Assembly: GCA_900770895.1 (NCBI GenBank) | Contig: CAAGMF010000242.1 | Location: 1-48,752, forward strand | Reading direction: 5' to 3' | Origin: an uncultured Mitsuokella sp. | GTDB taxonomy: Bacteria; Bacillota; Negativicutes; Selenomonadales; Selenomonadaceae | DNA length: 48,752 nt | In this document: positions 1 to 48,752 of the stretch, in pieces | How the letters are laid out: each line of letters starts with the position of its first letter | Position numbering within the stretch: the first letter of the stretch is position 1 | The notes under the pieces: model-generated | What the model was told of the DNA's origin: nothing | The model's database searches: none | The model's input: the letters and a program-made list of their open reading frames with translations, nothing else | Translations under genes and position numbers: made by a program

Positions 1-176
1 ATAGGAAGTTATTTTTTATAATCCTATTTATTTAAAAGTGCTCTATATAGAAAAACATTCACATTCACACTATAGTAAAACACTTATAAATCCTTATAGG
101 GCAAGGACTGACAGGGGATTTTTAGGGCGTGAACAAATACAAACGGCCATTATCAGTAGACAGATAAAAACGAGGA

Positions 177-205
177 TTGACAATATAACGCTAGCAGTAT
201 ATAAT
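177..205 (+). promoter_or_regulatory. sigma70-type promoter (TTGACA-17-TATAAT) for the RHH gene
   Basis: TTGACA at 177-182, a 17-nt spacer and TATAAT at 200-205. It lies about 40 nt upstream of ATG 248. Confidence 0.6.
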
Positions 206-247
206 ACGGTTATCAGATGAAAACCGAAGCAAGCGGAGGTGAGTTCC

Positions 248-475
248 ATGGCAACGAAAGCGCAGATACGCGCTTACCAGAAATACTCGGACAAGGCATA
301 CGACCGCCTGGCCATCCGGGTCCCTAAAGGAGAACGTGAAATGATTGCCGAGTATGCGGCGCAGGAGGGAATCTCGATGGCCGAGTTCATCCGTCGTTCC
401 TATTACGCCGCTATGGGGATTGACTGGAAAGACCGCAGACAAGGCGGACTTTGCAGACAAAATGCAGACAAATGA
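248..475 (+). CDS. Ribbon-helix-helix (CopG/Arc-like) DNA-binding protein, antitoxin-like
   Basis: GGAGG at 235-239 sits 8 nt before ATG 248. The 75-aa product has ...DRLAIRVPKGEREMIAEYAAQEGISMAEFIRRS..., a typical RHH strand-helix-helix pattern. Confidence 0.55.
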   Translation: MATKAQIRAYQKYSDKAYDRLAIRVPKGEREMIAEYAAQEGISMAEFIRRSYYAAMGIDWKDRRQGGLCRQNADK

Positions 476-844
476 GAATCTGGATTGGCCTTGAGCCTTG
501 CTACATAAGGACTGAGAGGATTTTATAATATATTTGATATATCCATCATAGTCATACTGGTCGGAAAAAGCAAGTATTCTTCTTCGGAACTCCATGGATC
601 GGGTCGGCGTGCAGGGGGCACAGGGACGCTGCTCGAGGGGATCAGTCGCTGGACAGAGGTCAAGGCGTCGTATACTCCGGAGAGCATTCGTGAACGGGCG
701 AAGAAGGCAATCTTCCAGACGTGTACAAAGCGCAGGGGATGGCCGTCTTTGCTGTATCAGTATAGAAGACCGGCTGGCAATATGCTATACTTACTATTGC
801 AAAATGGAAATGAACCAAATATTTTTACATCAGAAAGGCTCATC

Positions 845-1522
845 ATGGACACATCGTTTATCCAGCAATATTATAAGATTTTTCAGGTATGCCCGCTGTT
901 CAGCGGCTTGAAGATGGAGCAGATTCCCGAGGCGCTGGAGTTCTTTCATGCCAGGCAGGTCAATCTTGCCCGGCATGAAATCCTGCAGTTTCTGGACGAG
1001 CCGTTTCGCTATGCCGGAATCGTCCTTGCCGGCAGCATAGAGGGCTCTTTCCTCAATGAGAACGACGCCAAGATCAGTGTCAGCCGCTTCGGTGCGGGGC
1101 AGCTTTTCGGTGAGGCACTGGCCTGCATCCATCCGATGCACAGCCCCATCCAGCTCGAAGCCATCCAGGACAGCATCGTCGTTCTGCTGGATATCGCGGC
1201 TCTTCATATGGAGCGAGAGTCTCTCAGCGGCACCGGCTACCATTTGGCTATGAACCTCATCCATGACCTTGCGCAGAAGAACATCTATCAGAATCGCAAA
1301 ATCCGCATCCTGAGCCAGAAAAAGCTCCGTGACCGCATCAGCATCTTCTTGGGGGAGATGCCTCGGCAGGCCGACGGAGCTGTCTTGGTGAAATTTACGA
1401 CTACGGCTATGGCGGAATTCCTCGGTGTCAACCGCAGCGCCCTGTCCCGTGAACTAGGGCTGATGCAGGATGCAGGGGAACTGCGCATCGAGGGGCGCCG
1501 CTATTATCTGACGCGGCCCTGA
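845..1522 (+). CDS. Crp/Fnr-family transcriptional regulator
   Basis: N-terminal cNMP-binding-like region (FGEALA...) and C-terminal HTH (TTTAMAEFLGVNRSALSRELGLMQDAG). I prefer internal ATG 845 (MDTSFIQQYY...) over the ORF-track start 749. No N-terminal Cys cluster is present. Confidence 0.85.
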   Translation: MDTSFIQQYYKIFQVCPLFSGLKMEQIPEALEFFHARQVNLARHEILQFLDEPFRYAGIVLAGSIEGSFLNENDAKISVSRFGAGQLFGEALACIHPMHSPIQLEAIQDSIVVLLDIAALHMERESLSGTGYHLAMNLIHDLAQKNIYQNRKIRILSQKKLRDRISIFLGEMPRQADGAVLVKFTTTAMAEFLGVNRSALSRELGLMQDAGELRIEGRRYYLTRP

Positions 1523-1537
1523 TGCTGGAATCCTTTC

Positions 1538-1696
1538 TCATTCCTGTTCGGCGTATTCCGGGAAGGCGATGGAATTTTCCTTAAAGATGTGGATGAATAC
1601 ATCGTTGTAGAAGTGATGCAGCTTCGTCAGCATCTCACCATGATGCGGATAATGCACGATCAGGATTTTGTTCAGGAGTTCCTCTGTCTCAGACAT
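1538..1696 (-). pseudogene. Possible hemerythrin/HHE-like C-terminal remnant (52 codons)
   Basis: The tail of ORF 1538..2080 reads MSETEELLNKILIVHYPHHGEMLTKLHHFYNDVFIHIFKENSIAFPEYAEQE. The His/Glu spacing (H..HH.E ... H..KE...FP) is reminiscent of HHE cation-binding domains, and no full-length domain is present. Confidence 0.2.
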
Positions 1697-1892
1697 CAGC
1701 CGGCGATCCTCTCTCCTTTGTATCGATCCGATGACTCTCACCGGATTCGTTTGCTCTTTACAGTTATCAGTATAGGGGCCGGCGGCATATTTTTCTGTTG
1801 TTATAGCAACAGAATCTGGTTTTGAGGACGTTCTAGCCGTGACCGGACCAGACGGCTGCTCTCGAGGGGATAGACAGACTCGAAGCTCTAAT

Positions 1893-1926
1893 AAACCAGG
1901 CAGCGCTCGCCGTTGCCTGGTTTTTT
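1893..1926. terminator. Hairpin terminator just downstream of the LysR gene (possibly bidirectional)
   Basis: AAACCAGGCA (1893-1902) pairs with TGCCTGGTTT (1914-1923). On the + strand it is followed by TTTTTT. On the - strand it lies about 20 nt after the LysR stop. Confidence 0.5.
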
Positions 1927-1944
1927 CGATGAAACTATGAAGAT

Positions 1945-2859
1945 TTATTTTTTTTGCTGAGTGGCAGGCGCAGTAGGTGGTTGCTGAGCAAAACGGCGTA
2001 TGACGAATTGCTGGAATGTGAGTGCCGCCGGAGAAAGCGGCTTTGTCGTATTCCAGGCCAGGCCGACTGCCCGCTTGCATACAGGGAATGATATGGGCAG
2101 ATAGACGATGCCCAGATGCTCTACTCCGGGGATGTTCGGTATGATACTGACGCCAAGCTTGGCGGCCACGAGGCTGGCCAGAGTGTTGACATCATCGCCT
2201 TCGAATATGATATGCGGATGGCTTCCGGCCAGCTCGAACGACTGATCGACCAGGGTGCGGAGGCTGTAGTTAGGCTTCAGCGTTATCAGGGGCTCGGATT
2301 CGATTTCGCTCAGAGTCACGCTGTCACGCTCGGCCAGGGGATGGTTCTTGGGCACGGCTACGAAAAGTTCCTCTGACCAGAGGTACATCCAGGCAATATT
2401 TTCTGCGGTCGTCATCGTCGAGCAGAGGCAGAGATCGGTCTTGCCCCGTGCCACCTGTCGCATGAGGAACTTGCTGTTGTGCTGGTTGAGTTTTATGCTG
2501 ATATCCGGATAGCGGGCGTGGAATTCGGCCAGCAGCATTGGCAGCAGATAGCCGCCGAAGGAATGGAAGAAGGACAGGTTCACGGTCCCGCCCTCACCGC
2601 TGGGGCTGCGAACTAGTTCTTTTTTAGCTTCCTGCAATTCCCTCATCACGCGGTCGACATGGTAGAGAAAATGCTCTCCGGCCGAGGTCAGTTCCACGCG
2701 GCGGGCCTGACGCGTGAAAAGCGGCACGCCGAGTTCGGCCTCGAGTTTCGCTATGGAGCGCGACAGGGCGGACTGCGATACGGCACATGCCTCAGCAGCT
2801 TTGGTGAAATGCTTGATGCGGGCCATGGCCTGAAAATATTTCAGCTGAGAAATCTCCAT
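1945..2859 (-). CDS. LysR-family transcriptional regulator
   Basis: N-terminal HTH MEISQLKYFQAMARIKHFTKAAEACAVSQSALSRSIAKLE with a LysR substrate-binding-type C-terminus. GGAGA RBS precedes ATG (complement 2857-2859). It is divergent from the MFS gene. Confidence 0.9.
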   Translation of the reverse strand: MEISQLKYFQAMARIKHFTKAAEACAVSQSALSRSIAKLEAELGVPLFTRQARRVELTSAGEHFLYHVDRVMRELQEAKKELVRSPSGEGGTVNLSFFHSFGGYLLPMLLAEFHARYPDISIKLNQHNSKFLMRQVARGKTDLCLCSTMTTAENIAWMYLWSEELFVAVPKNHPLAERDSVTLSEIESEPLITLKPNYSLRTLVDQSFELAGSHPHIIFEGDDVNTLASLVAAKLGVSIIPNIPGVEHLGIVYLPISFPVCKRAVGLAWNTTKPLSPAALTFQQFVIRRFAQQPPTAPATQQKK

Positions 2860-3271
2860 CGAAATTGTCTCCTTTTTATACATATTTTTCATTTTATCTA
2901 TGTATTACAATCATAACACATTTGATGCAAAAAAAAGATAGATTTTATTGATTTTCTAGCTTCAGCAGCGTATTTTCAGGGCATTTGCGGCTATTATAAT
3001 GCATGAAATGCATGGAATATATTAAAATTATACATTAGACAAGCACAATTCGAGTGGATATAATGACCCCTGTAAATGATTTCCGGGAATCAAAATCAGT
3101 TATTATCAGGTGATTACTATGACCGGGGAAGAGAAACTCGAACTGGAGCTGCACTTGAGCGAAGCCGATGCTGATGACTTCGTGACAACGGCCCTGCCTC
3201 ACCTCAAAATGTATCAGAGATCTGCAAGAATCTCCCTGTCCACTTCGGCTTTCAGAAAGGAGTCTGCCGCT

Positions 3272-4561
3272 ATGTCTGCTGCCAATGCTGCTGTTGGTTC
3301 CGAAACGCTTTGGAAACGCGATTATCTCCTGACCATCGGCGTCAATCTGCTCGTTTATACGGTGCACTTTCTGCTCATGCTCTGGTCTACGGCCTATGCC
3401 ATGGAGCATTTTTCGGCATCAATCAGTATGGCTGGCCTCGCATCCGGACTTTTCATCGTCGGAGCCCTGTTCTCGCGTATCGTATCGGGCCGCTATATCG
3501 ACTTCGTCGGTCGCCGGCACATGTTCCTGCTGGGATCGGCACTGTTCCTGCTCATGATATTCTTCTATCTGCTGGCACCGACGTTGGCTGCATTCAATGT
3601 CGTACGTTTTATCCACGGCGTTTCTTTCGGCATGACGTCGACCGCTGCCAGCACGATCGTGGCTTCGCTTATCCCGCTGAAGAAGATGGGGCAGGGCATC
3701 GGCTATTTCACGCTCGGGGTTACGATAGCTTCAGCCATAGGTCCTTTCCTGGCTATGAGCATCACGGCTGCGCATGCCTTTACAACCGGCATAGAGATTG
3801 TCGGCGCGCTTGCTGCTGTCATACTGATTTCGGCCTTCACGATAAAAGCTCCGGAGCGCGATATACTGCCTCAGGAGAAGGCTGATCTCAAAAAGATTTC
3901 TTTCGACCGCTTTTTCTCGCTGCGTGCTCTCGGTATATCGTTCATAGCGCTGATGGGCGGCGTATGCTACTCGACGGTGCTGTCTTTCCTGGGAGCCTAT
4001 ACGAACAGTATAGGTGTCACCGGCATCGGTGCCTCCTGCTTCTTCCTCTGCTTCGCACTGACCTCGTTCATCAGCCGTCCGCTGACCGGCTTCCTGCTTG
4101 ACAAGCGCGGCGGCAATATCGTCATCTATCCGGCCCTGCTGTGCATGGCGATCGCCATGGTCATCATCGCGACTGCCCGCGGCGATATAGCGATGCTCGC
4201 CGGAGCGCTTTTCCTGGGCCTCGGCTACGGCACGATTACGGCCTCCTGCCACGCTCTGGCTGTGCATTGCGCGCCTATGCATCAGGTCGGCGTCGCGACC
4301 AGCACCTATTTCGTCTTCCTCGATTTCGGTATTGGCGTCGGGCCGTATACGCTCGGCAGCTTTGTTCCGAGCTTCGGCTTTTCCTTCGTATATATCGCTG
4401 CGGCTGCCATCAGTCTGGCTGGTATCGCACTCTACTATATGATTCTGGCCCGTCGCGGGCTCTTTACCCGCAACCACATGGACCGCACCTCTCAGGCCAA
4501 GGAAATCGTAGCGGAACGTCGCCAGCGCTTCTTCAATAAGGCGCTGACAGCCAGTCACTGA
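3272..4561 (+). CDS. MFS transporter
   Basis: About 12 hydrophobic segments and the loop motif GRYIDFVGRR. AAAGGAG lies 8 nt upstream of ATG 3272. An alternative in-frame ATG at 3119 would add 51 acidic residues. Confidence 0.85.
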   Translation: MSAANAAVGSETLWKRDYLLTIGVNLLVYTVHFLLMLWSTAYAMEHFSASISMAGLASGLFIVGALFSRIVSGRYIDFVGRRHMFLLGSALFLLMIFFYLLAPTLAAFNVVRFIHGVSFGMTSTAASTIVASLIPLKKMGQGIGYFTLGVTIASAIGPFLAMSITAAHAFTTGIEIVGALAAVILISAFTIKAPERDILPQEKADLKKISFDRFFSLRALGISFIALMGGVCYSTVLSFLGAYTNSIGVTGIGASCFFLCFALTSFISRPLTGFLLDKRGGNIVIYPALLCMAIAMVIIATARGDIAMLAGALFLGLGYGTITASCHALAVHCAPMHQVGVATSTYFVFLDFGIGVGPYTLGSFVPSFGFSFVYIAAAAISLAGIALYYMILARRGLFTRNHMDRTSQAKEIVAERRQRFFNKALTASH

Positions 4562-4602
4562 ATATCATTCCGTTGCTTGGCGGTGACAATGCTATCGAAA
4601 AT

Positions 4603-4627
4603 GAGCCAGCTGTGCTGGCTCTTTTTT
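4603..4627 (+). terminator. Rho-independent terminator after the MFS gene
   Basis: GAGCCAGC-TGT-GCTGGCTC followed by TTTTTT (4622-4627). Confidence 0.8.
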
Positions 4628-4732
4628 GATTTATGAGACGGGCACTGCTCTATGGTACAGCTGCCGGTCAGAGGTCGCTGGCAGTATAACAACTACCAGC
4701 CGTCTTTCCAGAGGCCCCAGACAGTCAATGGA

Positions 4733-4760
4733 TTGACAAAACTAATCTATGCGGTAGAAT
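4733..4760 (+). promoter_or_regulatory. Candidate sigma70 promoter of the phoH-ybeY-era operon
   Basis: TTGACA at 4733-4738, a 16-nt spacer and TAGAAT at 4755-4760. Confidence 0.45.
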
Positions 4761-4904
4761 AAAAAGTAAGTTTATATATTATGATGGAAAGTAGGGATAA
4801 ATCTGCAGGAAAACAGTGCGGCAGCCCGGAACAGGCAGGCTGCAAACGAGGATGTTGAAACAAAGATACAGATCGAGCTGGCGGATCAGGATGAGGCTTT
4901 TGCT

Positions 4905-5900
4905 TTGTTCGGGCGTGGCGATGAGCTCCTGCAGGTGTTGCGGGAATGCTTTGCCTGCCGCATGATCGGCCGGGGCATGGCGCTCGAGCTGAGCGGCCCG
5001 GCCCATGAGGCCGAGCTGGCGGCTGAGGCCGCCCGGGCCCTGCAGCAGATGCATCGCGTCGGTACCCGCCTCACGACGCATGAGGTGCGCTATGTCAGCC
5101 GCCTCGTCCATGAGGGGCGGGCGAGCGATGTCGTCCGGCTGCAGGATACGATACTCGTCACGGCCAGAGGGCATGCGGTGCGCGCCAAGACGATCGGCCA
5201 GCTCAATTACATCTCAACGATAAAGAAGAATGCAGTGACGATAGCCATAGGTCCGGCGGGTACGGGTAAGACGTATCTGGCGGTCGTCATGGCGGTAGCG
5301 GCACTGCGCAACAAGGAGGTTAAGCGCATCATCCTGACGCGTCCGGCTGTCGAGGCTGGTGAGCGGCTGGGCTTCCTGCCCGGCGACCTCCAGGACAAGG
5401 TCGATCCCTATCTGCGTCCGCTCTACGATGCCCTGCAGGATATATTGGGCGGCGATGCCTATATGAAGCTCATGTCGCGCGGTCTCATCGAGATAGCGCC
5501 GCTGGCCTATATGCGCGGCCGGACGTTGGCGGATTCTTTCATCATATTGGATGAGGCACAGAATACGACGGAGAGCCAGATGAAGATGTTCCTGACGCGT
5601 CTGGGCTTCGGCTCGCGCATGGTCGTGACCGGGGACCTGAGCCAGATCGATCTGCCGCGTGGCGTGTCGTCCGGCCTGCGCGTAGCGGCCGAGGTGCTGG
5701 CAGATGTAAAGGGGATATCCGTGCTGCGTCTGTCACCAGTCGATGTCGTACGCCATGATGTCGTCACCCGCATCATCAATGCGTATGGGCAGTATGATGC
5801 ACAGCGCAAGAAGAAGCAGGAACAGAAGAAAATGGCTCCGTCAGCCGGCAGCAATGATCGAGTACGGGCTGCTACGCAGTCATCAAGGGAGAATATATAG
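4905..5900 (+). CDS. phoH: PhoH-family ATPase (PhoH/YbeZ-like)
   Basis: Walker A GPAGTGKTYLAV, Walker B FIILDEAQN and a conserved position upstream of ybeY. TTG 4905 is the only canonical start. Conserved-looking residues continue upstream in frame (see findings). Confidence 0.85.
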   Translation: MFGRGDELLQVLRECFACRMIGRGMALELSGPAHEAELAAEAARALQQMHRVGTRLTTHEVRYVSRLVHEGRASDVVRLQDTILVTARGHAVRAKTIGQLNYISTIKKNAVTIAIGPAGTGKTYLAVVMAVAALRNKEVKRIILTRPAVEAGERLGFLPGDLQDKVDPYLRPLYDALQDILGGDAYMKLMSRGLIEIAPLAYMRGRTLADSFIILDEAQNTTESQMKMFLTRLGFGSRMVVTGDLSQIDLPRGVSSGLRVAAEVLADVKGISVLRLSPVDVVRHDVVTRIINAYGQYDAQRKKKQEQKKMAPSAGSNDRVRAATQSSRENI

Positions 5901-5906
5901 GAGAAT

Positions 5907-6371
5907 ATGGAAGTCATCATAAGCAGATACCCAGAGGATCTGGCTGTGCCGGAGGAAGTGGAAGCCAATATAAGGGCGGCGGCCGAAAAGGTCGGTGAGC
6001 TCTACGGGGTGGAGAATGGTGAAGTAAGCATCACGCTTACGAATAATGAATACATCCATGAGTTGAACCGCGAATACCGTCATATCGACCGCCCGACCGA
6101 TGTGCTCTCTTTCGCATTGAATGAAAGCGAGGAGCCGGCGATAGAGAATGGCCCGGATATCAATGTACTGGGCGATCTCGTGATATCTGTAGAGCGGGCA
6201 GAGGAGCAGGCGGCTGATTATGGCCACAGCGTGCGGCGGGAGATCGCGTTCCTGACAGTACATGGCATGCTGCATCTGCTCGGCTACGATCACATGGAGG
6301 AAGCTGACCGTCTGGAGATGGAGCAGGAGCAGCGCTATGTGATGGATCAGCTGGGAATCAAGCGCGAGTAA
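5907..6371 (+). CDS. ybeY: Endoribonuclease YbeY (rRNA maturation factor)
   Basis: Metal-binding motif [11 protein letters not shown], 154 aa, classic phoH-ybeY-era context. Confidence 0.95.
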
Positions 6372-6383
6372 CAGGAGGACATA

Positions 6384-7283
6384 TTGACAGAAGCAAAACA
6401 TAAATCGGGATTCGTAGCCGTCGTCGGCCGCCCGAATGTCGGCAAATCGACGCTGATAAATACGCTCATCGGACAGAAGATAGCCATCATGAGCGATAAG
6501 CCGCAGACGACGCGCAACCGCATCATGTGCATATTGACTAAGCCGGATGTGCAGATGGTTTTCCTCGATACTCCTGGTATCCACAAGCCGCATACGAAGC
6601 TCGAGGAGAATATGGAGCGGGCGGCTGAGAACACGCTGAAGGATGTCGATGCGATATTATTCCTCGTCGACGCCAGTCAGCGCCTGGGCCCCGGCGACAA
6701 GTTCATCATCGAGCATCTGAAGCACACGAAGCAGCCGGTCATCCTCGTGATCAATAAGCTGGACCTCATCGAGCGTGAGCAGGTGCTGCCCATCATATCC
6801 AGCTATACCAAGCTATATGATTTTGCAGCGGTGGTACCTATATCCGCTCTGAATGAAACAAATACGGACAATCTCGTGGCTGAGATAACGAAATATATGC
6901 CAGCCGGTCCGCAGTACTATCCGGATGATATGGTGACCGATCAGCCGGAACGTCTCATCGTTGCCGAGCTCGTTCGCGAGAAGGTCCTCCAACTGACACG
7001 TGACGAAGTACCGCACGCGGTGGCCGTCGATGTGGATGAGATGACGACGCGCCCGAAGGGCGACGTCTACATCCGTGCCACGATATATGTGGAGCGCGAC
7101 TCGCAGAAAAGGATCGTCATAGGCAACAAAGGCTCGATGCTGCGTGAAATCGGCCAGCTGGCCCGTCAGGATATCGAACAGCTGCTGGCGGCCAAGGTCT
7201 ACCTCGACCTCTGGGTCAAGGTAAAGAAGGATTGGCGCAACAGTGCCGGTATGCTTCATGCTTTCGGACTTGATGATAAATAA
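6384..7283 (+). CDS. era: GTPase Era
   Basis: G1 motif GRPNVGKSTL, DTPG, NKLD and a C-terminal KH-type region. AGGAGG lies 5 nt upstream of TTG 6384. Confidence 0.95.
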   Translation: MTEAKHKSGFVAVVGRPNVGKSTLINTLIGQKIAIMSDKPQTTRNRIMCILTKPDVQMVFLDTPGIHKPHTKLEENMERAAENTLKDVDAILFLVDASQRLGPGDKFIIEHLKHTKQPVILVINKLDLIEREQVLPIISSYTKLYDFAAVVPISALNETNTDNLVAEITKYMPAGPQYYPDDMVTDQPERLIVAELVREKVLQLTRDEVPHAVAVDVDEMTTRPKGDVYIRATIYVERDSQKRIVIGNKGSMLREIGQLARQDIEQLLAAKVYLDLWVKVKKDWRNSAGMLHAFGLDDK

Positions 7284-7332
7284 ATGCAGCTGATGGATAC
7301 CAGGTTGCCATGACGGCACAGGAAGTGATGAC

Positions 7333-8154
7333 ATGAAAGATGATAACGCAGATTTCCTGGACGATGTGCGAAAGGGAAAGAAAGCGGAAGAAGACAAGAA
7401 TACGAACTTCTCTAAAAAGGTTTCGCGGCGTTTCATAAACGGTCTGATCCTGCTCGTACCGATCGCCATAACGATGTTCGTCGTGGCGGAGACGCTGACG
7501 TTCACCGAGGGCGTGCTCGGGCGGCATCTGCCGTTCTATTTCCCCGGCATGGGGATCATCACGCTGCTGCTCGTGATATATCTCGTCGGCTGGGGATCAT
7601 CCTGGTGGGTGATGCGTCGGGCGATACGTCTGGGAGAACGCTTGCTCGGACATGTGCCAATCATAAAGTTCATATATAACAGCGTCAAGCACCTGTCTAC
7701 AGCCGTGTTCGAATCGAACAGCATGTTCGAGCAGGTCGTGCTCGTGCCGTTCCATCAGTCGAAAGCACTCGGCTTCGTCATGGCCGACGTCCCGCAGATG
7801 CTCAAAGAAAAGCTCGGCGATGACTATATCTGCGTATTCGTCCCCTGGAGCCTCAACATGACCTCGGGTACGAATCTGTTCGTGCTCAAGAAAGATGTCA
7901 TATATCTCGATATCAGCAGCGAGTCAGCCCTGCAGTATATGCTGACCGCCGGAGCTGTCATGCCGAAGCGCCTCAAGCATCAGAAGGTCGAAATGCCGGA
8001 TGATTATGATGATACCTCGGTGCCATATGTACTCTGGGAATCGGAGCCGGGCAAGAAGCATGGAACTGAGCAGCAAAAGGCTGCTCCCACCGGGAGAAAT
8101 GTGCCGGATGATGATGCGGACGATGATGCCTACAAGCTGGGGGGCGGTCGCTGA
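7333..8154 (+). CDS. DUF502-family membrane protein with an acidic C-terminal tail
   Basis: N-terminal TM pair and the segment GERLLGHVPIIKFIYNSVKHL, typical of DUF502 as I recall the family. The C-terminal ~60 aa are D/E-rich. Confidence 0.7.
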   Translation: MKDDNADFLDDVRKGKKAEEDKNTNFSKKVSRRFINGLILLVPIAITMFVVAETLTFTEGVLGRHLPFYFPGMGIITLLLVIYLVGWGSSWWVMRRAIRLGERLLGHVPIIKFIYNSVKHLSTAVFESNSMFEQVVLVPFHQSKALGFVMADVPQMLKEKLGDDYICVFVPWSLNMTSGTNLFVLKKDVIYLDISSESALQYMLTAGAVMPKRLKHQKVEMPDDYDDTSVPYVLWESEPGKKHGTEQQKAAPTGRNVPDDDADDDAYKLGGGR

Positions 8155-8948
8155 TGCCGCTCTATACGACGGACGGGGTAGTGGTCGGTGCCCGGAACTG
8201 GGGCGAAACGGATCGCATCGTCAGCGTGTTCACGCGCGAGCGCGGCCTCGTCGAGGCCGGGGCTTATGGTGCCCGCCGTCCGCGCAGTGCTTTAGCAGGT
8301 CCTCTGCAGCTTTTTGCCGAGGTCGAGCTCCAGATTGCCGAGGGACAGCGACTCGATACGATACGTCAGGCTTCGCTCATAGAGCCGCATCGGATATTCA
8401 GCACGGACATCACGCGCATGGCCTATGCGAGCTTCGTGGCCGAGGTCGTGCGCGAGCTTATGGCTGTCGGTCAGCCGGACCAGGGATTATATGATACGTT
8501 GCGGGAAATCCTGCGGGCGCTCGAGCAGCGCAATCCGCGGATCACGGCACTGGCCGCGGCGATAGAGATTATAGAATATGCCGGACTCCAGCTTTCCTAT
8601 GAACGCTGTGTCCACTGTGGCCGGGCCATCACCGGCGATGCGTCGGTTTCCCTGCTGGCTGGCGGGGCTGTATGTACCGATTGCAGCCATGACGCAGAGG
8701 TGCGGCCACCTGCAGACGGACAGGCCGTAGATCTCCTGCCGTATCCGGCTGCGACTCGCGAGCTGCTCGTCGCTCTGCGCGACTATGACTGGTCCGCTCC
8801 GCCGGGCAGCCTGCACATGAAGGGCAGCACGCTCATGGCAGCCGAACAGCTGATATTGACCTATCTGAGCGGACTCATCGATCATCCGCTGAAATCATTG
8901 GAATTCATACGACAGATTGCCGCTCTGAACGAGGCAACGAAGCAATAA
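8154..8948 (+). CDS. recO: DNA repair protein RecO
   Basis: N-terminal OB-like MPLYTTDGVVVGARNWGETDRIVSVFTRERG, a Cys4 zinc motif (CVHCG...CTDC) and a position after era. Its ATG overlaps the preceding stop. Confidence 0.9.
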   Translation: MPLYTTDGVVVGARNWGETDRIVSVFTRERGLVEAGAYGARRPRSALAGPLQLFAEVELQIAEGQRLDTIRQASLIEPHRIFSTDITRMAYASFVAEVVRELMAVGQPDQGLYDTLREILRALEQRNPRITALAAAIEIIEYAGLQLSYERCVHCGRAITGDASVSLLAGGAVCTDCSHDAEVRPPADGQAVDLLPYPAATRELLVALRDYDWSAPPGSLHMKGSTLMAAEQLILTYLSGLIDHPLKSLEFIRQIAALNEATKQ

Positions 8949-9033
8949 CCCTGGTGTATGAATGCCAGCTAAGGTTCATATCGGGGCTGCTACGATCACT
9001 GAAAATTTACATACATAGCTAGATAAAAACAAA

Positions 9034-9087
9034 AACAAGGATTGATATGCCGTCCCTATCCAGCGGGACCGCATATCAATCCTTGTT
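9034..9087. terminator. Long bidirectional hairpin between convergent recO and the MFS gene
   Basis: A 23-nt arm at 9034-9056 pairs with 9065-9087 (one mismatch), with an 8-nt loop. It is A-rich upstream and T-rich downstream. Confidence 0.75.
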
Positions 9088-9124
9088 TCATAAATGACGA
9101 GGCTGATCGGAACTTATGCCACGA

Positions 9125-10351
9125 TTACGACTCTTTCTCCTGAAGGTGGCGATTCTGCGTCTCTTTCATGAGCAGAGCGACGATGAAGAGGCAGGATTCG
9201 AAGGCCACGACGATGATATCGAGAGCGGCTACGTGGCCGAGCGTCGTTGTCAGGAAGCCCATGAGAGGCCCCGAGAAGAACGAGAGGAAGTAGCTCGAAG
9301 CACCGACAATGCCGGTAGCCAGACCAATCTGGCTCGTGCTGACGCCATCCTGCGCGATCGTGTAGCCAAGCACATAGATGGCATGAAGGCCGATGCCCAT
9401 GAGGCCGCCGACGATGTAGAGAGCGATGGATGTCTGCGGGATGACGTGGAAAATCAGGAAGGCGCAGATGGCATTGAGCCCCGAGAGGAAGATGATGGTC
9501 GGTTTGCGACCAAAGCGATCGGCGAAGAAGCCGAGAACGACGCCGCTGAGTCCGCCAATGCCATAAATGGCACCGAAGAAGCTGCCAGCTTCTGTCGGAC
9601 TGAATCCCTTATACGTCATGAAGAGGTATGGACCCATTGAAGCGAAGCCCCAGTACGGGATGATGTTGAGGATCTGGATGAGGACGCCGAGCCAGACGAC
9701 TTTATTGAAGCCGACCGTGCGGATGGCTTCAACCAAATGGATGCGCTTGATATCCGTCGATGTATCGGTGTATTTTTTCTTGAAGCCGAAGATCAGAAGC
9801 AGGCCGAAGATGACAGTGGCAATGCCCATATGCGTCAGGCCGATGCTCCAATCTCCTGTCCGCTCCAGGCTCCAGCCATAGTAGGTCGGGCCGACATACG
9901 CGCCGATGGAGTAGAATGTCATCATGAGTCCATTGAGCATCGCACGTGCTGCCGGGAAGATCGATCCAGCAACGGAATACATGACAATGTTCCAACAGCC
10001 TTCGAAGACACCAAAGCAGACGCGCCAGAAGGCTGCCCCGATGAAACTGGCCGAGGTCGTGACGCAGGCAGTCATGCAGCCGAGACCTACCATGCCGAAG
10101 ATCAACATGCGCTTGCGCCCGAAGCGGTCAGCCAGATAACCGGCTGGAATATCGATGAGTGCCTGACCAAGGGTAAAGATCGTGCCAATCGTTCCGAGCT
10201 GTACGGCGGTCAGCGACAGGGAGGCAGCAACTGCCTTGAGGCCGACGCCGAAGGAAAGGCGGTTGGCCGAATAGAAAGCATAGCCGAGTGCCAGCAGGAA
10301 CAGTTGAAACCAAAGAATCTTCGGTATCTTGAACGGGCTTTTCTGTTCCAT
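9125..10351 (-). CDS. MFS transporter
   Basis: 408 aa, 12 predicted TM segments and the MFS loop motif GYLADRFGRKRM. Confidence 0.85.
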   Translation of the reverse strand: MEQKSPFKIPKILWFQLFLLALGYAFYSANRLSFGVGLKAVAASLSLTAVQLGTIGTIFTLGQALIDIPAGYLADRFGRKRMLIFGMVGLGCMTACVTTSASFIGAAFWRVCFGVFEGCWNIVMYSVAGSIFPAARAMLNGLMMTFYSIGAYVGPTYYGWSLERTGDWSIGLTHMGIATVIFGLLLIFGFKKKYTDTSTDIKRIHLVEAIRTVGFNKVVWLGVLIQILNIIPYWGFASMGPYLFMTYKGFSPTEAGSFFGAIYGIGGLSGVVLGFFADRFGRKPTIIFLSGLNAICAFLIFHVIPQTSIALYIVGGLMGIGLHAIYVLGYTIAQDGVSTSQIGLATGIVGASSYFLSFFSGPLMGFLTTTLGHVAALDIIVVAFESCLFIVALLMKETQNRHLQEKES

Positions 10352-10633
10352 AATACATACGTCCTTTCTGAGTGTAACATAGTTAATTAATTAAGGGGAA
10401 ACTGTTTTGTATTATACCATTTGTGTAATTAATGTAAATACAGAATCGGAATAAAGTACAAAAATTTTTATGCAATGGACAATGAAGATAAAAGCATAAC
10501 GTCTTTCTTGGTGATGGTGCGTTTTTTCTCCTAGTCAATATTGCTCGAGTGATTTTCCGAGCGGGATGAAAGACAAAACCGCTTGCTCGCAGCCCTCTTA
10601 TAGGAAAAAGCATACTAAAAACGAGCTGAAAAC

Positions 10634-10662
10634 TTTACGCATATCGAAAATCAGTGTATAAT
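10634..10662 (+). promoter_or_regulatory. Candidate sigma70 promoter of glyQS
   Basis: TTTACG at 10634-10639, a 17-nt spacer and TATAAT at 10657-10662. The ~110-nt leader carries hairpin GAACGTTA/TAACGTTC (10665-10700). Confidence 0.5.
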
Positions 10663-10776
10663 GTGAACGTTAAAGTCTCAAGCAACACAGGATAACGTTC
10701 CATACATTCGATGTATCGGACGAAACGTATAACTGTAATTTTTGCACGTTTGTGCGAGCTAAAAGGAGCATAAATC

Positions 10777-11670
10777 ATGAAATTCCAGGAAATCATCCTG
10801 AACCTGCAGAAATTCTGGTCGGAACAGGGCTGCATCCTCGCGGAGCCTTATGATGTAGAGAAGGGCGCCGGTACGATGAACCCCTCGACCTTCCTGCGCG
10901 TGCTCGGCCCAGAGCCATGGCATGTGGCCTATGTCGAGCCATCCCGCCGCCCGGCTGACGGCCGCTATGGCGATAACCCGAACCGTCTGTACCAGCATCA
11001 TCAGTTCCAGGTCATCATGAAGCCGTCACCGGACAATATCCAGGAGCTTTACCTGGCAAGCCTGGAGCGTCTCGGCATCGACACGAAGAAGCATGATATC
11101 CGCTTTGTCGAGGATAACTGGGAGTCGCCGACGCTCGGTGCCTGGGGCCTGGGCTGGGAGGTCTGGCTCGATGGCATGGAGATCACGCAGTTCACTTATT
11201 TCCAGCAGGTCGGCAGTCAGGATGTGGCACCGGTAGCCTCGGAGATCACGTACGGTCTCGAGCGTTTGGCCATGTACATCCAGGGCGTCGAGAATGTCTA
11301 CGATATCCAGTGGACGGACGACTACACCTACGGCGATGTATTCCATCAGAATGAGTACGAGCAGAGCGTCTATGCCTTCGAGCTGTCGGATGAGAAACTG
11401 CTCTTCGACCTGTTCGACAAATATGAGGCCGAGGCGGTGCGCGTCATCGAAGCCGGCTATGTCCATCCGGCCTATGACTATGTTCTCAAATGCTCGCATA
11501 CATTCAACCTTCTTGATGCACGGGGCGCGATAAGCGTTTCCCAGCGCACGGCTTTCATCGGCCGCGTGCGCAAGCTGGCCCGCCTATGTGCGGAGTGCTA
11601 TCTCGAGCAGCGTGAGAAACTGGGCTATCCGATGCTGCATCGTGGCGAGAAAGAGGAGGAGAAGGCATGA
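10777..11670 (+). CDS. glyQ: Glycine--tRNA ligase alpha subunit
   Basis: [19 protein letters not shown]... matches the highly conserved GlyQ N-terminus. 297 aa, and it overlaps glyS by 4 nt. Confidence 0.97.
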
Positions 11671-13733
11671 GCAAGACATTATTGCTAGAGATAGGCACTG
11701 AGGAGGTACCGGCACATGTCATGCCGGGCATACTGGCCGAGCTGAAAGATATAACAGCAGCCGAGTTCAAGGAGTCCCGTCTGCACTATGATTCCATACG
11801 CACGCTGGGCACGCCGCGTCGCACGGCTCTGATTGTCGAGGGACTGGAGGAGCAGCAGGCTGATGCTTCGCATTCCGACAGAGGTCCGTCGCTGAAGGTG
11901 GCCTTTGACGCCGATGGCAATCCGACGAAAGCAGCGATGGGCTTCGCGCGCGGTCATGGCGTAAAGCCTGAGGAACTCGTGCAGCGCGATGGCTATGTCT
12001 ATGCCGACGTTCATGAGGCCGGCCAGCCGACAGCGACGATCCTCTCGGAGCTCCTGCCGAAAATCATCTGCAGCCTGTCCTTCCCGAACAATATGCGCTG
12101 GGGCAGCCTGGACTTCAAGTTCATCCGTCCGATCCGCTGGTTCGTATCGCTGTACGGCAGCGATGTCATACCGTTCGAGCTCGCCAATGTAAAGGCCGGC
12201 AACCGTTCGCGCGGCCATCGCTTCCTCGCCGATGGCAATACCGGCAGCTTCGTCATCAACTCGGCCGATGAATATGAGAAGGCCTGCGAGCAGCAGTACG
12301 TCATCGTCGATCAGGACAAGCGCCGGGCGATGATCAAGAAGCAGATCGAGGAGGTTGCTGCTGCGAATGGCGGTCAGGCCGAGATTACGGATGACCTGCT
12401 CGAGGAGGTCACCTACCTCGTCGAGTATCCGACGGCTCTTTGCGGTCATTTCGAGGAGAAATATCTCCAGCTGCCGCCGGAGTGCGTCATAACGCCGATG
12501 CGCGACCATCAGCGCTACTTCCCGGTCAAGACGGCGGATGGCAAGCTCCTGCCGCTCTTCATCACGGTCCGCAATGGCGGCAGTGAGTACCTCGATATCG
12601 TGCAGCATGGCAACGAGCGCGTCCTGCGTGCCCGTCTGGCTGACGCCCAGTTCTTCTTTGATGAAGATCGCAAGAAATCGCTGGCCGAGCATCGTGAGAA
12701 GCTCAAGACGGTCGTATTCCAGCAGGGCCTCGGCAATATGTACGAGAAGACGGAGCGTCTGGCCGTTCTGGCTGACTTCATCGCCGATGCGGTCGGTGCT
12801 GATGAGAAAGCGCACAAGCATGCCCATAAGGCTGCCATCCTCTCCAAGGCCGACCTCGTGACCGGTATGGTGACGGAGTTCACCGAGCTGCAGGGCATCA
12901 TGGGCCGCGAATACGCTCGCCTCGATGGCTGCTGTGAGGGCGTAGCTGTCGCTATCGATGAGCACTACATGCCGCGCTTCGCTGGCGATGGCCTGCCGCA
13001 GACGACGGCTGGCCGCATCGTGAGCCTCGCGGACAAGATCGATACGATTGTCGGCACGTTCTCGCGCGGCAAGATACCTACGGGCTCACAGGATCCGTTT
13101 GCCCTGCGTCGTCAGGCATTAGGCCTCGTGAATACGGTTATCGAGGCTCAGTGGAAGATATCGCTGTCCGATATCGTGGCCAAGGCCATGGATCAGTATG
13201 GCATCACGGATGCGGAGCAGCGCGCCAAGCTGCAGGATGAGGTCGCTGATTTCATGCGGCTGCGCCTCAAGAACGTGCTTGAGACGGCAGGTGTACGCTA
13301 CGACATCATAGATGCTGTCCTGGGGGATGTAGACGACGTATACGCTGTCAGCCTGAAAGCTAAGGCCCTCGCTGCATTCGTGGGCGAGACGGATGCGACA
13401 AGCTACATCCAGGCCTTCGTCCGCGCGGCCAATATCGCCGCCAAGGCGGAGAGCAACCATATCGATGCCCAGCTGTTCACGGAGCCGGCGGAGGAAGCAC
13501 TGTATGAGGCGTATACGGCCGCTGCGGCCTCGGTCAGCAATCTGGCTGCCAGCAACGACTACGCTGGCGTCATAGCTGCACTGGAGACGCTGGCTCAGCC
13601 GATTGATGAGTTCTTCAACGCTGTCATGGTCATGGACAAGAATGAGCAGATTCGCGCCAACCGCCTCGGACTCATGAAGTCCATTCAGGAACTCGAGCAG
13701 ACAGCCGCTGACTTCACGAAACTCGTTATCTGA
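11667..13733 (+). CDS. glyS: Glycine--tRNA ligase beta subunit
   Basis: 688 aa starting [11 protein letters not shown], with typical GlyS length and coupling to glyQ. Confidence 0.97.
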
Positions 13734-13751
13734 CATATCGTATGAATGTAG

Positions 13752-13779
13752 TCCCCTGGGCTCGTGCCTGGGGGATTTT
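13752..13779 (+). terminator. Terminator after glyS
   Basis: TCCCCTGGGC / GCCTGGGGGA stem (two G-U pairs) followed by TTTT. Confidence 0.55.
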
Positions 13780-13870
13780 GCCATATAGCCTGCTTATCGG
13801 GATCCAGCCCGGCTGGAAACAACATTCACAGGCTGAAAAACTGTAGCTGTGAGCAGCAGAGGTAGAACAA

Positions 13871-15328
13871 ATGACACAGTATGATAAACGCAACATATCC
13901 ATGATGATGGATTTCTATGAGATGACTATGGCGAATGGCTATTTCCAAAGCCATGACCAGGACAATCTCGTCGCTTTCGATGTCTTTTATCGGCAGAACC
14001 CCGATGAGGGCGGCTTCGCCATCTTCGCCGGACTCGAGCAGGTCATAGAGTATGTGGAGAATATGCGCTTTACGGATGAGGATATCGAGTATTTCCGCCA
14101 GCAGGGGATTTTCTCGGAGGATTTCCTGAGCTATCTGCGGGACTTCCATTTCAAAGGCGATATATACGCGATGCCTGAAGGGACAGTCATGTACCCGAAT
14201 GAGCCGATTCTGACGGTCATCGCTCCGCTCGTCGATGCCCAGCTCGTCGAGACGGCTATACTGGCCCAGGTGAACCATCAGTCGCTCATCGCCACGAAAT
14301 CGCGTCGTATCGTGCATGCGGCCAATGGACGGGCGGTATCGGATTTCGGCGCCCGCCGGGCGCATAACATGGACGCTGCCACTTATGGCGCCCGTGCGGC
14401 TTATATCGGCGGCGTTGTCGGTACGGCTACGGTGTCTGCTGGGCAGATGTTCGACATACCGGTGTCGGGCACGATGGCTCACAGCTGGATCATGTACTAT
14501 GGGGATGAGTATGAGGCTTTCCGTCGCTATGCCGAGGTATACCCGGATGCGACCGTCCTGCTCGTCGATACCTACGATGTCATACACTCGGGCATCCCGA
14601 ATGCGATCAAGGTAGCCCATGAGGTACTCGAGCCGATGGGCAAGCGTCTGGCCGGCATCCGCATCGATTCTGGCGACCTGGCTTATCTCTCGAAGCGCGT
14701 TCGCAAGATGCTCGATGCGGCAGGCCTGCCGGACTGCAAGATCGTCGTATCGAACAGCCTTGATGAGTTCACGATATCCTCCCTGCTGAGCCAGGGAGCC
14801 TGCATAGACAGCTTCGGCGTAGGTGAGAGACTCATCACGGCGAAATCGGAGCCGGTATTCGGCGCGGTATACAAGATGACTGCAGTAGGTAAGGACGGAG
14901 TATTCGTCCCGCGCATCAAGGTATCGGAGAATGTCGAGAAGATAACGAATCCGGGGCTGAAATCCGTCTATCGCGTCTATGATGCCAATGGTCATGCCGT
15001 CGCTGATCTCCTGGCCAAGCTGGATGAAAATCCGGATCTGTCGCAGCCGTACCGCTATATAGACCCCCAGAAGCCTTGGAAAAACCGTCATTTCGATGGC
15101 TGCACGATCAAGAATCTCCGTCGCCTCTATGTGCGTCAGGGCAAGCGCTGCGAAGAGCTGCCCAAGCTGTCCGATATCCGCGACTACGTGAAGCGCCAGC
15201 TCGATACCGAGATCTGGGAGGAGGAGCAACGCTTTGAGAATCCGCACCGCCATTATCTCGATATGACGCCTGATTACTATGAGATGAAGATGGACCTCCT
15301 GTCGAAGACGCGCGAGGTCCACAGTTGA
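13871..15328 (+). CDS. pncB: Nicotinate phosphoribosyltransferase
   Basis: 485 aa. N-terminus ...MMMDFYEMTMANGYF and ...GTMAHSWIM... are characteristic of NAPRTase. Confidence 0.9.
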   Translation: MTQYDKRNISMMMDFYEMTMANGYFQSHDQDNLVAFDVFYRQNPDEGGFAIFAGLEQVIEYVENMRFTDEDIEYFRQQGIFSEDFLSYLRDFHFKGDIYAMPEGTVMYPNEPILTVIAPLVDAQLVETAILAQVNHQSLIATKSRRIVHAANGRAVSDFGARRAHNMDAATYGARAAYIGGVVGTATVSAGQMFDIPVSGTMAHSWIMYYGDEYEAFRRYAEVYPDATVLLVDTYDVIHSGIPNAIKVAHEVLEPMGKRLAGIRIDSGDLAYLSKRVRKMLDAAGLPDCKIVVSNSLDEFTISSLLSQGACIDSFGVGERLITAKSEPVFGAVYKMTAVGKDGVFVPRIKVSENVEKITNPGLKSVYRVYDANGHAVADLLAKLDENPDLSQPYRYIDPQKPWKNRHFDGCTIKNLRRLYVRQGKRCEELPKLSDIRDYVKRQLDTEIWEEEQRFENPHRHYLDMTPDYYEMKMDLLSKTREVHS

Positions 15329-15410
15329 GCTATGGCTGTATGTTCTTACTACGCTGTTTTCTCTAACCTCATTAATTTAGGAAAAAAATTGTTTCGCAGG
15401 AGGGGTGTTC

Positions 15411-16271
15411 ATGATTACAGGCACGACGAAGAATCTTGGGGTCATCGGCTGGCCCATCGTCCACTCGCTTTCGCCCGTCATACAGAATGCTGCCATTGCC
15501 GCGGCAGGAATCGATTACGTTTACACGGCTCTGCCCGTCAGGCCGGAGAATCTGTCGGCAGCCGTGCAGGGACTTGCAGCTGCTGGTTTCATCGGATTCA
15601 ACGTGACGATTCCGCACAAGCAGGCAATCATGCCATATCTTGATGCCATCGATGATGATGCGAAGGTAATCGGGGCTGTGAACACGGTCGTCAATCATGA
15701 TGGCCAGCTCAAAGGCTATAATACCGACATCACGGGCTTTCTGAGCGGCCTCGACTATGCCGGTATCGACGTGCATTGGCATGAGGCCGTAGTGCTCGGA
15801 GCCGGTGGTGCCGCTCGGGCTGTCGTCTGGGGATTATTGCGTGCCGGCGTCAGCCGTCTGTCCATCGGAGTGCGCAATCCAGCCAAAGCACAGCAGCTGG
15901 CTGCAGATATGAACAAGGCCGTCGGCTATGAACGCGTGACCGTATACGACTGGCAGAGCCCGGAGTTCCAGAAGGCCTTGGCCAGTGCCTTCATTGTCGT
16001 GAATACGACACCGCTTGGCATGTATCCCCATGTAGACGTTGCACCGCCGGTGGATGTTCAGAACATGGCCGAGGGGGCTGTGGCATACGATGTCATATAT
16101 ACCCCCGCTGAGACGCAGTTCCTGCGCAGTGCCCGCGAGAATGGGCACATCACCATAAATGGCGAGCACATGCTGGTCGGTCAGGGGGCAGCCGCCCTGA
16201 AGCTGTGGACCGGCATATCTCCTGATACCGGCCTCATGCGCCGCGCACTGCGCGAGCAGCTCGAGGCCTGA
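15411..16271 (+). CDS. aroE: Shikimate dehydrogenase
   Basis: LGVIGWPIVHSLSPVIQNAA, NVTIPHK, GYNTD and the NADP motif GAGGAARAV. AGGAGG lies 7 nt upstream of ATG 15411. Confidence 0.9.
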   Translation: MITGTTKNLGVIGWPIVHSLSPVIQNAAIAAAGIDYVYTALPVRPENLSAAVQGLAAAGFIGFNVTIPHKQAIMPYLDAIDDDAKVIGAVNTVVNHDGQLKGYNTDITGFLSGLDYAGIDVHWHEAVVLGAGGAARAVVWGLLRAGVSRLSIGVRNPAKAQQLAADMNKAVGYERVTVYDWQSPEFQKALASAFIVVNTTPLGMYPHVDVAPPVDVQNMAEGAVAYDVIYTPAETQFLRSARENGHITINGEHMLVGQGAAALKLWTGISPDTGLMRRALREQLEA

Positions 16272-16300
16272 TGACGTCGAGAATTGGAAAGGCGGGGTGG

Positions 16301-17353
16301 ATGATGAAAGAAAAAACATTAGCACAATATCTCCTCCGCTATCCTCGCCGTACCATCAGGCTTACTGAACTGCAGGATCAGTTCGCAGCAAGTGGATATG
16401 GAGCACTTCGCGCAGGGCTGCAGAAAATGCTCGCATCGGGAGTAATCGAGCCGATACAGGCAGGTGGAGTGGATTTTTCTGGACTGCCATGGCGTATGCG
16501 CATAAATAAGGAAAGACTTGCACGGCCGGTGGTGGAAATTATTCAGCAGCAGGCCATAGAACATGGCTTCTTACCAGAGCTGGATTTCAGCAGCTATTAT
16601 TGTGAGCCACTTGCGGTATGGGAGCATGACTTGCCGTATATCGAGCAGCTGGATCACTGGCTGCGCGGGCCGCGGCGAGCCACCTCGCGGCAGCAGTGTT
16701 CCTGGGACATCTTCCATGATGAGAAATTCTTGCTTGGTAGCAAAGGACAGCAGTTTCTAAAACGATTGCAGCTCACGAAAGACAGCCTTAGCATCGTCGA
16801 GGCTCCTGATCCACTCATGATGGCGGTGAATGCAACCAGACTCACTGCACCGGTGCAGCATTTTCTCATCGTTGAGAACAAGGCCACTTATGTCCAGCTG
16901 CAGAGCAATCTTCCCGCAACGGATTTTGCGGGATTGATTTTCGGCTATGGCTGGAAAATAGAAAACAATATTTCATGTTTGCCGCAGCAGCTTGGTCAAA
17001 CGGACTGCACGAATCATAGATATGTACTCTGGTACTTCGGTGATTTTGATTGGGAAGGGCTGAAAATCTGGCAGTCACTGTATGATCATCTTACAGAGGC
17101 TGGGATGACGGATCGCATGAAGGTACAGCTGGCTGTGCCCTTCTATGAACGATTCCTCGCTCATGATGCGCCACATGGCAAGACAAACCAGATGCCGGAT
17201 GAATCGGCACTCACAGTGTTTGCGGCACATTTTCCTGCAGACGTACAGGTGCGCTGGCGCGAGATCCTCGAGACAGGTGGCTACTATCCGCAAGAGGCAC
17301 TTAACGCGGATGAGCTCGTGGCGGCCTGGCATGAGACGATCAGGATGGTGTGA
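16301..17353 (+). CDS. Toprim-domain protein, JetD/DUF2220-like (putative nuclease subunit of an SMC-type system)
   Basis: Acidic Toprim-type motifs FLIVENKATY (Glu codon 16874-16876) and WYFGDFDWEG (Asp codons 17042-17044 and 17048-17050), plus an N-terminal winged-helix-like region. The alternative start ATG 16271 overlaps the aroE stop. Confidence 0.6.
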   Translation: MMKEKTLAQYLLRYPRRTIRLTELQDQFAASGYGALRAGLQKMLASGVIEPIQAGGVDFSGLPWRMRINKERLARPVVEIIQQQAIEHGFLPELDFSSYYCEPLAVWEHDLPYIEQLDHWLRGPRRATSRQQCSWDIFHDEKFLLGSKGQQFLKRLQLTKDSLSIVEAPDPLMMAVNATRLTAPVQHFLIVENKATYVQLQSNLPATDFAGLIFGYGWKIENNISCLPQQLGQTDCTNHRYVLWYFGDFDWEGLKIWQSLYDHLTEAGMTDRMKVQLAVPFYERFLAHDAPHGKTNQMPDESALTVFAAHFPADVQVRWREILETGGYYPQEALNADELVAAWHETIRMV

Positions 17354-17356
17354 GAA

Positions 17357-18844
17357 TTGGAAATAGAGAATTTTGCGGAGCGCATGCAGCGCATATTGCT
17401 CGTAGCGCCGCTGTACCATCTCGGACGGCGGCAGTTTTTGTCGCGCCGTGACAGTAGTGTGAAGTATTCCGGCATGGAACTGGGACTGCTCATGCTGCTG
17501 TATTTTTTTGAGCAGATGTTAAGCGGGCGGCGACAAGCAGGCATCCGCGGTCTTGCCGAGTTTCTTCGGCGACAGACGCACGGGGAGCTCTTTGCGCAGG
17601 CGAGCGAATACGAACAGCTCGCCCGAGAGCTTGTGGCAGCGTTCCGGCCGACGAGCGGACGGCGCACACAGGCAGAGTTTTATGACTGGGAGCATCGGCA
17701 GACAGCCACGGTACAGTATTCTTACCTGCGGGCTGGAAAGGCGGATGTGGCGGCAAATGAGCAATACTATGTACTCGACGAGCAGGGACTCGAACTCATC
17801 TTCGCAACGAAGGAGTATTTCAGCGAGTATCAGCTCTCAATCAATCAGCTTATCCTGCGCAAGCAGCTCGAGCGAGGACAGTTCGCGCTGGCATTGCGAC
17901 AGATACAGGAAATGCGTCTCGATGTTGAGAATCTCGAGACGCGTATGGCACGCATACGCCGCGAGATTCACCGCAACATCATCTCAGAGGATACATTGGC
18001 TCGCTATCGCAAAATCGTCGATGACCTGAATCAGCGGCTCCAGAGCGAGGATAAGACATTCCGCGAGTTGAAGGAGTTCGTGCGGGAGACGCGAGACCGC
18101 GTGCGCGACAATGTCGATAAAGATCCGGAACGACGAGCCTACGAGAATATTGCAGAGGTCGAGCGGCGCCTTGATTTTGTGCATGGGATGCACAGCAAGC
18201 TGCTGCGTGCGGGGATACAACTCGGCACAGAGGCGCTCATAGCAGCTGAGGAATCGCTTTATTTCAATGGTGTCGACCGGTTCAATTTTCAGCAGGAAAT
18301 CACAAGCCGTATGTTTTCATCGCCTTTACCGCCCTGGAGTGCACGTCGGTTGGTGGAGCCGTTCCTCGAGCTCGAGCAAGTGCGCCTATGGTCGCCACTG
18401 GCGGTGTTCTTCCCGCAGCGGCTTGAGCGGCTGGCGGAGGAACGTCCCGAACTCGAATTTCCAGAAATCGGGGCAGAGGTACACGAAGAGAAAGAACTGG
18501 ATGCTGTGCAGGAGCGCTATGCGCTCATCATGCGGGTATTTCTCGCTTACCTCGATCAGATAGAAGCCGAGCGGACAACGTTAGGAGATTTTTGCCATTA
18601 TCTCGCACAAGGAAAGACGGACTGCCCACAGGACAAGCAATTCTTTCTCTTCTGGTTGTTGCTTCATCGCCAGCATGAGCTGCATATGAATGACGAAAGT
18701 ATCGGCGAGAAATCCCCTTACGCGCGTATATTGCAGGACTCGCCAGAGCTTGCATCCATCGTGGTCGTCGAGAATGGCCGCATACTGGATTTCCCGGATT
18801 TCACTATGAGTGACATGGATATCAGCATCAGGAGGTCTGACTAA
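17357..18844 (+). CDS. Hypothetical 495-aa protein; candidate kleisin-like (JetA/MksF-position) subunit
   Basis: TTG 17357 lies 3 nt after the upstream stop. The central region is helical and heptad-rich (LRKQLERGQFALALRQIQEMRLDVENLETRMARIRREI...). The assignment rests on size and position only. Confidence 0.45.
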   Translation: MEIENFAERMQRILLVAPLYHLGRRQFLSRRDSSVKYSGMELGLLMLLYFFEQMLSGRRQAGIRGLAEFLRRQTHGELFAQASEYEQLARELVAAFRPTSGRRTQAEFYDWEHRQTATVQYSYLRAGKADVAANEQYYVLDEQGLELIFATKEYFSEYQLSINQLILRKQLERGQFALALRQIQEMRLDVENLETRMARIRREIHRNIISEDTLARYRKIVDDLNQRLQSEDKTFRELKEFVRETRDRVRDNVDKDPERRAYENIAEVERRLDFVHGMHSKLLRAGIQLGTEALIAAEESLYFNGVDRFNFQQEITSRMFSSPLPPWSARRLVEPFLELEQVRLWSPLAVFFPQRLERLAEERPELEFPEIGAEVHEEKELDAVQERYALIMRVFLAYLDQIEAERTTLGDFCHYLAQGKTDCPQDKQFFLFWLLLHRQHELHMNDESIGEKSPYARILQDSPELASIVVVENGRILDFPDFTMSDMDISIRRSD

Positions 18845-18855
18845 TGGAGGTCGAT

Positions 18856-19602
18856 ATGAGCAAGGTCCAGCGGGCCTTTGAAATATATGCAGAGCTCGCG
18901 GCGCGTGGACGAACCAGGCGACTCGATGTACCGGAGCTCTGGGAGGATGACGATGTGAAGTTGCTGGTACAGCGCTTTGTCCAGCAGGTGCAGTGTGCAC
19001 TCATCGATGACTCGGAATACTACTACCTCATACCGCTGGCGTTGGAATCGCCGTTTCATATCAGCAATGATACGTTCAAAAAGGAAAATCTGCCTTCGCG
19101 CGCGGTAAACATGGATATATACCTCATGTATCTCACTATCATCGTGTTGTTTGGTTGCTTCTATGATAGCTATGAGACGAACGAACCGCTTGACTTCGTA
19201 ACGATTGATTTCTGGCTGGAGCAGATGAATCAGCGCATTGAGGCGCTCCATCGCCACGATGAGGCTGTATTGCGTCAGATGGAGCAAGCTTATGATTTCA
19301 ATTGGGTGGCGCTTATCCAGAAGTGGGAGGATATGGACAGCGTAAAGGAAACAGCACGGAAACAGGATAGTCGCACGAATAGTCGCGTAGCCTTCCTCAA
19401 TATGACACGGGATTTCCTCGTACGGCAGGGATTGGTGGAGGATATCGGCAATCAGGAACTGTCACTGACCGAAAAGGCGCGCATCATCATCAGCCGTTAC
19501 TACATGAGCGAGGAGCATGACCGCGGCATTTTGGACTTCATGTATGGGCTCGACCATGGAATGGAGAAAAAGAAGGAGGACGATCATGCCAGCCATCAGT
19601 AA
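18856..19602 (+). CDS. Hypothetical 248-aa acidic protein; candidate KITE-like (JetB/MksE-position) subunit
   Basis: GGAGG lies 5 nt upstream of ATG 18856. An earlier ATG 18844 overlaps the upstream stop as TAATG. The assignment rests on size, acidity and position only. Confidence 0.4.
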   Translation: MSKVQRAFEIYAELAARGRTRRLDVPELWEDDDVKLLVQRFVQQVQCALIDDSEYYYLIPLALESPFHISNDTFKKENLPSRAVNMDIYLMYLTIIVLFGCFYDSYETNEPLDFVTIDFWLEQMNQRIEALHRHDEAVLRQMEQAYDFNWVALIQKWEDMDSVKETARKQDSRTNSRVAFLNMTRDFLVRQGLVEDIGNQELSLTEKARIIISRYYMSEEHDRGILDFMYGLDHGMEKKKEDDHASHQ

Positions 19603-22600
19603 GATTCGCTTTACGAATCTCGTTTATGATAATGGAAACAAACGCTATATCGATACGACGTATGCATTCGATGGCGAAAACGGCATCCTGCTGCTCGAGA
19701 ATGGCGGTGGCAAGACGGTATTCGTTCAGTCGCTCATACAGGCTGTTCTGCCGCGCAAGATGGTGGCCCAGCGCAAGATCCAGGAGACGCTGATGTTGAA
19801 CAATTCGGCTGCACACATTGCTGTCGAGTGGATACTGGAGGATGAACCGCGCCGCTATGGCGTGACGGCTGTGACATTATTCCTGAACAGCAAAGACCAG
19901 CTAAGCAGTCAGGAATTTGCCATGGAGTATGATGCGGATTCGGAGCTTACGATTGCAGAGCTGCCTTTCGTACAGCATGAGCGAGGCAAGTCCCGGCCTG
20001 CCACGCGCGAAGAGATGGCAAATTTTTTCCGTGCAACGGCTGCAGAATCGATGCGGGCGCGTTTTTTCTCGGAGAATGATACTCTGATCGCCTATGATGA
20101 GTACATCGAGAAGCATTTCAAGATCGTGGCTTCCGAGTGGAACAAGATTGCGGCCATCAATTCGGACGAAGGCGGTGTGGAGGCCTATTTCGAAAACTGT
20201 CGTACGACGAATGAGCTCATCGACCGGTTGCTCGTCCCTACGGTGGAAGAGGGACTGGCAGCCAGCCGCGGTCAGCAGGATACGGGCAACGGTTTTGTTC
20301 AGCTCTTTGCTGACCAGCGAGAGCATTTCAAGCAGCAGCGGCGGCTTAAAGTCCGCATCGAGGAGATGCAGGGCGTGCTGGCGGAGCTCGCTAAATTCAC
20401 GGCCGTGAAGCAGCTCGAGGAACAGGCGAGGCAAAAGCTCATGAGTTTCAACAGCAAGCTCAAATCGTATCAGACGCTTGTGCAGGAAACGGCTGCAAAG
20501 CGAGCGGAAGAGGCGGAACAGCTTGCAGAGCAATTGCAATCGCTAGTTGAGGCCGGCGATTGCAACGCACAGGCTCAGCTAGCCTGTCGCGTGGCTGAAG
20601 CCCAAGCAAGGCGCCAGGTGGCCGAGGCAGAGTTCAAAGCGGCTCGATCACGTGAAGAAGACACACTGGCGCAGATTACCACACTAGGCACGGAGCGGGA
20701 TAATCTGCAGATAGCAGCATACCGCAGGGAATGGAAACAGGCGAGCCAGAAAACGGAACAATGTCAGGCGGCACTTGCCGAACTCGACAAGAATCCAACG
20801 ATACAGGAGTATAGAGAACGTCTTGAGATCAACAGCCGTGAGTTACATGGCTACTTTGTTGCAGCTGAAGATGTGCTCGACCAACAGCGTGCCGTGCTGC
20901 AGGCACAGCAAAGTGATAATCAGAGCGAGTTAGCGGAACTGGCTGGCAGGCTGCGCGATAGCCGGAAGCAACGCGGACGCCTCGAACATGAGATTGGCCG
21001 GCAGGAAGGCCAGCTTACGCAGCTGTTGCAACAGCTCGAGCATATGGAGCAAACACTGTTCCCCGACGCCATGCATCAGGACATCGGGCAACAGGCTGAC
21101 ATATGGCAACAGGAGCTCGAACATCAGACGAAGCAGGAACGGGACTACCAGGCGAATGTCGAATTCTTTAGTCAGCAGAAAACGGTAGCCGTTAAAGATT
21201 TGGCGCAAGGGCGCAAGGAGCTCGATGACCATCGGGCGACTGCAGCAGCGAATGACAGCAAGCTCAAAGCCATAGAATCCCATGGTGCCATACTGCTCAA
21301 ACAATTTGCCCTCTGGCCTGCAGGGGCACAGGCAGTCGGCGATGTAGCCGATATATATCGCCGCCGGGAGATGTTGCGCGCGCAACTCGGTGATGAGCTG
21401 GTGCAACTCGAAGCGGCTGGCCGGAAGCTCGATGACGAGCGACGGCGGGCTCATCGCTGGATCGATCTTTACGATGGTCAGGCAGAGTTCGTGGCCGACC
21501 CGCGCCTGCTCGAGCTTGTCGAAGAGTGGAATCAGGACTTCACCTATCTGAAGACAGGAGCCGAGATCTATCAGATTTATGCCGGGCGAGAAGGTATGGA
21601 TCCGATCGAGCTCTATCAGCGCTATCCATGGTGGGCTGTCTCGGTCATCACACTTGCTGACGAAGCGGACGCTTTGGCCGCGCGCCTGCAGCGGGTGGCG
21701 GGAGAACTGTTCCAGCCGGTAATCGTTCTGACCGATAAGGAGCTGCGCACCATCGGCGAGAGCGAGAGTCTGGCGTCGGCCGCATGGGCAGCACAGCCCC
21801 AGCGTGCAGTCATACCAGACTATTGGCAGAATGTTCAGCCTGAGCAGTTTGCGACTTGGCTCACTGACCAACGCAAACGGGCAGCTGCGGCCGATCAGGC
21901 ATTGACTGAGAACGACCAGCAACGTCATCAGGTGAGTCGTCTGTTCGACGACTTGCAGGATTTCGTACAGCATCACCCTTATGATGACTATCGGACGGCC
22001 CGTGAGACGCGCGAAGAAGAACAACGGCAGATAGAGGTGCTTGAACGTCGTATACACGCTGATGAGGACTCGCTCAAAACCTGCGAAACGGAACTGGATA
22101 AGTTGCGGGCAAATCTGACTCAGTTGCATGATCGCAAGCGCGAGCTTCAGGAACAGTTGCGGGCTGTGAAGCGCTATGTCGATTTGCAGACGGAGCAACA
22201 ATCACTGTATCATCAGATGGAGGAAATGAAACAAACACTCGCAGCTCATGACGCAGATCTGGCACGCCTGGAGAAGCAGCGCGAAACTCTTTTTCAACAG
22301 AAAACCAAGCTTGCAGAGGATGTGGCCGCTACAGAAGCCCGGCGTCAGAGCTTGCATGAGCGTCTCTATTGGCGCGAAGTACAGGAGGTCGATCCGCAGC
22401 CGACTGAGCTTAGTTATGAAACACTCGCCGATCAGCGGCGCGAGCTTCAGAATCGTCTCGACGGTTTTGCCGCTGATCGTGGCCGACTCGACAGCGATTA
22501 CCAGAATGCCCGTGAGAAAATGGAGCGGTTGCAACGGGACATGCAGAATCTGCGTGATCAGACGGAATATGAACTCGATGAAGCTTATCCCTATCCACCT

Positions 22601-24046
22601 GACGGTGCGGTACGCCTCGCTCAGCTACGTCAGCAGGAAAAGCCCCTCAAGAAACTAGTGCGGGAACAGGGAGCTGCTACGGAGTCTGCCAAAACCAAGT
22701 ATGACACGGCCGTTGGCTGCGTTGAGAGCGAGCTTGGCAGATATCATGAGCAATATAAGGAACTCATTACCTTTACGGAGCCCCTCGATGCAGTACGCCA
22801 TCGCCTGCAACAGGAGCGGCATGAGATTGATGAGCGCGAACGGCAAACGGAAGAGGCCGCTTCGCAGAACGAGCAACAGTGCGACGAGCTCGCTCAGTTG
22901 CTGAAAAATCTTGAAATCAAAAACGAACGGCTCGGCTTTGCCATTGATGAAGTGCCAGCCGCCATTGTCGAAACCTGGGATGATCCGAAAGCTGAGGATC
23001 TCCGTCAGACTATAGCTCCATGCCTGCGTGCGGCTGAGGAGGAAAAGAAGCAGTTACAAGAGCAGCAACAAGCTTGTGAAAAACAAGCCCAGGACTTTGT
23101 GACATACTGTGAGCAACAGGTCGGAGAGGAACGCATGCGGCGTAATATGGTCGATGGAATCCGCAGCAAGCAGCACTATCAGGAATATCTGGACTGGCAA
23201 AACAATAGTCGGCAACGCATACAGGCGGCAATCAGCCTCAGCGAATCTGAACGCCAGAGCCACTATCAGCATATGGAGCAACTCGTCGAGCATATGAGTC
23301 TCTATCTGCAGGAGATAGGACATGGCCTCGGCGAGTTGGCGAATCGCACACGCATCCGCATCGGTGAGAATGTCAGGAATATCTATACCATTGCGTTGCC
23401 CGAATGGGATGATGCGCTGGCCCGTACAAGCATCCGCAAATATCTCGAGGATCTCGCTATACGTCTTGATTCCGATAACTATTGCGATGAGAGTGGCCAT
23501 GAGGACAGTGCCAAGGTGCAGGAGTACCTTGGTAAAGTACTGCGCACGCAACAGGTGCTGGGCTGTGTCTATGGCAACCAGGCCATCAAAGTACGTTGCC
23601 GCAAAGCTGCCGGCGGTCACACATTTTCCGAGCGTGCGCACGCTTGGGAAGAGTCAAATAAGTGGTCCGGAGCCGAGCGGTGGAGCAAGAATATGGCGCT
23701 CTTTCTCGGCTGTCTGAGCTACCTCTCTGAAAAGCGCTGTCATCTGCGGCGCACGAAACACAACAATCGCGTCGTCGTGGCTGATAATCCCTTTGGCAAA
23801 GCATCCAGCGACCATGTACTCGAACCGGTATTCTACATTGCCCAGCAGCTTGGTTTCCAGATTATCGCGCTTACTGCGCATCAGGAGGGAAACTTCATCC
23901 GCAAATATTTCCCCGTAGTCTACAGCTGTCGTTTCGCGGAACTCGCCACGGGCCAGGGAAAAGTCCTGCAACCAGAGCGGGTCATAGAAACCGCCTTTCT
24001 TGAAGAGAAACAACCGAAGCGATTGGTCATGCGGGAAAAGGAATGA
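19586..24046 (+). CDS. SMC/MukB/JetC-like ATPase, 1486 aa
   Basis: AAGGAGGA lies 5 nt upstream of ATG 19586. N-terminal P-loop LLLENGGGKT (19697-19717). Very long Q/E/R/L-rich coiled-coil arms flank a globular hinge-like stretch at about 21300-21880. The C-terminal head carries SGAER (23666-23680), VVVADNPFG (23771-23797) and QIIALTAH. Confidence 0.7.
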   Translation: MPAISKIRFTNLVYDNGNKRYIDTTYAFDGENGILLLENGGGKTVFVQSLIQAVLPRKMVAQRKIQETLMLNNSAAHIAVEWILEDEPRRYGVTAVTLFLNSKDQLSSQEFAMEYDADSELTIAELPFVQHERGKSRPATREEMANFFRATAAESMRARFFSENDTLIAYDEYIEKHFKIVASEWNKIAAINSDEGGVEAYFENCRTTNELIDRLLVPTVEEGLAASRGQQDTGNGFVQLFADQREHFKQQRRLKVRIEEMQGVLAELAKFTAVKQLEEQARQKLMSFNSKLKSYQTLVQETAAKRAEEAEQLAEQLQSLVEAGDCNAQAQLACRVAEAQARRQVAEAEFKAARSREEDTLAQITTLGTERDNLQIAAYRREWKQASQKTEQCQAALAELDKNPTIQEYRERLEINSRELHGYFVAAEDVLDQQRAVLQAQQSDNQSELAELAGRLRDSRKQRGRLEHEIGRQEGQLTQLLQQLEHMEQTLFPDAMHQDIGQQADIWQQELEHQTKQERDYQANVEFFSQQKTVAVKDLAQGRKELDDHRATAAANDSKLKAIESHGAILLKQFALWPAGAQAVGDVADIYRRREMLRAQLGDELVQLEAAGRKLDDERRRAHRWIDLYDGQAEFVADPRLLELVEEWNQDFTYLKTGAEIYQIYAGREGMDPIELYQRYPWWAVSVITLADEADALAARLQRVAGELFQPVIVLTDKELRTIGESESLASAAWAAQPQRAVIPDYWQNVQPEQFATWLTDQRKRAAAADQALTENDQQRHQVSRLFDDLQDFVQHHPYDDYRTARETREEEQRQIEVLERRIHADEDSLKTCETELDKLRANLTQLHDRKRELQEQLRAVKRYVDLQTEQQSLYHQMEEMKQTLAAHDADLARLEKQRETLFQQKTKLAEDVAATEARRQSLHERLYWREVQEVDPQPTELSYETLADQRRELQNRLDGFAADRGRLDSDYQNAREKMERLQRDMQNLRDQTEYELDEAYPYPPDGAVRLAQLRQQEKPLKKLVREQGAATESAKTKYDTAVGCVESELGRYHEQYKELITFTEPLDAVRHRLQQERHEIDERERQTEEAASQNEQQCDELAQLLKNLEIKNERLGFAIDEVPAAIVETWDDPKAEDLRQTIAPCLRAAEEEKKQLQEQQQACEKQAQDFVTYCEQQVGEERMRRNMVDGIRSKQHYQEYLDWQNNSRQRIQAAISLSESERQSHYQHMEQLVEHMSLYLQEIGHGLGELANRTRIRIGENVRNIYTIALPEWDDALARTSIRKYLEDLAIRLDSDNYCDESGHEDSAKVQEYLGKVLRTQQVLGCVYGNQAIKVRCRKAAGGHTFSERAHAWEESNKWSGAERWSKNMALFLGCLSYLSEKRCHLRRTKHNNRVVVADNPFGKASSDHVLEPVFYIAQQLGFQIIALTAHQEGNFIRKYFPVVYSCRFAELATGQGKVLQPERVIETAFLEEKQPKRLVMREKE

Positions 24047-24085
24047 ATATCTTATAAAAAATTAAAAAACTTGCTTAGCAAAATC

Positions 24086-24113
24086 TTGACTTTTTGACTT
24101 TTTGCGTTATAAT
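24086..24113 (+). promoter_or_regulatory. sigma70 promoter of clpB overlapped by a TTGACTTTT direct repeat
   Basis: TTGACT at 24086-24091, a 16-nt spacer and TATAAT at 24108-24113. A second TTGACTTTT copy starts at 24094. Confidence 0.6.
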
Positions 24114-24121
24114 ATAACTGA

Positions 24122-24142
24122 AATCAGGAAAAAGTCCTGATT
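24122..24142 (+). promoter_or_regulatory. Perfect 8-bp hairpin at the predicted 5' end of the clpB mRNA
   Basis: AATCAGGA (24122-24129), loop AAAAG, TCCTGATT (24135-24142). Confidence 0.4.
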
Positions 24143-24186
24143 CCTACCATATAGATAAGCAAAAAGCAAAACGGAGGATATAAATC

Positions 24187-26757
<2,571 letters not shown>

Positions 26758-26854
26758 GTTTCATAATTGTAGAAATATGTTTCGTTAAAGAATGGGAGAC
26801 TGTAACCAGGGATCGGGTATGGTCTCCTGTTCCTGTTTCAAAAGGAGGTAGATC

Positions 26855-27013
26855 ATGCTGCAGATAGAAAAAGTGCGGGCAGCCCTCACGGCTGTGAAAG
26901 AATGTTGCGGGCATTGCGATATATGTTCGCCAAGCTGTCCGATATTCATAGCGAAGCGTGCTCTTTCCTCTCTTTATGACGACCTCGAGGCGGCTGAAGA
27001 GACAAATAAATAG
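26855..27013 (+). CDS. Small (52-aa) Cys-rich protein with a single ferredoxin-type CX2CX2CX3CP motif
   Basis: Translated by hand because it falls below the ORF-track cutoff: MLQIEKVRAALTAVKECCGHCDICSPSCPIFIAKRALSSLYDDLEAAEETNK. A strong RBS AAAGGAGG lies 6 nt upstream. Confidence 0.5.
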   Translation: MLQIEKVRAALTAVKECCGHCDICSPSCPIFIAKRALSSLYDDLEAAEETNK

Positions 27014-27078
27014 AATTTCATGACTATGCGTTTAGATACAGTTATTTCAGAACATGTTTTCTAAGAGGGTACATAGTC

Positions 27079-27107
27079 TTGACAGTATAAACATGAGCGT
27101 GTATGAT
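27079..27107 (+). promoter_or_regulatory. Candidate sigma70 promoter of trpF
   Basis: TTGACA at 27079-27084, a 17-nt spacer and TATGAT at 27102-27107. Confidence 0.5.
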
Positions 27108-27200
27108 TATGGCAAGGTTTACAATTTAGTGGTATAAATATGCGAAGCCATATTTTAGATGTACAAGTGAGCAAGTGTTTTTTAGGAAAGGAGGACATTC

Positions 27201-27824
27201 ATGCTGGTCAAAATGTGCGGATTTTCTAACTACGAGGACGCGCGTAGTGCAGAAAAATCAGGAGCTGCTTTTGTCGGGTTCATGTTTTGGCCCTCTAGCA
27301 AGCGCTATGTAGCTCCTGAGACAGTGGCTGATATCATACAGCATCTCGGCCGCATCCGCAAGGTGGGGGTCTTTGTCGATGAAGATCCGGAGGTCGTGAA
27401 CAGGATCGCTGAGCAATGCCAGCTTGATTATGTCCAGCTGCATGGGCATGAGCCGATTGATTATGCAAAGAAGATAGACTATCCCATAATCAAGGCGTTT
27501 CGCTATGGGGATGATTTTACGCCGGAGGCGGCGAATGAATATCCCTGTGAGCTGGTACTGATTGATAAGGGGAACAAGGCCGCGCCAGGTGGAGCTGGAG
27601 AGGTTTTTGACTGGCGGCAGGCCGCCCCTGAAATAAAGAAAGTGAAACGGGGGGTAATTGTTGCTGGGGGCATAAACAGCAGCAATGTCGCCGACGTATA
27701 TCGCATCCTTCATCCCTTCGCAGTCGATGCTTCCAGTGGCCTCGAGACAGACGGGTCCAAGGATATAAAGAAGATTAAGGCATTTATGCGAGTGGTCAAG
27801 AACCTGGATAATTGGGAAATCTGA
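27201..27824 (+). CDS. trpF: Phosphoribosylanthranilate isomerase
   Basis: MLVKMCGFSNYEDA...GAAFVGFMFWPSSKRYV...LDYVQLHG... is the typical PRAI pattern. AGGAGG RBS. No other trp genes occur in the window. Confidence 0.85.
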   Translation: MLVKMCGFSNYEDARSAEKSGAAFVGFMFWPSSKRYVAPETVADIIQHLGRIRKVGVFVDEDPEVVNRIAEQCQLDYVQLHGHEPIDYAKKIDYPIIKAFRYGDDFTPEAANEYPCELVLIDKGNKAAPGGAGEVFDWRQAAPEIKKVKRGVIVAGGINSSNVADVYRILHPFAVDASSGLETDGSKDIKKIKAFMRVVKNLDNWEI

Positions 27825-27879
27825 CCCTTGGCAATCTGCCCGTATACAAAGCTGATGAAGTCATAGAGACGATAGAGGA

Positions 27880-28173
27880 ATGGGAGATGACCTTGCTGTG
27901 GTAGTGGATAGTGAACGTGGCCAGCAAAAGCCGTTGACAGTCGAGGAATTGGCCCGGATACACAGATCCAACCGTCCTGAAAAGCCGCGGTCTCCGCAGG
28001 AGATAAGGGCTCGCTATGACCTGGACCGCAAGGAGTATCAGCAACTCATGAGTCAGAAGCAGGACAATCGTGAGCAGCGTCTGATGCTTTATGCTGAGAT
28101 AAAGGTTCTAGGCTGGTGCATGGGGCGCGAGGAAGCGAAAGTCATAAAAGAAATAAATACACCTGTACGTTGA
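27880..28173 (+). CDS. Hypothetical charged 97-aa protein
   Basis: Open frame followed by a good terminator. The RBS is poor and no family is recognised. Confidence 0.4.
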   Translation: MGDDLAVVVDSERGQQKPLTVEELARIHRSNRPEKPRSPQEIRARYDLDRKEYQQLMSQKQDNREQRLMLYAEIKVLGWCMGREEAKVIKEINTPVR

Positions 28174-28190
28174 TTCGGACGACACAGAGA

Positions 28191-28240
28191 GGCTCCATAG
28201 CTAGATTATTGCATGATCGATATATGGAGCCTTTTCTTTT
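28191..28240 (+). terminator. Rho-independent terminator
   Basis: GGCTCCATA (28191-28199) pairs with TATGGAGCC (28223-28231), followed by TTTTCTTTT. Confidence 0.7.
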
Positions 28241-28279
28241 GGTCTTTATGAGAATACTCACACGATAGGATCTGAGATA

Positions 28280-29161
28280 ATGGATAAAAAAGAATTACAA
28301 GACCGTATAGTAGCTGCAGTCAGAGCAGCGCAGGCAAAAAATCCACTGGTTCCCTCAATCACGAACAATGTCACCATCAATCTCGTGGCGAATACCCAGC
28401 TCGCAGTAGGCGGCTCGGCGGCCATGGTCTACTTGCCTGACGAAGGTGTCGGTATGGCTGACATCGGCGATGCCATGTATATCAATATGGGCACATTGCT
28501 GCCGGTCCATGCGGAGAGCATGCTTCGTACGGCTGCTGAGCTGGCAGCGAAGCACAAACCCTGGGTGCTCGACCCCGTCGGCATCGGGGTAGGGGCGGAG
28601 CGTCGCATCATACTCGCGGAGCTGTTCCATACACCGCCGACCATCGTTCGCGGCAATGCCTCAGAACTGATCGCTCTGGCCGACCTTTGGGGAGTAGAGA
28701 ACCTGACGGCAGACAGCGGAGTGCGCGGTGTCGATTCGACCGACTCCATCACGGCAGCTCTGCGTCCGGCTATGGCTGTCGCTAAGGCCATCAAAGGCGT
28801 AGTCGCGGTCTCGGGAGCATGCGATCTCGTCACGGATGGCAGCCTGGTGGCCATCGCGAAGGGTGGCTCCGAGCTTTTCACTCGCATCACCGGTGCTGGC
28901 TGTTCCCTGGGTGGCGTGACGGCCGTATACGCCGCTGTGGCTGATGCTTTCACCGCGGCGCTGACTGCCGTCCAGATGTACAATCATGCTGGCGCCGCCG
29001 CTGCGGCCAAAGCTGCAGGCCCGGGCTCTTTCGAATACATGTTCCGCGATGAGTTATATCAGGCGGATGCCGAGGCGGTGGCCCAGAGCGAATTCGCGCT
29101 GTTCAGCGATGCAGATCCGGCTCAGCTGGCCTCGCAGATCGATACGTATACAGGCTGCTGA
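28280..29161 (+). CDS. thiM: Hydroxyethylthiazole kinase
   Basis: PLVPSITNNVTINLVANTQLAVGGSAAMV and ...ITGAGCSLGG... are typical ThiM motifs. Confidence 0.9.
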   Translation: MDKKELQDRIVAAVRAAQAKNPLVPSITNNVTINLVANTQLAVGGSAAMVYLPDEGVGMADIGDAMYINMGTLLPVHAESMLRTAAELAAKHKPWVLDPVGIGVGAERRIILAELFHTPPTIVRGNASELIALADLWGVENLTADSGVRGVDSTDSITAALRPAMAVAKAIKGVVAVSGACDLVTDGSLVAIAKGGSELFTRITGAGCSLGGVTAVYAAVADAFTAALTAVQMYNHAGAAAAAKAAGPGSFEYMFRDELYQADAEAVAQSEFALFSDADPAQLASQIDTYTGC

Positions 29162-29203
29162 GCATCATTCGCCAAATCGGATTGCTTTACAGGAAAGAGG
29201 TTT

Positions 29204-29515
29204 ATGATGAATACATTGATTGCTGTAGCTATTGCTCCATGTGGTACGGGAGAGGAGATGTCATCGTATGTCGGGCAGGTCGTGAAGGTCATACGCGACT
29301 CCGGCCTGAGCTGTCGCACGACCTCCATGTTCACAGAGATCGAAGGCGAGTGGGATGACGTCATGGATGTCGTGAAACGGGCCACCATGGTCCTGGCTGA
29401 TCAGGGCATCCGTACCGAAGTGGTCCTCAAGGCTGATATCCGCCCCGGCTACAAGGACATGATGCATGGCAAGCTGGAACGGCTCGAGGAGAAAATCGCA
29501 GCTGACAAGGGTTGA
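29204..29515 (+). CDS. MTH1187/YkoF-family (UPF0045) thiamine-binding-type protein
   Basis: 103 aa. IAVAIAPCGTGEEMSSYVGQVVKVIRDSGL...TSMFTEIEGEWDDVM matches the family pattern as I recall it. It sits between thiM and thiE. Confidence 0.75.
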   Translation: MMNTLIAVAIAPCGTGEEMSSYVGQVVKVIRDSGLSCRTTSMFTEIEGEWDDVMDVVKRATMVLADQGIRTEVVLKADIRPGYKDMMHGKLERLEEKIAADKG

Positions 29516-29534
29516 GTAAAGGAAGCATGGCGAT

Positions 29535-30230
29535 ATGAACATGAGGAAAAAACTTGATATATCGGCGTATCTCGTGGTAGGACCAGAGAATACGCTGGGA
29601 CGTCCGGTCAGCGATATCGTACGCGCGGCTCTGCAGGGCGGCTTCACCTGTGTGCAGATACGGTCGAAGACAGCCAGCGCCCGGGAACTCATAGCGGAGA
29701 CCGGCCGTGCCGCCGCTGTGATCGCCGAGCTCGGAAAATCTGAGGACGTGGCCCTGCTCGTCGATGACCGTCTCGACGTTGTGCTGGCCGCACGCGAGCA
29801 GAATATAAAAGTAGACGGTATCCATGTTGGTCAGAGCGATATCCCTACGGCTGTCTGCCGCAAGTTGCTCGGTCCGGAATCCATCGTCGGTCTCTCGGCG
29901 CCTACGGCTGACCTGCTGGACTACGTAAAGAATACCGATACCGCAGATATCGATTATTTCGGGGCTGGTCCGCTGCACGCTACGGATACGAAGCCCGAGG
30001 CTGGTCATACTGCCGACGGACGCTTCATCCAGCGCACGTTCTCGGAGCTCACGGAGCTGCACCGCCTCAGTCCTTTGCCGGTAGTCGTCGGCGGAGGCGT
30101 GAAGTCGCGCGACCTGAAAGACTTGAAAGCCACTGGCGTGGAAGGATTCTTCGTCGTCAGCGCCATCGCCGGTGCGGCGGATCCGCTGCAGGCGGCCGAG
30201 GAGATGGTCAGCCTCTGGCATTCCGCCTGA
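29535..30230 (+). CDS. thiE: Thiamine-phosphate synthase
   Basis: YLVVGPEN...VQIRSK...VDGIHVGQSD...VVGGGV..., the typical ThiE TIM-barrel motifs. Confidence 0.9.
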   Translation: MNMRKKLDISAYLVVGPENTLGRPVSDIVRAALQGGFTCVQIRSKTASARELIAETGRAAAVIAELGKSEDVALLVDDRLDVVLAAREQNIKVDGIHVGQSDIPTAVCRKLLGPESIVGLSAPTADLLDYVKNTDTADIDYFGAGPLHATDTKPEAGHTADGRFIQRTFSELTELHRLSPLPVVVGGGVKSRDLKDLKATGVEGFFVVSAIAGAADPLQAAEEMVSLWHSA

Positions 30231-30337
30231 TTGCCCGCAACCTGCCTTGACACTATGCAGCGCTCTGTTATAGAATAGTGGGCGTGCGATAAGCACGACA
30301 AAACCAGCACTATAAAGGCGGGAGAAAATTTTTCATC

Positions 30338-31195
30338 ATGAATAAGCGCTTGAGAAATATCGTCGTTGCCGTTATTGTCCTGTTCTGTCTGGCGGCCGCA
30401 GCTTTGTATCATGTGGCGACCTCGGCTCCGCCGCAGGCCGTACCGGTACTGAACTATCATCAGATCAATGACCGCGATAACAATGCTCTGACGGTCCATA
30501 CGGACCAGTTCGAGAAGCAGATGAAGTATCTGCACGATAATGGCTATACGACCATAACGCCGGCGGAAATGATGGATGCCTGGCAGAATGGCACGCCGCT
30601 GCCTGAGAAGCCGGTCATCATCACATTCGACGACGGCTATATTGACAACTACAAGAACGCCTATCCCGTACTGCAGAAATACAATCTGCGGGCAACCATA
30701 TTCCTGATATCGGATTATCTCGGCGTATATCCGAACTATCTGACCTGGAGCGAGGCAGCGGACATGCAGGAGAGCGGGCTCATCGATTTCGAGAGTCATA
30801 CGCTGTCGCATATGGAGCTGTCAGAGGAAAAGGCCGGATCAAAAGCCGAGATCAAGAAACAGCTCGAGGATTCCAAGGCTGCCATTGAATGGCACCTCAA
30901 GAAGAATATCAACTTCATCGCATACCCCTGTGGCACCTATGATGAAGAGGTGGAGCAGATGACGAAGGATGCCGGCTATCGTGCTGCTTTCACGGTCAAC
31001 TACGGCCTCGCAGAGCCATCGAATAATCCGTTCGTCCTCGACCGCGTACCGATATTCGGCTGCAACTCGCATACGTATGCGCGCTTCGTGGCCCGATTGA
31101 AGTATGCGCCGCTGGTTGCTCCTCTGGAGAGATACCGGGCGAACCTCGTCAAGGGCGGTCATACGCTATTGGCCCGCTTCATACCGAACCCCTGA
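30338..31195 (+). CDS. Polysaccharide deacetylase (NodB-homology) family protein with an N-terminal TM anchor
   Basis: VLNYHQI, ITFDDGYIDNY, ATIFLI and ESHTLSH motifs. Confidence 0.85.
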   Translation: MNKRLRNIVVAVIVLFCLAAAALYHVATSAPPQAVPVLNYHQINDRDNNALTVHTDQFEKQMKYLHDNGYTTITPAEMMDAWQNGTPLPEKPVIITFDDGYIDNYKNAYPVLQKYNLRATIFLISDYLGVYPNYLTWSEAADMQESGLIDFESHTLSHMELSEEKAGSKAEIKKQLEDSKAAIEWHLKKNINFIAYPCGTYDEEVEQMTKDAGYRAAFTVNYGLAEPSNNPFVLDRVPIFGCNSHTYARFVARLKYAPLVAPLERYRANLVKGGHTLLARFIPNP

Positions 31196-31201
31196 GATCA
31201 A

Positions 31202-31231
31202 GGGAGACTGTGAACAGCAGCCTCCTTTTTT
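31202..31231 (+). terminator. Probable terminator after the deacetylase gene
   Basis: Imperfect GGAGACTG/CAGCCTCC stem followed by TTTTTT. Confidence 0.45.
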
Positions 31232-31272
31232 GTATTCCTGAGCCATCGCACCAGTGGATCGAACGCTGGCAC

Positions 31273-31300
31273 TTGACAATGAGGAATTCAGTGCTACAAT
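31273..31300 (+). promoter_or_regulatory. Candidate sigma70 promoter of the TetR gene
   Basis: TTGACA at 31273-31278, a 16-nt spacer and TACAAT at 31295-31300. Confidence 0.55.
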
Positions 31301-31304
31301 AATA

Positions 31305-31320
31305 ATTGAACATGTTCAAT
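31305..31320. promoter_or_regulatory. Palindromic operator candidate ATTGAACATGTTCAAT
   Basis: Perfect 16-bp palindrome beginning 5 nt after the -10 box. Its 14-bp core recurs at 32085-32098. Confidence 0.6.
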
Positions 31321-31368
31321 ATATAAAAACGTTTTCTATACGGAAGCATACACAGAGGAGGGAGACTC

Positions 31369-32025
31369 ATGAGAAAAATATCTCCCGAGCATACGAAGGA
31401 GATAAAGGAACGCATCCTGAATGCGACGAAGGACAGCCTGGTCCAGGATGGCTACCGCCGGACGACGATCCGGCATATCGTCGAGCGTTCCGGAGTTCTC
31501 ACGGGCAGCATCTATTATTTCTATCGCAATAAGGAAGAAATATTCCAGGACCTGTTCCGCAACATCATCCGCGAATGTATCGAGCGCATCGAAGCCTGCT
31601 GTGCCGATGAGACACCGGCGTTCCGCTATGCAGCGGTATGCGAGACCGAGCTGAAGACATTGTCCGAGGATAAGAATATCCGCGAAATCTATTACCAATG
31701 CTATAACTCGCCGCTCATATTCGAGACGTTCGTCCAGGCATTCGCTCGTCTGGCCAAGCGCGAATTCGGAGATGCTTTCACCGATGATGAATACTATCGC
31801 AAGGCGTTGCTGCTCAAGGGGGCCATGCATGGCTGCCTGGCCGAGATGTATTTCGATCATCCGGTAGATCTCGTAGCCAGCCGGAAGGACATAACGTGTG
31901 CAGTCCTGGTCTTGTTCAAGGTATCTGACGATGAGATAAAGGCCACCATACAGCGCATGCAGCAAAAAGGAGACCTTTGGGAACATATTGCAAGCGAACT
32001 CATAAATATTCCTCTGGCATTTTGA
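31369..32025 (+). CDS. TetR/AcrR-family transcriptional regulator
   Basis: N-terminal HTH ILNATKDSLVQDGYRRTTIRHIVERSGVLTGSIYYFYRNKEEIF. Strong GGAGGGAG RBS. Confidence 0.9.
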   Translation: MRKISPEHTKEIKERILNATKDSLVQDGYRRTTIRHIVERSGVLTGSIYYFYRNKEEIFQDLFRNIIRECIERIEACCADETPAFRYAAVCETELKTLSEDKNIREIYYQCYNSPLIFETFVQAFARLAKREFGDAFTDDEYYRKALLLKGAMHGCLAEMYFDHPVDLVASRKDITCAVLVLFKVSDDEIKATIQRMQQKGDLWEHIASELINIPLAF

Positions 32026-32043
32026 GATGAATGCTGGGGAGAT

Positions 32044-32075
32044 AAAGGGCAAGGGCATAGAGCCCTTTGTTTTTT
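32044..32075 (+). terminator. Terminator/attenuator after the TetR gene
   Basis: AAAGGGC (32044-32050) pairs with GCCCTTT (32062-32068), followed by GTTTTTT. Confidence 0.6.
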
Positions 32076-32084
32076 GACAGTCAC

Positions 32085-32098
32085 TTGAACATGTTCAA
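32085..32098. promoter_or_regulatory. Second copy of the palindromic operator core TTGAACATGTTCAA
   Basis: Perfect 14-bp palindrome identical to 31306-31319. It lies just downstream of a TTGACA at 32074-32079 and 18 nt upstream of the HlyD start. Confidence 0.6.
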
Positions 32099-32115
32099 AT
32101 AAAGAAAGGGTGGTA

Positions 32116-33138
32116 ATGATGCAGATAAGGAAAACAATCCCGGCTCTGAGTCTCTTGTTGCTGGCTCTGACGGCACTGCTGCTGTCAGGCTGCGGAGCGG
32201 CTGACAAGTCGCAAGCGGTCAGCTGGGGGCGGGCAGATGCCAAGGAAATCGATATCAACTCGAAGATATCCGGGCGCGTCGTCGAACTGCTCGTCAAAGA
32301 GGGCGACACGGTCAAGGCCGGTGACGTAATCGCGCGCATCGACCGGCGCTCGCTCGATGCGCAGCGCCTGCAGGCGGAAGCCGCGATAAAGAATATCGAG
32401 GCCCAGCAGCTGCAAGCGGGCGTCGTCACGACCATGCAGTCCGGGACGACGGCCTCCACGGTCGGTCAGGCTCGGGCAGCGCTCGATAAGGCACAGTCCG
32501 ATTTGTCGCTCGCCCAGGCTGACTATGTGCGCTATCGCGACTTGCTGGCGGACGGGGCAGTTTCCCAGCAGACCTATGACCAGTACGCTACGCGCTATGA
32601 GACGGCCCAGGCCGCTGCCAATCAGGCGCAGGCGGCTGTAGATGAGGCTGCCTCCGGTACGATGCAGGTCAGCGCTGACAAGGCGAAGGAGGAGGCCCTG
32701 GCCAAGCAGCTCGAGCAGGCTCAGGCTGCCCTGCAGGAAGTCGATGTGAATCTCGATGAGACGGAGATACGGGCCCCGTTCGATGGCGTTATCACCGAAA
32801 AATACATCGAAGAGGGATCTATGATATCGACGGGAACACCGCTCGTCGCCATACAGGACCCGACCGATAACTGGGTGGATATCAAAGTACCTGAGACCCA
32901 GTTGAAGGATTTCTCACTCGGTCAGGAGGTCGAGCTCATCGGCCGCGATGGCGAGACACGCGTGACCGGCACCGTGACCGATATCAGCAAGAAAGCAGAA
33001 TTCGCCACGCAGCGTGCCACGAGCGAACGGGCCGATGCCAGCGATATCATCAGCTTTAATGTCAAGATACAGGTCAACTCGCCCGCCCTATGGCCCGGCA
33101 TGAGATTCCGGCTGGCAACGGCTGGTGAGAAGTCATGA
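32116..33138 (+). CDS. HlyD-family membrane-fusion (periplasmic adaptor) protein
   Basis: Signal/lipobox-like LLLSGCG, a biotinyl-lipoyl-like segment GRVVELLVKEGDTVKAGDVIARID, a long alpha-hairpin and IRAPFDGVIT. The start may be 32116 or 32119. Confidence 0.85.
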   Translation: MMQIRKTIPALSLLLLALTALLLSGCGAADKSQAVSWGRADAKEIDINSKISGRVVELLVKEGDTVKAGDVIARIDRRSLDAQRLQAEAAIKNIEAQQLQAGVVTTMQSGTTASTVGQARAALDKAQSDLSLAQADYVRYRDLLADGAVSQQTYDQYATRYETAQAAANQAQAAVDEAASGTMQVSADKAKEEALAKQLEQAQAALQEVDVNLDETEIRAPFDGVITEKYIEEGSMISTGTPLVAIQDPTDNWVDIKVPETQLKDFSLGQEVELIGRDGETRVTGTVTDISKKAEFATQRATSERADASDIISFNVKIQVNSPALWPGMRFRLATAGEKS

Positions 33139-34337
33139 GCGGCACCAGGCAGCCGGGGTTATCCGGGTGGCTCCGCCAGTTCGCTGCCATATTCGGTGCC
33201 GAGATGCGGTATTTGATAAAAAGCAAGATATGCCTGATCAATATCGGAGTCCCGGTAGCCTTTGCCCTCCTGTTCGGTTGCGTCTACACCTACAACGTGG
33301 TCAATGACATACCGCTCTGCATCTATGATGAGGAGCAGAGCAACGTTTCCCGCCAGATTATAACGGCGTTTGGCGATTCCGACCGATTCACCATAACCGC
33401 GTATGTCCAGAGCGAGGAAGAGATGCGCGAGGCCATATACAGCGGCGAGGCCCGGGCTGCACTCGAGATACCGCAGGATTTCTCAAAAGATTTCAAGACG
33501 GGTGATACAGCGGATATCATGCTCATGGTCGATTCCGCGAACAATATGTTCGGCAATGCGGCCATAGCGGCAGCTCAGGAGATCGCACGCAGTCTCTGCG
33601 TATCGGTGGCCAACTCCGTCATGCAGAGCGCCGGCCTGCTGCCGCAGGAGGCACTCAATACGGTCTATCCCGTCCGCCTCGGCGTGCGTATACTCGGCAA
33701 TCCGGTCAATGGCTATACGGAATTCATGCTCGGCGGCCTCATGCTGAACGGCCTCCAGATTGGTCTTATGCTGGCACTGGCTCCGCTGCTCATCACGGAG
33801 TTGCAACGCCGTCAATGGCCGTCGGTACCAGTCTGGCTCCTCCTGCCGGCGAAAGTCATTCCCTACATATTGTGGAGTCTCGTCGGATTCACCATCGCCA
33901 TGCTGATCTGCATCTATGTTTTTGCCGTGCCGATGGTGGGGAACTGGCTCGACGCCTTCATCGATGCCACGGGCTTCCTGCTCTTCGTGGCGGGTGCCCT
34001 CATGCTGTTCTCCGCCTGCTCGCCGAGCCGGCCGCTCTCGCTGCAGATACCGATGCTCTACATCATGCCGGGCGTGCTGTATTCGGGTCTGTCTTGGCCG
34101 ACCTTCGATATGTCGAGCTACGCCTACATGTTCGGCAGCCTGCTGCCGATGAGCTATTCCGGTGATGTCCTGCGCGATATCATGCTGAATGGGTATTCGC
34201 CTGATCTTTGGCCGAATCTTGGCTGCATGTTGCTCGGTTGCCTCATCCCTGGCAGCCTCGGCGGGCTCATATTCGCCATCCGCCGCCATTTCCGAGAGAA
34301 ACACCGTGCCGCAGCAACGGCAGGGGAGGTGAGCTGA
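33135..34337 (+). CDS. ABC-2-type transporter permease (YbhS/YhhJ-like)
   Basis: N-terminal TM, a large extracytoplasmic domain and then 5 TM segments. An ATGA overlap joins it to the HlyD gene. Confidence 0.8.
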   Translation: MSGTRQPGLSGWLRQFAAIFGAEMRYLIKSKICLINIGVPVAFALLFGCVYTYNVVNDIPLCIYDEEQSNVSRQIITAFGDSDRFTITAYVQSEEEMREAIYSGEARAALEIPQDFSKDFKTGDTADIMLMVDSANNMFGNAAIAAAQEIARSLCVSVANSVMQSAGLLPQEALNTVYPVRLGVRILGNPVNGYTEFMLGGLMLNGLQIGLMLALAPLLITELQRRQWPSVPVWLLLPAKVIPYILWSLVGFTIAMLICIYVFAVPMVGNWLDAFIDATGFLLFVAGALMLFSACSPSRPLSLQIPMLYIMPGVLYSGLSWPTFDMSSYAYMFGSLLPMSYSGDVLRDIMLNGYSPDLWPNLGCMLLGCLIPGSLGGLIFAIRRHFREKHRAAATAGEVS

Positions 34338-34338
34338 G

Positions 34339-35472
34339 ATGAATATCCTTCGACTTTTGAAGCGCGAGTTCTGGCAGTCGCTGCACGATCCGCGGCGCAT
34401 CGGCTTCCTGTTTGCCGCCGGCGTGGCCTATCTCATCGTATTCGGTATGCTTTACTACCCGAATCTGGTAAAGAACATCCCTGCCGTCATCTATGACGAG
34501 GACAACTCGGCGCTGAGCCGTGAACTCATCAAAGACTTCGAAGCCAGCGACAGCTACAGCATCACCGCCTATGTATCATCTCAGGAGGAGATGCAGCAGG
34601 CTCTGCGGGATAAAACGGCTCTCGTCGCCATCGGCATTCCGAAAGACTTTGCGCGCCATGTCAAGACGGGCAGCCATTCAACCGTACTCTATATGGTGAA
34701 TGGCGCAAACATCATTGTGACGAATGTGACGAGCTCGGCGGCTCAGGATATCGTCAACAGCTTCTCGACCAAGGTCGCTGCAGAACGCGCTGCTCTTCGC
34801 CTCGGAGCCAATAAGGAAGCGATGGCGAAACATATCGCGCCTGTAACGGTGAACTATCGCGTACTCGACAATCCGACTCAGGGCTATGTGAAATTCTTCC
34901 TGCTCGGCCTTGCCTGCGTCGCCTTCCAGCAAGGGATATTCTTCGCTGTAGGAGCCAGTATCAGCTATGAGACCGAGCATCCGGACGAAGCTGCTGTGGC
35001 ACCCGCCTGGCAGCTCGTCCTAGCGAAACTGCTGTTCTATTGGTCACAGGCGGTCATCGCCTGGCTCATCATCGTGGCGCTCATCGAGGCGGTCGTCGGC
35101 CTGCCACTCCAGGCACCGCTGTGGCAGCTCCTGTCTCTGTCGCTGCTGTTCATAGCCGCCGCTATGGGGTTCGGCATGTTCGTTGCCAGCTGTTTCCGGA
35201 ATGAGATGCAGTTCCTGCGCGCCATCATTATGTATCCGGTCGCAGCCTTCATACTGTCAGGCTATACTTGGCCACTGGATTCGCTGCCACCTGTACTCCA
35301 GGACATCGCACACCTGTTCCCGCTGACCTGGTTCTCGAACAACGTCCGCCAGCTTTTCCTGGCCGGACACACGCCCGGACTGAGTACCAGCCTGACGGCA
35401 TTAGCAGTGATGGCTGCTTCGTATCTGGTCATTGCCATCCTGCTCTGCCGCTGGCGGTGGTGTCGGTCGTGA
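34339..35472 (+). CDS. ABC-2-type transporter permease (YbhR/YhhJ-like paralog)
   Basis: Same architecture as the preceding gene. It starts 1 nt after the upstream stop. Confidence 0.8.
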   Translation: MNILRLLKREFWQSLHDPRRIGFLFAAGVAYLIVFGMLYYPNLVKNIPAVIYDEDNSALSRELIKDFEASDSYSITAYVSSQEEMQQALRDKTALVAIGIPKDFARHVKTGSHSTVLYMVNGANIIVTNVTSSAAQDIVNSFSTKVAAERAALRLGANKEAMAKHIAPVTVNYRVLDNPTQGYVKFFLLGLACVAFQQGIFFAVGASISYETEHPDEAAVAPAWQLVLAKLLFYWSQAVIAWLIIVALIEAVVGLPLQAPLWQLLSLSLLFIAAAMGFGMFVASCFRNEMQFLRAIIMYPVAAFILSGYTWPLDSLPPVLQDIAHLFPLTWFSNNVRQLFLAGHTPGLSTSLTALAVMAASYLVIAILLCRWRWCRS

Positions 35473-35480
35473 ATCATTCA

Positions 35481-35510
35481 TCCTGTCCCGCCCGGGGCAG
35501 GATTTTTTTT
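35481..35510 (+). terminator. Rho-independent terminator after the ABC-2 operon
   Basis: TCCTGTCCC-GCCC-GGGGCAGGA followed by eight T. Confidence 0.8.
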
Positions 35511-35549
35511 CTGTACGACGAATGTATATGGAGAAATGGAGGGTCGATT

Positions 35550-36107
35550 ATGTATACTTTGAAAAATGATGTATTCCAGGGCAAACGCCCACAGATTGAT
35601 GAAGAAGCCTTCGTAGCGCCGCAGGTATTCCTGTCCGGCGATGTGCGTGTCGCACGCTATGCCAGCCTCTGGCCCGGCGTCGTCGCCCGGGGCGATGTGA
35701 ACTACATCTCCGTAGGTGAGTGCTCGAATGTCCAGGACCTCGTCTGCCTGCATGTCGCGGATGACGATCCCTGCATCATCGGTGACTATGTGACTATCGG
35801 TCACGGGGCGACCGTGCATGGCTGCGTCATCGAGGATCACGTCCTCATCGGCATGAATGCGACGGTCCTCACAGGAGCAAAGATCGGTCGTGGCTCAATC
35901 ATTGCCGCTGGTGCATTGGTAAAAGAAAATGCCGTCATCCCGCCGAATTCCCTCGTCGTCGGTGTCCCGGGCAAGATTGTCCGCACACAGGACCGTATGG
36001 ACAGCATCCATGCTCAGGCCATCAAATACAAGACGGAATGGGCCATCGGCTACGGCGTCTATCCTGAGATCGGCGGAGAGCTCTATCACGGGGAAAAGAT
36101 TATCTGA
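35550..36107 (+). CDS. Gamma-carbonic-anhydrase-family (hexapeptide repeat, YrdA/PaaY-like) protein
   Basis: Left-handed beta-helix repeats ...VARGDVNYISVGECSNVQD...ITIGHGATVHGCVIED.... GGAGGG RBS precedes ATG 35550. Confidence 0.9.
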   Translation: MYTLKNDVFQGKRPQIDEEAFVAPQVFLSGDVRVARYASLWPGVVARGDVNYISVGECSNVQDLVCLHVADDDPCIIGDYVTIGHGATVHGCVIEDHVLIGMNATVLTGAKIGRGSIIAAGALVKENAVIPPNSLVVGVPGKIVRTQDRMDSIHAQAIKYKTEWAIGYGVYPEIGGELYHGEKII

Positions 36108-36203
36108 GATGATATCTACGAGTATTTAAGCTGAAATAATTTACAACTGCTTGGAGAGCGATAATTACTGTTACAAAACACAGTGTATACAATTAAATAA
36201 TAC

Positions 36204-36232
36204 TTGCAATCAAGCGCCAAAAGTGTTAGTAT
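36204..36232 (+). promoter_or_regulatory. Candidate promoter of the pilin cluster
   Basis: TTGCAA at 36204-36209, a 17-nt spacer ending in TGT, then TAGTAT at 36227-36232 (extended -10-like), in an AT-rich spacer. Confidence 0.4.
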
Positions 36233-36272
36233 AAGCTTAATGATAAAACGCTTAGATGAAGAGGGCGCCCAC

Positions 36273-36785
36273 ATGCATGAATACCAGCCGGGGAAGTTCG
36301 GGCAGTCCGGATGGATGCTGCTCGAGGTCATGATCGTCACGATGCTCATGGGCATCGTGACCGTCGTGGCAATGCCCCGGCTGGCACGCATGTATGCAGA
36401 GGCGGCTACTGAGTATACAGCGCAATGCCTGCTGTCCGACATACGCTATGCCCAGACAATCAGCCGCACCGGCGTCCATCAGGCAGCGATCTATCATGAC
36501 CAGGATATCTACAGTGGCAGTTTGCTCATCGTCGAGATAAGTCCCGGCTACTACCGAGTGCGCATGGGTGCGTTCAATTACCTGATGAGTCATAAGCTGT
36601 TGCCATTCACACATGTTACCTGGGTACGGAGTTCGGGCGAAGACTCATACGGCGAGGTTTACTTCGCTAAAAATGGCAATCTCGTAAGTTCTCCGGTTAC
36701 CTTTCACATATACAATGATGCCGGTCCCCGCCGGGGCTGGCACCTCATGGTCAGCTCCGGTGCCCGCGTGCGCCTGGAGAGATAG
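36273..36785 (+). CDS. Prepilin-type minor pilin, GspH/FimT-like
   Basis: Leader ...GQSG followed by WMLLEVMIVTMLMGIVTVVA, with Gly at -1 and Glu at +5. C-terminal ...EVYFAKNGN... as in GspH/FimT-type proteins. Confidence 0.6.
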   Translation: MHEYQPGKFGQSGWMLLEVMIVTMLMGIVTVVAMPRLARMYAEAATEYTAQCLLSDIRYAQTISRTGVHQAAIYHDQDIYSGSLLIVEISPGYYRVRMGAFNYLMSHKLLPFTHVTWVRSSGEDSYGEVYFAKNGNLVSSPVTFHIYNDAGPRRGWHLMVSSGARVRLER

Positions 36786-36809
36786 GATGTATTTTTGAGA
36801 GGTGGTATC

Positions 36810-37229
36810 ATGCAAAAAAATGATGAGGCAGGCTTTACGCTGCTTAGTGTCCTGATCGCGGTCATGATCATCGGTGTGATGACGGCGATCGCGGTACCGC
36901 GGCTGTCAGCGATGATGACCCGGGCCAATACGGCCCGCATCCAGTCCGACCTGACGACAATCGATACCTCGATCGCGCTCTATCAGACAGAGAAAGGGAC
37001 AAATCCGAAGTCACTATCTGATCTGACGGAATATCTGCAGGACGCCGACAAGCTGAAACCGCCGGCAGGCAAGTGTTACATGCGTGGCAAGGCTGATCCT
37101 CAGCCGGTGCCAGAGGGCACTACATATGCGATTGGCGAAGGAACCACGAAGACCGGTGAGGTTCGGGCTACTTGCCTCGAGCATACCGCGAATGACTTCG
37201 TCCATGACACGACGTCCCAGACGAACTGA
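36810..37229 (+). CDS. Prepilin-type pilin, ComGC/GspG-like (major subunit candidate)
   Basis: MQKNDEAG followed by FTLLSVLIAVMIIGVMTAIAVP, then ...ARIQSDLTTIDTSIALYQTEKG..PKSLSDL, a GspG/ComGC-like pattern. Position +5 is Ser, not Glu. Confidence 0.7.
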   Translation: MQKNDEAGFTLLSVLIAVMIIGVMTAIAVPRLSAMMTRANTARIQSDLTTIDTSIALYQTEKGTNPKSLSDLTEYLQDADKLKPPAGKCYMRGKADPQPVPEGTTYAIGEGTTKTGEVRATCLEHTANDFVHDTTSQTN

Positions 37230-37278
37230 CACTATAGCAAAGCCGGCTTCGAGCCGGATATGACAAGGCAGCTTTTGA

Positions 37279-37758
37279 GTGAGTATGGATATGGATATCA
37301 TGAGGACAGTATTCCTGTTTACACTGATATGGCTGGGGATAGCTGATGTGCGGACAGGGCTGCTGGTCAATCGTATCGTGCTGCCACTGGGAGTCCTCGG
37401 ACTCCTGTGGCAGCTGTTTCATGTGTGCCAGCTGGATGCGGAGTGGGTTACGGTACTGGCTGGCGCGGCCGCAGGCGGTGGGAGCCTGTGGCTGCTGCGC
37501 CGCGTGACGCGCGGCGGTCTCGGGGGCGGCGATGTGAAGCTCGGCCTGGTCATGGGGATATGGCTGGGCTGTCCCGGGATATTCATCGCCCTGTTGGCAG
37601 CCTTCGTGCTCGGCGGATTCGTGGCAGCCGGACTGCTGCTCGGACGGCGCTGCACCGGTCGTGATGCTCTGCCTTTCGGCCCTTTCCTCGCGGCTGGCGG
37701 CTGGATCGCGGTTCTCGCGGGCCAATGGCTCTGGCAGGCCTATATGACACTGTTCTAG
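37279..37758 (+). CDS. Prepilin peptidase (A24 family, short form without methyltransferase domain)
   Basis: IADVRTGLL (first catalytic Asp region), GGGDVKLG and PFGPFL motifs. The start is ambiguous (GTG 37279 or ATG 37285/37291/37300). Confidence 0.8.
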   Translation: MSMDMDIMRTVFLFTLIWLGIADVRTGLLVNRIVLPLGVLGLLWQLFHVCQLDAEWVTVLAGAAAGGGSLWLLRRVTRGGLGGGDVKLGLVMGIWLGCPGIFIALLAAFVLGGFVAAGLLLGRRCTGRDALPFGPFLAAGGWIAVLAGQWLWQAYMTLF

Positions 37759-37790
37759 AGCGGATCATGAGTAGCATGGGAGGAAATTTC

Positions 37791-38237
37791 ATGCACGTAT
37801 CAGAAAGGGCTGCAGGCAGCGAGACAGGATTCTTCCTGCTGGAGACCATTATCATCGCACTGTTGGCGACGCTGGTGGCAGGAGGCGTATTCACCATATA
37901 TCAGGCGGCGCGTCTCAGCCGTCAGGATGGGGCACGCGAGGCCGGCATATTCCTGGCCCAGTCGCAGCTGGCCTACCTCGAATGGCAGGCCGACCATGGC
38001 GGCATCACGCCGGGGACAGTGCCGTGGCAGGGCGAGCCCAGCGACCTCACGGTGAACGATCTCCGATACGAGGTGAATGCCGTAGTGGTCGGATCGGCGT
38101 CTGCTGTCTCAGCCCCCGCGTACGATGTCGATGTATCTGTCAGCTGGGAGGGGGGAGGGCGCAATGGCCAGCTCAGCCTGCATCGTTTCATCGGCAGTCA
38201 CCGGCTGTCAGAGCAGACGCCGGCAACCGATGAGTAG
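37791..38237 (+). CDS. Prepilin-type minor pilin (GspI/PilV-like)
   Basis: ...SETG followed by FFLLETIIIALLATLVAGG (Glu +5). GGGAGGA RBS lies 6 nt upstream. Confidence 0.6.
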   Translation: MHVSERAAGSETGFFLLETIIIALLATLVAGGVFTIYQAARLSRQDGAREAGIFLAQSQLAYLEWQADHGGITPGTVPWQGEPSDLTVNDLRYEVNAVVVGSASAVSAPAYDVDVSVSWEGGGRNGQLSLHRFIGSHRLSEQTPATDE

Positions 38238-38799
38238 CGTACGCCGTACCGGCGAGCAGGGCTACCTGCTGCTCGAGCTGGCAACTGCCCTGCCGCTGAT
38301 CGGAATGCTGCTGGTGGGGCTGGGGCTGGCCGTAGTACTATGTGTACGCAGCTATATGCTGCTGAATGGCGACGAAGAGCTCCAGCAGGAGGTCGCCATC
38401 TGCATGCAGCGCATGGTGAATGATGCTCTCTGGGGCAACAGCATAGCTACGGACCAGAAGCAGCTGGCCACCATCAAGATCAACCAGACAGGAAATACAT
38501 TGGGCTATGGCTACGATGTACCGGCTGATTATCACGATGTCCAGCGCTACAGCGTGAACGGCAGCAAACTCGTCGATGGCGCTGCCTATGCGCCGATGAC
38601 GGGGGATAATGCCCTCGGCAGAGTCATCGTGGTGGAATTCCGCTGCGATGCTGTGGAGGGGAAGCCCGGTCTCTATCGTCTGAGCCTCACCTGCCGGAGC
38701 ATGGTCACACGGCGCACCTATACACTGACGACAGCAGTCTACGAGCCGGTTGCCCGGACATTTCAGGAGGAGGCGACACGCGATGCCGATCTACCGTGA
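38230..38799 (+). CDS. Prepilin-type minor pilin (GspJ/PilW-like)
   Basis: ...GEQG followed by YLLLELATALPLIGMLLVGLG (Glu +5). Its ATG overlaps the upstream stop. Confidence 0.55.
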   Translation: MSSVRRTGEQGYLLLELATALPLIGMLLVGLGLAVVLCVRSYMLLNGDEELQQEVAICMQRMVNDALWGNSIATDQKQLATIKINQTGNTLGYGYDVPADYHDVQRYSVNGSKLVDGAAYAPMTGDNALGRVIVVEFRCDAVEGKPGLYRLSLTCRSMVTRRTYTLTTAVYEPVARTFQEEATRDADLP

Positions 38800-39244
38800 T
38801 GAGCGGGGCATGGCGAGCTTCATCAGTCTCTGCATCATGCTGCTCGTCATCATGTTCGCCAGCGGGGTCGCTTATTTCGTCGGGCAGGGTCAGCGGAACA
38901 CACGGGAATATGTGCGTGAGACCGAGCTGCGTCTGGCTGCCGAGGGAGCTGTCGAGGAGTACGCCCTGCAGGTCATGGCGCAGCCGGAGCTCGTCAAGGA
39001 CATGAAGCGCGGTGGCGCTTTCAACCGTCTGCCGCCCCGCGAGGATACGGAGCGGGAAATCATCACGCAGATATCTGTTACGCCGGAGAATGATTTGCTC
39101 TATATCGCCGGTGTGAGCCGTGATACCGAGCAGCACCGCGGCGCTATGACCTGGAGGCGCATGGCGCTGGCGAAAGCCGAGTTGAAGGACGTCAATGCAG
39201 GCAAGGGGAGGGCACGATATGTCTGGCAGTCATGGCTTAAGTAA
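38783..39244 (+). CDS. Pilus-associated protein with an N-terminal TM helix (PilX/ComGG/GspK-position, no Glu +5)
   Basis: ...DERG followed by MASFISLCIMLLVIMFASGV. AGGAGGAGG lies upstream. The call rests on context only. Confidence 0.4.
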   Translation: MPIYRDERGMASFISLCIMLLVIMFASGVAYFVGQGQRNTREYVRETELRLAAEGAVEEYALQVMAQPELVKDMKRGGAFNRLPPREDTEREIITQISVTPENDLLYIAGVSRDTEQHRGAMTWRRMALAKAELKDVNAGKGRARYVWQSWLK

Positions 39245-40499
39245 ATTGCTGAACCGGCGGCTTCTGGGGGGCCTGAGCGACTTCCTTCGTTACCGCATGG
39301 ACTACATCGTCGGCGTGCGGCCGCAGCCGGACCGCGTGCTGTTCGTCCTGCTTGAGCAGCAGGACGAGGGCTGGGAAATCGTTTCTGTCGTGGCAGAGGA
39401 GCGGCGCAGCAGCTTCGCAGACGGTCCGGCTGCAGGACAATGGGGAGCCGCCGAGCTGGTGGACATCATCGACATGGGACTGAAGCGCTATGGCTGGCAG
39501 GACTATCCCATCGCTATCAGTGTACCGGCGACCGATATGTTCGGCTACATCGTCCACGTGCCGCATATTGCCGATGAAGAGCAGCGTCGCTATGCCCTCC
39601 ACTGCGAGATGGACGGGCGACTGCGCCATGATGGCATAGATATCGACCTCTGCCAGACCGTCGAGGTGACGCTGGACGATACCGCCGAGACCGCCTGGCT
39701 GTCCGCCATGCCCAGCTTGCTGCTCGACGGTATCCGTCATGCCTGCCGCACGGCCGGCCTCGACCTGATCGACATCGAGGCCATACCACCGCTTGCCGAG
39801 CTATACTCCGGCCCTGATATCGAGGCCTTGCCGCAGGGGAGCGGTACGCTGCAGGTCGCCGGCCATACCGTCAGCTACGCGGCTGACCATGTGGATCAGG
39901 AGCAGCGGGACGCTGTACTGTATGCGGTCTGGGCCGCGGTGCCGAAACGAGCCCGCTGGGCGGAGCTGAGCTTCATCATGCAGGACCGGCCAGACGCTGA
40001 CAGCCTCGACTATCGGCGTCTGGCTCTGCTGCTGGTCGGGATCTGCCTGCTATCGCTGAGCATACTTACCGCTCATGATGCCTGGGGCTTCTATGAGAGC
40101 CGCCAGCACATGCTGCAGTCCGAGAGCCAGCTTGCCGGGATGGCTCCGGACCGGAAGCGCTGCGAGCTGTGGGAACAGGTACGCACGCGCGCCGAGCAAA
40201 AGGAACAGCTCGTCGCACAGCTGGCTGACCAGCAGCAACCCTGGTATGCCCTGCTCGTGCATCTCGGCACGGTGACGGTCGATGGCGTCTGGCTCGACAG
40301 TGTCGAGGCGGGCGACGATAACGAGGTACGGCTGAGCGGGCAGGCCACCGACTATGCCTCGTTGACGGCCTACGTTGAGCAGCTGGAGCATGACGAATTC
40401 TTTGCTGACGGGGTGACGCTCGAATCCTCCAGCCGGTCAGAACAGCATGAGGGGGCGACTAGTGGCACGCTCAACTTCCGTCTGCATTTGAAAATCTAG
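39219..40499 (+). CDS. PilM-like N-terminal region fused to a PilN-like TM/coiled-coil region
   Basis: 426 aa: a cytoplasmic ~270 aa, then TM LALLLVGICLLSLSILTA, then a coiled-coil plus C-terminal domain as in PilN. GGGGAGGG RBS. Confidence 0.5.
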   Translation: MSGSHGLSKLLNRRLLGGLSDFLRYRMDYIVGVRPQPDRVLFVLLEQQDEGWEIVSVVAEERRSSFADGPAAGQWGAAELVDIIDMGLKRYGWQDYPIAISVPATDMFGYIVHVPHIADEEQRRYALHCEMDGRLRHDGIDIDLCQTVEVTLDDTAETAWLSAMPSLLLDGIRHACRTAGLDLIDIEAIPPLAELYSGPDIEALPQGSGTLQVAGHTVSYAADHVDQEQRDAVLYAVWAAVPKRARWAELSFIMQDRPDADSLDYRRLALLLVGICLLSLSILTAHDAWGFYESRQHMLQSESQLAGMAPDRKRCELWEQVRTRAEQKEQLVAQLADQQQPWYALLVHLGTVTVDGVWLDSVEAGDDNEVRLSGQATDYASLTAYVEQLEHDEFFADGVTLESSSRSEQHEGATSGTLNFRLHLKI

Positions 40500-40517
40500 C
40501 TTATACGAGATGATGAA

Positions 40518-41057
40518 ATGGAACGCTTTACTGCAAAAAATCGTTATCTGCTGCTCGCAGCCGCGATCTGCCTGCTGCTGATCGTCATATACATATTCCT
40601 GCTCCGCGCGCCGCTGCATGGTGCGGCTGCTTCTGCAGAGGCACGGGCTCAGGTTGCAGCTGCCCAGGTCCTGAAGGTCACGAATTTCCACAATGCCCAT
40701 ATCAGCGACGAGAAGAAATATGAGCAGGACTTGCAACAGCGTCAGGAGCGGGCTGATAAGGCTCTACCCGACGACATCGAGCAGGGACGCATCGTCGGCT
40801 ATCTGCAGAGCAAGGCGCTGGCCAGCCAGCTCGAGCTCTGCGAACTGACGCCCGGCGAACTGCGCGTTCAAGACGGACTCCGGGTCCTTCCGTTGAGGTT
40901 GAAACTCCGTGGCAACTATTTCCAGTTGCTTGATTTCCTTGAACAGCTCCAAAATGGAGAGCGCTATACGATCATCCAGAACCCCCGCGTGAAGAGCAAA
41001 AACGATTGCCTGGAATGCATACTGGAAATCGATGCCTTTTCAATGGGCACAAAATAG
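40518..41057 (+). CDS. PilO-like pilus assembly protein
   Basis: N-terminal TM, a coiled coil and a C-terminal ...LPLRLKLRGNYFQLLDFLEQLQNGERY... resembling PilO. Confidence 0.55.
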   Translation: MERFTAKNRYLLLAAAICLLLIVIYIFLLRAPLHGAAASAEARAQVAAAQVLKVTNFHNAHISDEKKYEQDLQQRQERADKALPDDIEQGRIVGYLQSKALASQLELCELTPGELRVQDGLRVLPLRLKLRGNYFQLLDFLEQLQNGERYTIIQNPRVKSKNDCLECILEIDAFSMGTK

Positions 41058-41107
41058 ATTGAAAATCTCAGCTGCACATTTCACCGAAAAATAAGTTCCG
41101 GCCACCC

Positions 41108-41136
41108 TTGACAGACTCTCTAGGGCCATGTATACT
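41108..41136 (+). promoter_or_regulatory. sigma70 promoter of rpsO
   Basis: TTGACA at 41108-41113, a 17-nt spacer and TATACT at 41131-41136. Confidence 0.6.
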
Positions 41137-41225
41137 TAATATGTTTGTTGGCACCGCAGCTCAGATAACGAGGCACTCCGACGTTTTCCTAGCTGCTGGT
41201 CTATATAGAAATAGGAGGATTTTTA

Positions 41226-41504
41226 ATGCTTACTCAGACAGAGAAACAGGAAATCATGAAGAAGTATGCCGTCCATGAGGGTGACACTGGTTCGCCAGAG
41301 GTACAGATTGCCGTTCTGACGGCTCGTATCAACTACCTCACGGAGCACCTGAAGCAGCACAAGAAGGATCATCATTCCCGTCGTGGCCTGCTGAAGATGG
41401 TCGGCCGTCGTCGTTCGTTCCTGGCATACCTTTACAAGAAGGACATCGAGCGCTATCGTTCGATAGTCTCTCGTCTCGGCATCCGTTCCACGATGGAGCA
41501 CTGA
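41226..41504 (+). CDS. rpsO: 30S ribosomal protein S15
   Basis: ...[47 protein letters not shown]... AGGAGGA RBS. Confidence 0.97.
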
Positions 41505-41581
41505 GAATAGTTTAGCTCAGTCATTGCCTCATCCCGGCGGTAAGCGGGGATCGGACAATGGCATAATAATAGCTGCTTAGA

Positions 41582-41620
41582 GGCTGTCGCAATTTATATC
41601 GCGGCAGCCTTTATCGTTTC
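41582..41620 (+). terminator. Hairpin (terminator/attenuator) between rpsO and pnp
   Basis: GGCTGTCGC (41582-41590) pairs with GCGGCAGCC (41601-41609), followed by TTTATCGTTT. Confidence 0.5.
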
Positions 41621-41742
41621 AATTGGCCCCGCCCGTCAGCATCGGATAAAAACCATGCACAGGGAAAAAGGTATGGGCGCTATCATGTCGAATATATAAG
41701 TTAAGGTAAATAAGTGCTAGATAAAATATGGGAGGAAGTTTG

Positions 41743-43821
41743 ATGGAAGGTTTCCATACTTATGAGATGGAGCTTGGCGGACGCAAGCTGATCATCGAGA
41801 ATGGCAAGATGGCCAAGCAGGCCAATGGCGCAGTGCTGGTCCGCTATGGTGACACAGTGGTGCTGGTGACGGCCACGGCCTCCGCTGAGCCGCGTGAGGG
41901 AGTAGACTTCTTCCCGCTGACCGTCGACTATGAGGAAAAGATGTACGCCGGTGGCAAGATACCGGGCGGCTTCATCAAGCGTGAAGGACGTCCCTCGAAC
42001 GAGGCTGTGCTCTGCGCCCGTCTCATCGACCGTCCGATACGCCCGCTGTTCCCGAAAGGCTATCGCAATGATGTCCAGATCGTCGCGACCGTACTGTCGT
42101 ATGAGCCGGACAATGCTCCGGAGCTGGTCGGCATGATTGGTGCCTCGTGCGCCCTCTCGGTATCGGATATCCCGTTCAATGGCCCGATTGCTGGTGTACG
42201 CGTCGGCCGCGTGAATGATGAATTCGTCATCAATCCGACGGAGGAGCAGCGTGCGGTCTCTACCCTGAACCTGACCGTAGCTGGCTCGGCGGATGCTGTC
42301 ATGATGGTCGAGGCCGGAGCAAACGAGCTGCCAGAGGAGGTCATCCTCGACGCCATCATGTTCGGCCATGAGGAGATCAAGCGCATCGTCGCTTTCGAGA
42401 AGAAGATTCAGGACGAGTGCGGCAAAGAGAAACATATCGCGAAGCTGTTCACGGTGCCGGATGAGCTCATGGAAGGCATCCGCGAGTACTGCGGGGAACG
42501 CCTCGATGCAGCGGTCCGCAATCCGGACAAGCTGGATCGTGATGCCCATATCGCTGACATCGCTGCTGATGTCATGGAGCATTTCCTGCCGGACTATCCG
42601 GAGATGGACAAGGAGATCGAGATCGCGTTCCACGATATCGAGAAATCGCTCGTGCGCCATATGATAACGCATGAAAAAATACGTCCGGATGGCCGCGCTA
42701 CCGACGAGGTACGGCCGGTCACCTGCGAGGTCGGCATACTGCCGCGTCCGCATGGCTCGGGACTTTTCACCCGCGGCCAGACGCAGGTCCTGTCTGTCAC
42801 TACACTCGGTGCACTCGGTGATGAGCAAATCATCGACGGACTTGGTCCCGAGTATGCGAAGCACTACATCCATCACTACAATTTCCCGGGATACTCCGTC
42901 GGTGAGGCGAAGCCTATGCGTAGCCCGGGCCGCCGTGAGATCGGACATGGTGCCCTCGCAGAGCGTGCCCTGCTGCCGGTTATCCCGTCCATAGAAGAAT
43001 TCCCGTACACGATCCGCGTCGTGTCCGAGGTCCTCGAGTCGAACGGCTCGAGCTCCATGGCTTCGACCTGCGGCTCTACGCTGTCGCTCATGCATGCCGG
43101 CGTACCAATCAAGCGTCCGGTCTCCGGCGTCGCTATGGGCCTCGTCAAAGAGGGCGATGCCTACACGATTCTGACTGATATCCAGGGCATGGAGGATGCT
43201 CTCGGTGATATGGACTTCAAGGTCACCGGTACGACAGAGGGCGTCACCGCCATCCAGATGGATATCAAGGTGGCCGGTATCAACCGCGACATCCTGGCCT
43301 CAGCTCTGGAGCAGGCAAAGCGTGGTCGTGCCTTCATCCTCAGCAAGATGCTCGAGTGCATCTCCGAGCCGAACAAGGAGCTGTCACCGTATGCACCGCG
43401 TGTCGAAACCATCAAGATAAAGGTTGACCAGATCAGCGATGTCATCGGCAAGGGCGGCAAGGTCGTCAAGGGAATCACCGAGGAAACCGGCGTCCAGGTC
43501 GACATCCATGAGGACGGCAACATATTCCTGACCTCGAACGATGCTGCTGGCATGGCCAAGGCAAAGCAAATGATCGAGGACATCGTCCATGAGATAAAGC
43601 CGGGCGAGATATATACCGGCCGTGTCACACGCCTCATGAAATTCGGCGCCTTTGTCGAGCTGCTGCCGGGCCGCGAGGGCCTCTGTCATATATCGCAGCT
43701 GGCTAAACGCCGCGTAGAGAACGTAGAGGACGTCGTACAGGTAGGCGACCAGCTGCAGGTCAAGGTCACCGAGATCGATGACCGCGGACGTATAAACGTC
43801 AGCCACAAGGTGTTGCTGTAA
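41743..43821 (+). CDS. pnp: Polyribonucleotide nucleotidyltransferase (PNPase)
   Basis: 692 aa with two RNase PH domains, a KH domain and an S1 domain (...[28 protein letters not shown]...). GGAGG lies 7 nt upstream of ATG 41743. Confidence 0.97.
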
Positions 43822-43854
43822 TACCTGCATCATCTCATATCGTAAGTAAATCAG

Positions 43855-43895
43855 GGCAATTTTCCCCATAAGAGCAGGGGAGAATTGCCTTTTTT
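43855..43895 (+). terminator. Rho-independent terminator of pnp
   Basis: A 13-bp stem GGCAATTTTCCCC / GGGGAGAATTGCC followed by TTTTTT. Confidence 0.85.
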
Positions 43896-43972
43896 ACTGA
43901 TGCGTTCAGCGGATCGGCAGCGAAGCCATGTATGACATGCAGCTTGAAAAAAATGTAAATAGCATTTGGGGT

Positions 43973-43998
43973 AAAAAAACAGCCGACATTGTCGGCTG
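43973..43998 (-). terminator. Rho-independent terminator of the integrase gene (minus strand)
   Basis: CAGCCGAC-ATT-GTCGGCTG preceded on the + strand by AAAAAAA, which is a U-run on the - strand. It lies 37 nt after the integrase stop. Confidence 0.75.
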
Positions 43999-44034
43999 CA
44001 TGAATAGAATACTGTGAAAAAGTGGTTGGAACGA

Positions 44035-45042
44035 TCAATCATCATGCGGAACCAGGGCTGAAGTGACGCGATGCTTCAAGCGCTGGTTTACATGGGCATA
44101 GCGGGCTGTCACCTTCGGATCACGATGCCGCAGCGTTTCCTGAACAAGGCGCAAATCCTTCGTGGCCTGATAAAGGTTCGTCCCGCAGCTGTGACGGAAG
44201 ACATGGCAGGAATAGCCGGGGTGTTTCAAATCACAGGCTTCGAGGGCCTTGTTCATGACATTACGGATACCGTTGCGCGATATGCGTCCTAGAAAATTGC
44301 GGTGTGATGACGATAGTATCAATGGTGTCAGTACGCCGTCCTTCTTTATGGCATGATCCCTGGGGACAGCATCCAGATATTCCTTGATCAGTGCGAAAGT
44401 CTCATCGCAGGGGTAGATCGGCTCCATCCGTCCCTTGGCACCTTTGCCGCGTATCATGATTGCCTTTACCTCCCAGTTGATATCCTCGCGGCAGGCCCGG
44501 TGCACCTCGACATTACGCAGCCCCTCGACGCCCATCAGGTAAAGGATGAGTTTGTTCCGCGTCCGGGTGAAATCATCAGGATCCTGGTCAAAAACATGTA
44601 TGATGGTCTGCATCTGCTGCGGAGTGTAGAAATGGAGCAGGGCATCACTCGTACGGCTCACAGAGGGTGAATCGATATCTGTTGCCGGATTCTCAGTGAT
44701 GAGCCCGACGGTCTTTGCTGCAGAAAAGAAGGCCCGCACAGCTGCCAGCATGAGCTGGATACTGTCAGCCTTATATTGCTGATTCAGCAAATATTCACGA
44801 TATATGAGCAATTGGTATGTCTGCGCGGCAAGCGGATGACATTTATTACTGAGACACCAGCGGATGAAAAAATCAATCTGATTGCAGTAATGGCGCATGG
44901 TATCTTCAGAGGGATTGCCTTTGGCAATGACACGCGGCAGAAAGTCGGCATAGTGCTCGACAAAATAATCCGGCGTAAGCGCACTGGTGTTCAATGCATA
45001 TGATAAATTGCTGTCCCGTGGCGCAAGCTGTTTGTTGTTCAT
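44035..45042 (-). CDS. Tyrosine-type site-specific recombinase/integrase
   Basis: C-terminal catalytic signature ...GLRNVEVHR...HVFRHSCGTNL...LRHRDPKVTARYAHV (R..H-x-x-R..Y). GGAGG RBS. Confidence 0.9.
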   Translation of the reverse strand: MNNKQLAPRDSNLSYALNTSALTPDYFVEHYADFLPRVIAKGNPSEDTMRHYCNQIDFFIRWCLSNKCHPLAAQTYQLLIYREYLLNQQYKADSIQLMLAAVRAFFSAAKTVGLITENPATDIDSPSVSRTSDALLHFYTPQQMQTIIHVFDQDPDDFTRTRNKLILYLMGVEGLRNVEVHRACREDINWEVKAIMIRGKGAKGRMEPIYPCDETFALIKEYLDAVPRDHAIKKDGVLTPLILSSSHRNFLGRISRNGIRNVMNKALEACDLKHPGYSCHVFRHSCGTNLYQATKDLRLVQETLRHRDPKVTARYAHVNQRLKHRVTSALVPHDD

Positions 45043-45224
45043 AATGATTGCCTCCGATATCTATTCATTATAGCATAAGATGACCAGCTGATACAAAAGC
45101 AGAAATAATGCCAAGCAGATTCCAAAGAGATATGTGTCCTAAAAAGAGTTTGATTCAGTCAATCAATACAAGACGCAGTATTTTCTTAATACGAAGCAAA
45201 ATGCGTCGTTTGCAAAGCCTCAAT

Positions 45225-45258
45225 TTTAGTGTGGCTAATTCCTCTTAGCCACACTAAA
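45225..45258. repeat. Perfect 14-bp inverted repeat with a 6-nt loop
   Basis: TTTAGTGTGGCTAA (45225-45238), TTCCTC, TTAGCCACACTAAA (45245-45258). There is no flanking T-run on either strand. Confidence 0.9.
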
Positions 45259-45345
45259 GTACTTCGAAGCGACTCTGCCTGGTACTTGCTAATTGCAACC
45301 TCTTTTTTGGGGACATTATTTTCCATCTCGACTACCAACTTCAAG

Positions 45346-45373
45346 TTTGCTATACTATATTTGCTATACTATA
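45346..45373 (+). repeat. Perfect tandem duplication of a 14-mer (TTTGCTATACTATA x2)
   Basis: Copies at 45346-45359 and 45360-45373. Each contains a TATACT -10-like hexamer. Confidence 0.9.
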
Positions 45374-45494
45374 ATAATAGTCAACAAGAGGCTTGCGTCT
45401 CCCGTCTGACTAGAGCTCTTGAAATTTACTTACGTTTGTGGCGTTTCGATTTCTTGGGCTCTTTTGTTTTTGGGATTCTTTCAATTCCCAAAAC

Positions 45495-45512
45495 AGGCGG
45501 TCATGAAAGGAA
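45495..45512 (+). repeat. Left copy of an 18-nt direct repeat bracketing rhuM (AGGCGGTCATGAAAGGAA)
   Basis: Identical at 17 of 18 positions to 46445-46462. Confidence 0.85.
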
Positions 45513-45520
45513 CACATCAT

Positions 45521-46396
45521 ATGGATAATATCATCATATACAACACGGACGATGGTGCAGCCAGCGTCAAGCTCTATGCCAATGACGGCACGGTCTGGCT
45601 CGCTCGCGCAGAAATCGCATCCCTCTTTCAAAAAGACCGTTCGACCATCTCAAAGCATATAAAAAACATCTTTGCTGAAGGAGAGCTGGACGAGAAGAAC
45701 AATGTGCATTTTTTGCACATTGATAATTCAAAGAAGCCGGTCGCCTTCTACAGCCTCGATGTCATTCTGGCCGTCGGTTTCCGCGTCCGCTCCCCGCGTG
45801 GCACGCAGTTCCGCCGCTGGGCGAACACGACGCTAAAGGAATACCTGCAGAAGGGCTTCGTCATCGACGACGAGCGCCTGAAGAATCCCGACGGCCGCCC
45901 GGACTACTTCGACGAACTGCTCGCGCGGATCCGCGACATTCGTGCCAGTGAGAAACGCTTCTACCAGAAGCTCCGTGACCTGTTTGCACTCTCCTCCGAC
46001 TACGACAAGACTGACCATGCCACGCAGCTCTTCTTTGCTGAGGTGCAGAACAAGCTCATCTATGGCGTGACCGGCCAGACCGCTGCCGACGAGATTGACA
46101 CGCTGAACCGTCTCGTGACCATCTTCCTCGAGAGTGCCGAGCTGCGCGTCAAGATGCGCAAGGACCTGACGCTCTCCTACTGGCGCTCCACCGTGGACAA
46201 ACTCCTCGAAGACCACGGCGTCCCCGTCCTCACCAATCGCGGCAGCCACTCCCACGATGAGATGGTCCGATATGTCACAGATACCTACACCCAATTCGAT
46301 GCCCGCCGCAAGAAAGCCGACGCCCAGCAAGCCGATGCCGACGATTTCGCCGAGCTCGAGAGAGAAATCCCGCAGATCAAGGGCCGTAAGCAATGA
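45521..46396 (+). CDS. RhuM-family virulence/Fic-associated protein
   Basis: ...IIIYNTDDGAASVKLYANDGTVWLARAEIASLFQKDRSTISKHIKNIFAEGEL...VGFRVRSPRGTQFRRWANTTLKEYLQKGF... is the typical RhuM N-terminal and core pattern. The start may be ATG 45521 or 45503. Confidence 0.75.
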   Translation: MDNIIIYNTDDGAASVKLYANDGTVWLARAEIASLFQKDRSTISKHIKNIFAEGELDEKNNVHFLHIDNSKKPVAFYSLDVILAVGFRVRSPRGTQFRRWANTTLKEYLQKGFVIDDERLKNPDGRPDYFDELLARIRDIRASEKRFYQKLRDLFALSSDYDKTDHATQLFFAEVQNKLIYGVTGQTAADEIDTLNRLVTIFLESAELRVKMRKDLTLSYWRSTVDKLLEDHGVPVLTNRGSHSHDEMVRYVTDTYTQFDARRKKADAQQADADDFAELEREIPQIKGRKQ

Positions 46397-46398
46397 AG

Positions 46399-46422
46399 CA
46401 TATTGGCGGCGCCGCCAATATG
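46399..46422. repeat. Perfect 24-bp palindrome CATATTGGCGGCGCCGCCAATATG
   Basis: Starts 3 nt after the rhuM stop codon. It is self-complementary over its full length. Confidence 0.9.
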
Positions 46423-46444
46423 GTACATTGCAAAAGCCGCTCGA

Positions 46445-46462
46445 AGGCGGCCATGAAAGGAA
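46445..46462 (+). repeat. Right copy of the 18-nt direct repeat (AGGCGGCCATGAAAGGAA)
   Basis: Identical at 17 of 18 positions to 45495-45512. It is followed by a tandem 9-mer TATATCTTG x2 at 46483-46500. Confidence 0.85.
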
Positions 46463-46528
46463 GGATATCCTGATACATCTGATATATCTTGTATATCTTG
46501 ACATCAATACTGAAAGGACAACTGCTAT

Positions 46529-47461
46529 ATGGATGAACTCATACATCAGCTAAACGCTATGCTATCTTCAGATACTACTATCAGTTGCTTTGCTATCAAT
46601 CTAAAAAAATCTCCACCGACAGGAAAGCTTATCGATTTTGCAAACAGCAGACTTCATAACTTCATGGAGTCCGCGCTGAACTACCTGTGCAAAAATGTTT
46701 ACTCACAAATGCAACTGGGAGATTATCCAGAGGCTACCCCAAAAGATTTCATTGAAAGAATCTCTTGTACCGATTCCAATATATCTGAATTTGTTTCCCA
46801 TATCAAGGATATTCCTTTACTCGGTGAGGCTGATAATAAAAATTTGAATTCGTATAATGCATATATGATTGTCGTTGAAAATTCTTCCCATATGAACTTA
46901 TTTCTCACCAAAAAGAAGCTATTGCTCTCCTGCAAAAAGAAGTCTTTCCTAGCATCAATATACTGGAAAAATAACGATGATGATTCTTATAAAGAAATAA
47001 CAGGTGATATCATTCGTCTCGTTCGTCATTTCGATGCATTTATTTTAGACGATACCTGTTACATTGTAACTAAAGAAGGACGCGCGATGCTTGGCCTAGA
47101 CAAAAGTCGAAAAGAAAAATGCCACGAAGTTTTCGATGGCATTTCATCTCTACAAATCCTTGACAAGAATGGATTGGCAAACCTAAAAGGCTATTTAAAA
47201 AAGCCAGGACAGTTTGGATGTCTTGCCGGTGCCGACGAAAACATTCTTCATGAGCTCTCTCAGATCACTCACCAAAACAAAGAACACATTCAAGAAAAAT
47301 ACCACCTCGATGTTATCGAGGATTCGGATGGCATGTGTGTGATTGATGTCCATACACAAGAACAAATGAAAGCCTTCATAGACACCGTTACACTTCGCCG
47401 TGGACAAGACTTTGACGCCAATATCGTTACTTGTGCTGCACCGTTCAAACGTCATCACTGA
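46529..47461 (+). CDS. Hypothetical 310-aa protein, DUF4868/KwaB-like (tentative)
   Basis: AT-rich gene. Its length and the central pattern ...YNAYMIVVENSSHMNLFLTKKKLLL...IIRLVRHFDAFILDDTCYIVTKEG... resemble what I recall of DUF4868. Not verified by search. Confidence 0.4.
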   Translation: MDELIHQLNAMLSSDTTISCFAINLKKSPPTGKLIDFANSRLHNFMESALNYLCKNVYSQMQLGDYPEATPKDFIERISCTDSNISEFVSHIKDIPLLGEADNKNLNSYNAYMIVVENSSHMNLFLTKKKLLLSCKKKSFLASIYWKNNDDDSYKEITGDIIRLVRHFDAFILDDTCYIVTKEGRAMLGLDKSRKEKCHEVFDGISSLQILDKNGLANLKGYLKKPGQFGCLAGADENILHELSQITHQNKEHIQEKYHLDVIEDSDGMCVIDVHTQEQMKAFIDTVTLRRGQDFDANIVTCAAPFKRHH

Positions 47462-48005
47462 CAAAGAAGAATACTCCATTCGTAATCTGTAGCATCTTTC
47501 CCTGATTCTTGCTACTGAAGAAGAGTCCTTTGTCTGTCTTGACGATGAACGTCCCTATCCGATTCCCATCCGGTCTGCTTATTGTGCCTTCCAAAATTTT
47601 ATAACCAAATACATCCAGCAAGGGCGTATATAGGAACATGATATTGTTGCGAAACATTGCTAACATAAGTGCAGTGACAATCAGGAGCGTAACGGTACTC
47701 TCAATGCCAGAACCAATAAACGAAATGAACGGTATCACATAATAGCTAATGGCCCCGCTGCTGAACAGATCCTTTCGCTGTAGTTTGGATATCTCGCATG
47801 GGATACGTACACTATGAAATTGCCGCCTAAAAAACAGCCACGTATCAATGCAAGCCAAAATTGATACTACCATGTAAATAACGGCAAAGCATTGAACAGC
47901 ATATCCAGCTTCATCCACATCAAATATGAAAACATGCAGGGCTTCTATCAGTGCGATAGGAAAACAGCCTGCCAAGAATGCCATGCAGCTTGCTCTTTTC
48001 ATCAT
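47445..48005 (-). CDS. Four-TM membrane protein with a ~65-aa soluble C-terminal domain
   Basis: GGAGGTGG RBS upstream of the tandem ATG ATG (complement 48005-48000). Four hydrophobic segments are followed by ...GYKILEGTISRPDGNRIGTFIVKTDKGLFFSS.... Its 3' end overlaps the DUF4868-like gene by 17 nt. Confidence 0.6.
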   Translation of the reverse strand: MMKRASCMAFLAGCFPIALIEALHVFIFDVDEAGYAVQCFAVIYMVVSILACIDTWLFFRRQFHSVRIPCEISKLQRKDLFSSGAISYYVIPFISFIGSGIESTVTLLIVTALMLAMFRNNIMFLYTPLLDVFGYKILEGTISRPDGNRIGTFIVKTDKGLFFSSKNQGKMLQITNGVFFFVSDDV

Positions 48006-48282
48006 GCCACCTCCGTACCTGTCGTTATGCATCATACATATATCATGGCATATTTCAGCACAAAAGAAAAGGTCAACTCTCAAACAGCCATGAATTTAGC
48101 AGATAATATCGGACTACAAAGCACTGTTAGTCCAATTTAGGTAAAGATACTTGACTATGCCTGGTGTGAATTTAGAAATAGCAATGTCATAAAGACGCAC
48201 GCGTCGGCGTGCGCATGCCCGCCCGCGGCTCTGGTACAATGAGCATAGATACATCCGCCAGTCTCCGAGAGGAGGCAGCTCT

Positions 48283-48522
48283 ATGCCAGGAGCACAGAAG
48301 GCGGCGATATATTGCCGCGTGTCCACGGTTCATCAGGTGGACAAGGATTCCCTGCCGATGCAGCGGCAGGATATGGTCAACTATGCCAGATATGTTTTAG
48401 GTATCGAGGATTACGAGGTGAAAGATTTCATCAACACGGTAGTATCTCACATCGTCGTGCTGGATGGGCGCGTGACACAGATCGCCTTCATCAACGGCGA
48501 GACGCATACATTCCTATACTGA
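48283..48522 (+). pseudogene. Collapsed large serine recombinase (N-terminal catalytic start fused to the C-terminal tail)
   Basis: AAIYCRVSTVHQVDKDSLPMQRQDMVNYA is a resolvase-type catalytic Ser motif. The product is only 79 aa and ends ...IVVLDGRVTQIAFINGETHTFLY, like the extreme C-terminus of large serine recombinases. Confidence 0.5.
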
Positions 48523-48529
48523 GCCACAA

Positions 48530-48565
48530 AGGCCCTCCTCATTCCCCGGGGAGGGCCTCCTTTAT
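48530..48565 (+). terminator. Hairpin after the recombinase remnant
   Basis: AGGCCCTCC (48530-48538) pairs with GGAGGGCCT (48550-48558), followed by CCTTTATCT. The T-run is weak. Confidence 0.4.
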
Positions 48566-48752
48566 CTATTTATTCTGTTTTATTCCTAGCCGCGGCCGCC
48601 CGCTGCCGGTCAAGTTCCTCGAGTTCCGCAACCTCCTTGTCGCGCTCCTCGTCCGGCTGCTTAACTGAGCAGAACATTGCATCACCAATGTACCGTTGAG
48701 TTAATCACTTGGCTTTTTCTCAATTGGGCCGAACACGCGCTCCATGCCCGCC

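What the first reader, a model, noticed from the sequence alone, without database searches (positions are those of the whole stretch)
16271..24046. Wadjet/Mks-like SMC-Toprim cassette with the Toprim gene first (D-A-B-C order), between aroE and clpB
Four genes are packed head-to-tail. ATG 16271 overlaps the aroE stop. A 3-nt gap precedes TTG 17357. A TAATG junction lies at 18842-18846. The third and fourth genes overlap by 17 nt at 19586-19602. Gene 1 carries Toprim-type acidic motifs (IVENKAT, FGDFDWEG) like DUF2220/JetD/MksG. Gene 4 is a 1486-aa SMC-architecture ATPase with a P-loop head, a long coiled coil, a hinge-like globule, a second coiled coil, and SGAER plus a Walker-B-like C-terminal head. 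Genes 2 (495 aa) and 3 (248 aa) have the sizes and positions of the kleisin-like JetA/MksF and KITE-like JetB/MksE subunits. Canonical Wadjet/MksBEFG operons are described as jetA-jetB-jetC-jetD, with the nuclease gene last. This locus is circularly permuted and uses a longer ATPase with atypical motifs. It is therefore either an undescribed Wadjet arrangement or subtype, or a distinct SMC-plus-Toprim DNA-sensing system that may restrict plasmids or foreign DNA.
Basis: partly seen in the sequence, partly recalled or inferred. Interest (0 to 1): 0.85.

Follow-up and report, generated by a model that had tools for sequence, protein, structure and literature searches.

The report
Ordinary type III Wadjet anti-plasmid operon
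The four genes are a standard type III Wadjet (JetD-JetA-JetB-JetC) plasmid-defence operon, and the nuclease-first gene order that looked unusual is the normal layout for this known subtype.

Summary
Four tightly packed, co-directional genes lie between aroE and clpB, with the reported junctions and motifs. It is a Wadjet system, but not an undescribed arrangement.

All four proteins match PADLOC's type III Wadjet models: JetD3 4e-72, JetA3 4e-162, JetB3 5e-94, JetC3 1206 bits. In 80 genomes anchored on JetB3, 75 of the 77 loci not cut upstream by a contig end have the same D-A-B-C order. The long ATPase (about 1450-1500 aa) and its odd Walker B (D-N, no Glu) occur in all 72 JetC homologues compared.

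AlphaFold models support the assignments. The JetD model is most similar to topoisomerase VI-A/Spo11. The model of the JetC C-terminal head half is most similar to JetC and MukB heads.

The cassette sits in a strain-variable slot of a housekeeping region in an uncultured bacterium, probably a Negativicute. It is under purifying selection (dN/dS 0.04-0.13). A sister lineage has a 73-bp promoter-like spacer before jetD that this window lacks.

JetD probably starts at 16304, not 16271.

Two family-level leads remain untested: the missing Walker B glutamate, and a conserved Tyr in JetD that could be Spo11-like.

Verdict: a new member of a known kind, of low interest.

The parts
16304..17353 (+). 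jetD (type III): Topo VI-A/Spo11-like winged-helix plus Toprim nuclease, 349 aa. The alternative upstream ATG 16271 would give 360 aa. Toprim residues in 360-aa numbering are E202 (IVENKAT), D258/D260/E262 (FGDFDWEG) and E342 (YYPQE). Y109 is also conserved.
   Evidence: PADLOC JetD3 4.3e-72 and Pfam JetD_C 3.3e-10. AF2 pLDDT 90.6. The top 9 Foldseek hits are Top6A/Spo11, probability 1.00. Catalytic residues are conserved in at least 95% of 74 homologues. Start site.
17357..18844 (+). jetA (type III): presumed kleisin subunit, 495 aa, TTG start 3 nt after the jetD stop.
   Evidence: PADLOC JetA3 3.6e-162 over the full length. No Pfam or NCBIfam hit. Same position in 75 of 77 related loci. The kleisin fold was not tested.
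18844..19602 (+). jetB (type III): presumed KITE subunit, 252 aa, DUF6063. The start overlaps the jetA stop (TAATG).
   Evidence: PADLOC JetB3 4.9e-94 and Pfam DUF6063 2.1e-75. No PDB sequence hit with a profile. The fold was not tested.
19586..24046 (+). jetC (type III): SMC-family ATPase, 1486 aa. Layout: N-terminal head with Walker A ENGGGKT (aa 38-44); arm about aa 240-630; hinge about aa 640-760; arm about aa 760-1230; C-terminal head with signature WSGAER (1360-1365), Walker B RVVVAD-N (1395-1401) and H-loop TAH (1430-1432).
   Evidence: PADLOC JetC3 1205.8 bits, model positions 1-1459 of 1472. Composition profile. AF2 model of the C-terminal head half, pLDDT 78.9. The top 11 Foldseek hits are JetC and MukB heads. 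Motif conservation.
16272..16303 (+). Short aroE-jetD junction. Relative to the sister lineage it lacks a 73-bp spacer that carries a promoter-like TTGCAG-19-TATAAT. No promoter-like site was found here.
   Evidence: blastn of L082-L087 against the window and the spacer sequence. Promoter scan.

Best explanation
This is a chromosomal type III Wadjet (JetABCD-III) system encoded as one jetD-jetA-jetB-jetC operon.

By analogy with characterised Wadjet systems, the mechanism would run as follows. JetC dimers, closed by the JetA kleisin and bound by JetB KITE dimers, form an SMC motor that loads on DNA and extrudes loops. On a small circular DNA (a plasmid under about 50-100 kb) extrusion runs to completion and the motors stall against each other. 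That state recruits or activates the dimeric JetD Toprim nuclease, which cuts the plasmid. The chromosome and linear DNA escape.

Shown here: family membership of all four proteins, intact catalytic motifs, fold-level matches for JetD and for the C-terminal half of the JetC head, the operon layout typical of type III, purifying selection, and placement in a strain-variable slot.

Inferred from the literature: the loop-extrusion and cleavage mechanism, which was established for types I and II. For type III only plasmid restriction in B. subtilis and its dependence on the JetD Toprim glutamate have been shown.

In this window the operon appears to lack its own promoter. It would be transcribed by read-through from aroE or NAPRTase, or from an element I did not detect.
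For: - PADLOC: JetD3 4.3e-72, JetA3 3.6e-162, JetB3 4.9e-94, JetC3 1205.8 bits, all near full length. Type I and II models score far lower or not at all.
- Gene order D-A-B-C in 75 of 77 JetB3-anchored loci with upstream sequence, and on a Pontibacillus megaplasmid annotated as JetD.
- The JetD AF2 model (pLDDT 90.6) is most similar to Top6A/Spo11. E202, D258, D260 and E262 are conserved. The Toprim core aligns with M. mazei Top6A E202/D254/D256.
- The model of the JetC C-terminal head half is most similar to JetC and MukB heads. Walker A, signature, Walker B Asp and H-loop are present in the SMC order.
- dN/dS against a roughly 95%-identical sister lineage is 0.04-0.13 for the four genes.
- The aroE-clpB interval varies between strains. 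No other species has the cassette next to aroE or clpB.
- Literature: three Wadjet types were defined by sequence and operon organisation. The B. thuringiensis type III operon blocks theta, rolling-circle and conjugative plasmids in B. subtilis and needs the JetD Toprim Glu.
Against: - No experiment exists on this locus or on any native type III host.
- No promoter-like site lies between aroE and jetD, and the 73-bp promoter-like spacer of the sister lineage is missing.
- JetC has SGAE instead of the otherwise invariant SGGE signature (1 of 72).
- The whole type III family has Asn at the Walker B glutamate position. An ATPase cycle identical to type I cannot therefore be assumed.
- The kleisin and KITE folds of JetA and JetB rest on HMM family labels only. 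Pfam, NCBIfam and PDB profile searches find nothing informative.
- Type III components are too diverged for sequence-level links to solved type I/II structures.
Confidence: 0.88

Rival explanations
1. An undescribed Wadjet arrangement or subtype, or a distinct SMC-plus-Toprim system. The nuclease-first order and atypical ATPase would reflect a new kind of system.
For: The order differs from type I jetABCD. JetC is about 1486 aa with a D-N Walker B. No Pfam or NCBIfam hit for JetA or the JetC heads. No PDB sequence hits.
Against: All four proteins hit the existing PADLOC type III models nearly end to end. The order and motifs are those of the whole type III family. RefSeq already names such proteins JetD or DUF6063. 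The literature defines types partly by operon organisation.
Confidence: 0.03
2. A housekeeping MksBEF-like condensin for chromosome organisation, whose Topo VI-A-like partner acts on chromosomal DNA rather than in defence.
For: It is embedded among core genes (glyQS, aroE, clpB). It was inherited vertically in two sister lineages and is under purifying selection. Two Paenibacillus loci have JetABC3 with no JetD.
Against: Distribution is patchy across Bacillota and the genomic context is not conserved: 0 of 80 loci lie near aroE or clpB. The aroE-clpB slot varies between strains, and three contigs of the sister lineage (about 93-95% nucleotide identity) lose homology inside jetA after codon 107. 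The nuclease catalytic residues are intact. A type III homologue restricts plasmids.
Confidence: 0.04
3. An intact-looking type III Wadjet that is silent or attenuated in this strain, because it lost its promoter and carries a signature-motif substitution.
For: The 73-bp promoter-like spacer present in the sister lineage is absent, and no promoter-like site lies upstream. JetC has SGAE rather than SGGE. jetA is disrupted in some related strains, which suggests the system is dispensable.
Against: All four ORFs are intact, with dN/dS 0.04-0.13. SGAE is shared with the sister lineage, which has the spacer. Read-through from aroE is plausible because no terminator-like site precedes jetD.
Confidence: 0.05

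Closest known systems
Type III Wadjet (JetABCD-III; reference operon from Bacillus thuringiensis serovar finitimus YBT-020, Doron et al. 2018; PADLOC families JetA3/B3/C3/D3)
   Same: All four proteins match these families end to end. The locus shares the D-A-B-C order and tight coupling seen in 75 of 77 related loci. It shares the long JetC of about 1450-1500 aa, the DNPFG Walker B and the JetD motifs.
   Different: The host is an uncultured, probably Negativicute bacterium; its closest named Jet homologues are in Mitsuokella, Megasphaera and Selenomonadaceae MAGs. The nearest species-level homologues are only 48-67% identical. JetC has SGAE instead of SGGE, and JetD has small insertions at aa 247-249 and 274-281. 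No dedicated promoter was detected. I could not fetch the YBT-020 operon itself. Its gene order is taken from my memory of the published figures and from the survey, not read here.
Type I Wadjet / MksBEFG / EptABCD (E. coli GF4-3, P. aeruginosa PA14, C. glutamicum)
   Same: Same four-part logic: kleisin, KITE, SMC ATPase and Toprim nuclease. The JetC head fold matches 9qxx, 8dk3, 8q72 and 8as8. Pfam JetD_C matches JetD.
   Different: The gene order is A-B-C-D (mksFEBG). JetC is about 1100 aa and has a Walker B Glu (E1022). The type I JetD/MksG CAP domain lacks a catalytic Tyr. PADLOC type I models match only weakly for JetD (5e-9) and not at all for JetA or JetB. Type I JetD structures are not among the top 50 Foldseek hits of the JetD3 model.
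Type II Wadjet (Neobacillus vireti nvJET-II)
   Same: Long coiled coils and, according to the literature, a hinge without a channel. It cleaves circular DNA by extrusion followed by cleavage, and the authors extend this to type III by inference.
   Different: Its KITE subunit is a tandem fusion and its JetD aCAP differs. PADLOC type II models barely match: JetD2 about 2e-4, and JetC2 only in the coiled coil.
Topoisomerase VI A subunit / Spo11
   Same: These are the best structural matches of the JetD3 model, over about 300 columns. The Toprim core aligns E202 with E202 and D258/D260 with D254/D256. Protein length is similar. JetD3 has a conserved Tyr (Y109) and a C-terminal Glu (E342) at positions numerically close to Top6A Y106 and E342.
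   Different: There is no Top6B-like GHKL ATPase partner; the SMC complex takes that place. Equivalence of the Tyr is not established. TM-scores are only about 0.35 because the domain orientations differ.
MukBEF / MksBEF condensins
   Same: SMC, kleisin and KITE architecture. MukB heads are among the top Foldseek hits for the JetC head.
   Different: They have no nuclease gene. No MukB, MukE or MukF Pfam or NCBIfam hits were found here. Condensins are housekeeping genes, whereas this cassette has a patchy, accessory distribution.

Membership tests
Wadjet type III (JetABCD-III) | All four components match the type III protein families JetA3, JetB3, JetC3 and JetD3. | tested here: met
   PADLOC E-values 3.6e-162, 4.9e-94, 0 (1205.8 bits) and 4.3e-72, each covering nearly the whole model.
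Wadjet type III (JetABCD-III) | Operon organisation typical of the type: four adjacent co-directional genes with jetD first. | tested here: met
   The window has D-A-B-C with a 3-nt gap, a 1-nt overlap and a 17-nt overlap. The same order occurs in 75 of 77 JetB3-anchored loci and on a Pontibacillus plasmid. The published type III figure itself could not be read; only the statement that the types differ in operon organisation was available.
Wadjet (any type) | JetC is an SMC-family ATPase: an N-terminal Walker A head half, two long coiled-coil arms around a hinge, and a C-terminal head half with signature motif and Walker B. | tested here: met
   Motifs lie at aa 38-44, 1360-1365 and 1395-1400. 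The composition profile shows arms and a hinge. The top 11 Foldseek hits of the C-terminal head-half model are JetC and MukB. The N-terminal head half was not modelled.
Wadjet (any type) | Canonical Walker B catalytic glutamate (hhhhD-E) in JetC. | tested here: not met
   The window has RVVVAD-N. Asn is invariant in 72 of 72 type III homologues, so this is a family trait and not a defect of this locus. The assignment of Asn to the Glu position rests on motif order and on the predicted strand in the AF2 model.
Wadjet (any type) | JetD carries a Toprim domain with the acidic metal-binding residues (Glu and DxD). | tested here: met
   E202, D258, D260 and E262 are conserved in at least 95% of 74 homologues. 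Pfam JetD_C 3.3e-10. Foldseek finds Top6A/Spo11 with probability 1.00. hhalign aligns the core with Top6A E202/D254/D256 (weak E-value of 0.09).
Wadjet (any type) | JetA is a kleisin that bridges the JetC heads, and JetB is a KITE (tandem winged-helix) dimer. | tested here: inconclusive
   Only HMM family labels (JetA3, JetB3/DUF6063) and gene position support this. Pfam, NCBIfam and PDB profile searches gave nothing informative.
Wadjet (any type) | Restricts small circular plasmids in an ATPase- and nuclease-dependent manner. | not testable with these tools
   This needs transformation, conjugation or cleavage assays. The literature shows it for the B. thuringiensis type III operon in B. subtilis.
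Wadjet type I / type II | Proteins match the JetA1-D1 or JetA2-D2 families, and the gene order is A-B-C-D. | tested here: not met
   Only weak partial hits were found: JetD1 4.7e-9, JetD2 1.7e-4, and JetC1/C2 in the coiled coil only. JetA and JetB gave none. The order is D-A-B-C.
MukBEF / MksBEF condensin | A three-gene SMC-kleisin-KITE operon without a nuclease, matching the MukB/MukE/MukF families. | tested here: not met
   jetD is present and intact. No MukB, MukE or MukF hits in Pfam or NCBIfam.
Topoisomerase VI-A / Spo11 | Catalytic tyrosine in the winged-helix (5Y-CAP) domain, acting with the Toprim site of the partner subunit. | tested here: inconclusive
   JetD3 has a conserved Y109 (74 of 75, including the distant Pontibacillus copy), 93 residues before E202. 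In M. mazei Top6A, Y106 lies 96 residues before E202.

The most novel reading that the evidence does not exclude
Type III Wadjet as a class, of which this locus is a typical member, may work differently from types I and II in two ways.

First, its SMC motor has Asn in place of the Walker B catalytic glutamate in every homologue examined. That resembles a natural 'EQ-like' head, so the motor may use another catalytic residue or a much slower ATPase cycle.

Second, its JetD looks like a near-complete Top6A/Spo11, with a conserved candidate active-site tyrosine (Y109) and a fourth acidic residue (E342). It might therefore cut DNA through a covalent 5'-phosphotyrosyl intermediate rather than by simple hydrolysis.

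Neither point is specific to this window, and neither is demonstrated.
Probability: 0.2. Interest if true: 0.6.

Novelty: new member of a known kind. Interest (0 to 1): 0.2.

Why it matters
For genome annotation, this settles the locus as a known defence system and removes a false lead: the "permuted" gene order is the type III norm.

It adds a type III Wadjet from a group of uncultured bacteria, probably Negativicutes, in which such systems are unnamed in public records. This example is chromosomal, inherited vertically in at least two lineages about 95% identical, and sits in a strain-variable slot between aroE and clpB.

Type III is the least studied Wadjet type. The family-wide D-N Walker B and the Top6A/Spo11-like JetD with a conserved tyrosine are concrete, cheap-to-test questions for people working on SMC-based immunity. 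They are properties of the known family, not discoveries about this window.

Tried and rejected
- **Plasmid relatives.** megablast of the cassette against PLSDB plasmids found nothing. tblastn with JetB found only one distant megaplasmid copy.
- **Sequence links to solved structures.** Profile searches of the JetC3 C-terminal head, JetD3 and JetB3 against PDB sequences found nothing meaningful. Type III is too diverged, so I used fold prediction instead.
- **Pfam at E<=10.** Scans of the JetC head halves and JetA gave only noise. A Pfam scan of 22 JetD3 members found JetD_C and DUF2399 but not TP6A_N.
- **Doron et al. 2018 and Nichols et al. 1999.** Neither is held in the library. The published type III operon drawing could therefore not be read, and I relied on the survey.
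- **Tyrosine equivalence.** I recovered real Spo11 and Top6A sequence segments from PDB alignments and ran hhalign against the JetD3 alignment. Only the Toprim core aligned. A forced global alignment was meaningless.
- **Second jetD-like gene.** None found in the window.
- **Sequencing error as the source of SGAE and HFLIVENK.** Rejected, because both occur in many independent assemblies.
- **Canonical CtsR operator at the clpB promoter.** The repeat period is 8, not 10, so I do not claim it.
Full report
**1. What is in the sequence**

Four + strand ORFs fill 16271-24046.
- The aroE stop (TGA 16269-16271) overlaps an ATG at 16271.
- jetD ends at 17353 and a TTG follows after 3 nt, at 17357.
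- TAATG at 18842-18846 joins genes 2 and 3.
- ATG 19586, behind a strong AGGAGG, overlaps the stop of gene 3 by 17 nt.

The quoted motifs are all present.

Two corrections apply. Gene 3 is 252 aa from the TAATG start, not 248. Gene 1 most likely begins at ATG 16304, giving 349 aa. Relatives and public gene calls begin there, and the alignment of 74 JetD sequences begins there. In a sister lineage a 73-bp spacer lies between the aroE stop and this point. The apparent coupling to aroE is therefore probably incidental.

**2. What it is**

PADLOC assigns the four proteins, nearly end to end, to the type III Wadjet families:

| Protein | Family | Score |
|---|---|---|
| Gene 1 | JetD3 | 4.3e-72 |
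| Gene 2 | JetA3 | 3.6e-162 |
| Gene 3 | JetB3 | 4.9e-94 |
| Gene 4 | JetC3 | 1205.8 bits |

Type I and II models match only marginally. Pfam sees JetD_C in gene 1 and DUF6063 in gene 3, and nothing in JetA or JetC. NCBIfam sees only coiled-coil similarity to SMC.

Sequence profiles of JetC3, JetD3 and JetB3 find no solved structure, so I used structure prediction.
- The JetD model has pLDDT 90.6. Its nine best PDB matches are all topoisomerase VI-A or Spo11, with probability 1.00 and about 300 aligned columns.
- The model of the JetC C-terminal head half has pLDDT 78.9. Its eleven best matches are all JetC from type I Wadjet or MukB heads.
- A composition profile of JetC shows head, arm, hinge (about aa 640-760), arm and head.

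The SMC-plus-Toprim reading is therefore correct.

**3. The gene order is not unusual**

I anchored a survey on JetB3, the middle gene, so that it would not be biased toward either position of jetD. This fetched 80 loci from 80 species genomes.
- 75 loci have D-A-B-C.
- Three of the other five are cut by a contig end inside jetA.
- Two Paenibacillus loci have JetABC3 with no detectable JetD nearby.

A very distant copy on a Pontibacillus 898-kb plasmid is also D-A-B-C. RefSeq already calls its first gene a 'Wadjet anti-phage system protein JetD domain-containing protein'.

Reviews and primary papers state that Wadjet types I-III were defined by sequence similarity and operon organisation. They also say that types II and III remain largely uncharacterised. 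I could not read Doron et al. 2018 itself. That the published type III drawing shows jetD first rests on my memory and on the survey.

**4. The 'atypical' ATPase is typical of the type**

All 72 full-length JetC3 homologues are about 1450-1500 aa. They share LENGGGKT, WSGGE, hhhhD-N-PFGKASSDH and TAH. The literature already notes longer coiled coils and a channel-less hinge in type III.

The Asn after the Walker B Asp is invariant. In the AF2 model, RVVVAD forms the strand after the signature helix and TAH sits where an H-loop would. Asn therefore occupies the position of the catalytic Glu that was mutated in E. coli JetC (E1022Q). I found no discussion of this in the papers I could search. 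It is a trait of the family, not of this locus.

Specific to this lineage are SGAE in place of SGGE, and two small insertions in JetD. SGAE and the HFLIVENK variant recur in many independent assemblies, so they are not sequencing errors.

**5. JetD**

E202, D258, D260, E262 and E342 are conserved in at least 95% of 74 homologues.

I recovered real Spo11 and Top6A segments from PDB alignments. hhalign then aligns JetD3 E202 with Top6A E202, and D258/D260 with D254/D256. The statistics are weak (E-value 0.09), but the alignment agrees with Foldseek.

The M. mazei Top6A active site is Y106, E202, D254, D256 and E342. JetD3 has a conserved Y109 (74 of 75, and in the distant Pontibacillus copy) and E342 at numerically similar positions. 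Type I JetD and MksG lack a tyrosine in the CAP domain.

I could not establish that Y109 is equivalent to the Top6A tyrosine. It is a lead only.

**6. Genomic setting**

The window is otherwise housekeeping:
- Upstream: phoH-ybeY-era-DUF502-recO, glyQS, NAPRTase and aroE.
- Downstream: clpB, trpF, thiM, thiE, a TetR-HlyD-ABC2 export set, pilus or pseudopilus genes and pnp.
- At the contig end: an integrase and a RhuM gene, the latter in low-GC DNA.

No second jetD-like gene is present.

The closest Jet homologues come from Mitsuokella, Megasphaera and Selenomonadaceae MAGs at 48-67% identity. The host is therefore probably an uncultured Negativicute.

A sister lineage about 95% identical, seen in many metagenomes, has the same upstream synteny and the same operon, with three differences:
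- It carries a 73-bp spacer with a promoter-like TTGCAG-19-TATAAT before jetD.
- It carries about 4.4 kb of accessory genes between jetC and clpB: a 302-aa ORF, a DAPG hydrolase and RlaP. Another strain has a PBECR2/3-HTH pair there instead.
- In three of its contigs, homology breaks inside jetA after codon 107.

None of the 80 loci from other species lies near aroE or clpB. The aroE-clpB interval is therefore a variable slot, and the cassette is accessory.

Even so, dN/dS between the two lineages is 0.13, 0.07, 0.04 and 0.09 for jetD, jetA, jetB and jetC. The flanking core genes range from 0 to 0.11. The genes are maintained by selection and were present in the common ancestor.

In the window no promoter-like or terminator-like site separates aroE from jetD. 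The only strong promoter match in the region is that of clpB at 24086-24113. Expression by read-through is the simplest assumption.

**7. Mechanism**

Shown here: family membership, fold matches for JetD and the C-terminal half of the JetC head, intact motifs, operon structure, selection and accessory context.

Taken from the literature: the JetABC dimer-of-dimers extrudes DNA. Complete extrusion of a small circle stalls the motors and licenses JetD to cut. Linear DNA and the chromosome escape. The B. thuringiensis type III operon blocks plasmids in B. subtilis and needs the JetD Toprim glutamate.

Inferred: this locus does the same in its host. The D-N Walker B means the ATPase cycle of type III should not be assumed to be identical to type I.

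**8. Verdict**

This is a new member of a known kind. Interest is low (0.2). The only upside lies in the two family-level questions described under the novel case.

Noticed in passing
window 23783-23788 (JetC D1400-N1401); L001-L080: Every type III JetC examined (72 of 72) has Asn instead of the Walker B catalytic Glu (hhhhD-N-PFGKASSDH). I did not find this discussed in the papers searched. It raises the question of how the type III motor hydrolyses ATP.
   Followed up: partly
window 16595-16597 (JetD Y109) and 17294-17296 (E342): JetD3 has a conserved Tyr (74 of 75 homologues) 93 residues upstream of the Toprim Glu, and a conserved C-terminal Glu. Numerically these mirror M. mazei Top6A Y106 and E342. 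Type I JetD and MksG lack a CAP-domain tyrosine. Equivalence could not be established.
   Followed up: partly
window 23672-23674 (JetC A1363): The signature motif is SGAE here and in the sister lineage (about 95% identical), but SGGE in 71 of the 72 JetC sequences aligned at this position. It is stable across more than 10 independent assemblies, and jetC is under purifying selection.
   Followed up: yes
window 16271/16272 junction; L083 9895-9967: The sister lineage has a 73-bp spacer with a promoter-like TTGCAG-19-TATAAT and a better AGGAGG before jetD. The window lacks the spacer, leaving jetD butted against the aroE stop with no detectable promoter.
   Followed up: partly
window 17678; L082 6733-6755, L086 and L087 11375 onward: In three contigs of the sister lineage, homology to the window stops at the same base inside jetA (after codon 107). 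It continues into unrelated sequence (TAGCGTGAAAATTTG...) that is absent from the window. This looks like an insertion or rearrangement that disrupts jetA in some strains.
   Followed up: partly
window 24047-24186; L088 5448-10000; L089 1-4085: In the sister lineage the jetC-clpB interval holds about 4.4 kb of accessory genes: a 302-aa ORF, a DAPG hydrolase and an RlaP nucleotidyltransferase. Another strain has a PBECR2/3 nuclease with an HTH partner, a metallophosphatase and RlaP. In the window the interval is only 140 bp. This appears to be a strain-variable hotspot.
   Followed up: partly
window 24086-24113: Strong sigma-70-like clpB promoter (TTGACT-16-TATAAT, 11 of 12 matches). A tandem TTGACTTT repeat overlaps the -35 hexamer. 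It could be a repressor site, but its period of 8 does not fit a canonical CtsR box.
   Followed up: no
window 44035-48752: A tyrosine integrase (44035-45042, minus strand) and a RhuM-family gene (45419-46396) lie at the contig end after pnp. GC is 42-46% from about 45 kb onward, against about 55% elsewhere. This is probably the edge of an integrated mobile element.
   Followed up: no
L060 8383-15158; L065 8392 to the end: Two Paenibacillus loci have JetA3-JetB3-JetC3 but no JetD-like gene in the sequence held around them (about 8 kb upstream in both; about 5 kb downstream in L060 only, because the L065 contig ends inside jetC). PADLOC matched none of the neighbouring ORFs. They may be nuclease-less type III derivatives, or jetD may lie elsewhere.
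   Followed up: partly
L081 3868-12855 (Pontibacillus sp. ALD_SL1 plasmid NZ_CP062975): A very distant type III Wadjet (JetB 26% identical) sits on an 898-kb plasmid. A MerR-family regulator gene overlaps the start of jetD, and JetC is longer at about 1705 aa.
   Followed up: no
window 36795-41057: A cluster of pseudopilin (N_methyl), prepilin peptidase, PilN and PilO genes, for a type IV pilus or competence pseudopilus, lies on the same contig. It may be relevant to DNA uptake in a host that carries an anti-plasmid system.
   Followed up: no
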